Assembly (NCBI GenBank): GCA_000004985.1
Contig: GG738853.1
Direction: 5' to 3' (one strand)
Length of the DNA stretch: 64,000 bases
Source: Naegleria gruberi
Taxonomy: Eukaryota
Under the pieces are notes generated by a model that was given only the letters and a program-made list of their open reading frames with translations, ran no database searches and was not told where the DNA came from. A program made the translations under genes and the position numbers. Position 1 is the stretch's first letter. Each line of letters starts with the position of its first letter. This document shows positions 1-64,000 of the stretch, in pieces.

Positions 1-8
1 ATACTTTA

Positions 9-1259
9 TTAAAATGTTTCTTTATAGGTTCCATCATACCACAACTTCAAAGAAATCATTCCGAATGAAACTGTAACCAGTTGAGTGATTGAATTATGAG
101 AAACACTTAATCTATAAACCATGTTTCGAACATGATCCCATCCTTCCATGAATTCCAATTGTCTATTGCAATGTTCATTAAACTCATTCAACTCCTCTCC
201 TAAAAATGAATAATCATTGTCTTCGATAACTGGAAAACTGAAATCATTTGATGATGTACTACTTGTTGTTGATGTAGAATCGTTGAATATTGTTATTCCT
301 TCCCCATCTTCAAATTCCGATTCATAATTATTATTATCTAAACTATATTGATTCAAAGTCCATCGTCCATTTCCGAATGTTGGTAAATATGGAAATTCAA
401 ACACATATCTTGAAACATTTCCTTTTGTAAAACAGCCAATAGAATCGTATCCAAGAACCTTTCTACTTCTAATTGTACAATGTTCTCCATACATATCAAA
501 GTAACTGGTAAATACATTTCTGGTACACTTTGAAACTGGCATACAGAATACAACTTTCTTGAATCCATTTGCTACTCTACCAATCATACGATCACAAATA
601 TCCTTTTCCAATCTTTTCATTTCCAAAAAATGTAAGAAATCTTGTAGTTCATATTTGTTAAAGGTGAAAATCTTATCATCATCTGTATAACCGGAATAAA
701 TTGATTCATGGTTAACATTATGTTGATTATTTTCAAGTGGAGAAGGAAGATATAATATTTTAGGTTCAATAGAAGTGAATGGATTATTGCCCTTTTTGAT
801 TTGTTGCTTGTATATGAGAGATTTTTTAAAGATTGGAAAGTCATTTTCATCTCTAGGAAATTCTTCTTCTTCCTTCACTATGATGTTGTTGTTGTTGTTA
901 TTGGTTAGCATTTGTTGTCTAGCCTTTTGTGTTGGCCATCTAACCATAGAAAGCTCCTCTCTATGCTTCTTGAATAAAGAGCGAAGTTTGAAAGAAGATG
1001 TACCAAGTACTTTAGCAGCTTGCTCTTGGCTTAAGTGAAGAACGGACTTCAGTTCATCCAATGTTAATTGCTTCTTCTTTGGTGAAGTTCCATCCAGTGG
1101 ATTGTAGTGAATGAAGGACATTGGTGGGAGATGTTGTGTGCTGTTGTTAATAGGTACGGTGTTGTTTTGAACATTTTTTTTACCATGTGTTTTTTGTACG
1201 GATGTATTTATAGAACAATTTTGACAACGCCAGCGAAAGTAAACACAGAGAAGCCACAC
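9..1259 (-). CDS. RWP-RK domain transcription factor (NIN-like / MID-like family)
   Basis: The 416-aa ORF contains 'LTLDELKSVLHLSQEQAAKVLGTSSFKLRSLFKKHREELSMVRWPTQK', which matches the RWP-RK DNA-binding domain consensus (helix, then RWPxRK). It is followed by a poly-Asn/acidic low-complexity stretch. The ORF is complete, with its stop near position 6-8. Confidence 0.6.
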   Translation of the reverse strand: MWLLCVYFRWRCQNCSINTSVQKTHGKKNVQNNTVPINNSTQHLPPMSFIHYNPLDGTSPKKKQLTLDELKSVLHLSQEQAAKVLGTSSFKLRSLFKKHREELSMVRWPTQKARQQMLTNNNNNNIIVKEEEEFPRDENDFPIFKKSLIYKQQIKKGNNPFTSIEPKILYLPSPLENNQHNVNHESIYSGYTDDDKIFTFNKYELQDFLHFLEMKRLEKDICDRMIGRVANGFKKVVFCMPVSKCTRNVFTSYFDMYGEHCTIRSRKVLGYDSIGCFTKGNVSRYVFEFPYLPTFGNGRWTLNQYSLDNNNYESEFEDGEGITIFNDSTSTTSSTSSNDFSFPVIEDNDYSFLGEELNEFNEHCNRQLEFMEGWDHVRNMVYRLSVSHNSITQLVTVSFGMISLKLWYDGTYKETF

Positions 1260-1504
1260 ATTTTTAACACGTTGTTTACCTTGTTATCTTCCTCTGAATT
1301 AATAAACATACCAATTGTAATTAATTCATTATTTATTTTGGTTCCCCAATTACCTCGTACAAGAAAGTATTATGATTGTGATAGATCCATTGGAGTGTAG
1401 ATAAATAAGGACTGTGAAACCCATAAGAGTGTATTAACACTTACATTTTTTTGTCAAATACACAAATTGTAGAGATTAATATAGCATGATAAGAACCCCT
1501 CGAG

Positions 1505-1993
1505 TTGTTGCCTGCCTTTGGCAAATGGGAGGTAATTACTCAGGAAATTGCAACACAAGCTACAGAGAATTTCAAGGATGATCCTGACGTTCTTTTTAAA
1601 GTCATTCGAACCGATATTGCTCAACAAGTTGTCTCAAGAAATGGTCTTTTATTGCAATATTTCTCCCCACAAATCAGAGCAAACGTCGATGTTGTGAAAA
1701 TGGCCATTCAACAGAATCCACCCTCTCTTCAAAAGAGTTTAGTCCAGAACGAGGAAATAGTAACAAAAGCAATTCAATATGATGGATCAGTGCTACAATT
1801 CGCACAAACACAATTTAAATCAAGACAATTAGTATTGGAAGCTGTCAAACAACATAATCTTGCTCTTCAATTCACACAGGATCCTTCTTTGGTGATGGAT
1901 AGAGAAATTATTGTGGAAGCTTTGAATAATGGTCTGCCTTGTAGATCCAACGTGGAGGAGAGACAAGGAAATTGTGTTGATTGCCTTGAGTAA
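1505..1993 (+). CDS. DUF4116 repeat protein. The ORF is truncated by an apparent +1 frameshift near 1925-1945, and DUF4116-like coding continues in another frame to about 2104.
   Basis: It carries tandem repeats of about 30 aa of the form 'NGLLLQYFSPQIRANVDVVKMAIQQNP...DREIIVEALNNGL', typical of DUF4116. The shifted frame reads 'RDKEIVLIALSNDVRAYRLIDSSLRSDEDILKV', another repeat unit. There is no in-frame ATG near the 5' end, so an upstream exon or different start is likely. Confidence 0.5.
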   Translation: MLPAFGKWEVITQEIATQATENFKDDPDVLFKVIRTDIAQQVVSRNGLLLQYFSPQIRANVDVVKMAIQQNPPSLQKSLVQNEEIVTKAIQYDGSVLQFAQTQFKSRQLVLEAVKQHNLALQFTQDPSLVMDREIIVEALNNGLPCRSNVEERQGNCVDCLE

Positions 1994-2231
1994 TGATGTT
2001 AGAGCATACAGATTAATAGATTCTTCGTTGAGAAGCGATGAAGATATTCTAAAGGTTTACTCCAACTCTACCAGTTGTTGGACTATTACATTCGATGAAA
2101 AGTAAACACGTTGATTATTCAAAGAATAGTTTCTTGACCACATACCATGCATTTTAGGAGACAAATTGATTGTTTTTTTTGAAAATATTAATCATAACTT
2201 GGTTCTGGCATGTTTTCATGACATAGGTCTC

Positions 2232-2975
2232 TTATCTTTCCACATCCCTTTCCCACTGATAAATATTTTCATGATCTTTTGATGACATGCATAACATCCT
2301 TGATACATTATACATTTGACTGTAGTATTCTGCTGCGTCATCAAGCCACTCATATTTATCAAACTTTTCCTTAATTGCTGATTGATATTGATGAACTAAC
2401 TCTATCCACACATTATTATCTTTCAAGAGTTGTGGAATAATGTCCAAAGATGATAAAACAAGCAAAACACCTTGACTGTCAATATTTTCAAGATAAGGGC
2501 GTAAATTTTGAAGCATAATATTACCAATTAAATGCTTTTGGGTATCTTCAAGCTCAAATGAGGAGAGAAGAGCAAACGTAATCCTAAATCTCCATTCATT
2601 ATCCAGTGGTTCGAATTTGAGAATTAAAGTTCCAATTTCCTCAACACTTATGAATTCTGCTTCCAAACCAACCACAATTCTCATAATCTCATTTCTATTG
2701 TCTGTTTGCGTAATTACGATTAATTCTGATTCTGATTCTACAATTTTTTTAATGGTAATATTAAAGCCACCTACAACTAATCTCCATTTGCATAACAGTT
2801 CAAATGATTTGGAGGTACTATTTGGGAGTAAACGAAGAATCTGCTTATCCAGCTCATCAATCAAATTGCTTCTATAAACTGGTGTTGAGATTGAATAAAC
2901 CATCCGCTCCATAATTCCCAAATATTCTGTAAAATTAGGGTATCTCAAGTAATAACCCAATACTTGAACTATCAT
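2232..2975 (-). CDS. hypothetical protein (no recognisable domain); possibly the 3' exon of a larger gene
   Basis: A 247-aa ORF with coding-like composition. No motif was recognised. Confidence 0.3.
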   Translation of the reverse strand: MIVQVLGYYLRYPNFTEYLGIMERMVYSISTPVYRSNLIDELDKQILRLLPNSTSKSFELLCKWRLVVGGFNITIKKIVESESELIVITQTDNRNEIMRIVVGLEAEFISVEEIGTLILKFEPLDNEWRFRITFALLSSFELEDTQKHLIGNIMLQNLRPYLENIDSQGVLLVLSSLDIIPQLLKDNNVWIELVHQYQSAIKEKFDKYEWLDDAAEYYSQMYNVSRMLCMSSKDHENIYQWERDVER

Positions 2976-3791
2976 TTTATCTAGAACATATTGTTGGTGT
3001 TTCTTAAAAGAAAACCAACAATAAATAAACTAATGGATATAAAGCTCACACTACAACTTCTACCTATTCTTAGGTAGTTTGTAGCCTGGTTACTGCTGTT
3101 TTTAGGCATTAAGCTTTATTCAGCAGGTCCAGAAATTAAATAAACTAATCAATACAATCATACTATGATTTCTTAACAAAAAGCAAAAACTAAACTAAAT
3201 TAAAGCAATCTGACAATAAACCAAGTTGTTTTTTGGAGAAACAACTCCCATATAAAAAAACCTACTCTTGTAGGAAAAAAAAATCGGTAAAAACCAAAAA
3301 GTTAAGAATTAAAAAACCTACTCAACCGTCTTGACACTTACGAATCAAAACGAGAATGAGAAAAGAGGTATGTTCAGTACATATTGCCTTACTAATAGTA
3401 AGGGAAAGGTATCAGATACCTTCTAATCAACATAAAATTGATCTGTCGGTTTTAGATCACCAACAATTGGTTTTAGATCACCAATCATGATAAAAAACAT
3501 CAATAAATGATGTCAAATATCAAATAATAATACAAAGATAAAAAGATGATAACAATCATCTTTCAATAATACAAATAGAGTGAAATCTTTCAATCAATTG
3601 AGAAAATATTTGAGGATTGATTAAAAAATCACATTCTAAAGTATTAAGGACAAAGGTTAGAACCTTTGATTTGAATAAACTAATAATAATAGAGGGTGGG
3701 CAAGGGTGGGACCATAGTATGACAATTTTTTTGAGCATACTTTCTATTATTAGTTTATTCAATTGTTGTTTTCAAGAAACACTACTTTATC

Positions 3792-4313
3792 TCAGTAAAC
3801 TTCGATAAGAACAGAAATATCAAAGAATGTGGAAGAGATAAGGTAGTTTAAACCCTTCTCAGCGTAAGAACTTGTAATACTACTCAATCCGCTTCTATGG
3901 AATAGGTTGAAAAATAGCAAAAGATAAACGCCACCAATATTTGTCAACTTGGTACAATCATCCTTGACGGTATAAAAAGAATCAACAATAGACTGTAAGT
4001 GCCTATGGGTTGGATTGTTTTCAAAATAACCAACCATTTCAAAACATGCTTTCAAAAATAAAAACTCCTCTTTGTATTTGCTTGTCTTGATATATTTCTC
4101 AAACTCTGTTTTAGCTTTGCCCAACCACTTCTCTTCTGGGTTTCTGTTGTGGTACACGCAAACAAACAAATAGGCAATAATGTAGCCAATAGAACTATCA
4201 TCAGAAAATTGTTGTGTGGAGAGATGATCGATGTTGTTCAACACTGTTGGGATCAATTGGTTGGTGAGTGGTTTTTCTGCAGCCGTTTTTATGTTTTGCA
4301 TAACTTGGTGCAT
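3792..4313 (-). CDS. hypothetical protein
   Basis: A 173-aa ORF whose GC content is higher than the flanking AT-rich spacer. No motif was recognised. Confidence 0.3.
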   Translation of the reverse strand: MHQVMQNIKTAAEKPLTNQLIPTVLNNIDHLSTQQFSDDSSIGYIIAYLFVCVYHNRNPEEKWLGKAKTEFEKYIKTSKYKEEFLFLKACFEMVGYFENNPTHRHLQSIVDSFYTVKDDCTKLTNIGGVYLLLFFNLFHRSGLSSITSSYAEKGLNYLISSTFFDISVLIEVY

Positions 4314-4902
4314 TTGTGAGGGTTAGATACTAAACATTTTTTTGAGGCAAGGTAAATTTTTATTTATTTTTCTTAACTAGGGTTAATTTTCCCAAACTGT
4401 TTACTTTTTATTCAAAACCTTATTGAAAATAAATTATTATTGAAAGTAAGCGATACCAACAACCACCCATTGTTAGAACCTAGTATTAAATTAATATGCT
4501 CTGAGTCTTTTCAACTGCGCCAAGACCCCGACACATTATCAACCTTAATTCTCAATTCTTAACTCAATAAACGCCTCTCCAAACAAAAAAACATAAATAA
4601 CAGTTGTTTGAAATCTTATTCTAAACCAAACTAATCCTTTATTAATACCACTAACAATCATTACAATTCGCCAACCAGCAAAAACAAAAAGGATAGCATA
4701 ATAAGAACTCCTCCAGTTGTTGCCTGAAAATATATCAATAAAATTAAATAAACTCCCAAAGAAATTGTAATCCTAGTGTTCAAGCCAAATTACACTCAAT
4801 ATGTAATGGTAAATAAGTCGGGTCCAAATTTCAGATTTAAAGGTTTTCAAGCTTGGAGATTGTTTTTGAGAAAATTTTAATAATCGTGAAAAAACTGGAA
4901 GT

Positions 4903-5829
4903 TTGGATTTTGGAACGTTAAAAAAAATGAATGCAAATATCAAGAGCCATTTAAACAATTTGAAAATTAATGTGTTGGATGATTGGGTGGATCAGTGTGT
5001 TCAATTTATCGGGATTGAAGAACCTCATCTACGATCCAATATCAATGGTATGAAAGAAGCAGTTTATCAACAATTTTTATGTTCCGATTATGATCAGTGT
5101 GCTATGAAACCTTCCCCAAACTTTAAATTATTTTCCAATATTGAAGAACAACATGGTCAGATATTGAATGGTCCTTTTGTTTTACAAATTAATGATATTT
5201 GGGATATTGGTATACCAACAACTGAACAAATTGATATGAAGGAATTAGTACCACAAAATAATGAAGATGTTGAAGAAGGAGAAGCCCTGTTTACTGATGC
5301 TCTTCAAACAGAAATTGTTGGATCTAAAGGAAAACGAGATTATACCAATTCATCATATAGTAGAAGAATGTTGAAATTTACTTTGAGTGATGGACATGTA
5401 AATAATATTCAAGCTGTAGAATATAAACCACTTGATAGCCTTTCTCTGAAAACTCCACTTGGATGTAAGATTAAATTAACAAAGGTTTTAGTGAGGAGAG
5501 GTATTTTACTTTTAATTCCAGAATGCATCTCAATTCTTGGTGGAAGTGTAGAAGAAATGATTGAGGCAAAGAAAGTATTCAAGACTAATTTAGCAGCTAA
5601 AAGAAGTGGAAAGTTGGATTTAAAGGAGAAAATAGAAGAGAATATTGCACGCCATCAAAATCAGCAAAATGTGGCAAGAAATAACACAAGTGTCATAAAT
5701 CAAGCACCTGTCTCTAATGTTAAACAAGAAGAGGAAGAATTAATGATGTTTGATGATGATGAAAATATCATTGAGGAATATGATGAAGAAGAAAGTTACA
5801 ATTCAGACACTAAAAGAACAAAGAGATAA
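4903..5829 (+). CDS. RMI1: RMI1-like protein (RecQ-mediated genome instability 1; DUF1767 plus OB-fold)
   Basis: The N-terminal 'LDDWVDQCVQFI' is DUF1767-like. The segment 'RRMLKFTLSDGHVNNIQAVEYKPLDSLSLKTPLGCKIKLTKVLVRRGILLLIPECISILGGSVEEM' matches the RMI1 OB-fold core (compare human 'MLKLTLTDGH..AVEYKPIPSLSL..PGTK..L.G...V..G.LLL......VLGGEVE'). It ends in an acidic/basic C-terminal tail. The real start may be the Met at 4927. Confidence 0.55.
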   Translation: MDFGTLKKMNANIKSHLNNLKINVLDDWVDQCVQFIGIEEPHLRSNINGMKEAVYQQFLCSDYDQCAMKPSPNFKLFSNIEEQHGQILNGPFVLQINDIWDIGIPTTEQIDMKELVPQNNEDVEEGEALFTDALQTEIVGSKGKRDYTNSSYSRRMLKFTLSDGHVNNIQAVEYKPLDSLSLKTPLGCKIKLTKVLVRRGILLLIPECISILGGSVEEMIEAKKVFKTNLAAKRSGKLDLKEKIEENIARHQNQQNVARNNTSVINQAPVSNVKQEEEELMMFDDDENIIEEYDEEESYNSDTKRTKR

Positions 5830-5830
5830 T

Positions 5831-7074
5831 TTACTTTTTATTCTTTTGTTTTTTGCTTTGCTTTTCCTCGCTGTCATTCTTATTTGAGGATTGATCAATC
5901 TTACGGATTAAACTAGAGTAAATATTGTCCAAAACTAAATCTTCCTTGTTGAATGAAACTTGAACAGATGAAGTAGTTGTTTCATATTTCAATTCTTCAC
6001 CAGAAAGGGAAACATTCACAACATGAACATTTGGAGATGAAGAAGTAAATAAATTAATCTTAGTCTTGCCTTCTTGTGTAAAAACTTGGAAGTTCAAAAT
6101 CTCACTACCCAATTGAATATTGCACTTAGGTGTTAATGTAGCTGTTTCAGTATTTAAATGCAAAACTTGAATATAATCAGCTTGTTCATAGAGAACCAAA
6201 ATAAGTGTAACTCCATTAATAGTAATTGATTGTAATACATTTGGATAGTTGTTTTCGCCACAATCATAACTGAACTTGAGAGCTTCATCAGCATCAATCA
6301 AGTGCTTCCAAACTTTGATAGTTCTATCAGTACTGGCAGAAACCAACACTAAAAGTTCAATAAATATTTAAATTTAAAAACTTACAATCTTCTGTTGCCA
6401 AACAAATACAAGAAACCATTTCAGTATGTCCCAAACAGAAATTATGAACCAAATAATATTCAGGATAATTTGTAACTCTAATCTTTTCATCTCTGTCACT
6501 AGTAATGATATACTTGTCTCCAATAATTAAACCTGTCAACATGGCAAGATGACCCATTTTAGGTGGTGGTTTCTTAATGATATTTGGAGTAGTAGCATTG
6601 AGATCAAAAACTTTCAATAAATCAATAATATAAACATCTCCGAACTTGTCGCCAATCCACAATTCCTTGTTGGTTGGTTGAATAGCAATACAATTTGGCT
6701 TCTTGATAAGTTCAATTTTACCAATCAACTTTAAAGAAGTATTGTTATTTTCCAAAGCAAAAACATGAACAACTTTGTCTTCAGTTCCAGCAACAATGAA
6801 ATATTTTCCTTCAAAAAGCATTGCTTTTACACTTGACTTTTCCAATTTATGATGGATTAATTGTGTTGAAAGGCTTTTCATCATTAAAATACAATCAATA
6901 CACATTCTTCAAGCTTGAAAAAACCTACCTTTCATCCAAAATATAGATATTTTCACCAACAGCCAAAGCAACTAATTTTTCCTCCTTTGATACAGCAAAT
7001 GATGGTAAACTAGAGACCGATGGTGCTTTAACTTCAACAGCAGCAGCGTTGTTAATTTCTTCTGAAGACGACAT
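5831..7074 (-). CDS. WDR4: WDR4/Trm82-like WD40 protein, the non-catalytic subunit of tRNA m7G46 methyltransferase. Three exons: join(6929..7074, 6386..6873, 5831..6348).
   Basis: It contains 'TSDRDEKIRVTNYPEYYLVHNFCLGHTEMVSCI', matching the conserved WDR4 'ADRDEKIRVS....FCLGHTEFVS' block, and WD repeats such as 'SASTDRTIKVWKH'. Intron 1 spans 6874-6928 (55 nt, GTAGGT..AG). Intron 2 spans 6349-6385 (37 nt, GTAAGT..TTTTAG). Phases check out (146+488+518 = 1152 nt). The start Met lies in an exon the ORF track missed, reading 'MSSSEEINNAAAVEVKAPSVSSLPSF...'. Confidence 0.6.
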
Positions 7075-7406
7075 TTTTTTCAAATTTTCAATGTTTTATT
7101 GTTGTTGGTTTAATTTGTGTTGTTGTTGGTGATGGTGTGCAAATGTTCATGAACAAAATTGCACTCCAATGTAAAAACTCATACAACTACAACTTTATTC
7201 ATTGTTGGTTTCATAGACAATAACATGAAGATGGATTAAATTATCGGATAGTGTTGAAATGATTTTGAAAAATATTAAAATAATAATTACATAATTATTA
7301 AATATTGATACAACATCAGTGTAGTAGCATATAACTATGATAATTGATGAACAAACATATTAGTTTTACTTTATAATTATTAATAATAGGATTCCCTCCA
7401 AAAAAA

Positions 7407-8954
7407 ATGCTTCAACCAACACCACAACAATCATCGGGTGTTGCGAATTTATCATCATCAACATCTGGAAGAACAAATCATTCCTCGAATCAATCCGTTC
7501 CGATGGGTATTAATAATGCAAATAATTCATCTTTAATTCAATCGGATCCACCAACAAGATATAGTACTTCTCCGAATCAATTTGATCAATATATGAAAAA
7601 GAAGAAAAGAGTTTTCAATCATGAAAAGTATTTTATTGTAGAAAATTTAACTGGGAAAGATCCAAAAACAACAACAATGCCTAATTGTACAAAAATTTAC
7701 TTTGTGAATGATTTTGCTAGTAATTTTGCTAAAATTCAACATCTTCTTCCTGATGAAATAGTCGTACAGATTTTAAGCTTTATTTCTTTTCCTCTTGGTA
7801 CTTATATGAAACGTATTTTCCATCAAAATAATAGACAATTTGTGTATGATTACAATCAACTAGTTAATGAAAGTAAGAATGATACAAAGAACTTGATTCC
7901 TGATTTTATGAAGGAAAATATTACTTTAATTCAAACATGGAGAGTAGGTATCTTTCTGAATCATAATATTTAACAAACAAAGGATATCACAAAATTACTT
8001 TACGGAAAACGTGTTATTGCTGGTAGCTCAAGTAGTGACATTATGGATTGTAGTGATGATGAAATTAAACATGGAAGACCTTTCCGTATTTGGTCTAATC
8101 TTGATTGTGCAATTCAATCCTGTTATGAATATGACCAAGAGTTACCTCTTAACACAAAACAAATAAGAACAGTTTTATTCTGTTTCTCGCAAATATTAGG
8201 ATTTGACTTTAGTGGAAATACTTCATTTAATAATAGATGCTTGAAATATTTAATTCAAAGAAATCCAAAATTAGAAACCTTGAATTTGAAAGTAACTAGG
8301 GTTGACTATGATGGACTAGTTCATTTACTCAACAAGCAATCTGATAATAATACTTTGAGGGAATTGAAGTTAACAAGAACCCTCTTGAGATCATCAATTC
8401 CTATGGATTTTTATGGAAAGCTAAAAGCTCTTCGTTCTTTGGATATTGTAAATCATCAACTCAAAGATACTGATGTTGTAAAAATTATTCAATCAAGACC
8501 TTTCATTCACCTCAACCTAAGTGGCTCATCAATTCCTATTGAAATTGTAACTGTAAAGACTCTCACCTCCTTAATTCTGGAGGATTGTGCTTTGAGTGCT
8601 GAAATTGCCAAAACAATAATTGAAAAATTGGATCGTCTCAAGCAATTGGATCTAAGCAAAAATAATGGCCTTACACCAGAGGTATTTGACAATATTGCTA
8701 AAAACGAAAATTTACTGCAATTGAGGTTGGCAGGTACAGATGTCAATGATGATGTGATAAAGAATATCGCTAAGAGTGGATCCATGACTTTACTCGACTT
8801 GGATAGCACCAAAATAACAACTAAGGGTATTAAGACAGCAGTAGAGGGTAATATAGTCAAATCTCTCACTTGTCTAAGTGTCAGAAATTGTGGAATTACA
8901 CCACAAATTGCCAAAACAGAATTTCCAAACAATACCAAAATACTCAAACTTTAA
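7407..8954 (+). CDS. F-box / leucine-rich-repeat protein; 2 exons, join(7407..7943, 7983..8954)
   Basis: The F-box reads 'LPDEIVVQILSFISFPLGTYMKRIF'. The C-terminal half is LRR ('LETLNLKVTRVDYDGLVHLL', 'LKQLDLSKNNGLTPEVFDNIAKNENLLQLRLAGTDV'). A 39-nt intron (GTAGGT...CAAAG) removes the in-frame stop separating the two track ORFs, which are in the same frame. Confidence 0.55.
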
Positions 8955-8977
8955 ATTATTAAATTATTACTTAAGAT

Positions 8978-11293
8978 TTATTCATCATCTTCCCATTCTT
9001 CATCCTCTTCTTCTCCATCTTCTCCTTCACTTGGTTGCAAAACGCTCAATAATAAATGGTGAAGTAAACTGAGAGCTTGATATTCAACTCTTTCTGCAAA
9101 TTCTCCACTCACCAGAGCAACAGATTGGTCAATCAAATTCTCGGTTGTTTTATCTGAAAGTTTTCTAGAAACTTTGAGTTGCTCAATAATTCTTGGAATT
9201 GTAATTGCTTCAATGAAAGTAAATTCATCAATTTCATCTTGCTTCTTAGACTTCTTCATTACAGTGGCAATGAGTTCTTCCATTTCCTTATAACACAAGT
9301 TTTCTGAATCAATTCCTTCAAGAGGATTCCTTCCATTAATGTTAACATCTTCCAATGCTGGACAATAACATAAAATTGTAGTCAATAATTTAAGAGAAAT
9401 TAAATGATGTCCAATACTGAAATCAAGAGCTTGTAACTTTTTGAAAACATTGGCAATCTTGAAATTTTGGTGTTTCAACTCGCTAAGTTCAGCATCACAA
9501 ATACATGGTGGCTGATCATTATAGAACAAATCATTGAGAAGAATTTCAGAAATCTTTGAGACACATTTAGCTTCAGAAATAACTTCCATTACTTGTCCAG
9601 ATAAATTTTTAGATGACATTGAAAGTACAAGCAAGTTTGGTGTATAGTTGAGTATTTTAGCCAATTCATCATTACTACAGCCAATAAATAAATCAAAAGA
9701 AACTAAATTATCCAAAACTTTCTTACAGTCTGAGGAAACTAATTCCTTTCCTCTAATTTCTGGGCATAAATACATTAAATTGATCAAATTAGGTGTGTTT
9801 TCAGCAAGAATTGTGAATAAACGATTAATCTTTGAATCACTAATCCACAAATTTTCCAAATTTGGACAAAGTTTCACAATATGTTCAAGAGTTTCATGAT
9901 TGATTTTAGCATCTTCCAAATAAAAATAATTAAGATCTTCAGTACCAAAAGCAAGTGATGTAAGATTAGGCAAAGGTTTTGAGAAAATCTTTCTGAGGGT
10001 ATTATCAGAAACTGGTGTTCTCTTGAAAGACAAATTTCTCAATGATTGTGGAATGATAAGATTTTCAATAGCAGAATCAAGATAACCCTTTTCTTCCTCT
10101 GGAGAAATACTACCCAACTTGAGAGTCTTGAGTTTCTTTGATGAAGTAACAGTAGATTTCAAGAGAGATTCCAACCATTTACCAGCTTTAACATCCTTAA
10201 CAGTAAGATTTTCCAGGTTTGGAAGAGCATTTTCACATGAAACAATTGAATTGGTTGCTTTCTTCAATTCAGTACCACCAATAATCAAAGTCTTTAAATT
10301 TTGCAATTTGTTATTCTTTGATAAATCCATAATAGTATTAGTGAGTGCAATAATATCAATTCTTTCATCATTAAATAATTGAATATATTCCAAGTGATCA
10401 GCATTATTAACAATTACTTCCTTAACAGCTTCATTCATTTCCTTTGTTGATTCATTTCTTTCAACAAGTTTAATATCGAAATGTTTCAAATTGGAATAAC
10501 TAATCTTTTGTAAATAATTCAATGCGTCAATACCATTAATAGATCTAATAGTCAATGATTCAACAGTTTCAGAACACAAATTCAAAGTATGTGCAATAAA
10601 TTGAGAAACAAAATTCTTTCTTTCTTCTTCTAATGGACCACCAATACTAACTTGAACTTTTGTGAAATTGAAAGTTCCTTCCTTTGCCTTATTTTCTAAA
10701 TCTTTTAACATGGTATTTGATTTCAAATTTGGAATGAGATCACCAACAATCTTTAAATTAAATTCTCTAATAGTTGGATTATTAGAAATCAAATCAATTA
10801 AATTAGTCAAAATTGTTTCATTTTCATTTTCCTCAACTTGATCCTCAAATTCCCATTCAACTGTCAATGATTTCAAAGATGAAAAACTTGGCAATGGTTG
10901 ATTATTCTTTCTTTGAAAAGCTTCAGATAATAAAGCTTCATTAGATAATGTTAAATTTGTCCATTTAGTACCAAAACATTTCATATAAAGATTGGCATAG
11001 AACATTTTAGGTGGATCTTCAATTTGTGCCCAAATGTTATATTCAGACCAAAACTTTTCACTTTTACTTGTTTGATAAAATCTCTTGGAAATTAATGAAT
11101 AATCATTTAATACTTCGGAAATTGTAAAACATGATAAAATTGAGCTTGTAATATTATCGGAACTTTGTAAACGTTCTCCTTGAATTGAAGATTTTTTCAC
11201 CTTCTTTGGTGGATTAGCTGCCACTGATTTGTTTGATGATGAAGTTGATGAACGTGATGGTGGAGCCATTTTTCTTTTCATTTTCTTCTTCAA
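8978..11293 (-). CDS. F-box-like / LRR protein (771 aa)
   Basis: It has an N-terminal basic region followed by the F-box-like 'SSILSCFTISEVLNDYSLISKRFYQ'. Many LRR-like segments follow ('LKTLKLGSISPEE', 'LPNLTSLAFGTEDL', 'CPNLENLWISDSKI'), and the tail is acidic. It runs as a single long ORF. Confidence 0.5.
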   Translation of the reverse strand: MKKKMKRKMAPPSRSSTSSSNKSVAANPPKKVKKSSIQGERLQSSDNITSSILSCFTISEVLNDYSLISKRFYQTSKSEKFWSEYNIWAQIEDPPKMFYANLYMKCFGTKWTNLTLSNEALLSEAFQRKNNQPLPSFSSLKSLTVEWEFEDQVEENENETILTNLIDLISNNPTIREFNLKIVGDLIPNLKSNTMLKDLENKAKEGTFNFTKVQVSIGGPLEEERKNFVSQFIAHTLNLCSETVESLTIRSINGIDALNYLQKISYSNLKHFDIKLVERNESTKEMNEAVKEVIVNNADHLEYIQLFNDERIDIIALTNTIMDLSKNNKLQNLKTLIIGGTELKKATNSIVSCENALPNLENLTVKDVKAGKWLESLLKSTVTSSKKLKTLKLGSISPEEEKGYLDSAIENLIIPQSLRNLSFKRTPVSDNTLRKIFSKPLPNLTSLAFGTEDLNYFYLEDAKINHETLEHIVKLCPNLENLWISDSKINRLFTILAENTPNLINLMYLCPEIRGKELVSSDCKKVLDNLVSFDLFIGCSNDELAKILNYTPNLLVLSMSSKNLSGQVMEVISEAKCVSKISEILLNDLFYNDQPPCICDAELSELKHQNFKIANVFKKLQALDFSIGHHLISLKLLTTILCYCPALEDVNINGRNPLEGIDSENLCYKEMEELIATVMKKSKKQDEIDEFTFIEAITIPRIIEQLKVSRKLSDKTTENLIDQSVALVSGEFAERVEYQALSLLHHLLLSVLQPSEGEDGEEEDEEWEDDE

Positions 11294-11811
11294 CTTTTTT
11301 GAAGTTTTTCAACTCTTAAAATTTAATATTCAACCAACAAACAGTTGAGTTGTTATTATTTGCTGGACAATAAGAGAATGTTTTCATTAGTATTTAATTA
11401 GGAATGAAGCAATAATAGGAACATGTTCCAATTAGATCAATTCCTCCTCATCATTATGTTTAGACTTTATTACATAAATAAATTGAAGAAACCATAACAG
11501 TGTTGATGATTGAAGTGTTAAAAAATTCACAACAGCTATCATTGTGGATGGGAGATTACCATTCATAGCTCGGCAAGGGATGCTACTATCATTGAACGAT
11601 AGATCTGGCTATTCTCATACTTGCTTATAGTTTGGAATTTGTACTTCATTCTTGCAATCATTGAAGTGGATGATTGTGTGGAGGAATCTCTGACATTTAC
11701 TTTTAGAAATTAATTTAGATTTATAAAGATTGAGAATTTTGAATTTTCTTTTATTTTATTGAGATACTGTTTTAAACATTCCATAATTGTTAATAATTTA
11801 ATATTGAAATT

Positions 11812-12570
11812 TTATAATTTTTGATAATAATATGAATTGGTTTGCTGTTGTTGAGGTTGAACAGTACCATATTGAGAATATCCATTATTAGCTTGTTGAT
11901 ACAAATCTGCACCATAGTAGGATCCATTATTTCCATTCATAGTAATAATTAATTGTACGTATCTATTAGCAACAGTATGTCTAACAGGTCTAGTTCTATA
12001 ACCACCATGTCCTCGATTATTATGTACTCTTCTATAATTAGTAACTACGGTATAATCAGTATCAAAATTTAACATAATATTTAAACCCAATTGATTATAT
12101 TTTAAATTTTCATCTTCAATTAATCTTTTTAAGGTAGGTACAGTTATATCTGTGTAATGGTTAGCATTACTTTGACCATATTTAAATTGTAAAATGATTA
12201 ATATAGGCATCATTATAAATAAAATTAAACCCAAAGTTGGTAAAAATAATAAAAATGTTACTAGCCATAAAATTCTAAGAGTCTTGGCATCTTTGTTAAT
12301 TTCCTTGTAATAATTATTTAATGTATCATTCAATTCTATTATTAAATTATTTAATTCTTGAATGTTAATACCATTCGATTGTAATTGATGTGAATTAGAT
12401 CGGTCAATGCCGAATACTTCATATTTTTTAGGATTATATGTTGATGAAAATATAATGTTATTTAAATTATATTGTTGTGACATGTCTTGAAGAATATTGC
12501 TAGTAGTATTGAAATGATTTTGCAATTTTTTTTTGTATTCAAATGAAAATCTATTGCTGTTGACCTTCAA
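11812..12570 (-). CDS. hypothetical membrane protein with a Q/N/Y-rich C-terminal tail
   Basis: It has a hydrophobic stretch 'LRILWLVTFLLFLPTLGLILFIMMPILIIL' and a C-terminal low-complexity tail 'YGADLYQQANNGYSQYGTVQPQQQQTNSYYYQ'. Confidence 0.35.
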   Translation of the reverse strand: MKVNSNRFSFEYKKKLQNHFNTTSNILQDMSQQYNLNNIIFSSTYNPKKYEVFGIDRSNSHQLQSNGINIQELNNLIIELNDTLNNYYKEINKDAKTLRILWLVTFLLFLPTLGLILFIMMPILIILQFKYGQSNANHYTDITVPTLKRLIEDENLKYNQLGLNIMLNFDTDYTVVTNYRRVHNNRGHGGYRTRPVRHTVANRYVQLIITMNGNNGSYYGADLYQQANNGYSQYGTVQPQQQQTNSYYYQKL

Positions 12571-12667
12571 AATAAAATTTGTATTGGATTCTAAATAGTT
12601 TCCACTACGGTAAATTAAATGGTAACATTTAAAATATTATCATTTTCAAACTGGAGCTTTCAATAAT

Positions 12668-14333
12668 TTAGAGTTTTACTTTCTTATCTTCAGGCTCATT
12701 TTCAGTGGTTGCATCCTCCACCTTTCTTTTAAGATTTGATTCTGATGGTTGTCTTAATCTGAATGAGATACACATCATTTCTTTCTTTGGTGCAACATTT
12801 CTAACTGGATAAATGTCAATATACTCTCCAATGTGATCTGCTCCAACAACTTGTTCAACTTGTTGCTTGGATAATACATTCAAATCATCACCATCCTTAA
12901 TGGAACCTTTAACAAATGTATAACAATGAATAATTGGTTCAAAATCAATCTTGGTTTGATCAATTCTGAAAACATCAAGAAATTCCACTGCAGAAGCTGG
13001 CAAATTCATAATGACATGATGGAACTGAACCTTTCTATCATTAACCATATATTTGATAAATTCTCTACCATCCATGTTGAAACATTCCATATTTCCCTCT
13101 ACTTTGTTAACAGAGGCATTAATTTTCATGTATTCATAACTCTTAGGGTTTAAATCGTTTGCATATACTTTGCATTCAACCTTCTTAGCAGCTGGAACAG
13201 CAAAAGGACCAACACCAGCCATCATATCACAAACACTTTGTGATTTATCAAAGTATTTCAATAATCTGGTATGTTCAGTTCCAAGTCTTGAATTCCAGTA
13301 AACCTCTCTATAATTAAATTTAAATGTTATTCCATTTTCCTTTAATGTAACATTAAAATCATCCTCTCCACATAAAAGCTCCATTTTAAATTCTCTAAAA
13401 ACAGAGTCAATCATACCCATCTTATTTACAACAGTTTTAATCTTTGGATTCTTATCTAAAATCACTTGACCAATCAAATATCTATATTGTGCAACTTCAT
13501 CTGGAATATTCAAGTGAGCAATATGACCAACTTGTTCAAATGATGATGTAATTTCAAGACCATTTGGAATAATCTTTGATAAAACCTCTGTAGAAGATAA
13601 ATGATCATATGTCAAGTCAATTGTTTTTCCAAAAGGTTCACTAGCTTCATTATCTTTCAAAATTTTCATAACATTTTCTGGAATTGATTCAATTGTTGAA
13701 TATTTTTCATGTAATAATAAATTCTTATAATCGGAACAATCTTCAATATCCTCTACAGCCTTGATTTTCTTTCTATCAATTAAATGTCTATATAGTAATT
13801 AAATAAAACAATTATAAATTCATGATACTAAAAGACTCCACATACCCTTTTAATTTCTTATTCAATGTTGAAATATTTCTTGTTGGTACTTTAATAGCAA
13901 GAATATCAATCTTACTATTGTACAAACTCTTATCCAATTTCAAAATAGTTTCTTCCTCTTGTTGAGACATTTTTTGGTTCTTGTTATTCAATAAAAACTT
14001 CAATTCCTCTTGTGCACCACCATCCAGATTAGATGATGAATTAGCAGTCCCAATGTCAATGTATGGTTCAGTGTGATGTATAGAATTACAGAATTGAACA
14101 AGGTGATGATGATAATTTAATTCTTGTTTGGCTCGAAAGAATTCAAGTGATGACGATGATTTCTTTTTACATAACGGTATCATGCTGTGGTGATTATTGA
14201 AATTATTCCAAGTAAATAAATACTTTGAGAATGTTCTTTCATTGAATGTATTCCGATATTTAAGGAATGCAGAAGAAGAGGAAATGTTTCTCCTAGTAGT
14301 AGTCGTTAAAATCGTCCTCATATTGTTCAACAT
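12668..14333 (-). CDS. TRM5: tRNA (guanine37-N1)-methyltransferase TRM5; 2 exons, join(13846..14333, 12668..13787)
   Basis: Exon 2 contains 'SFEQVGHIAHLNIPDE', 'YWNSRLGTEHTRL', 'DMMAGVGPFAVPAAKK', 'VYANDLNP' and 'MNLPASAVEFL'. These are the class-I methyltransferase motifs of TRM5 and they align closely with human TRMT5. Exon 1 contains 'LKLDKSLYNSKIDILAIKVP' (TRM5 N-domain) and a presequence-like N-terminus. The intron spans 13788-13845 (58 nt, GTATGT...TATAG), and phases check out (488+1120 = 1608 nt). Confidence 0.75.
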
Positions 14334-14494
14334 TTTTGATTGAACATTTTTTGTTTTAAAGAATGAATAAAGCTTTCTTTGATTCCAACAAACAAATCTA
14401 TTGAATAATAATAACTTTTATAGAATGGAATACATTGTTGTTGAGTGATAGCAAGCAATAAAGAAGACAAGGAAAAGTAATTAAATTTAAAAAA

Positions 14495-15996
14495 ATGAAA
14501 TTTAGAAAAGCCTTCAAAACCTATGAAGGAATTTATGCATTGGACTTTTCGTTGAGTAAACATGCAGTAACTCTTGCACAGGATCAAAAGAGAGGAATTA
14601 CAAGGAGAGAGGAATTAGAATACAAAACACGATTTAATATGAATCCATGTTGTTTGGGTATTGAAGAAATTGATGTTACAAATGGAGGATCAAAATCTAG
14701 TGATGATGATCAAAAACAACAATCAGGAAAAACAATTGTTGTCACATGTAGTTTAGGTAAAAGTGTTTATGCATGGAATTTAAATCAATCTCTCCGATAT
14801 CAAAAGGAAGAAAAACCTTTTCTTGATTTAAATTCCAAAGGAGGATCAACAACATCCTCTGCTCTTCATTATGTAGAATCTGTATCTTCCACACCAATTT
14901 CTCAAAAGAGAAAAGACACAACAGCAAATTCAGAACTGAATGATAACATTTCATTTGAATTTCTCATTGGATTTAATACTGGTGATATTGTATTATATAA
15001 CTTTAAAACAAAAAAACAAACTTTGTATAATAGAGATGTAAGTGCACATTTGGATAATATTAACATTTTCAAAAGAGAAAAGTTAGTGCAGATGCTGTCT
15101 CAAAATTATTGTGGATTGATTCGGAAACATTTTGTGCTGCAACAAAAGATGGAAATGTATATTTTTACAATAAGAATTATAGAGAGGAGGAGTTATTCCA
15201 GATGAATCCTTTAAATACGAGTGACGACAATTCAGTAATGGCCAATCCAAAATACAAAGTACATTTTGGATCAAATTCTCAAGAATGTTGCAATCCAACA
15301 AAGAGACTTTATTTCAATAATGCAAATATTACTGACATTGCAATTTCTCCAAATGGACAACTTTTATCAATAGTAACTTCAAGTGGATGGTGTGAAGTTT
15401 TAGATACAAAAACATTGAAATCAGTGGCCACATTTGTCTCTCACAAATTGGGATCTACATCTTTTGGAGGTTTTACTTCATGCTGTTGGAGTCCCGATAA
15501 TAGAGTTTTAGTTCTTTCTGGAGAGGATGATTGTTTGAGTATATTTGATATTAAGAAGAAATCAATAATTCTAAAAGGTGTTGGACATACAGGATTTGTT
15601 TCAAAAGTAATATTTGACAATTATCAGTGCGATAGTTACAAGTATAGATTAATATCTGTTGGTGACGATACAAAATTACTTTTATGGGACTTGGAAAAGA
15701 ATAACTTTGAGGAACATGAATCTAATAGTGGTGGAATTGATATTCACTCCAATAATAGTAGTAATAATCGTCTAGATTATTTGGAAAATAATTTGACGGA
15801 TGAACATACAGATGTGCCAACAATAGAACCAATTTCAATTCACAAAGCCCATAACGATCCAGTGAGGGATGTGAAAGCATTTTCTTCTGGTATTGCCACT
15901 GTTTGTAATCAGGGTATTATCAATTTTTGGGCTAGACCAATACTGGAAGATGATTCAGATTATGAGAGTCAAACCTCACAAGAAGTTCAACAATAA
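14495..15996 (+). CDS. WD40 repeat protein of the WDR20/DMWD/CreC family; 2 exons, join(14495..15037, 15076..15996)
   Basis: It contains 'CCWSPDNRVLVLSGEDDCLSIFDIKK' and 'RLISVGDDTKLLLWDL', which resemble the CreC/WDR20 WD blades, plus an N/S-rich insert. A 38-nt intron (GTAAGT...CAAAAG) joins the two track ORFs in frame (543+921 nt). Confidence 0.5.
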
Positions 15997-16115
15997 ACTT
16001 TATTTTTCATAAGAGTTTTCAACCTCAATATTTACCGTTAAATGTTTTCAAAGCAAGAGATGAACATCAAGAGAGAACCGTAGATCCTTTAACCGCCTAA
16101 AATCAATTTAAAAAA

Positions 16116-17198
16116 ATGCCTCCAACAAATACATCTTTCATTGAGCAAGAAGAACCATTGGAGAGAAAGGAGGAAACTGGTGAAGATGACTCTGAAAAGG
16201 AAGAAGATAATATCAACAGCTTTTCTGCCTCAACCAAATTATTGGAGAAGAGAAAGGAAATGATGGAGGTTCAATCCTTATTACAACAGAAAAGAACTGA
16301 ATATCTGGCAAGAATGGATGCAATTAAGAAAAAGGAAAAAGGACTTTTAGGAAAGAAACAAGAACTAACTGAAAATGTTAAGGAACTAGATAAATTTATT
16401 GGTGATAATATTATTAAAAAGAAGAGAGCTGATCAGAAAAAAGATATCGAGCAAGGAGAAAGGATCAAAAGTGAAGGAAAAATAACTGATGCAAAGAATG
16501 ATATTGATAAATTAGAAAAAGAGAAACAATTTAAAGAATCATTATTAATCAATCATTATATCAAGTACCAACAATTCTTGCAAAAAGTAGTTCAGTTCAG
16601 AGGAGATGACATTAATCCAGAAGATGTAGAAAAGGTTATAGATAGATATGAAACCTTATCTGAAAAAAATAGAGAGCTACAAGCCAAGAAAGCCAAATAT
16701 TCCATGAAGTTTACCAGGGAAAAGATTAGAATTAATGAAGAAAAAGAAATGATGAAAGATAAGAAAGTCAAACTAAATCACATGATTTCAAAACTGGGTA
16801 AAAAATTGGAATTAATGAGTGATGAAAGAGGTAAAATAACATCAAAATATGATGTAATGTCAACATCGCAGACAAAGGATAGAAGACAATTAGGACAAAT
16901 TGAAATGGCCATCAACAATGTATATAATAGAGTGACAACAAATGGTGGATCAAGAATACCAAGAAGATGTAAGATTTCAATGTCTAATAATGATTTTTCT
17001 GGTAGCTCTTCAAAAATTTCTACTGGTTCAACTCATGAAGTTACTGTTGAAAGCTACAAACGATTCAACAATATGGAAATTTTGATGAAGATGTTGAAGG
17101 TTATTGGTGATTGTCTATCTGATTATATGGCATTTGCTGAAATGATTAAAAAGATGCCAGAAAAAGACAAGGAAATCAACAGAAAACAAAAAACCTAA
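16116..17198 (+). CDS. coiled-coil protein, possibly from the CCDC42/CFAP73 (DUF4200) flagellar family
   Basis: The 360-aa protein has a K/E-rich heptad composition throughout, and 'RRQLGQIEMAINNVYNRV' resembles the DUF4200 C-terminal motif. The family assignment is tentative. Confidence 0.35.
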   Translation: MPPTNTSFIEQEEPLERKEETGEDDSEKEEDNINSFSASTKLLEKRKEMMEVQSLLQQKRTEYLARMDAIKKKEKGLLGKKQELTENVKELDKFIGDNIIKKKRADQKKDIEQGERIKSEGKITDAKNDIDKLEKEKQFKESLLINHYIKYQQFLQKVVQFRGDDINPEDVEKVIDRYETLSEKNRELQAKKAKYSMKFTREKIRINEEKEMMKDKKVKLNHMISKLGKKLELMSDERGKITSKYDVMSTSQTKDRRQLGQIEMAINNVYNRVTTNGGSRIPRRCKISMSNNDFSGSSSKISTGSTHEVTVESYKRFNNMEILMKMLKVIGDCLSDYMAFAEMIKKMPEKDKEINRKQKT

Positions 17199-17691
17199 TT
17201 GATATTAATTTTAGAATTGTAACAAAGTTCTAAAAGATGTGCTTTTTTGGAGAATTAATAAGGACACTGATGAATGTGCATCATATTCATCATGAAAGAG
17301 CATGTACCATCATCCACGTATTAAATTTGAATTAATCAATTCGAAAATTACAATCAAATTTTGAAGTGTAAATCCCATCAATAAAAATCAATTCCACAAG
17401 CCAACTACAGCGTAGATTTTTCACCCAATCAAGGATAATCATAGTCTTTGGTGACGGAAACGATGATGTAATAATGATGAATGAATTCAATGTTCATTGT
17501 TTTTATGGTTGAAGGAAATAATAGAAACAATAAAAGAAGAAATTAAATATCAATTTTCTTTGTTGTGAGGGTTATTAATTGGTAATCCTACCATTCTTAT
17601 CATCCAATAAGAACAGATACGTCATTGTAATGATTGACGCCCATTTTTAACGGAAGACTTGTTTGCCCTCTCCACATCAACCTAGAAAAAA

Positions 17692-20600
17692 ATGAGTAAC
17701 CAGATCCCAATACAATTTACCGAACTTTTTAACCTTCAAAACTTGGGGGTAAACTCACAATCCATTTCTTTCACCACGGTTACACTCGAATCTGACAAAT
17801 TCGTCTGTGTTAGGGATCAGGTCTCACCCAATAAATCTATTCAAATAGTCGAAGTTGATAGTCAAAATGTTACCTCGAATAAAGTCAATGCTGACTCTGC
17901 CATTATGCACCCAACAGCTAAGGTGCTCGCTCTTAGAGGTATGTATTGTATAAGATTATATACAATATTAATCATGGTTAATAATAATAATAATATTATT
18001 TATAATTTTTTAATACAACAACAACAACAATATAGCTGGTAACACTATACAAATCTTCAACTTGGAAATGAAGGCAAAGATGAAGGAACACACAATGACT
18101 GAACAAGTCGTTTTTTGGAGATGGATCAACACTAACACTATTGCTATCATTACCGCTACCGCTGTTTATCACTGGTCTATGGATGGTCAAAGTGCACCAA
18201 AGAAGATGTTTGATCGTCATGCCAATCTTGCCAATTCCACAATCATCAATTATAGAACAGATTCTAATCTCCAATGGTTGCTTTTGATTGGTTTGACCAG
18301 AGCTGTAAGTATTAATAATAGAATGTGTGAAATGTTCTAACAAATTTAACAGGAAGACAACTCTACAAAGGGTGTTATGCAATTATATTCAGTAGAAAAG
18401 AAAGTTACCCAACCAATTGAAGGTCACGCTGCTTGCTTCGTTGATTACAAGCTTTCCAACAATTTTGTTACCACTGTTGTTTGTATTGCTTCAAGCACTC
18501 CACAAGGTGGTAAGCTTTTCGTTATGGAAGTCCCATCAAACAAGCCACAAGATGCTCCTGCTTTTGAAAGAAAGGCTGTTCCAATCCAATTCCCTGCTCA
18601 AGGTGATTTCCCTGTTGCTATGCAAGCTAGTGATAGACATGGTGTTTTCTTTATGATCACCAAATCAGGATTTTTGTATATGTATGATGTTGAATCAGCT
18701 ACACTGATCTTCAAGAATCGTATTAGTGATGATGCTTTGTTTATTACAGCACAAAGAGCTGGTGGTTTTATTGGTGTTAATAAGAGAGGTCAAGTTTTGT
18801 CTGTCACTGTTGATGATAATACCATTATTCCATATATTGCTAATCAATTGGGTGACCAAGGATTATCTTTGAAGATTTCTTCAAGAGCCAACATTGGTGG
18901 TAACATGGTTGGTGATTTGTATTTGCAACAATTCAATGCTCAATTGAACCAAATGAACGTTCAAGCTGCTATTGCTCTTGCTGCTGATTCTCCACAAGGT
19001 ATTTTGAGAACTCCAGATACTATTGCTAGACTCCAACGTTTGCCAGTTATGCAAGGTCAAAAGCCAGCTATTTCCCAATACTTCCAATACATTATTGAAA
19101 AGGGAAAGCTTAACACTTATGAATCACTTGAATTGGCTAAGATTGTTTTGCAAAAGCAAGGTGGTGTTGATTATTTGAAGAAGTTGTTGACTGATGACAA
19201 GATTGAAGGAAGCCAAGATTTGGGTGACTTTATTTCTGGTTATAGTCAAGAATTGGCTATGCAAATCTACTTGAAGGGTAAGGCTCACGACAAGATTATT
19301 GATTCTTTGTTGAGAATGGGTGATTACGAAAGAGTTTTGGCTTACTGTCAAAAGGTTGAATATACCCCTGACTATTATGATATCTTCAGAAAGTTATGCA
19401 TGGTTAACCCAGATAGTGCTGTCAAGTTTGCTTCAAAGATTCATGAAAATCCAGAAACAAGAATTGATCCTAATACTGTTATTGATCTTTTGGTTCAAGG
19501 TAATCTCATCAAGCAAGTTACTGCTTACCTTTTGGACATTCTTAAGAATGATAGACCAGAAGAAGGTGCTCTCCAAACTAGATTGTTGGAAATTAACTTG
19601 ACTTACAGTCCAATTCAAGTTGTTGATTCAATTCTCGGACAAAAGCTTGTTAATCATTATGATCGTATTAAGATTGCCAGATTGTGTGAAAAGGCTCAAC
19701 TCTTCCAAAGAGCTCTTGAAAATTACACTGACCCAGCTGATAGAAAGAGAGTTATCGTCAATACTCATGCTATTAATGTTGAATGGTTGATTAAGTGGTT
19801 CGAAGATGTTTCCAAGCAAGAAGTTTTCATGTATTTGAGAGAATTGATTAAGAATAAGAATAATCTCCAAGTCGTTGTTAAGGTTGCTACTGCCAACAGC
19901 AGTGTTTTGGAACCAGAAAATCTTATTCCAATCTTTGAAGAAGTTAAGAGTAACGAAGGTCTCTATTATTATTTGGGTTCTATTGTTAACTTCAGCCAAG
20001 ATCCTCAAGTTCACAACAAGTACATCATGGCTGCTACTAGAGTTAACCAACTTTCTGAAGTTGAAAGAGTTACTCGTGAAAGTGACTACTATGAAGCTGA
20101 TGTCATCAAAGAATTCTTGAAGGAAGCTAGATTGACTAACCAAATGCCACTCATTAACGTTTGTGACAAGCATGGTTACATTGATGAAATGGTTAGATAT
20201 CTCTACAGCAACAGTCAACTCAAGTTCATTGATATGTATGCCAAGAGTGTTAACCCAATCAGAACTCCAGAAGTTGTTGGTGCCCTCCTCGATGTTGATG
20301 CCAGTGAAGATTTTGTTAGAAATCTCATTATGGGTGTTGGTAATATGTGTCCAACTGAACCTTTGGTTGAAGAAGTTGAAAAGAGAAACAAGCTCAAGTT
20401 GTTGTTGCCATGGTTGGAAGCTCGTGTTAACGAAGGAAGTCAAGAACCAGGATGTCACAATGCTTTGGCTAAGATCTATATTGATCTCAGTCAAAATGCT
20501 GAAAACTTCTTGATTAACAATCAATTCTATGATTCCAGAGTTGTTGGTCAATACTGTGAAAAGAGAGACCCACACTTGGCCTTTGTTGCTTACAAGAGAG

Positions 20601-22915
20601 GTCAATGTGACTTGGAATTGGTTGCTGTTACTAACAAGAATGGTATGTTCAAACAACAAGCCAGATACCTTGTTGAAAGACAATCCCCTGAATTGTGGGC
20701 TCACGTTTTGGATAACGAAAATACTTACAGACGTCAACTTATTGATCAAGTTGTCCAAACTGCTCTCCCAGAAAGCAAGTCAAGTGATGAAGTTTCTACC
20801 ACTGTTAAGGCTTTCATGACTGCCAACCTTCCAAACGAATTGATTGAATTGTTGGAAAAGATTGTTTTGCACGGATCCTCAGAATTCAAGACTAACAGAA
20901 ACTTGCAAAACTTGCTCATCCTCACTGCTATCAGTGCTGAAAGAACTCGTGTCATGGATTACATTAACAGATTGGACAAGTATGATGCTGCTGATATTGC
21001 TAGAGTTGCTATCACCAAGGAATTGTACGAAGAAGCTTTCGTCATGTACAGCAAGAACAAGTTGAATACTGATGCTATCAGAGTTTTGATTGATCATATT
21101 CAATCCATCACTAGAGCTGCTGAATTTGCCAAGATTGTTAACGAAGCTGAATGTTGGAGCATTTTGGCTAGAGCTCAATTGAATGCTCTCGTTGTTGCTG
21201 ATGCTATTGAATCCTTCATGAAGGCTGATGATCCAACTGATTACCACAATGTTATTCAATATGCTGAACAACAAGATGAATACAAGGCTTTGATTAAGTT
21301 CTTGGAAATGGCCAGAAAGAAGATTCAAGACTCTGTTATTGATACTGAATTGGTTTACTCTTATGCTAAGTACTCCAAGCTTAAGAATAAGCCAGAAGTT
21401 TTGGCTGATATGGAAGATTTCATTTCTGGACCAAACTTGGCTCAAATCCAAGTTGTCGGTGACAGACTTTTCGATGAACAAATTTACAATGCTGCTAGAA
21501 CTCTCTTCCAATCTATTTCTAACTATGCTCGTTTGACATCCACTTTGATCAAGTTAGGTTTGTTGAGAGAAGCTGTTTCATCTGCCCAAAAGGCTAACTC
21601 TATCAAGTCATGGAAGGAAGTTATGATGGCTTGTATTGATGCTAGCGAATTCAGATATGCTCAATCATGTGCTTTGAACATTATTGTTCATGCTGATGAA
21701 TTGGAAGATCTCCTCCATTACTATGAACAAAGAGGATACTTTGAACAAGTTATCGAATTGATGGAAAAGGGCTTGGGTCTTGAACGTGCTCATATGGGTA
21801 TTTTCACTGAATTGGGTGTTTTGTATGCCAAGTATAGACCAGAAAAGCTTATGGAACACATTACTCGTTATTGGGGTAAGTGCAACATTCCAAAGTTGCT
21901 CAATGCTGCCGAACAAAACCACTTGTGGGCTGAAATGAGATTCTTGTACTGTCATCATGATGAACCTGATGCAGCAGTCAAGGTCATGATGGAACACTCA
22001 ACTGAAGCTTGGGACCACTCTGTCTTCACTGAAACCATCATCAAAGTTGTAAATATGGAACTTTACTATAGAGCTATCCAATTCTATATTCTCGAAAATC
22101 CAAAGTATCTTGAAGATTTATTGGTTGTTTTGACTCCAAAGTTGGATCATGAAAGAGTTGCTCGTGATATCAGATACCAAAATAATGGTTTGGATCTCCC
22201 ACTTATTAAGAAGTATTTGGAAACTGTTCAAGATCATGATTTGCCTCAAGTCAATGAAGCTCTTAACAGCTTGTACATTGAAGAAGAAGATTACCTTGCT
22301 TTGAAGCGTTCTCTTGAACAATACAGAAATCTTGACCAATTATCTCTTGCTGCTCAATTGGAAGGTCACGATCTCCTTGAATTCAGAAGAATTGCTTCTT
22401 GGTTATATAAGATCAACAAGCAATGGGAAAATTCCATCAAGTTGAGCAAGAAGGATAACTTGTATAAGGACGCCATGGAAACTGCTGCTGAATCTCAAAA
22501 GCAAGATATTGCTGAAGATCTCCTTAAGTTCTTCGTTTCTAAGGGTTTGAAGGATTGTTTCGCTGCTGCTTTGTACAATTGTTATAACTTTGTTCGTCCA
22601 GATATTGCTCTTGAATTGGCTTGGAGAAATAACATTATTGACATGGTTATGCCATATATGGTTCAAGTTCTTCGTGAATACACCACTAAGGTCGATGATC
22701 TCGTTCAAGAAAGTCGTCAAAAGAAGAAGGAAGCTGAATTGAAGTCTCAACAACCAACCCCAGAAGTTGGTGGTTATGTTGATCCAAATGCTGCTTATGG
22801 ACAAACTGCTGATGCTTATGGTGCTAACTATGGCCAACAATACGGAAATGTTGGTTATGATCAATATGGTGCTAACTATGGTCAACAATACGGAAATGGT
22901 GGTTACGGATTTTAA
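17692..22915 (+). CDS. CHC: clathrin heavy chain; 3 exons, join(17692..17938, 18036..18304, 18353..22915), about 1692 aa
   Basis: It is near-collinear with metazoan CLTC. The N-terminus reads '[14 protein letters not shown]...[10 protein letters not shown]'. Exon 2 reads '[29 protein letters not shown]...AVYHWSMDG'. Exon 3 begins '[21 protein letters not shown]', then '[15 protein letters not shown]', '[28 protein letters not shown]', the proximal/trimerisation region, and a G/Y/Q-rich tail. Introns are 97 nt (GTATGT..TATAG) and 48 nt (GTAAGT..AACAG), and the phases sum correctly (5079 nt). Confidence 0.9.
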
Positions 22916-23464
22916 ATTATTTAACTTCTAGGAGTCGAGACTTATAAAATAAAAAATATATTGTAAATTTAATAATTAATTTAGTTTAAGTTCTTAATAA
23001 TTTCTCAACTAAACCTGAGGAGTGTGGAAAAATTCTACTGATGAGTCTTGAATTTTCTAAATCTCCAATGATATTAGTACTAAAGCAGGAAAATATTTGA
23101 GTGAATTGAAAGATAAAGGACTTGAAAATATTGGTCAATTGACCACTCTAAATATTAATCAAAATCGTATTGGTGAATTGAAACAATTGACCTATCTTAA
23201 AATTGTTAGACGAATGAAAATGGAGTCCAAGATGCAACAACAGAAAACTTCAGAACCGCTGTTTAACCACCTCACATCCATAAGAAATGAATAGATTGAA
23301 ATATTTAGTAATGTCACTTGTGTGGAAATTCAATTTAGACCAACATTGATTTATTTGTAATCACTTGAATGGAAGAATTAACTGGGATTCCTTAATTTCT
23401 ATTTCTTCAATTTTAAATTAGTGTTGTTCTAGATATTTTAAAAATTGGTTTTCATTATCTTAAC

Positions 23465-24217
23465 TCAAAAATTGATTTTTAGAATTGAGAATGTGGTTGG
23501 TATTATAATATTACTAGTTAAGAATGAGGAAATAGAGAATGTAATAGCTCCTATAAACACTCCAGTCATTATATCAATAAAGAAATGTCTACCCAGGCAT
23601 AATCTGGACATACAAATACAACATGCCCACAAAAATGCAAGAATTACAGTAATTATTCCAATTTCTGAGCTCAATGATGTGTGGTATAAAAACAAAAGAA
23701 AAATATATGATGATCTAGAAGCGTGGCCACTAGGGAATGAAAATTCATCAGGGCCTTGTTCCACCTCCCAAAATGATAAATTTCTCTCAATACTGTCCAT
23801 AGGTTTGATAAATTTCTCAAACTTTTTGATAAATAGAACATCATTTCTAGGTCTTTTCCTTTTATAAACTAATTTCAAACATCCAACAATAAAAACATCT
23901 ACAAAAAAGCAAGAAAAGTAATAAATAACATAATTCAACGGAATCATTTCAAATAAAATTAAGGGAATATTATTTAAAGGGGTATCGTTTTGATAAATTT
24001 TCCAAACATCATAAGCAGCTATTAAAAACAAAATACAAGGTATCCACCCATCATTTGTAAAACTAATTGTCCTCCAAAATTTAGTAATAAATTGTTGAAA
24101 TTTTGTTGGATTTTTACTTGTACTATTACTCAAATTATGAAAGAAAAAGAATGTTATCCGATAATCAAAATCAACGATGGGACTCAACTCATCATTAGGA
24201 ATTTTAACTTTTTGCAT
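23465..24217 (-). CDS. PAP2-superfamily lipid phosphatase (dolichyl-diphosphatase or lipid phosphate phosphatase-like)
   Basis: The three PAP2 motifs are present: 'KLVYKRKRP' (KxxxxxxRP), 'SFPSGHASRS' (PSGH) and 'SRLCLGRHFFIDIMTGVFIG' (SRxxxxxHxxxD). There are multiple transmembrane segments. Confidence 0.65.
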   Translation of the reverse strand: MQKVKIPNDELSPIVDFDYRITFFFFHNLSNSTSKNPTKFQQFITKFWRTISFTNDGWIPCILFLIAAYDVWKIYQNDTPLNNIPLILFEMIPLNYVIYYFSCFFVDVFIVGCLKLVYKRKRPRNDVLFIKKFEKFIKPMDSIERNLSFWEVEQGPDEFSFPSGHASRSSYIFLLFLYHTSLSSEIGIITVILAFLWACCICMSRLCLGRHFFIDIMTGVFIGAITFSISSFLTSNIIIPTTFSILKINF

Positions 24218-24440
24218 TTTTTTTAAATTAATTTTTTAAATCCAAAATATTTTGGGCAAGCAATTACTTGAATTATCGCTAGTTTTATCAATTCTTATTT
24301 GGATAATAATATTTAATGGATAGTAAGTAAAAAAGAAGGAAATAGTTGTTGGTGGTTGAAGTCTTGTAGACATGCTATTTTGAGAATGAAAAATTTGGCG
24401 CCAAAACAGCATACAACAAACTACATTAAACGCAAAAAAA

Positions 24441-27400
24441 ATGAAAACAAGTGTTCCCAACAGTGTTCGTTCAATTTCATCTGGGCTCGGTAGTAGTGTA
24501 GTTTCAAATGGCATTAACCAAGCTGCAGTGTATAGTAATGGATCTGTTGCTTCATCAATATCAAATAACCATAATCAGGAAGGAATAGCAATTGGTGGAT
24601 GTGGAGGATTCCAAGCTTTTCCTAATCAAATAATATTTAAAGATTTTGAAGCTCCAGGAAATTATAAAGAAACGATTAGTTTTAGAAATAATGACAATGT
24701 AAGTAGGAAGAAAAAATGGAATAAGGATGAATAATTGAATACTCAGGTTTCCAGAAGAATTAGCATTTTCGCTCCAAAGTCTAGGTTTTTCAAAGTGGAA
24801 CCAGTTAAAAAAAATACTTCGAACACTTTAGTGGCACCAGGTTTAGATGTCACTTTCAATGTTTTCTTTTCTCCCGATGAAAAAATAGACTATTCATGTG
24901 ATCTTATTGTTAGGACAGAACAAGATGAATTTACAGTACCAATTATTGCTATAGGATTGAGAGGTAAGCTTTTAAAAGTTAATTATTATTAACTCTTGTA
25001 GCCCTTTTGGATCTTCCCGAGTCTGTTACTTTTGATGATGCTCCAGTAAAGCACACTTCTTCAAAAGTTATTTACGTAAGAAACATTGGTAAAAGTAGAT
25101 CGAAAGGATTCAGTTTGGAAGCAGACTTACCTTTTGATGTTTCTCCAAGAGAAGTACCAGAATTAAATGTTGGTGAAGGAGTTCAAATTAGTATTAGTTT
25201 TAATCCAGAAAAGACCCAGCAATATACAGGCAAATTAAAGCTAGGATTTGATACAATTAATTATAAGACAGTTTTACTGCAAGGTGTCGGAAAAAGTGCA
25301 AATGTAAAATTGGATACAAACGTAATGGCTCTTCCTAATACATATATAACATGTAAAACTCAAAGAACTATGAGAATTATTAACAACAGCAATATTCGTG
25401 TAAATTTTAATTGGAAACTTTTTGCTTTAGTGGAGGATGAATTTAGTTATAAGACAAAATCTATTGCTCAACTAGGAACACAATACGATGAAACAACTCG
25501 AGAATATAGATTAAAAAAGAGAGAAATTGAAAATGATGATATGAGCTTTAGAGATGAAGCATTTTCAATTTATCCAATCAAGGGAGAAATATGGCCAAAT
25601 CAAGAACTTGAAATTTCAGTAGACTTTCACCCAACTAAGGAGATAGATTTCGAAAAAATAGCATTTTGTGAGGTAACAGGTAGAGAAACTCGATTACCTC
25701 TTAAATTACAAGGCAGAGGACGAGGACCTAATGTCTCATTCTCTTATACAGAAATTAATATTGGTGAAATATTTATTAACTCTGTTCATGAATATGAAGT
25801 GAGACTTGATAATAAGGGACAAATAGGAGCTAGTTTTGATCTCATAAAACCAAGCTCTTTATTTGGTCCAAAGTTCCAATTTGTTCCTCAAAGTGGATAT
25901 GTTGCAGCAACAGAATCACAAATTATCAAAATATTTTTCAATTCAGATATCATTGGTAGTTTTGAAGAAGATATTTATTTTAGAATTGAAGGAAGACACG
26001 AGGATTTAAGATTACACTTTAGTGGCCAGATTATTGGACCTACTTTTAATTTTGATTGTAATGAAATTAACTTTGGAACTGTACCTTATGGATTCTTGAA
26101 TACAAAGTATATACAGATTATTAATACTTGCGAAATTCCAATGAAGTATACATTAAGAATACCAGAAGATGGAACAATGTTAAAAAGACAGTTTGATATT
26201 ATTCCAAGTGATGGTCACATTCTTCCTCACACAAAGAAGCAGATTAAGATTGAATATCTATCATCTAAATTGAAAGATTATAAGGCTAATCTCGTTGTAG
26301 ATGTTGAAGGTGTAGGTGATAATTTAATTTATCTTCCTATTTTAGCAACTACTGTTTCACCAATGATAACATTACCTAAACCACATATTGATTTTGGAGA
26401 ATGTTTTATTGGATATGAATATAAGAATTTTTTGGATTTGGTAAATAATACAGCTTTATCATCCAAGTATGAGATTATTCTTCCTTCAGAGGAAATACAA
26501 AAGCAATATGAATGTAGTACAGAATCATGCTTTGGTATTGTAAATAATAAGAGTACAAGTCAAGTAGAATTTTTATTCAAGTCTAAAGTGATTGGTGAAA
26601 TTTCATTCCCATTATATGTTAAAGTTGTTGGTAGTGAACAACCACCATTTGAAGTTATTGTTTCAGCTAAGTCTATCGGACCTGTGGTTCAATTGAGTGA
26701 GTCAGTTATTGATTTCGGAAAAGTTAATGTATTGGAGACAATCACAAAAACTATTCAACTTATTAACAAGTCACCAATAGTTGCTACCTACTCAGGAGTA
26801 TTCAAGGGAAAAATAGCTGGTATTTTCTCAGCCAAAACATTGTCTGGTAAAATAGAACCTAATGCATCAATTGATTTTGAGATAGAGGCCAACTTGGATG
26901 ATGTTACAAAGTTTTCAGATGAACTTGTATTTTCTATTGAATATGCTGATAAGCTTCCAGTTAAACTATCTGCATCTGGTAAAGGTAATACTATTATTGC
27001 AACAGAGTCTATGGATGTTATTGATTTTGGAGATCAATTCACAGCTACAGTTTTCAAAAAGATTATTACTTTGGAAAATAAGAGTAGAAAAGTTCAAAAG
27101 CTCTCATGGATGGCTGAAAGAAAAAAAGGAGATACAACTCCTCAAGTTTTCAAGATAACTCCTGAAAAAGTAATGATTCAAGCAAAAACAGCTCAGGTAT
27201 TCACTGTTGAAGGTTTTTGCGAGAGTGAAGGTGAGGTTTCAGAACCTTGGCAATGTAAAATTGCTGGTGGAAAGAAGGATGTGATAATTTTCAGCCCTGT
27301 GCTTAAATCTATGGTATCTGTTCCTTTACTCAAATTTTCTGATACATCCCTTAGCTTCATTTATAGTTATGTTAAAGGTGTTCCTCCATTGGTTCAGTCT

Positions 27401-30400
27401 AAGAGTTTGGAGGTTACCAATATTTCTCCATTACCAGTATCTTTTTCTGCAAAGCTTCAACCTCCATTCATGCTTGCTGTTTCTGATCATACTATTGGAC
27501 CTAATCAATCAAAAACATTGGATGTCCAATTCAATCCTGTATATAAGAGTGACAAACAAACAGCTGATATCAAGTCCAAGATGATTTTGACCTATACTGA
27601 TCATCCAAACAAGAGTTCTGTAGACCTCATTGGTTCTGTTCTCTTCCCTAATTTAGTCTTGAGTTCATCACTTATCGATTTTGGTACTGTTGTTGCTGAT
27701 GCTGAAAAAACTCACACAATAACAATGGAAAATAAGGGAAAGGTTACAGCAGTATTTTCATTTATTTTTGAAATTGCTGAAAATGGAGACCTCTCCACCT
27801 CCCAACTCTTTGACATTCTTCCAATGAATGGAATTATTGAGCCTGGTGAGAGTGTTGATGTGAAATTTATTTACAATGCCGCAAAATTTGGAGCTCACAC
27901 AGCAACTGCCATTTGCGAAGTAGAGGGTGGACCTGAATATATAGTGAATTTGAAGGGAGAATCTTCATCTGTAAAATTCAATGTGGATAATTCTGACCTT
28001 GATTTTGGAGTTGTTCCATTCCACTCACAACAAGAAAAAGAAATTGTAATTTCGAATACTGGAAAAATTGCTATTGACTTTGATTTTGATTTCTCTATAA
28101 TGAAGAGAAAAGAAATCGTTCAAGTTTTACCATCTAATGGAAGAATTAAACCTGGTGATAAACAGAAGGTTACCATTAAGCTTAATCCAAAAATTCCAGA
28201 GGTAATCAATGAGCAATTCACACTTATGGTGGCAATGTATGAACCAATAATAATTTCTGTCAAAGCATTGTCTGTTCATCCAATGCTTACAATATCAATG
28301 AAAACCAAAACAGAGGAAGAACCTGGTTCACCAATTTATACTAATCAACAAGATTTTGAAAAACATCTCGGTGCTGCTAAAAAACATGCTTCTAGAGGAA
28401 CCACATTAATGCAAGAAGCCATGAGAAGGTTGGGTTCAGAAGGAAAAAGCACCAGCTTTAAGAATTTGTCATTGGTACAATCAGTACAAAAAGAAGCCGA
28501 GAGATTGATGTTGTGCGATTATTTAATGGTAAATCCAATGAAGAGTGTCAAGGTTAAAAACTCGTTGGCTAGAGTTTCTAGAAGTACAAACCAAGTTAAA
28601 CAATTTGAACAACCAGATATTGTGTTACAACGTATGATTGTAGACTTTGGTGCAACCATAAAAGGTTTAACAAAGAAGAAGTCTTTCAAGCTTTCAAATG
28701 TTGGTATCTTACCAATATCAATCCAGGTAAACAAAAAGGACCTTGCTAAATATGGTATAACAATGGAGCCATCTGAAATTAGTAACCTTCCTGGATTCCC
28801 TGATAATCAATCTGTAAATGTTGAAATGTCATTCCAATCTAAAAGTGAAAAAGTCGAAATTGGCGAATATAATGCTGTTATACCTGTTAGAGTTACAAAT
28901 GGATATTTAATAGAAATTGAGGCTCGTGCAAGTGTTATTTTACCTGAAATTACAGTTTCAGAAAGTACTCTCAATTTTGGTGATGTAAATGTTGGCTATG
29001 CAAAAGTATACACTATCCAAATATTCAATGAAAAGGATGTTAATTCTGAGTGGTCTATTGAAGCAACAAAGAAGAAAGATAATCCTTTCACATTTGATAT
29101 TATGGGAGGTATATTAAGCCCTAGAGAAAAGAAGAACATTCAAGTCACTTTTATTCCAACTGGAGATAAGAAAAATTCACAAATTTTCTTATTGAAATGT
29201 AATTACAATCCTCAGCCAACCAAAATTACATGTAATGGTAATGGAAAAGATTTAAATATTAAGGTTGATTATGTTGAACAAGAAATGGGGCCTATTTTGC
29301 CATACGAATCAACAATTATACCTTTTACAATCAGTAACTCTAGTGAATGTGCTGTAGACCTTTATTCTGTTGAATTTGATGAGCAACTAAGAAGAGAATC
29401 AGAAATAATTCTAACATGTGATAGTTTTGAAAAGGGATACATACTGGCTAAACCTAGAGAATTTGGTGGTCCTCTGAATGAAGATATTTTAGAGAAATAT
29501 AATGAAATAACAAAACCTCCAAATCCAGAAGGTGATGACAAGCAAGAAAATCAAGATGTTGGCATAGGTCAGATAGATGAAACTCCTAAAAAGAGACATA
29601 TTTTTGTTTTTCATACTCCTCCTATGCCTTTAAGAACTGACTTGGCATCTTTTATTTCTACTTCGTTGAATATTCCAATCATTACTATAGATGAAACTCT
29701 CAAAGATTACAAATCAGCCCACTTGGATGAATCTTTATCAACAGTATCAATTTCTGATCTTATTGGACTTGCTATTTCCGAAAGAACTGGTCAAATTGAT
29801 TGCAAGAGAGGATTTATTATTGACGGTTTATATAATGCTATTTGTAATGATTTGGAGATGATTTCAAAAATTATTGTCGATAAGCTTCAAACTGAGTCTA
29901 TTAACTTTGTAAATATTGATGGAGTTGAAGCTGAAATTAGACTAAGTGGTATCACTGATCTCGTGGAAAAGGCAAGATCAGCTATGGATGAATCTAGATA
30001 TCCTAAACTCAGCGAGGAAGACTATGAATCGTTAGCTGAGGAAGCAAAGAGAATGTTTGAATTACAAATTAAAACATTCAGAGAAAACAAGATCCAATAC
30101 GATAAGCTTTACTCAGAGTTAACAAAAGTTGAAAGAGAACTTGAGGGAAGCTCCACCAAATTAATATCAGAAATTATTCAAGAGAGAAAGAAAGAAGATG
30201 AAGAATATCAAAAGAAGTTGGAAGAAGAGGCTAAAAAGGCTGGCAAGACAAAGAAAACAACTACTGGTAAAATTCCTTCAAAGTCTAGACCAACTACTCC
30301 CTCCTCTTCTGAAGTTATTCCTCCATATATTTCATTTATCGAGGAGCTTGCTATTCATGAAAATGAATCACAGTACGACATATTTATGAAACTTTACAAG

Positions 30401-33400
30401 AGATATTTCTTTGAAATAATATCCGTATTCAAAAAACTTCATTTAGAAGAAAGTCCAGTTGTAACAAACGATAAGAATAAGAACAAGGTTGTACAACCAA
30501 CAAAGAAAAAGGATGATATGGAAAATGTTATCATCACACAGAAATACATACCAGAAAAGAAGTCAGAAAACATGGATATGATTATGAAAAAAATTCCTGG
30601 TATCGAAGAATATTTCACACAAGAGACTGTTATTCAGACCCCAACAGAGCTATCAATTCCTGAACCATTCATCTTGCAAGTTATTAAGAAACCAACACCT
30701 CTTCAGTCTATTGATTTATCGACTCCATTTACTATTCTTTCAGGAAAGGACAGTGATGCAACCAGATGGACAGTGCAACCTGGTGGAAAACAAGAATTAT
30801 TCATCAAGTTCTCTTCTAAACAAATTGGAAAATTCGAAACTAATTTGTCTTTTGGAATATTTGGAAGAAATTCGCAATTTACCATTAAAACAAGTGGTAT
30901 GTGTCAGTATCCAGAAATCAGTACTTTCCACAAAAATGTTTTCAGTAGAAGAGTAAAAACAAGACCAGACAAAGGCCTTGCTAAGAAGTACATTATTAAT
31001 GAAAATGCATATGAATACGGACCTCTTCTTATTAGACCCTCATATGATATATCAGATGAATCCAATCTAAAAGAATATTTAGATGTTTTTAGATTTACTA
31101 ACAACGGTAAATTTACCAGTGAGGTAAATATTACTCTGGAAAAAGAAGACAAAACATTCAATATTGTACCACACCAATTGTCAATTCCACCCGATCAAAC
31201 TTCAGAGGTAAAGATTTGGGCCCTCCCTAAAACAGTGGGTAAAATCAAAAACTCTGTTATTTGCACTATCAAGAATAATCCAATTCCATACAAATTTGAT
31301 ATTTCTTGCACTGGATCAAAACCAAAGATTGAATTAGACAAGACTAAAATTGACTTTGGTAAGGTGCTGTTATCAAGTACAGGATATAACGAAACCATTA
31401 ACATCAAAAATATGGCCTACATTCCTGTTGTATGGAAGATTAAGAATAAGGCACATATCAAACAAGAGTTCACAATAGAACCTTCAGAGGGTAAATTAAT
31501 GCCTGGAGAAAATTCAGCTATTACTGTCAAGTTCAATTCTGCAGTGGCATGTGAATTAGAAGAAAAGATGATATTAACTGTATCAGATGCTCAAGAGATA
31601 TTAACACCAGAAGAAAATATTATTGTTCTTAAAGCAGATGCTTTTGGTCTTGATGTAAATATGGATTGTGTTTTAGATTTTGGTACTGTTAAAGTATACG
31701 AATCTAGCCCAAAGTCTATATCTATGACAAACAATGGTAAATATGATGCAGCTTTCAAGTTTGTTATACCTGATAAGTTAAAGTCATTCTTTACCATTAC
31801 ACCTATGGAAGGTGTACTTCAAACAAAGGCAAAGCAAAAAACAACTGTTGAAGTAGTTTTCAAAACCAATACTGAAGTTTTCTATAATAAGAACAAATCT
31901 ATTCAGTGCCAACTTGTTGATAATACAACAAAAATGGCTCTTGGAACTACTAATTTAGAGGTTTCTGTAAAGTCTATGTTCAGCAAATTCACCATTACTC
32001 CTGAAAATGGCATTAACTTTGGTCCTCTTAGTTTTGATAAGGAAAGACAAAGACCATTTGAAATATTTAACACTGGTATTTTTGATATTCAATACACCCT
32101 ATTCGATTACTCTAAGGGTTTACCAGAATCAACAGAAGATAAATCAAATACCAATGATCCAAAGAAAAAGGGTAACGATACAAAGAAAAACAACAAAACT
32201 GCAAAGAAAGTTGATCCACAACTACAAATTGGTCAATTCATGATTCAACCAACAGTTGGTACAATCGCTCCAGGAAGTAAAGCATCCATAAATATTACTT
32301 TCAAGGGAGATGGAACCAAAGTTTTCCAAGAAACATTGGGAATAGATATTTCAGATAGAAATATGGAAGAGCAACCAAATGGTATTGCTTACTATATCCA
32401 AGGAGAATCATGTGTTCCAGGTATTGTAACAAATGAGTTTGAATCCATATTTGAAGAACAACAAATAGTTTCTAATATGGATATGATCCTTAATCCTCTC
32501 CACAGTTCTTTTACTCTGGATGAAAGAATTTTCCATTTTGGTACAATTCCAGTAGGCAAGAAAGTGACAGAGAAAATTAAAGTTATCAATCCATTCAAAG
32601 TTCCTTGTAATGTTGAATGTAGTGTTAAACCTAGAGATATGACAGGAAATAAGGATATTAATATGTTTGAGGCTAGTCCACCAAAGTTGTTCATTCCACC
32701 TCACGAACACAGATATGTCAATATTTCATTCCTACCTCCTACTATGAATAACTATTCTGCCATCTTTGAGGCTACTGTAATAGATGGAAATGATCCAAAA
32801 ACCAAAGATCTCAAGATAGAAATCAGAGGAGAAGGTTCTCTACCTCAAGTATTAATCAAAAAACCTGAAAAAGTTGGTGAAAATTCAATTTTGAAATTCC
32901 CAAAGACAGCTGTTGGAAGAAGAGAGGAATTACCTGTATTAATTAGTAACGAAGGACTCTTGCCAGCAACTGTTAGATTTGATTTCCCAAATCACTCATC
33001 TTTATTGTTCCCAAGTAGACTAGAAGAATTCGTTCTCGAAAGTAAGGAGTCAAAGAAGTTCTCTATGATATTTGAACCTCACCAAGCTGAACAAATTGAA
33101 ACAACTCTGAATATGGTCGTCTTAGATAATCACTTTGAAGATACCAGTATTAAGGTTATTGCTGAAAGCTTTGAAGAAGATGTAATTATCAATAACCTCC
33201 CCCTAGGCAAAGAAAATGAGTTGAACTTTGGAGACTGCTATGTTAAAGCAAAGAATGAAAGAACTTTTGTATTAGAGAATCATGCCAAAGTTCCAGTAAG
33301 ATTCCAGTTTGAAACACCCGACGGAATTACTGTATCTCCTTGTGTTGGCCATATCCAACCAAAATCTTCAAAAGAAATTATTGCCACTTTCTTATGTGAT

Positions 33401-36400
33401 GAGCCAACAGAAATTAAAGGCGATTTGTTAAAATGCTCACTTAAAAAGATAGAATTTTTAAATGATGAAGAAGAAATTGACTGGGATGATAGACACAAGT
33501 CCATTAAATGGGTAGAAGTTGATGAGGAAGAGGAAGCAAGAAAATTGAAGGAATTGGAAGAAAAGAAGCAAAGAGAGAAGGAGCAAAAGGAAAATGAAAA
33601 GAAAGGCATTAAAAAGAAGGAAGAAAAGAAGCCAGCCGCAACAAAAACTACCAAAGCAGAAGAAAAGAGTGAGCCACAAGAAGCCAAACCAAAGAAATTA
33701 GTTACCAAGCGTATGGAGGTTACTGATCCTGAACCTCAACACAATATTATTGGAGACATTTCTGAAAAGTCTGTTGCTGTCTATACTAATGCTGATTATG
33801 CCAAATTTGAAATTAATACCACTGATGTTGTATTTTCTACCACCAAAATGTTTGAAACACGTATTCATAATGTCACTCTTAAGAATATTGGCAAAGTTTT
33901 GCTCAACTTCTCATGGAGTAGTTCTCAATATATTGATGGTCCTTTCGAGCTGGAAACTAAGCAAGGACAAATCAAACCAGGCGAACAAACTATCTTTACT
34001 ATCAAATATGCTCCTCAAGATGTAGACAAACATGAAGAAATATTTACATGTTATATTGATAATATTGAACCTTCTTGCAGTATTCCTAGTGTTAGAGTTT
34101 CAGGCATTTCTAAATGTCCACTCGTTCACTTTGAATTGCCACCAAGTGATTATTTGTCAGGAGGAAGAAGAAAGGCATCCATGTTCCAAAATCAAGAAAT
34201 AGAATCATTAATTGACAAGGATAAGACAAGAGTCATTGAACTTTATTCTTGTGGTATCAAAGTTAAAAATACTAAGCGTTTCTACATTCTCAATCCTACC
34301 GATGTGGACTTTAAGTATAGTTGGCAAAAGATCCAAAGTGATCCAAACGCTGAAGACAACTCCTTCTCATGCTTGACCAGAACTGGTATCATCAATAGTG
34401 GTAAAAAGTCAGAAATTATCTTTGAGTATGTTCCTTATACTATTGAAACAAAAGAATCTCTTTGGATGTTTAGTATTCCTTCCAGAAACTTGAATATACC
34501 ATTCTTGGTTGTAGGACATGCTAAAGAACCAGAAGTTTTCCTGGATACCGCTCGTGTAAACTTCCAAACTGTATTGGTGGGTGCTAAGTCCTCCCAATCT
34601 ATCCATCTTATCAATAGAGAGCCTATCCCATTCAGTTTCAGCTTTGACCAAACAGAATTCTTTGAAGATAATCAAACCGATAGACAGCCAGTACTTTTAC
34701 TTTCTCCAAAGAGTGGAACAATACCAGCAGATTCTACTATTCCAATCACATTACTTTACACTCCTACAGCCGAAAGCTCATTCAACTTCCAAGTTGCCTG
34801 CAGAGTAAAGAAGAAGCCATCTCTTCTCACATGCAACGTCAAGGGAGAAGGATTCCTTGTTCATGAAAGTTTAGAAGTATCTGATGAGTCCATGACTAGA
34901 GTCGTTCCAGTATCCTTCAAAGAAAATAGTAATGTTGACTTTGAAAGAGCCCAAATTAACGAAAAGAAAATTAAGAAGGTTATTATAACAAATCACGGAA
35001 ACTATAACTTTGACTATCAATGGTTCCATGCAAAGAACAAACTCATTACTATTAATCCAGATAGAGGAACTGTGTTCAAGGGAGGCAAACAAATTTGTGA
35101 CATCATTTTTAACCCAACAGCACAAGTCAAATTAGCTGGATACAAGTGTATTTGTAAGGTTACGAATAGTAATTCCTATGTCCTTAACTTATTCGGATCA
35201 GGTGCTCAACCAAAAATCAACTTTAGTTTCCTTCAATATGACTTTGGAGCTCACTTTTTATATCATCAAGGCATGGATAAAAGTCCATCAACAATGCTTA
35301 AAATTGAAAATTGTGATGAAAAGGATATCAGTTTTGAAATGCTCTACGATAACAAACCGCATTTGGAAGTTGAAGCCTCTGCCACAGTGCTAAAACCAGG
35401 AGAGAGCAGACAAATCAAGGTTTACTTTAGACCAAGAGAAATCAAACTCTATAAGGAAACTGTCATGTTCGAAATTAATGGTCTGTATAAGACAAGTGTA
35501 ATCTTCACTGGCGAAGGAACTGCATCAAAAGTTGAATTGTCAAACCCTGTTGATAAGGTAATTAATTTAGGATCAATCAGAGGAGGTGAAGTTATCACCA
35601 AATATGTTAATATTGTGAATAAGAGTAAGATTACAGCAAATGTTTCCTTATTGAAAGAAACTTTGGATCAATTAGCCAAGTGTTATATTACCTTGAGTCC
35701 AAAGACTGCTTTCTCGATCCATCCAAGGCAAGAAGCACAAATTGGCCTAACATTTAAACCAGAATCACGACTTTCAACATTCAATGTTGAACTAAATGCT
35801 TACATAGACGGAAGAATCAAACTTCTTTCAAATGTGACAGGTTCTTGCCAGGGTGTAGAAGTCAAGCTAAACACTTCAACCATTGCTTTTGGACCAGTTG
35901 TTCAAAACACTGTAGTTGTTAGCAGGGCAATTATAGAAAATACAGGAGATATTGGTGTTAATTACAAGTGGAATACCAAAGGCCTTTACAGTGCATTTTC
36001 TATCAAGCCGTTACAAGGATTCATTCCTCCTAATGAAGAAGCATTATTGGAAATCACATACTCTCCAACAAAGATAGATACTACTGGTCAATCTTCTACA
36101 ATAGAATGTAAACTAGATTCACTTAGAGATCCTATTCCTATGACAATCAGTGGTATTTGTGTAGAAAAACCAAAAGGAAAAGAAACTTTGTCATTCAGAG
36201 TTGCTGTCAGACAAAAGCAAAACAAATCCGTAAAGATTGACAATCCAACAAAGAGTGATTGGAGATTAAAACCAGTAATTGATAATCCATTCTGGAGTGG
36301 ATTGGAATATCTTGAAGTACCAGCAAATAGTACTCGAGAATATGAAGTTACATATGCACCATTATCAATGACATTGAACTCTCCACATAAGGGAACGCTA

Positions 36401-37651
36401 TTTTTCCCATTACCTGACGGAAAAGCTATCCTTTATGAGTTGTCTGGTGAATCATTAGATCCATTGCCAGCTGGATCAATTATTAAGGATTTATATGCAA
36501 AGGAGCACCATATTGAAACTCTTTTCGTTGAAAATTGGCTCGGGAAGGCCCAAAGATTTGCTGTTATTCTTGACGACCTTAATATCAAGTCACCTAACCA
36601 ACTTACTGCTGTTAATTATATTGATGTACCACCAATTTCCAAGAGAGAATACAAGTTCAGCTTCCTTCCTTTCAAGGACGGTCAATTTGAAGGAAAGGTT
36701 AGATTTGTTAACGAAGAAACCAAAGAATTTATTTATTATAATGTCAAGTTTAACGTGTTGAAAGCGAGATCTTCAGAAGAAATTGTAATGGAAACTCCTG
36801 TTAGACAAAAGATTGTCAAGACAGTAACTGTAGAAAATCCATTAGAAAAAGAATCTGTTCTTGCTGTCAAATGTGACTCTACAGATATTATTGTTTCCTC
36901 TGAACTAAGAATACCAGCCAAGTCATTTGCTAAATGTGAGTTTGTTTATCTTCCGTTATTGGTTTCCGATCCTAAGAAGGCCAAGTTGACTATTGGAAAT
37001 GATGAATTAGGTATTTTCCCATTCGATTTATTATTGAAGCCAATTGCCAAAGTTTCTGAAAGAAGTACACACTTTTCGGTATCTCTTGGTAGTTCTCAAA
37101 CTCAAACTATTAGATTTGTAAACTTTGCCAGGCAAGCCACTGAGTACACATGCAAGATCGAAGACAACCAAACTGATTTTGCTCTTGTGGACAAACCTGT
37201 TGTCAAAGCTCCACAAGCAACCTCATTAGAAGGAAATGAGATTAGTCTTGATGTTACCTATGAACCAACAATGACTGGTGCAACTAAGGCAAAATTGATT
37301 CTTACATCTCCAATTGGTGGTGAATATGTTTTTTGGTTGTTTGGAAAATGTTCTCCTCCAAGAGCACAAGGTCCTATTGAAATTATTCCAAACGGAACTT
37401 CTCAAATTACATTCAAGAATGTTTTCGATAAGAAGACTGACTTTAAGTTTGTAATTGACGACCCTTCAAACAGTTTCAGTGTCAAACCAGATAATGCATC
37501 CATGACAGTCAAACAAAAACTTCCACTTACTATCTCTTACAAACCTTCAAGTGCTGCATCTTCAAAGGTAACATATGGAAAACTCACTATTAGCTCTAAG
37601 GGAAGTCAACTCACTTGGTTGTATTATTTGATGGGAAAACCTAATAATTAA
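24441..37651 (+). CDS. HYDIN: HYDIN homolog (hydrocephalus-inducing; flagellar central-pair C2b projection protein); 3 exons, join(24441..24698, 24747..24963, 25002..37651), about 4374 aa
   Basis: The N-terminal exons align to human HYDIN: 'FPNQIIFKDFEAPGNYKETISFRNND|VSRRISIFAPKSRFFKVEP...VAPGLDVTFNVFFSPDEKIDYSCDLIVRTEQDEFTVPIIAIGLR|ALLDLPESVTFDDAPVKHTSSKVIYVRNIG', compared with human 'FQNYTPCEVYEVPLVLRNNDKIPRLVKV...FIVPIKARGARAILDFPDKLNF..CPVKYSTQKILLVRNIG'. A single 12.65-kb exon follows, made of dozens of ASH/PapD-like beta-sandwich repeats ('IDFG.V', 'N.G....F'). Introns are 48 nt and 38 nt, and the phases sum to 13125 nt. Confidence 0.85.
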
Positions 37652-37988
37652 ATTAATAATTTTATATTAAAATTGTTGAGCTTTTTTATTTCAACTAAAA
37701 TTCCAGCTTTGGAATTGTACTTACCAACTTTATTTTCAAAAAGTATTTGTGTGTTATTTGAATTTTTGAGTTTTTTTATTGTAGGTGTATGTGTTGTGAT
37801 TATGTGTTATTCAATCTGTTTGCCTAATCATCTTCACATGTGGTGTGGTTGTGAGTTTTATTGTGGTGGAGTGTCAAAATTGGAATTTTGTGGAAGTGGT
37901 GAATTGGATGGGGTTGATGTTGTGGAAAGTGTGGTATTAGTGATGATGTTAATTGGTTGTTTGTGTTAACCAATTAAAAAGTGTTGAA

Positions 37989-39545
37989 TTATTCAAAGTT
38001 AAAGTTGGTGTTGTTTTGTTGCATACCAGTAAACACGAATTGATTATTTTGTGTGGTTTGTGGTTCCTCATCATCATCATCAAGACCAAAGTATTCTTCT
38101 ACAATCTTGTATGCCTTCTTATAAATTTCTTCACTAGCGTGATCTGTCAAACTTTCAAGTTTATCAACACCTCCGGCTTCTTCAATAAAGTCTGTGTATG
38201 GATTGATACCATCAATATCATCAGCAATGCTTGAACCAGAAGCTAAAATATTTTCAATACCTTCCAAAGCAACGCCAACAACCTTGACATCCTTGACTGA
38301 GAGTAATTCGCAAAGTGGTTTAATACAACCTCTATCTACTAAATATCTTATTTGTTCATCTGAACCTCCTGATGTAGCGTTAGAAATAGCCCAAGCAGCT
38401 TCCTTCTTAACGTCAAAATCACCTGGTTGATCCAAGATTGCCACCAAAGGTGGAATAATATTAGCATCAATAATTGTTTGAATTTGATCCTTGTTTCCGG
38501 CAGTAATGTTAGAAATTGTCCAACAAGCTTCCTTCTTAATACTCTTCTTTTGATGTTGAAGAAGTTGACACAAAGATGGAAGAGCGCCACAATTCAAAAC
38601 GACTTGTGTTTGTTGATCATTACCAGTAACAATATTACCAATAGTTCTCAAGGCTGGTGTTTGAACGGATGGTTGTGGATGCATAAGTAATTCAACAAGT
38701 CTTCTAACAACATTTGAATCAATAACAGCTTGAATTCTATTGTTTGGACCGTCTGAGAGGTATGAAATTGCCCAACAAGCGTCAGTAAGAACTTCTTCGT
38801 CAGAGTTGTATAAGAGATGAGCCAAAGTTGGCAAGGCTGGAGCAACAAGATTAAAATCAGGGATTGGTTTACCTCTACAAAGGTTGGAAACAGTCCATGT
38901 AGCATTTCTGAGAATTGTAACTTTTGGTTGTTCAGAAATGATAGACAACAATGGAACCATAACTCCCATTTGTAAAATATAATCTCTACATTTAGCAGAA
39001 TCACCAGCAATATTACCCAAAGCCCAGATAGATTGTTCTCTAACATCATCATTTGGACATCCGAGAAGTTGAATAAAGATTGGAACAGCATTGCTTCTAA
39101 TGACTGTTTCAGTATGTTCGGAGGTACCTGAAGCAATGTTTGTGAGGGCCCAACAGGCTTCAAATTGGAGGGCAGCGTGGTCGACTCTTTGCAAAAATTC
39201 AACAAAGATTGGGACAACACCAGTAGAAATAACTTCATCGATAGGTGGACTCTTTTCCATGGACAAGAGTTTTCTGAATTGAACGGTAGCTTCTAATTGG
39301 AGTGTTGGATTACCAGACTTGACTTGTTCGAGAAGGAGTGGAAGTTGGTTAAGTTTTTCTTGGATGAGAGGATCGTGAATTGTTGCGCCTGTTGTGTTTT
39401 CCTTTCTTCTCTTTTGCAAGAGTTCATCTCTCATCTTCTTTCTGAGAGATGATTGTTTATCCATTCTCTTTATTTTACCATCTTCTGCGCTGAGTGTTGA
39501 CTTTAGGTTTTTTCTAGTTGGTGTCTTTTGATTGCTGGAGTACAT
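37989..39545 (-). CDS. KPNA: importin subunit alpha (karyopherin alpha), canonical form, single exon
   Basis: It has an N-terminal IBB domain ('RMDKQSSLRKKMRDELLQKRRKE') and ten armadillo repeats carrying the conserved Trp/Asn NLS-binding residues ('LQFEACWALTNIASG', 'EQSIWALGNIAGD', 'RNATWTVSNLCRG', 'TDACWAISYLSDG', 'KEACWTISNITAG', 'KEAAWAISNATSGG'). The C-terminus is acidic. Confidence 0.85.
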   Translation of the reverse strand: MYSSNQKTPTRKNLKSTLSAEDGKIKRMDKQSSLRKKMRDELLQKRRKENTTGATIHDPLIQEKLNQLPLLLEQVKSGNPTLQLEATVQFRKLLSMEKSPPIDEVISTGVVPIFVEFLQRVDHAALQFEACWALTNIASGTSEHTETVIRSNAVPIFIQLLGCPNDDVREQSIWALGNIAGDSAKCRDYILQMGVMVPLLSIISEQPKVTILRNATWTVSNLCRGKPIPDFNLVAPALPTLAHLLYNSDEEVLTDACWAISYLSDGPNNRIQAVIDSNVVRRLVELLMHPQPSVQTPALRTIGNIVTGNDQQTQVVLNCGALPSLCQLLQHQKKSIKKEACWTISNITAGNKDQIQTIIDANIIPPLVAILDQPGDFDVKKEAAWAISNATSGGSDEQIRYLVDRGCIKPLCELLSVKDVKVVGVALEGIENILASGSSIADDIDGINPYTDFIEEAGGVDKLESLTDHASEEIYKKAYKIVEEYFGLDDDDEEPQTTQNNQFVFTGMQQNNTNFNFE

Positions 39546-39844
39546 TCTTATTTACACTTGTTGAGTTATTTTTTTTCTTCGTGGAAATTATTTTTGAACA
39601 CGCGCCAAATGGTTTTTGAAGTTTTGTAAAGCATTCCGTCCAACAGTGGATTTTGTCTTGCCAAAAAGATTCTCGAGAGATGACAGCCAGAATAAAAGTA
39701 TTAATACATTTGTTTCACTGTACAATCTTTGAAATAAAGAATGATGGTCCAAAGTTTCAAAAAACAAATTGAATTAGGAACAACTGAATGTCATTTTGAA
39801 GGATATTGAGCTTTCTTTTAGAATGACCGTTAATAATTTAAAAA

Positions 39845-40927
39845 TTGATATTTATTGCCAATTACTTGAAAAAAATGAAAAATGAGCTAGAACCAAAGAG
39901 AAAAAAGATAAAACGAGAGTTTAGCTTGCCAAGTGAAATAATTATATTAATAATTGAATATTCGGCTTGCAACACCAAAATATTGACTAAATTTTCTTTA
40001 ATTAATAATCAATTTCATTCAATAATTTATGACAGCTCTTATGGATTGTGGGATCATTTACTTGTGAGATATCCCTTCCGAATGAATCCTCCGAATTTAT
40101 CAATTATTAAAAAAATATATTTCGATTTGGAGGAAGATGATGAAGTTGATGTAAAATTTACTAGAGTTCAAGAGTTTACTTTTAAAAATGATTCTAAGGA
40201 GTGTATTACATTGATTGTCAATTGTATCAATTCTGAACAAATATCCAAAGTTACATTCTTTGGAGAGACGAGACCAAGCCTTGTGAATTATTTAATAGAT
40301 CATTTCTCAAATCTTAGAGAGTTGGTACTGAATGATTTTGATTTCCAAGAGTGGGATGGGGAATATGATTTTTCTTTCAAACAAACCCCTTTGCTTGAAA
40401 GTTTTGTTTTTGTGGAGGAAACTGACGAATACTCTGGTTGCTACAACGAACCAAATGATACAAATTTCTTCTTTAATGTATTTACAAAGTATTCATTTAG
40501 CAATCTTCAAAAAATTTGGTTTGAACCATATTATTCTAATATTGAATTATTCAAGTTTGTGGAACAAATCAAACATCTCAATTCTCTAAAGCATTTGCAA
40601 GTGACATTATCCTTATGGGATTTTACACCAATTCCATCCTATGCAACTTTGCCACCATTGATTGAGGAAATTCAATTCAAATGTGCTTTTAAAGTATTTG
40701 CAAAATTCCTAATTGCTTACTTTAATCATCCAAAGGTTTACATTCAGTTTTCTCCCTCAGAACATTTCCTTGGAGATACAAGTATTCAGTTTATGACCAC
40801 TGATGAGCTTATTGAAGAATTGATAATGGATAAGGAAAGAAAAGAAGAGCTTAAAAGTTTGATTAATGAAAAAAGATATTTGGGAAAAATTGAATGTATG
40901 GATAAATCGTACAGTGGATCTGAATAA
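39845..40927 (+). CDS. F-box-like protein (hypothetical)
   Basis: The N-terminus has a basic stretch followed by 'FSLPSEIIILIIEYSACNTKILTKFSLINNQFHSIIYD', which resembles an F-box. The rest is unassigned. Confidence 0.4.
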   Translation: MIFIANYLKKMKNELEPKRKKIKREFSLPSEIIILIIEYSACNTKILTKFSLINNQFHSIIYDSSYGLWDHLLVRYPFRMNPPNLSIIKKIYFDLEEDDEVDVKFTRVQEFTFKNDSKECITLIVNCINSEQISKVTFFGETRPSLVNYLIDHFSNLRELVLNDFDFQEWDGEYDFSFKQTPLLESFVFVEETDEYSGCYNEPNDTNFFFNVFTKYSFSNLQKIWFEPYYSNIELFKFVEQIKHLNSLKHLQVTLSLWDFTPIPSYATLPPLIEEIQFKCAFKVFAKFLIAYFNHPKVYIQFSPSEHFLGDTSIQFMTTDELIEELIMDKERKEELKSLINEKRYLGKIECMDKSYSGSE

Positions 40928-41264
40928 TTATCTGTATAAAACAGTCAACTGATAAACATTCAGATTGAATAGTCTAAAAATGTTTTTTGTTGAATCGAAA
41001 CCAATTAGTAAATTGTATTAAAAAGAAACAAAAAACCTTTCCAGCTCTTCTCAAATTTCTTTCCTGAATCTTTTCTAGAAACACGTAAGAGTCACATGTC
41101 ACCATCATCATAATATAATCATAATCAAAAAAAACAAAAACATTATTTGTGATTACCACTGTCACATAATATCATCAGATTGAAGAAGTATCCAAAGTAG
41201 TGTACTACTAATCCCCTGTAAACAAACCATTCATTTACTGTTCCTGATTTGTGAGTGATTCGAA

Positions 41265-42566
41265 ATGGCAACTCTCACACAAGCAATACAAGAAGACACC
41301 ACAACAGATATCAAATCCGCTTGCAGTAATGCAACAACTCACCCTCATCATCAGCATTCCAATGAAGCTACAAAGAGCACGTCTCTGAACAAAACCAATA
41401 ATATTACCATCAAAGAAAATGAAACGATGAGTCTCAAGGAAGTCTCAAGTTTTTCAGTGATGGAGGGAATAAGTTTACAGCAACAACAAAACGGAACCCA
41501 ACATCAACAACATCAGCATAGCACGAGTACTTCTTCTTGTTGTTCAACATCATCGATAGAAAATTCAACAACACAAGATGATGATCAACATACAAAAGAG
41601 GATATTATTTCAAATAGTAATTTATTATCAAAGAAAATTATTGAATCATTGAATGATTCGAAATGTAATATAGAAAAGAGTAACGGAACATCTAAAGTTT
41701 TAATCTATTTAATTATCGGAATTTTTGTAGTTTTAATTTCTTATTTATTAATGATGAATGGGAGCAGTTTACTTCATCATGTTATCAATTTATCAATACC
41801 ATCAACAACAGCAGCTATTGCAAAATCTACAGACACTAATTTATTGAATAACGCAGTAACAGAAAAAGCAAATGTTACTAAAAAGAAGGAAAAAAAGAAT
41901 AAGATTAATATTCTTTCTGGATTGTATAAACCTGAAACTTATGGTATTGCTAAATATATTAAGCCATTAGAACCCAAGACAAGAATAATGGGAAGAAGAG
42001 AAATGTAAGTTTACAATATTAGATCAGTAATTTACCATTTTAGGATTAATTTTCCTCAACTTGGAGTTATTAATTTATTAGCAAAGGTAGATTCAGGTGC
42101 CAAGACAAGTTGTCTGGACGTGGCTAATATCAGATATAACAAGGCAGCAAAGACTATTAGTTTTGATGTTGTACTTGACAGACACAATAGAAGTATTGTT
42201 CAAACAATTCTTGATTTCCCATTTTCTAATACGACAAAAACTGTAATGTCTTCCAATGGACATATTTCGACACGTTATGTTTTGAAAACTATTGTTACAA
42301 TTGGTCCTGAATTCCAAGATCAAGTTGCAGAATTCACTCTTGTTGAAAGACACAAGCTTGCATGTCCTGTTTTAATTGGTAGAAATATTATTAGAATGGG
42401 AGGCTTTTTAGTTGACTGCAATAAGAAATTTATTACTGGTAAGAAACAGACAACTGTTGTAAAGGAGCCAATTCACATCCCTAACTTGTTGGACTATCCT
42501 ATTCCTTCACCTCCTAAAAAGAAGTCAAAGAAAAAGAAAATCAAGACTCCTGAGAAAAAGCAATAG
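41265..42566 (+). CDS. membrane-anchored retropepsin-like aspartic protease; 2 exons, join(41265..42004, 42044..42566), about 420 aa
   Basis: Exon 1 is S/T/Q/N-rich with one transmembrane helix ('VLIYLIIGIFVVLISYLLMM'). Exon 2 reads 'INFPQLGVINLLAKVDSGAKTSCLDVANI...SSNGHISTRYVLKTIVTIG...EFTLVERHKLACPVLIGRNIIRMGGFLVD', then a K-rich tail. It has the D-S-G-A catalytic motif and the C-terminal 'LIGR' dimerisation/flap motif of retropepsins. The spacing and flanking residues resemble the bacterial RimK-associated 'putative ATP-dependent zinc protease' (PF05618/DUF785-type) fold more than DDI1. A 39-nt intron (GTAAGT...TTTTAG) joins the exons in frame. Confidence 0.5.
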
Positions 42567-42568
42567 TA

Positions 42569-43276
42569 TCAATTTAATAAATAGTCAAGTGCCATGTCAA
42601 AATTGCCATTGGCTTTTTTGAGTGCATTCTTGATTACATTCATATCAGTAATCATTGGAAAGAAATCCTTAATCCAATTTGCATTATATTCATCAAGATC
42701 AACTGAAGATTCCTCAATCTGAAGAGTCTTCTTTTCAAATTCTATCAAATGACGAATGAACCCATAATTTGGTGAGATGGCTTTTCTTCTTTCTTTAACA
42801 TAGGAAATTGTATCTTTGAGATTTGTTCTGAAATGATCTAATATGAAAGAAATAACCATTGAGCTAGATCTGGAAATTCCTGCTTGACAATGAACCAAAA
42901 CACAACCTTTCTCTTCCAAACATTGTTTGAGAAATTCTAATGCATCAGGGATATGAGCAATAAGATTTTCATTAGGAGAATCATCAATTGAAATCTTTCT
43001 ACATTTGAGAGTCAGTACATGTTTGGTTTTAATTTCATTGGTTACATTCAAAATGTGAGTAATTCCCTTTTCCTCTTTTAAAAATTGAACATCCAACTCT
43101 GCTGAATAGTGTGGCCCTAAATATAAGAAAGGATGACCATGGGTATCAGCACCATCTTTAATAAATTGTATTTTACTTTTATCTTGATCGGAGTAGGAGA
43201 GAATGAGATTTGCTGAGAAGGAACCACAATCTGACATTTTTTTTGAACTTGATTCTTTTAATAGTTTGGCCAACAA
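42569..43276 (-). CDS. dual-specificity protein phosphatase (DUSP) with a C-terminal UBA/CUE-like helix bundle
   Basis: The catalytic P-loop 'VLVHCQAGISRSSSMVISFIL' (HCxxGxxRS) is present, with an upstream 'DDSPNENL' general-acid region. The C-terminal 'NVIKNALKKANGNFDMALDYLLN' is UBA-like. Confidence 0.7.
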   Translation of the reverse strand: MLAKLLKESSSKKMSDCGSFSANLILSYSDQDKSKIQFIKDGADTHGHPFLYLGPHYSAELDVQFLKEEKGITHILNVTNEIKTKHVLTLKCRKISIDDSPNENLIAHIPDALEFLKQCLEEKGCVLVHCQAGISRSSSMVISFILDHFRTNLKDTISYVKERRKAISPNYGFIRHLIEFEKKTLQIEESSVDLDEYNANWIKDFFPMITDMNVIKNALKKANGNFDMALDYLLN

Positions 43277-43367
43277 AAAAATAACGTTACAAGATTTTCG
43301 CGCCTAATACTTTCCCGCCTTACCAAGATGTTAACAACTTGTTTTTCAACTCAAAAAAAATAACAAA

Positions 43368-52548: not shown

Positions 52549-54404
52549 TTATTGACGGGGTGGTATTGGGAGTCTGGATGGATTGCTTCTTGATGCTTGT
52601 TGTAATTTTTTACCCATTCTTAAATGGAATTCAAATACTACAAATTCAGCAACAACACAAGCTGCCACAATCACAAAGATGGCAAAGTAAAATCCAATAC
52701 TGAGATCACAAGTCTTAGTGTTTGGATTTACATATTGGAAGAAGTAGCTTGAGCAAGATGGATCAATACATTGGTTAGTTGGTACATAGTATGATTGAGC
52801 TCCTTTGCAAGTTGAAGCAATACTCAATCCTTTACAGAAATCAGGATTGAAATTATTGTATTCAACTCCAGCTCTTTTGATTAAACCGACCTTATATTTG
52901 GACATGTCAAGAACAGGAATGAATAATTTTGACCAAACCAATGTACCAATTTCAATAGAAGGATCAAAAGTAACTAAATCTCCATCATAAACATAAAAAC
53001 CTTCGTCTCTTTTGTACAAGCTTAATCCATTTGGTCCATAGAGGATAGATAATGGAATGACAAATTTTTCATAATTCTTATCATCTCCATCTCCCAAAAC
53101 AAATGATAAAGCTGGTAAAGAATTAATCTGTTCCTCTGTCAAAACTCCATTAATTCCTGAAACCAAGTTATATTTCAATAACCAACTCATTACAGCTTCA
53201 TAAAAAGGACCAGGGAGTGCAATTCCATCAATTCTGGTTGAAAATGTGATTTTCCAACTACTGCTATAACCAGAAATTAAGTCAATACCGTTCATCGATC
53301 TGTTGCTACTCAAAAATGAGCTAGAACATTCCATAGATAAATGATAAACTGGCAGCCTGTGATCATAAGTATAGATATATGTGTTTGATTCCGATTCTTT
53401 GGCATATTTCCAAGCATTTTCATTAATTCTATATTGTCTTTCTCCCCAGTATATCTTACGATGATTAGGATCAACTAAATCACTTTTCAAAAGCTCATCT
53501 TCAATAGTTTTTTTCCCAATATAAATTGCACCTCCATTTTCAGAATAAGTTTCATTATCAAATTTGAGGTGAAGAGCCATTTGCTTGTATGTTGGATCAT
53601 CCTTTTCAACCAAACTTTTGAAAGTTACATTGAAAATACCATATCCTAATCCAATAATTCCATCCAATCCCTGCCAAATATCACTGTCAGCATATGCAAT
53701 CTCAATTGTATAATATGGTTGAGTAGCAACTGTTGGATAAGTCCTTTCCAAAGATCCAATAGACAACTTTTTAACTGGAATATTTGGCTTATTTCTATCG
53801 ACAGTAACCTTCTTAACTTCAAAGGATTTTTTCATTATTGTCTCATTGATAGACTTGTAATAAGTAAAATGTCTTTTAGTTTCTGGACACTTTTCGCATT
53901 CAACTAGAAGAATAATTTTAAAATTATTGCAAATTGAAAAAGTTTAAACCTACCAGCAGAACAAGTTAGTGATTCAAAACAACCATTTGATTTAGACTTG
54001 GATGAACAGCAAAATTGTATAAGAAGAGGTTCATGAGAATCAATAAATAAAGTAAGAGGTTCCTCATCATCATTCAAAGTAGCATTTACAAAATATTGAT
54101 CCAAATAATGAATTGGTTTATCATCCGCAATTGTATAATTTCTCGGTGTAATATCAACCCTTCTTTTTCCTATCGGAATAATTGTAGCCATCATTTGTTC
54201 TGTACAAATAAAAATAATAAAAATTACAATCATCAATAATACAACCATCATATTACTGCTACGTAGTGATCCAACATTTTTGAAGGATGACGATCGTTTC
54301 ATCATTGCTTCCCCAATATTGAGGTGAGGATACAATTTCCTCTTTGATGTCGTCATTTTTTTTATTTTTAATTTTACTTTCCAAAATCGCTCTATTATGA
54401 TCAT
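52549..54404 (-). CDS. pepsin-like (A1 family fold) membrane protein with degenerate catalytic motifs; 2 exons, join(53954..54404, 52549..53903)
   Basis: The spliced protein has a signal-anchor ('MMVVLLMIVIFIIFIC'), then 'YFVNATLNDDEEPLTLFIDSHEPLLIQFCCSSKSKSNGCFESLTCSAG|VECEKC', which matches the pepsin N-lobe layout with D-S-H-E in place of D-T-G-S. Further on come the flap-like 'DGIIGLGYG', 'FDPSIEIGTLVWS' in the position of the second DTG/DSG, and a C-terminal transmembrane segment ('IGFYFAIFVIVAACVVAEFVVF') with a basic tail. A 50-nt intron (GTAGGT...TTCTAG) joins the exons in frame. Confidence 0.45.
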
Positions 54405-54458
54405 AATGTCTCCTATTCAGATTTTAGAAAATATTGAGAATAAAGGTTTAATAAGCGT

Positions 54459-56031
54459 TTACAATATTTTATAAGATCTCATTTTCAATTTTTGTTTAAG
54501 AGGAACCTCGCTTTCAGTAGAGGGAAGTTTAGAATTGATAGGTAATTGAAACTCTGATTCTTCACTTGAAGAATTTGTGGTAGTTGGAGAAATTGTTGAA
54601 TTGGTTGGTGTTGTTAGAGTTGCATTAGTTTGATGAGTTGCTGCTGCTGTCAGTGGCGAAACAATTTTACCATTAGTATTAATCAGAGTTGAATCATTGA
54701 GAAAGTGTTTGAGATTATTCTTGGTCTTTTCTTGAGCTCTTCTCAATTCTTTCTGATTGATAGTATGTTTCTGAATACCTGAATGAATAGGAGTGAGTGT
54801 TCTTTGTTTATGTGAGGTAGGAGAGGTAGCAGAATGGATTTGGTTAGAATGTCGACCATTGTTATTTACCATATGAGTCGGTTGCCTATTGGGTATGTTA
54901 TTATGTACATTGGAAGGTTGTCAATATTACGTTAGCAGTATTATTACTGTTGTTTCCTAGGAGATTTGATGCACCATTATTGGAAGTTTGTTTGAGTTGT
55001 TGCTGTTGTTGGTTAAGCCAAAGATTTGAGAAATTTGGACTCTCATCATTAGACAATAGACTGTTAGTGAGATTGGAACTGAATGCATTGGAGTGAGTAC
55101 TATCATTGGGTGATGAAAGGAGTTCAATCTTTTGCGGAGAGCTGGTAAATAAGCTCACTCTATCCTGATAGGAAGTATTTGGTGTTTTGAGAGGAGTTAC
55201 CAAATGACTCATTACACCACTACTTGCTGCATTTGGAGAAAAGGTAAATAATCTATCAAGGAATCCACCCTTACTTGGTGAGTTTGCAATCGTTGAAGAA
55301 AGGAATGGAAAGTTGTGTGCAAAGTTATTGTTATTCATCATCAAAATGGATGATGGAGAGGAAGTTGCAGCAATAGCAGCTGGACCATTAGTGATAGCTG
55401 AGGTTGTAATAGTACTCGACATACTACAACTTGGACCATTAGTAGAATTGATAAGAGTGTCCAATATTGAGGAGGAATGATTCGAATTGTGATTGCTCAA
55501 CATTTTTGTTTCATTGTTTGACATTAGACTATTCTTATTGGTTATTATGGTTGGAGTTATAGCTTCAGTACCCTCATCTATTCTCAATTGGTCAACTTCG
55601 TCCTCCTCGTCATCTTGGTCTTCATCCATTTTTTGAAGACTTTTGTTATCATTGTAAACATTCAAATTCTTGAAACTTTTTGGACATGAAGATAATAGAG
55701 AAGGAGCCTTCGAAGGTAAACTCAAACAGTCAATTGTGCCTTCATCAATGAGAATTTGTTGAGTAGTTGAAATGCCAGTAGTAGGTGTATTATAATTATT
55801 GGTGTTATTACTCAAATCGTGAATGGAATTCGTCTGCGAAGTATTATTTCTATTTTGGGAAGATGAATTATTATCTGATGACAATGTAATAGTATTAGAA
55901 ATAGGCTCCCTGGTACGTGTACTTTCCATACTAATGGATGAAATGTTCGGTTTCAGTGAAAAGTATGAGCTTTGCATTCTATTGCCGTTGGTTTTTTGTA
56001 AAATTTCAAATAATTTTCTATTAGAAAGCAA
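54459..56031 (-). CDS. S/T/N-rich low-complexity protein. Two ORFs (54901-56031 and 54459-54872) are separated by 27 nt and may be one gene with a frameshift, or two separate genes.
   Basis: Composition is extremely S/N/T-biased. The downstream ORF has a basic motif 'INQKELRRAQEKTKNNLKHFL'. No family was assigned. Confidence 0.25.
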
Positions 56032-56766
56032 ACTAAAATGAATAATGTAAACTTGTATTTTGGAAATGAAGAAGGCTTGTGTTTAGAGAAACGTGACTTC
56101 TCACTGTGTTCGTTAGTGGATGCAGGAGTGGTGTTGTGAATTTTTTTAATCCTTTCTTTTCCAACAGACGTTTGACATTGTAGAGTTTTAATTGAAGCCA
56201 ACCATTCTCTGACTGCATGAAACCAATCAACCACAATTTAGATAAACAACATTAAAGTAAACTGGCTATTGAGTGATGAAGATTGACTGATTATTCATTC
56301 GTACTAAGTCATGCACTCATTGGGAACATCACCTTTAATAACAAGTGTACAAATACATTGTTTTATTTCAATGAGAATCAAAATGTCTATTAAGATCAAT
56401 TTTGAACCAATCCTTGGATAGGCTGAAGAATAATTAAGAGGAGCAATAATTTCATTCCTCTTTCTGTTTTCTGTAATGTCTTAATTGGCTTTCTAATTGA
56501 TTTCAATCATGATGATACAATTTCATTAAATTAGCATAAAAACCACTCAATACATCCTCTTTTCCAAAAACTATTAATATGCTCTATTGCATCATTAATT
56601 TTTTTTAATTGTTATTGTTTTTATGAATATCTATTTGGAGGACGGAGAGAAATTTCCTGACTCCATCTCCGGTGGCTTCTTGCTGCACAAAGATGGCTCA
56701 TCTTACAAAAGCAATTTAAAAAATTTTAAAAATTTTAATAAAATAACAATTACACTTTATAAAAAA

Positions 56767-58188
56767 ATGAGCAGCAAGAACTCCACCACTACAAAGCCTC
56801 GTTTCAACTATCAAACCGTCGTTGGTGTGAACGGTCCTCTCGTCATTTTGGACAATGTTAAATTCCCAAAGTTTGCTGAAATCGTACACTTAACTCTGGG
56901 TAATGGACAAAAACGTAGAGGTCAAGTCTTGGAAATTGTTGGTAATAAAGCCGTCGTCCAAGTTTTTGAAGGAACATCAGGTGTTGATGCCAAGAATACT
57001 ACAGTTGAATTTACTGGTGATGTCTTGAAGATGCCAGTTTCTGAAGATATGTTAGGAAGAATCTTCAACGGATCAGGAAAGCCAATCGATAATGGTCCAC
57101 CAGTCTTGGCTGAAGAATTTTTGGATATTCAAGGTCAACCTATTAATCCATTTGCTCGTCTCTATCCACAAGAAATGATCCAAACCGGTATTTCTGCTAT
57201 TGATACTATGTGTTCTATTGCCAGAGGTCAAAAGATTCCAATTTTCTCTGGTTCCGGTCTTCCACACAATGAAATTGCTGCTCAAATCTGTAGACAAGCT
57301 GGTTTGGTTGGTAAGAAGGAAAACTTTGCTATTGTTTTTGCTGCTATGGGTGTTAACCAAGAAACTGCTCGTTTCTTTAAGAGAGACTTTGAAGAAAATG
57401 GTTCTATGGAAAATGTTACACTTTTCTTGAACCTTGCCGATGACCCAACCATTGAAAGAATTATTACACCACGTTTGGCTCTTACAACAGCTGAATATTT
57501 GGCTTACGAATGTGGTTATCACGTTCTTGTTATTTTGACCGATATGAGTTCTTATGCCGATGCTTTGAGAGAAGTTTCTGCTGCCAGAGAAGAAGTCCCA
57601 GGTAGAAGAGGTTATCCAGGTTATATGTATACTGATTTGTCCACTATTTACGAAAGAGCTGGACGTGTTGTTGGTAAACCAGGTTCAATTACACAAATTC
57701 CAATTTTAACAATGCCTAACGATGATATTACTCACCCTATTCCTGATTTGACTGGTTATATTACAGAAGGTCAAATTTACGTCGATCGTCAATTACACAA
57801 CAGACAAATTTATCCACCTATTAACGTTTTGCCAAGTTTGAGTCGTTTGATGAAGAACGCTATTGGTGAAGGTTTCACAAGAGAAGATCACGGCAGTATT
57901 AGTAACCAATTGTATGCTGCTTATGCTATTGGTAAAGACGTTATGGCCATGAAGGCTGTCGTCGGTGAAGAAGCCCTTTCAGCTGAAGATCACTTGTATC
58001 TCGAATTTTTGGAAAAGTACGAAAGAAATTTCTTATCTCAAGGTTTCTATGAATCTAGAACCATTTTTGATTCTTTAGATAAGGCTTGGGAACTTGGTAG
58101 AATTTTCCCTAAGGAAATGTTGACCAGAGTCACTGAAGCCATCAAGGAAAAGTACTATCAAAGACAAGCCCCTACTGAAGAAAAATAA
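56767..58188 (+). CDS. VMA2: V-type proton ATPase subunit B (473 aa)
   Basis: It is collinear with ATP6V1B/Vma2: '[26 protein letters not shown]', '[12 protein letters not shown]', '[32 protein letters not shown]', '[23 protein letters not shown]', '[54 protein letters not shown]'. The start is placed at the ATG at 56767. The upstream part of the track ORF reads through the 5' UTR. Confidence 0.9.
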
Positions 58189-58292
58189 ATATTTATTGTA
58201 TTATTGAATTACGAAAAGATTTTTTCACACTTTACAATATTCTGAAAGATATTTAGTTTGCTTTCAAGTTAAAAATATGATAATATATTTTA

Positions 58293-59741
58293 TTATCTCC
58301 TTCTAGGTGGATTCTTTCTCTTATTGAAAGCATTCTTGGAGTACAAATCGTAATCATCGTCTTGTTTCTTATTTAAAAGTTTGTTATTCTTCTTACTGAC
58401 ACCAAATCCTTTCAATTGATCTTCTCTATAAATTGGATCCTTATGATATTTTCCTCCCTTTGGAATTGGGTTAGTATAAATTGTACCTCTCAAAGAAATC
58501 TTTGCTTTTGGATTATAGTAGAAATTGAGAGTACCATCTTCATCCATAACACAGGTAATTCTCTTAAGTGTTTCGTGTCCACAATTTGGACAGAATCTAC
58601 GTTCAACATCAGGAACAATAGTATAACAACATGTACAACGTTTAACCCATTGAGAAAGGTATTTGATTCTGAAACCATCAACTGAAACAAGGTTAAGACC
58701 CATATGGGCAAGAACGTGTTGCACAGAAAAATCTGATGTGACACAACCAACCTTATGTTCAACACCAGTCTGTTGAGGAGCAAGTCTTCCAACATATTTG
58801 ATGGCACCAACCTTTTCTTCTGGCTTTGTGGCAACTGGTTTGGTTTCAGTATTTTCAGATCCTTCTTCTTGAATTTCAATTTCTTCTGATTGATCTTCAG
58901 ATTTTTGTTCAGTTTCTTGAGTTGAAAAATCATCAGTCTTTGCTACAGACCATGAAGTATCCTTATTCAAGTTATTGGTTCTTTCCTTATATTCCTTGAT
59001 ATTTTCTGGTGTAATCCATTCTCCATCATCTTCATCATCTTCTTCCTCTTCAACAACCTTTTCTTCAGTATCAGCTTCTTCTTCTTCAGCTGTTACATCA
59101 CTTCTTTGAGAACCAACTGGTTTATCTTCCATCTTATTTCTCAATTCAGAATATGCAAGAGGTGTAGAACATTTAATACCAGCAGCAATATTAAGAGATT
59201 TTGGTTCAGGTTTCAAATTCTTTGTTCCGTTCATTTCCTTTTCAATTGTTAAAGTTAAAGCAATAATGCCAATATCAGTAGCAGATAAATTAGCATAGTC
59301 ACCAGTCTTTTTGGCATATCTAGAAACAGTTTTGATATCATCTTCAGTTGGTTCACGAACGTGAATATCAAAAGGAAGTGTAAGAAGGATATGTCTCGAT
59401 CTAGAGTCTTTAATTTCATTCAAAACTTGTGGAGTGGTGATAAATTTACTACCATGTTTTTCAATCTTCATATAATTAATAAAAGCACCAGCATCAAGTA
59501 CAAGAATTCTTTCATTATCAAAAGAAAGTGCTGATACATCCTCCTGTTCTTCATATTTAGAATAATTCAAAAATCCTCCACTTGTTTTTTCCGATGTTGT
59601 TGTTGTACTACTACTATTATCAGTTATTAAATTTTGCAAACTCATCTCTGTTGGTGGCTTGACCACAGCCTTTTGTTCCGAAACAATAGGTTGTTTAATC
59701 AATTCTTCATCAACGACCAAAGGTATTCCCCAAGCACTCAT
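58293..59741 (-). CDS. NOB1: NOB1 (20S pre-rRNA D-site endonuclease; PIN domain plus zinc ribbon)
   Basis: It has an N-terminal PIN domain ('ILVLDAGAFINYMKI', 'ATDIGIIALTL') and a long acidic insert. The C-terminus 'FSVQHVLAHMGLNLVSVDGFRIKYLSQWVKRCTCCYTIVPDVERRFCPNCGHETLKRI' matches the NOB1 zinc-ribbon signature (C..C....FCP.CG). Confidence 0.7.
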   Translation of the reverse strand: MSAWGIPLVVDEELIKQPIVSEQKAVVKPPTEMSLQNLITDNSSSTTTTSEKTSGGFLNYSKYEEQEDVSALSFDNERILVLDAGAFINYMKIEKHGSKFITTPQVLNEIKDSRSRHILLTLPFDIHVREPTEDDIKTVSRYAKKTGDYANLSATDIGIIALTLTIEKEMNGTKNLKPEPKSLNIAAGIKCSTPLAYSELRNKMEDKPVGSQRSDVTAEEEEADTEEKVVEEEEDDEDDGEWITPENIKEYKERTNNLNKDTSWSVAKTDDFSTQETEQKSEDQSEEIEIQEEGSENTETKPVATKPEEKVGAIKYVGRLAPQQTGVEHKVGCVTSDFSVQHVLAHMGLNLVSVDGFRIKYLSQWVKRCTCCYTIVPDVERRFCPNCGHETLKRITCVMDEDGTLNFYYNPKAKISLRGTIYTNPIPKGGKYHKDPIYREDQLKGFGVSKKNNKLLNKKQDDDYDLYSKNAFNKRKNPPRRR

Positions 59742-60413
59742 TTTTTCTTATTCAATTTTTCAATTTCTAATTGCAGTGTTGTTTTGATGCACAATATTCT
59801 TGATGTTCTTCACAGGCTCAATTTTACATTTGCGATTTTTTCTCAAACCACAACCAAGAGCGGGAAGATGAAGAATTAGAGAAGAGTGAGGAAAAGCCAA
59901 TGCACACGAAGGTTATCGAATGGGTTCATCTTGTATCGGTTGGGGAGTTTTTCTCTGACCACTCTGTTCATAGAGGTCATTGAGGTGGTTCGAAAGAGTC
60001 ATCTTGGACAAGTGCAATCGAGGGATGGTTATCAGATGAAGTGATTCGTCTATCAAATCTTTACCTCTAGAGTGAGGATTGAACGTTGACGAGCAATCCT
60101 CTAGTTTGGGGTAAAACATTTTGTTTGTCCCACTCCATTAAAAGTTATCACTTCTTTAGCAATTATTTAAGATTTAATTAAATTTAAAGATTATTTAAAT
60201 ATATTTAAAAAATGTCTCAATCGCTGATATCATTTGTTATTGCTCCATCATTTATTGTGAGTGCAGCTATTGCTTTCTTTAATGTGTAGGTACTCCATAA
60301 TTTTCATGAGAAAGTAAAGGATTTGAAGAGCATTCCGACAATTAAATTCAACAGAGGAGGAACAAGATTCATCAACAAATCAAAACCAATTATCGGAACC
60401 TCAGTTTGTTTCA

Positions 60414-60839
60414 TTGATGGCTGAACCATCTCCTAATTCAACAAAAGTTGTGGAGGAAATGAGTAAGACACAATCTAGTAAAATATCAAATGGAAGATCG
60501 ACACTGGATAGGGATGTTGCCTTTGTTATGGGACAAGCTGAAATGCCATTGACTGTCTATGAGAGTCCACTCATGGTTTCATACAGAGAGTTTCAAAACA
60601 TGAAACGTGACGACAATTCAGATGGATACTACCTTGTACAGAGGAAAGTTATTTCTAATGAGGAAAATTCAAACAAATCAAAGAAAAAACAAAGGAAATC
60701 AAATTTGGATCAATCAATAGAACAATTATTCAAGGATGAGGGAGAGGGAAGTGAAGTATTATTATTGTATGGAAGAGGACCTGTTTTCAAATTGGATAAT
60801 AATGCCTATGCTGATAGATATCTTGGATTTGATGATTAA
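60414..60839 (+). CDS. hypothetical protein (141 aa); the real 5' end is uncertain
   Basis: An ORF with coding-like composition, located between the convergent NOB1 and RNA-ligase genes. No family was assigned. Confidence 0.2.
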   Translation: MMAEPSPNSTKVVEEMSKTQSSKISNGRSTLDRDVAFVMGQAEMPLTVYESPLMVSYREFQNMKRDDNSDGYYLVQRKVISNEENSNKSKKKQRKSNLDQSIEQLFKDEGEGSEVLLLYGRGPVFKLDNNAYADRYLGFDD

Positions 60840-60889
60840 TTACATTTTGGAATGATTTCACAATTATTGAAATTGAGAAAGCTCACTAT

Positions 60890-62646
60890 TTATTCTTGTT
60901 CTTCGGCATCATAAATTTGAGGTCTAGATGAGGATTGTTGTTCTCTTCTCAACTTGAGAGTTTCATCATATCTCTTCTTTTCTTCAAGATATTTACTTTC
61001 GAAAATGTTGAGTTTGATTTCTGTCACTTGTTCCATACATTCCCTAATTTCTTGGAGGACATTATTCTTGACCTTCTTCTTAGTATTTACTGTTGGTTCC
61101 AACTTTTTGATAAGCTTTGTAAGAACCTTTTCTTGAACCTTATCATCCTCCCAATCAAAGTAACCAGAAACAACTATTTCAAGTCAGTTATCAATCAATT
61201 AAATAAAAACTTACATTCAGAGTAAAGCTTATTTGTTTCCTTTTGGAGTGGGAGAACACCTTGAGCAAAATATTCCTTCTTGGTTGGATACTTTTCTCTC
61301 AGTTCTGTTCCCTTTTCAATTATCTTTTGACAGAATGAATTCAATGCATTCCAAAAGTTACTGACGAAATCTTCCAACTCAGTTTTCATTTCCTTAGTTT
61401 GCAAATTACTTTGAATGTCATCTACGGTATTTTGCAAAACAGCCCACCAAATATCAGTGTCTGAAATCTTCTTATTATCAGTTTTGCAAGAGTGGAGTTC
61501 GAGATACCAACTACATTTGATTTTGTACATTTTTCCAGATGGTTCGAATCTAATGACGAAACCTTCAATTCCAATTTGTTCCTTGATGAATTTCAGCACA
61601 TTTTCCAAATTTGTTTCAGAATTCAAACTTGCAAGTGGTTTCGTGTATTCTACGCCGAATTCTTCGCATGATCTTCTAGTTTCTTCATAGGAAACATAAT
61701 GACCATCATAGTTATTTCTGATGCCAAGTAACACTAATGAAGTGTGGTCATATAATAATACAATTTGGTTTTGAGGAGAGACCAATTCAAAGATTGGACT
61801 GTATCCCTTCTTGATCCAATAAATGGAAAATTCAATGAATGATTTAAACTTTCCTGTATAACTATCTGATAATCTGTATTCATCATTTGACATATCAATA
61901 ACTGGGAATTGTGACGCATCATTACTTCCATAAATAAATGCTTCTGCTAATTTTGATGGATCAGTAACCCAACCCATTTTAGTTCTAAATCTCAAAAGTC
62001 TCTTGTTGGCATCATTCAAACTTGGTTCTTTTGCAAGAATTGAACAAACCATAGTACCGTCCTATAATGAAATTATTTAAATAATTAAAATATTAAAGTG
62101 ACATACCATCTTATCTAAAATAATGTGATTTTCAGTAAAATCAATTGAAGTTGGTTCAGTTTCTGGTTTTTCACCAACATTGAAAAACTTTTGTAAACCT
62201 CTTGATGCACAAGCTCCGGTTTCCAAGTCATAACATACTCCTCTGCATTCTCTCGCAAACAAATAGGCAGCTCTTCTAATTTCACTAATTTCGTCATCCA
62301 ATTTTCTTTCTGACAAATCTCCAAAAGTAAACCATGTCATGTAATTGTAATTGAAAAAGGCCATATTATTTTCATGTTTTTCAACATATGGGAATGGTTG
62401 CTTCAATGCTTCCAAATCATTCCTTACAATTTTCAAAGCAGTTCTCAGATCTTTAATATCATCAAGGAGAGGAAATAATCCATGAGTTTTACTCAAAATA
62501 GATTCCAATCTTGATTGTTCCACACCAGCCAATAATTGTTCCTTTGTAACTTTTGGCAGTGCATGGAAAGGATTAGCCTTTGGTACCACTTCGGATGTTG
62601 TTGATGATGATGGCACAGATGTTTCTGCTGATGGTTGTTGAGACAT
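60890..62646 (-). CDS. ATP-dependent RNA ligase, T4 Rnl1-like; 3 exons, join(62107..62646, 61215..62061, 60890..61173), about 556 aa
   Basis: The spliced protein aligns block-by-block with T4 RnlA: 'NYNYMTWFTFGD...ARECRGVCYDLETG' against T4 '[25 protein letters not shown]'; 'KFFNVGEKPETEP' against 'KFFNLNENPFT'; motif I 'IILDKM|DGTMVCSIL' against 'ILTKEDGSLVSTY' (KxDG, split by a 45-nt intron); 'FIEFSIYWIKKGYSPIFELVSPQNQIVLLYD' against 'ANFEFVAPTNRIVLAYQ'; and motifs IV/V 'IEGFVIRFEPSGKMYKIKCSWYLELHS' against '[25 protein letters not shown]'. The C-terminal exon is helical, like the Rnl1 C-domain. Introns are 45 nt (GTATGT..TATAG) and 41 nt (GTAAGT..AATAG), and the phases sum to 1671 nt. Confidence 0.7.
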
Positions 62647-63223
62647 TTTTTGTATTTTAAGTTCACGTCTTTACCGGTGCTCGGTAATGGTTTTATTGAT
62701 ATGTGATTCACTTCTGCAAGTTGTAAATTGAATATCATGATGCACAATTCACAAACGGCTCCAACCTGAAGGACTTCATTTTCAAATCAATACACAAATG
62801 GAAAAAGGGTAAGGTTTCTGTGGTAATTATTCGAAATTAACAGAGTTTAAATAATGTATCCTCTGATCAGATTAACACGGTAAATCATTGGAAATGAAAC
62901 TGACCAATATTTGTCTACTATTTTAATGGATACTCTGTTGCATCATTGGTAGCTTCCAGCCAATAAGTACAGTTTAATAGGTGGTTCAAAGATTCGAATA
63001 AGACAAGCAAAAGCTAAAGAAATCCACAAATAAAAGACACAGCACTAATACTGATACGCTATTAATGAACGTTCTTCAGTATTGAATTGGAATTTCTTAT
63101 CCATCGATGTCTAGATATTATTCAGTCTAACGTAAGACTTTCATGAGTCAAAAATAAAAAACTCTTGCTAAATGAAACATTAATTCATTATCAACCAATT
63201 CTTGGGAGTTTTTCGTAGTCGCA

Positions 63224-64000
63224 ATGCACCCGATTTCGGAGATGATTTTTAAAATTATTCAACTGCTAAAAATGAAACAAGAGCCTTCATCCTCAACGTT
63301 GCTTGTTGCATCATCACCTACATTGTCGGATTCGTGCTCTCTTGGAGGTGAAGCCTCTTCTGCAGTAACAAGATTGGATGGAGAAGAGTTGAAGAGTCAA
63401 AGTGATAATAATTTTCTTGTTGATGGCTCGGGTGATGGTAATGAAGAAGAAGAGGATGAGGTTGTTGTGGTCCGAAGAATGAAGAAGAAAAAGAAAAATT
63501 CAAATAGATCCTCTTCGTCAACATCGCCTATTAGTGTTGCATCATCGGATGAAATTGGAGAGGAAATTAAGAAAATGAGTATTGATGAAAAAGTTAGCAA
63601 GACATTGTTGAGTGTTTCGAATCATGATGAAGAGGCAGGCTTCACTTGTCCTTCATTGTCGAATTCTCCACCATCATATGCATTGTCACCAATGAAAAAT
63701 AGAGTAGTTTCATCAAATGATGGTGTAAATGGAGATATTCGTTGTACAACAAGATGGATTGATTGTTTGATGGTTGCTACATTTGACATTGAACTTGGAC
63801 AAAAAATTCATCAAGTATATCCTAGTGACTATCCTATTTCTCAATCTCAATTATCAGATATTGGTAGTGTATCTTAATATTAATATTGATCGTTAATTTA
63901 TTAATATTTGTGACATTTCGAATAGCATATCTATCATTTCCCGATGGAAATAATCAAACTTCAACCTCAGGAGCATCATCAGAAAAGCCAACTACATGCA
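63224..64000 (+). CDS. DENND6/FAM116-like (DENN-domain) protein, 5' part. Exon 1 ends near 63863-63866. Exon 2 starts at 63926 and runs off the window.
   Basis: Exon 1 ends 'RWIDCLMVATFDIELGQKIHQVYPSDYPISQSQLSDIG'. After an intron of about 60 nt (..AATAG), exon 2 begins '(T)YLSFPDGNNQTSTSGASSEKPTT'. Compare the DENND6 N-terminus '[23 protein letters not shown].....L...E...ICYLSFPDSNSG'. Confidence 0.5.

Follow-up and report, generated by a model that had tools for sequence, protein, structure and literature searches.

The gene NAEGRDRAFT_64219 of Naegleria gruberi lies on the + strand of the window, the whole 64-kb stretch of DNA analysed here, at positions 41265-42566 with its start ATG at 41265 (Table 1). 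Its two exons join to a coding sequence of 1263 nt, and the resulting product of 420 residues is letter-for-letter identical to the annotated N. gruberi protein (D2V5V8, XP_002680463.1, P0158). The preliminary description of this locus had proposed two exons separated by a 39-nt GTAAGT..AG intron. With exact coordinates, an identical annotated product and a PF05618 match that spans the splice junction, this structure is confirmed as an authentic gene model. The database entry D2V5V8 is unnamed and labelled "predicted protein", and the gene is part of the published genome annotation. A full-text literature search returned no paper naming NAEGRDRAFT_64219, and a search of titles and abstracts returned nothing that ties Naegleria to the RimB/PF05618 family.

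The open frame of exon 1 spans 247 codons, with a chance probability of about 3e-9 at the local base composition. Its translation and Kyte-Doolittle hydropathy bear out the Ser/Thr/Gln-rich exon with one transmembrane helix that had been described. The GC content of the gene is 33%, matching the remainder of the window, and the flanking genes encode importin-alpha, a dual-specificity phosphatase and a PAP2 protein.

Table 1 Features of NAEGRDRAFT_64219 (residue numbers refer to the full-length protein unless marked as alignment positions)
Feature	Position	Strand	Description
Exon 1	41265-42004	+	Residues 1-246 and 2 nt of codon 247; open reading frame, P0158; Ser/Thr/Gln/Asn-rich N-terminus, membrane helix, stalk, polybasic block and start of the protease domain
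Predicted transmembrane helix	41697-41756	+	VLIYLIIGIFVVLISYLLMM, residues 145-164; Kyte-Doolittle 19-residue mean 2.89
Polybasic block	41880-41903	+	KKKEKKNK, residues 206-213; between the stalk and the protease domain
RimB-like retropepsin domain (PF05618)	41985-42443	+	Residues 241-380, split by the intron
Intron	42005-42043	+	39 nt, GTAAGT...TTTTAG, phase 2 (AT/G), in-frame TAA
Exon 2	42044-42566	+	Residues 247-420; TAG stop at 42564-42566
K261	42084-42086	+	Two residues ahead of D263 (sequence reading)
Catalytic motif	42090-42101	+	D263-S-G-A266; D, G and A invariant in the 53-sequence alignment; aligns with DTGA of RloA 9g58
Flap-region motif	42249-42275	+	SSNGHISTR, residues 316-324 (SSNG, 316-319); ends in the family-invariant R324
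VER motif and GRN motif	42348-42386	+	R349 (VER) and ACPVLIGRN, residues 353-361 (retropepsin-type GRN); alignment positions R102, G112 and R113 invariant
Lys-rich C-terminal tail	42516-42563	+	KKKSKKKKIKTPEKKQ, residues 405-420; dN/dS 0.13 against L088

The site and phase of the intron are identical in seven heterolobosean loci (NAEGRDRAFT_64219 and six others) from at least five genomes, and the intron is common to Naegleria and Willaertia. While position and phase are constant, both sequence and length vary: the 39 nt of N. gruberi correspond to 47 nt in L088 and L089, 97 nt in L001, 84 nt in L084 and L002, and about 41 nt in L091.

A ciliate-type code, with TAA read as Gln, would turn the 39-nt segment into coding sequence. 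This was rejected because the homologous segment measures 47, 47 and 97 nt in three of these loci, in no case a multiple of 3, because both convergent genes end with standard stop codons, and because the organism is Naegleria.

Family, fold and conserved residues of the protease domain

Over the full 420 residues, PF05618 is the only Pfam model that matches at E ≤ 1 (54.5 bits against a cut-off of 27, E = 1.5e-14, profile positions 1-137 of 138). The match begins in exon 1 at residue 241 and then crosses the splice junction. No match at this threshold was obtained for the RVP, DDI1, Asp_protease and gag-type models (PF00077, PF09668, PF13650, PF13975), some of which had been suggested for comparison. 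Among the NCBIfam models, RimB (NF052261) ranks first with 70.9 bits. This score is far under the equivalog cut-off of 200, and identical specificity can therefore not be assumed. RloA1, RloA2 and RloA3 score 27.4, 31.7 and 37.8 bits against cut-offs of 280, 250 and 210, none of which is reached.

The AlphaFold2 model of the domain (pLDDT 88, pTM 0.78) starts after the first ~6 domain residues, which are encoded by exon 1. Its top Foldseek matches are 2pma, the DUF785 protein Lpg0085 of Legionella, and 9g58 and 9g59, structures of RloA (E ~1e-4, probability 1.00, target-normalised TM-score 0.52-0.65). DDI1 and the EIAV protease follow at E 0.03 or weaker; the match to DDI1 is 100 to 1000 times weaker than those to the DUF785 and RloA structures. 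Profile and fold matches thus support a domain of the PF05618 RimB/RloA type and not of the DDI1/RVP type. This agrees with the preliminary description, which had called it a bacterial-style, RimK-associated retropepsin less similar to the eukaryotic DDI1 and SASPase.

The DSGA motif, the SSNG block and the PVLIGR ending on which that assignment had been based are all found. The GRN motif follows the catalytic Asp after ~90 residues. We aligned 53 sequences of the family, using exon-2 numbering (add 247 for the full protein). Ten positions are invariant, namely D16, G18, A19, D25, F40, R77, L99, R102, G112 and R113, and all of them are kept in NAEGRDRAFT_64219. S69, S70, N71 and G72 are nearly invariant. 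Between the domain and that of a 95%-identical strain there are 38 synonymous and 6 non-synonymous differences (dN/dS 0.03), and the domain is under strong purifying selection.

RimB and RloA were recognised in 2025, in bacteria only, as retropepsin-like proteases that cleave poly-Glu. RloA of Pseudomonas is a secreted osmotic-stress peptidase with this activity, and forms a dimer with the aspartate dyad at the interface. In RloA Pa, R114 is required for poly-Glu cleavage, and K46 and R137 also have published roles. According to these roles and the alignment with 9g58, the three residues map to R324, K261 and R349 of the Naegleria protein. R324 aligns with R94 of RloA Pfl and, being equally far from the catalytic Asp, is equivalent to R114 of RloA Pa; for R349, the aligned residue of RloA Pfl is R117, the counterpart of R137. 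At the position equivalent to R92, the fourth poly-Glu contact of RloA, the same alignment places an Asp.

Three Cys residues of the domain are conserved (C270, C354 and C372), and a disulfide pair has been described for RloA. C354 provides no evidence for a disulfide, since the RimK-linked bacterial relatives, presumably cytoplasmic proteins, share this conserved residue.

Prokaryotic relatives and the rimK context

Word-indexed protein searches, with either the full protein or the domain alone, matched only relatives from Naegleria and Willaertia. The bacterial relatives were reached through an exhaustive profile search of 1.84 billion representatives; above the bacterial bulk, it contained only heteroloboseans and one further eukaryotic lineage. 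A profile-based indexed search gave more than 5000 prokaryotic members at E < 1e-8; being skewed to bacterial query sequences, it listed no eukaryotic members and is uninformative on further eukaryotes.

The closest prokaryotic relatives are stand-alone RimB genes with 30-43% identity to the Naegleria domain, and nearly all of them adjoin rimK. The closest named ones belong to Verrucomicrobiota of Opitutales and Puniceicoccaceae (36-43% identity), and relatives from the genome scan are taxonomically scattered at similar identity. A metagenome scan with a eukaryote-only profile gave, among the matches listed, only bacterial RimB-RimK loci at no more than 40% identity and no new eukaryotes. The rimK gene is adjacent in 74 of the 80 best genome loci and 67 of the 80 best metagenome loci, as well as at the locus of the close relative P0012.

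A RimK/ATP-grasp partner, which the preliminary description had suggested looking for, was found neither in the 64-kb window nor beside the eukaryotic loci L001, L002, L003 and L084. Searches with a RimK query (tblastn and phmmer) gave nothing in the window at E ≤ 10. By tblastn, rimK (at E ≤ 1e-5) was absent from the same four loci, and rloB and rloC were absent from these and from the window. As a positive control, both rloB, an inactive transglutaminase, and rloC, an ATP-grasp protein, were found at L087.

In the eukaryote represented by L003 and L092, the gene is an intron-less version with a signal peptide and adjoins Tim17.

Membrane topology and proposed mechanism

We propose, with a probability of roughly 0.6, that NAEGRDRAFT_64219 spans the membrane once and carries, in its C-terminal 140 residues, a retropepsin-like aspartic protease domain of the RimB family, with the mechanism and origin set out below. 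The protein has no cleavable signal peptide. It contains an internal signal-anchor helix flanked by three Lys on the N-side and none on the C-side. A positive N-side and a neutral or negative C-side are likewise found in Willaertia P0002 and in a second Naegleria species (L089, exon-1 translation), in which the helix is also present, and P0011 has a like pattern at its N-terminal hydrophobic segment. These charges predict a type II orientation, a crude prediction from hydropathy and flanking charge for a helix that some orthologues do not have. The helix would thus insert with its N-terminus in the cytosol, and the part that follows it, with stalk, polybasic blocks and protease domain, would be situated in the secretory or endocytic lumen or on the cell surface; on the flanking charges, we favour this arrangement by a modest degree.

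Neither a helix nor a signal peptide was found in the gene models of N. lovaniensis and N. fowleri or in the Willaertia paralogue P0009. Judged from these sequences, the membrane anchor is lineage-variable and not fixed, and an anchored extracytoplasmic arrangement is therefore not universal. The fusion to a eukaryotic membrane-targeting module that had been described applies to N. gruberi, L089 and P0002, but not as a fixed feature of the orthologues. Orthologues with 78%-identical domains would then occupy different compartments, which counts against an extracytoplasmic protease.

It is possible, though we regard it as unlikely, that the same protein, with the same chemistry, exposes its protease domain to the cytosol or nucleus, either by insertion with the N-terminus outside or by release from the membrane. 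The polybasic flanks would then be signals for nuclear localisation or for binding of acidic lipids, and the enzyme would trim cytosolic poly-Glu, for example on polyglutamylated proteins. The nearest prokaryotic relatives are indeed the cytoplasmic, RimK-partnered RimB proteins and not the secreted RloA, and the helix-less N. lovaniensis, N. fowleri and P0009 models agree with this placement. In the orthologues from Naegleria and in Willaertia P0002, the domain has polybasic blocks on its flanks; blocks ahead of the domain comparable to that of N. gruberi are present in L089 (RIKKKRKKK), Willaertia (KIRRKNKKKKKKFKFGK) and N. lovaniensis. Flanks as strongly polybasic as these characterise proteins of the cytosol or nucleus more than luminal ones, and argue against a luminal domain. 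The N-terminal 144 residues also contain eight N-x-S/T sequons, as in an extracellular mucin-like region, but these are expected by chance in Asn/Ser/Thr-rich sequence. Against a cytosolic or nuclear domain, the helix flank charges in N. gruberi, P0002 and L089 favour an N-terminus inside, and the opposite insertion would need the 144-residue N-terminus to be translocated without a signal peptide, which is uncommon. The sister eukaryotic proteins P0156, with a cleavable-looking signal peptide, and P0011 bear N-terminal signal sequences as well.

For the proposed membrane-anchored protease, family membership makes it quite likely that two molecules dimerise in the manner seen in RloA crystals, with the two D263 residues as the catalytic dyad. 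Besides these crystal structures, the expectation of a dimer draws on the model of RimB. The substrate is a more tentative matter. The enzyme could cut glutamate runs or similarly acidic stretches, because K261, R324 and R349, the counterparts of residues that coordinate poly-Glu in RloA and RimB, are kept. RimB is characterised by endoproteolysis of runs of at least six glutamates that depends on the catalytic Asp, and its published specificity likewise points to a poly-Glu substrate. On the same tentative footing, the basic segments that flank the domain may assist in the capture of acidic substrates.

We consider it improbable that the domain was kept for a task other than proteolysis, for example as a binding module or scaffold, with catalysis dispensable. 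There is a precedent in RimB, which is reported to have two functions and to stimulate RimK in a way that does not depend on modification of the ribosome, and the Naegleria protein has no known partner or substrate. However, DSGA and the GRN motif are retained along with all residues invariant in the family, the dN/dS of 0.03 fits an intact active site, and no RimK is encoded nearby to be stimulated, either in the window or at L001, L002, L003 and L084.

Origin of the domain and comparison with known systems

In a neighbour-joining tree, the eukaryotic sequences group together, with 95.5% bootstrap for Heterolobosea and 69% for all six eukaryotic sequences; the tree is based on 141 columns, is weak, and resolves no sister group or donor. 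Bacterial ancestry followed by intron gain is the simplest reading, because more than 5000 prokaryotic members stand against few, clustered eukaryotic copies. An ancient bacterial origin is thus most likely, from no donor that can be named; the family census and the eukaryotic cluster support the ancient horizontal acquisition and intron gain put forward in the preliminary description. We suggest that the domain entered the ancestor of vahlkampfiid heteroloboseans from a bacterium with a rimB-rimK pair, and that the link to RimK was then lost. The phase-2 intron would have been gained close to the 5' end of the region coding for the domain, at a time before the separation of Naegleria from Willaertia, and an N-terminal signal-anchor helix and low-complexity stalk would have been acquired in several lineages.

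Alternatively, the family could be ancestral in eukaryotes, inherited vertically from their last common ancestor and lost almost everywhere. The intron is old, the six eukaryotic sequences form one clade at 69% support, and no specific bacterial donor stands out, with best identities of just 36-43%. Against this, the search of 1.84 billion representatives gave only the heteroloboseans and one more eukaryotic lineage above the bacterial bulk, and the more than 5000 prokaryotic members at E < 1e-8 share a coherent rimK operon context. We hold vertical descent to be very improbable.

The bacterial type of the domain is all that would speak for contamination or mis-assembly, and such an artefact, like an origin from a retroelement or DDI1, is refuted by the spliceosomal intron conserved in seven loci of at least five genomes and common to Naegleria and Willaertia, by the eukaryotic flanking genes in the published annotation, by a GC content (33%) like that of the window, and by the Pfam and Foldseek ranking, in which no RVP, DDI1 or gag-type model matches at E ≤ 1 and DDI1 structures rank under DUF785/RloA. 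The poly-Lys tail had also been used as an argument against contamination. This fails, as it is also common for the bacterial relatives to end in a basic tail.

RimB (Pseudomonas fluorescens PFLU_0262; NF052261; PF05618) is among the closest known systems. The two proteins share the Pfam family, the best NCBIfam model, the D-[TS]-G-A motif, a domain of ~140 residues, a basic C-terminal tail and counterparts of the conserved Lys and Arg of the poly-Glu channel, and among prokaryotes the Naegleria domain has its closest relatives in RimB genes linked to rimK. In contrast to RimB, the Naegleria gene is eukaryotic, bears an intron, lacks an adjacent rimK and encodes a membrane helix within an N-terminal extension of 240 residues. 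The RimB score of the protein, 70.9 bits, compares with a cut-off of 200, its identity to bacterial members is 30-43%, and its cleavage of poly-Glu is a prediction.

The closest solved folds are those of RloA, RloA2 and RloA3 (9g58, 9g59) and of Legionella Lpg0085 (2pma), and by the crude topology prediction the Naegleria domain would be extracytoplasmic, like the secreted RloA. Tethering occurs within that family, since P0004, an RloA relative found in this work, is a lipoprotein. Unlike RloA, the Naegleria protein reaches only 27-38 bits against NCBIfam cut-offs of 210-280, has no rloB/rloC context, and would be anchored by a eukaryotic signal-anchor helix instead of a Sec signal peptide or lipobox.

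APRc (RC1339) of Rickettsia follows the same architectural logic of N-terminal membrane anchoring and a C-terminal, outward-facing soluble retropepsin, and is active as a dimer that processes itself. It belongs to another retropepsin family (not PF05618), however, and has three membrane helices, a bacterial outer-membrane location and no poly-Glu specificity. The DDI1 RVP domain and SASPase/ASPRV1 share the retropepsin half-barrel fold and the D-[ST]-G-A motif (DSGA here), with DDI1 a weaker fold match. ASPRV1 is annotated as a membrane protein. In contrast to these proteins, NAEGRDRAFT_64219 has no RVP, DDI1 or Asp_protease Pfam match and no UBL or UBA domains, and its evolutionary origin is different.

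A membrane-tethered retropepsin had been regarded as a new arrangement, but it has precedents in APRc with its membrane helices, in the secreted RloA and in the lipoprotein P0004. What is new here is the eukaryotic variant; the domain and the idea of a tethered or secreted retropepsin are already known, and this is not a new kind of system.

With NAEGRDRAFT_64219, the family has a conserved member under strong purifying selection in free-living amoebae, among them the lineage to which the pathogen N. fowleri belongs. It adds a dated case of probable transfer from bacterium to eukaryote followed by intron gain, and indicates that eukaryotes have adopted the fold, that it could work without its ATP-grasp partner, and that a eukaryotic signal anchor could direct it to a new location. 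This raises the question of whether eukaryotes possess an aspartic endopeptidase for poly-glutamate. In the most far-reaching version, which we consider doubtful, heteroloboseans have domesticated a RimB poly-Glu endopeptidase in a RimK-free, membrane-tethered form, which would be the first eukaryotic deglutamylase of the aspartic type. If true, this enzyme would act on poly-glutamate substrates beyond the reach of the known metallo-carboxypeptidase deglutamylases; such substrates could be polyglutamylated proteins of the host, or poly-glutamate from bacteria encountered during phagocytosis.

A divergent PF05618 protein of N. gruberi

Reading the window sequence reproduces exactly the two exons, the 39-nt intron and the coordinates of the gene proposed in a preliminary description, and all motifs quoted there are found in the product. 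The spliced coding sequence of 1263 nt encodes 420 residues. Given the local base composition (the GC content of the window is 33%), a 247-codon open frame is expected by chance with p ~3e-9. The product is residue-for-residue N. gruberi NAEGRDRAFT_64219 (XP_002680463.1, UniProt D2V5V8, "predicted protein", 420 aa), with whose published model the proposed gene coincides. The gene therefore encodes an uncharacterised protein already present in databases. A full-text literature search found none of these identifiers named in any paper, and judging from titles and abstracts, none of the papers found that pair 'Naegleria' with 'retropepsin' deals with the RimB-like family.

The domain had been judged to resemble PF05618 more than DDI1 or SASPase, and with E = 1.5e-14 and 54.5 bits (cut-off 27) PF05618 is indeed its sole significant Pfam match. 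At E <= 1 nothing of the RVP, DDI1 or gag-type aspartic protease kind is listed, so the outcome named beforehand as a refutation, a best score for DDI1/RVP, did not occur. The match places profile positions 1–137 of 138 on residues 241–380; as it starts in exon 1 and crosses the junction with exon 2, it supports the splice independently. Among NCBIfam models, RimB scores best (70.9 bits), followed by RloA3 (37.8), RloA2 (31.7) and RloA1 (27.4), all far under the equivalog cut-offs (200–280). AlphaFold2, given 53 aligned sequences, models the exon-2 product with confidence (mean pLDDT 88, pTM 0.78). The model's Foldseek matches in the PDB at E ~1e-4 are Legionella Lpg0085 (DUF785, 2pma), P. fluorescens RloA (9g58) and P. 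aeruginosa RloA2 (9g59); DDI1 RVP domains and EIAV protease come next, at E 0.03 or weaker. By sequence, motifs and fold the protein belongs to PF05618, as a divergent member that is no equivalog of RimB or RloA.

Features of the N. gruberi gene, its protein, its surroundings and homologous loci
Feature	Position	Strand	Details
Gene start	ATG at 41265	+	246 codons + 2 nt open, to 42004
Intron	42005-42043	+	39 nt, GTAAGT...TTTTAG, in-frame TAA
Exon 2	frame picks up at 42044; TAG stop 42564-42566	+
Strongly hydrophobic segment	aa 145-164		20 residues
DSGA motif	aa 263-266
SSNG motif	aa 316-319
ACPVLIGRN motif	aa 353-361
Lys-rich tail	aa 405-420
Importin-alpha genes (two)	37992-39545; 44414-46195	-	flanking within about 7 kb
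Dual-specificity phosphatase	42569-43276	-	DSPc, 113 bits
Very long uninterrupted ORFs	25007-37651; 18377-22915	+	4214 aa; 1512 aa
Intron, L088 (strain 95% identical to N. gruberi)			47 nt
Intron, L089 (another Naegleria species)			47 nt
Intron, L001 (N. lovaniensis)			97 nt
Intron, L084 (N. fowleri)			84 nt
Intron, L002 (Willaertia magna)			84 nt
Intron, L091 (second Willaertia paralogue)			about 41 nt
Intron-less RimB-like gene with signal peptide, another eukaryote	L003 2665-3579; L092 197-856		Tim17 adjoining in both

Age of the intron and origin of the gene

The same codon is interrupted in the same phase, between GR.E-AT and G/T-I.FP, in every homologous heterolobosean locus tabulated (7/7). 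The seven intron sequences are mutually unrelated, the flanking exons are conserved, and in three loci the intron length is no multiple of three. The intron is real and old: the common site and phase, together with the unrelated intron sequences and conserved exons, place it before the Naegleria–Willaertia split and the Willaertia duplication. A second intron, between RMG(G/E) and FLVD, is shared by N. lovaniensis, N. fowleri and apparently the species from which the homologue P0006 comes, and is absent from N. gruberi and Willaertia, indicating lineage-specific gain or loss inside the same small gene.

Between N. gruberi and L088 the domain differs at 38 synonymous and 6 non-synonymous positions (dN/dS 0.03), and the stalk and tail reach dN/dS of about 0.35 and 0.13. 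The RimB-like domain is under strong purifying selection.

Two public gene models deserve comment. FDP41_005628 of N. fowleri (L084, gene 4001–5129) appears chimeric and mis-called, joining a BRCT gene over in-frame stops to the RimB-like gene; QVAEFTLMERHKLSCPVLIGRNILRLGG and FLIDCNKKFVNGKK, the genuine C-terminal segments, are encoded in different frames. In N. lovaniensis, the conserved tail (KE.I.IPN...PPKKKGKKTNKKK, L001 ~5050–5250) is out of frame with the annotated C-terminus of C9374_002606, which suggests an assembly frameshift or mis-annotation.

The neighbours of the N. gruberi gene are ordinary eukaryotic genes: two for importin-alpha, one for a dual-specificity phosphatase and one for a PAP2 phosphatase. 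One importin-alpha gene is complete (IBB and Arm repeats); the other, split between two Arm-repeat ORFs, probably represents one intron-containing gene. The dual-specificity phosphatase and retropepsin genes are convergent, and their stops (42566, 42569) lie 2 nt apart, illustrating the compactness of the genome.

When 1.84 billion representative proteins were searched exhaustively with a profile, 1470 matched, with heteroloboseans at the top, followed by P0011 and P0010 of another eukaryote and then the bacterial bulk. The contig of P0011 also bears Tim17, filamin, CH-domain and LBP/BPI genes, and Tim17 adjoins the RimB-like gene on the contigs of P0156, a longer member of the P0010 cluster. 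Sources of the intron-less, Tim17-adjoining gene are two JGI metagenomes (3300062347, 3300061725) and the NCBI assembly GCA_041825655.1. A second profile search returned 5219 proteins at E <= 1e-8; among the 120 listed, the named relatives are all bacterial, mostly Verrucomicrobiota (Opitutales, Puniceicoccaceae), with 36–43% identity to the Naegleria domain. Neighbour-joining on 148 domains (200 bootstraps) gave Heterolobosea 95.5% support, the two other eukaryotic proteins 100% and all six eukaryotic sequences 69%; no bacterial sister group is resolved.

The gene for RimK adjoins the relative's gene in 74 of the 80 best bacterial or archaeal genome loci and 67 of the 80 best metagenome loci, as it does for P0012, a close bacterial relative. 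No rimK, rloB or rloC was found in the eukaryotic loci L001, L002, L003 and L084 or within the 64-kb window. The simplest reading, which extends the ancient horizontal acquisition with later intron gain put forward in the preliminary description, is that a bacterium long ago passed a rimB-type gene to a heterolobosean ancestor; the link to RimK would then have been lost and the intron gained. The P0010/P0011 genes may stem from the same single transfer. We infer both its direction and its single origin, and no donor can be named.

Several bacterial relatives show unusual architectures (P0046, P0026, P0040 and P0004, the last at locus L087). One, as read from sequence, fuses a carbohydrate-kinase-like N-terminal domain to RimB and another an HTH-like N-terminal region; a third combines a signal peptide, RimB domain and long membrane-spanning C-terminal region, and a fourth, a lipoprotein RloA encoded within an rloABC operon, has a coiled-coil-like linker.

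Membrane anchor and likely activity

The proposed membrane anchor is present in N. gruberi, Naegleria sp. L089 and Willaertia P0002, where the helix leads into a low-complexity stalk and then a polybasic block. It is no fixed feature: no membrane helix is found in the gene models of N. lovaniensis and N. fowleri or in the 175-aa Willaertia paralogue, so the anchor recurs without being universal. Beyond these shared elements, the low-complexity N-terminal regions can hardly be aligned (32% identity in the aligned columns). The Lys-rich tail, earlier counted among the signs against bacterial contamination, is no eukaryotic addition. Among 247 bacterial relatives whose domain is complete, 186 carry tails of 8 or more residues, and the median Lys+Arg fraction in these tails is 0.36 versus 0.19 over the whole proteins. 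The RimK beside P0012 (L085 1559–2758) likewise ends Lys-rich (EKKRPKKKLPGSKKG), making both partners of this pair basic at the C-terminus.

In N. gruberi and Willaertia P0002 the helix is flanked by positive charges on the N-side and neutral or acidic residues on the C-side, a pattern repeated in the exon-1 translation of L089. These charges predict that the protein is type II and its protease domain luminal or extracellular, an orientation to which we assign a probability of roughly 0.6. The chief alternative, a cytosolic or nuclear domain, is favoured by the cytoplasmic location of its nearest bacterial relatives, the orthologues without an anchor and the polybasic flanks around the domain. 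In the other eukaryote, P0156 has a typical cleavable signal peptide, as predicted from sequence, and P0011 a signal sequence and a C-terminal membrane segment.

Both characterised branches, RimB and RloA, are Asp-dependent homodimers with endopeptidase activity on glutamate runs; RimB requires about six or more residues and RloA eight or more. RloA contacts its substrate symmetrically through K46, R92, R114 and R137, with R114A and R137A affecting activity most. Alignment to P. fluorescens RloA, which has the same spacing from the catalytic Asp (+66, +89), equates K46, R114 and R137 with Naegleria K261, R324 and R349. Of these, both arginines are invariant among 53 aligned sequences and K261 nearly so; the R92 position is Asp in Naegleria and Ala in RimB. 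The catalytic competence predicted for the domain is well supported. From these conserved residues and the RimB/RloA precedent we propose a membrane-anchored aspartic endopeptidase with a basic substrate channel, in which two copies would dimerise, as family members do. Poly-glutamate-like acidic stretches are a tentative candidate for its substrate.

The protein differs from RimB and RloA in falling short of equivalog status for either and in the absence of their gene partners beside it. Its architecture resembles that of Rickettsia APRc, in which N-terminal membrane helices precede a retropepsin domain that faces outward, forms dimers and is self-processing, and also recalls secreted RloA and the lipoprotein-anchored RloA relative P0004. 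A membrane-tethered retropepsin, at first considered a new arrangement, is thus in principle a known one. Together with the points on the tail and the variable anchor, this corrects the preliminary interpretation, whose core is supported. The novelty lies in a RimB-lineage member that is eukaryotic, intron-bearing, RimK-less and signal-anchored, and is conserved across vahlkampfiid amoebae.
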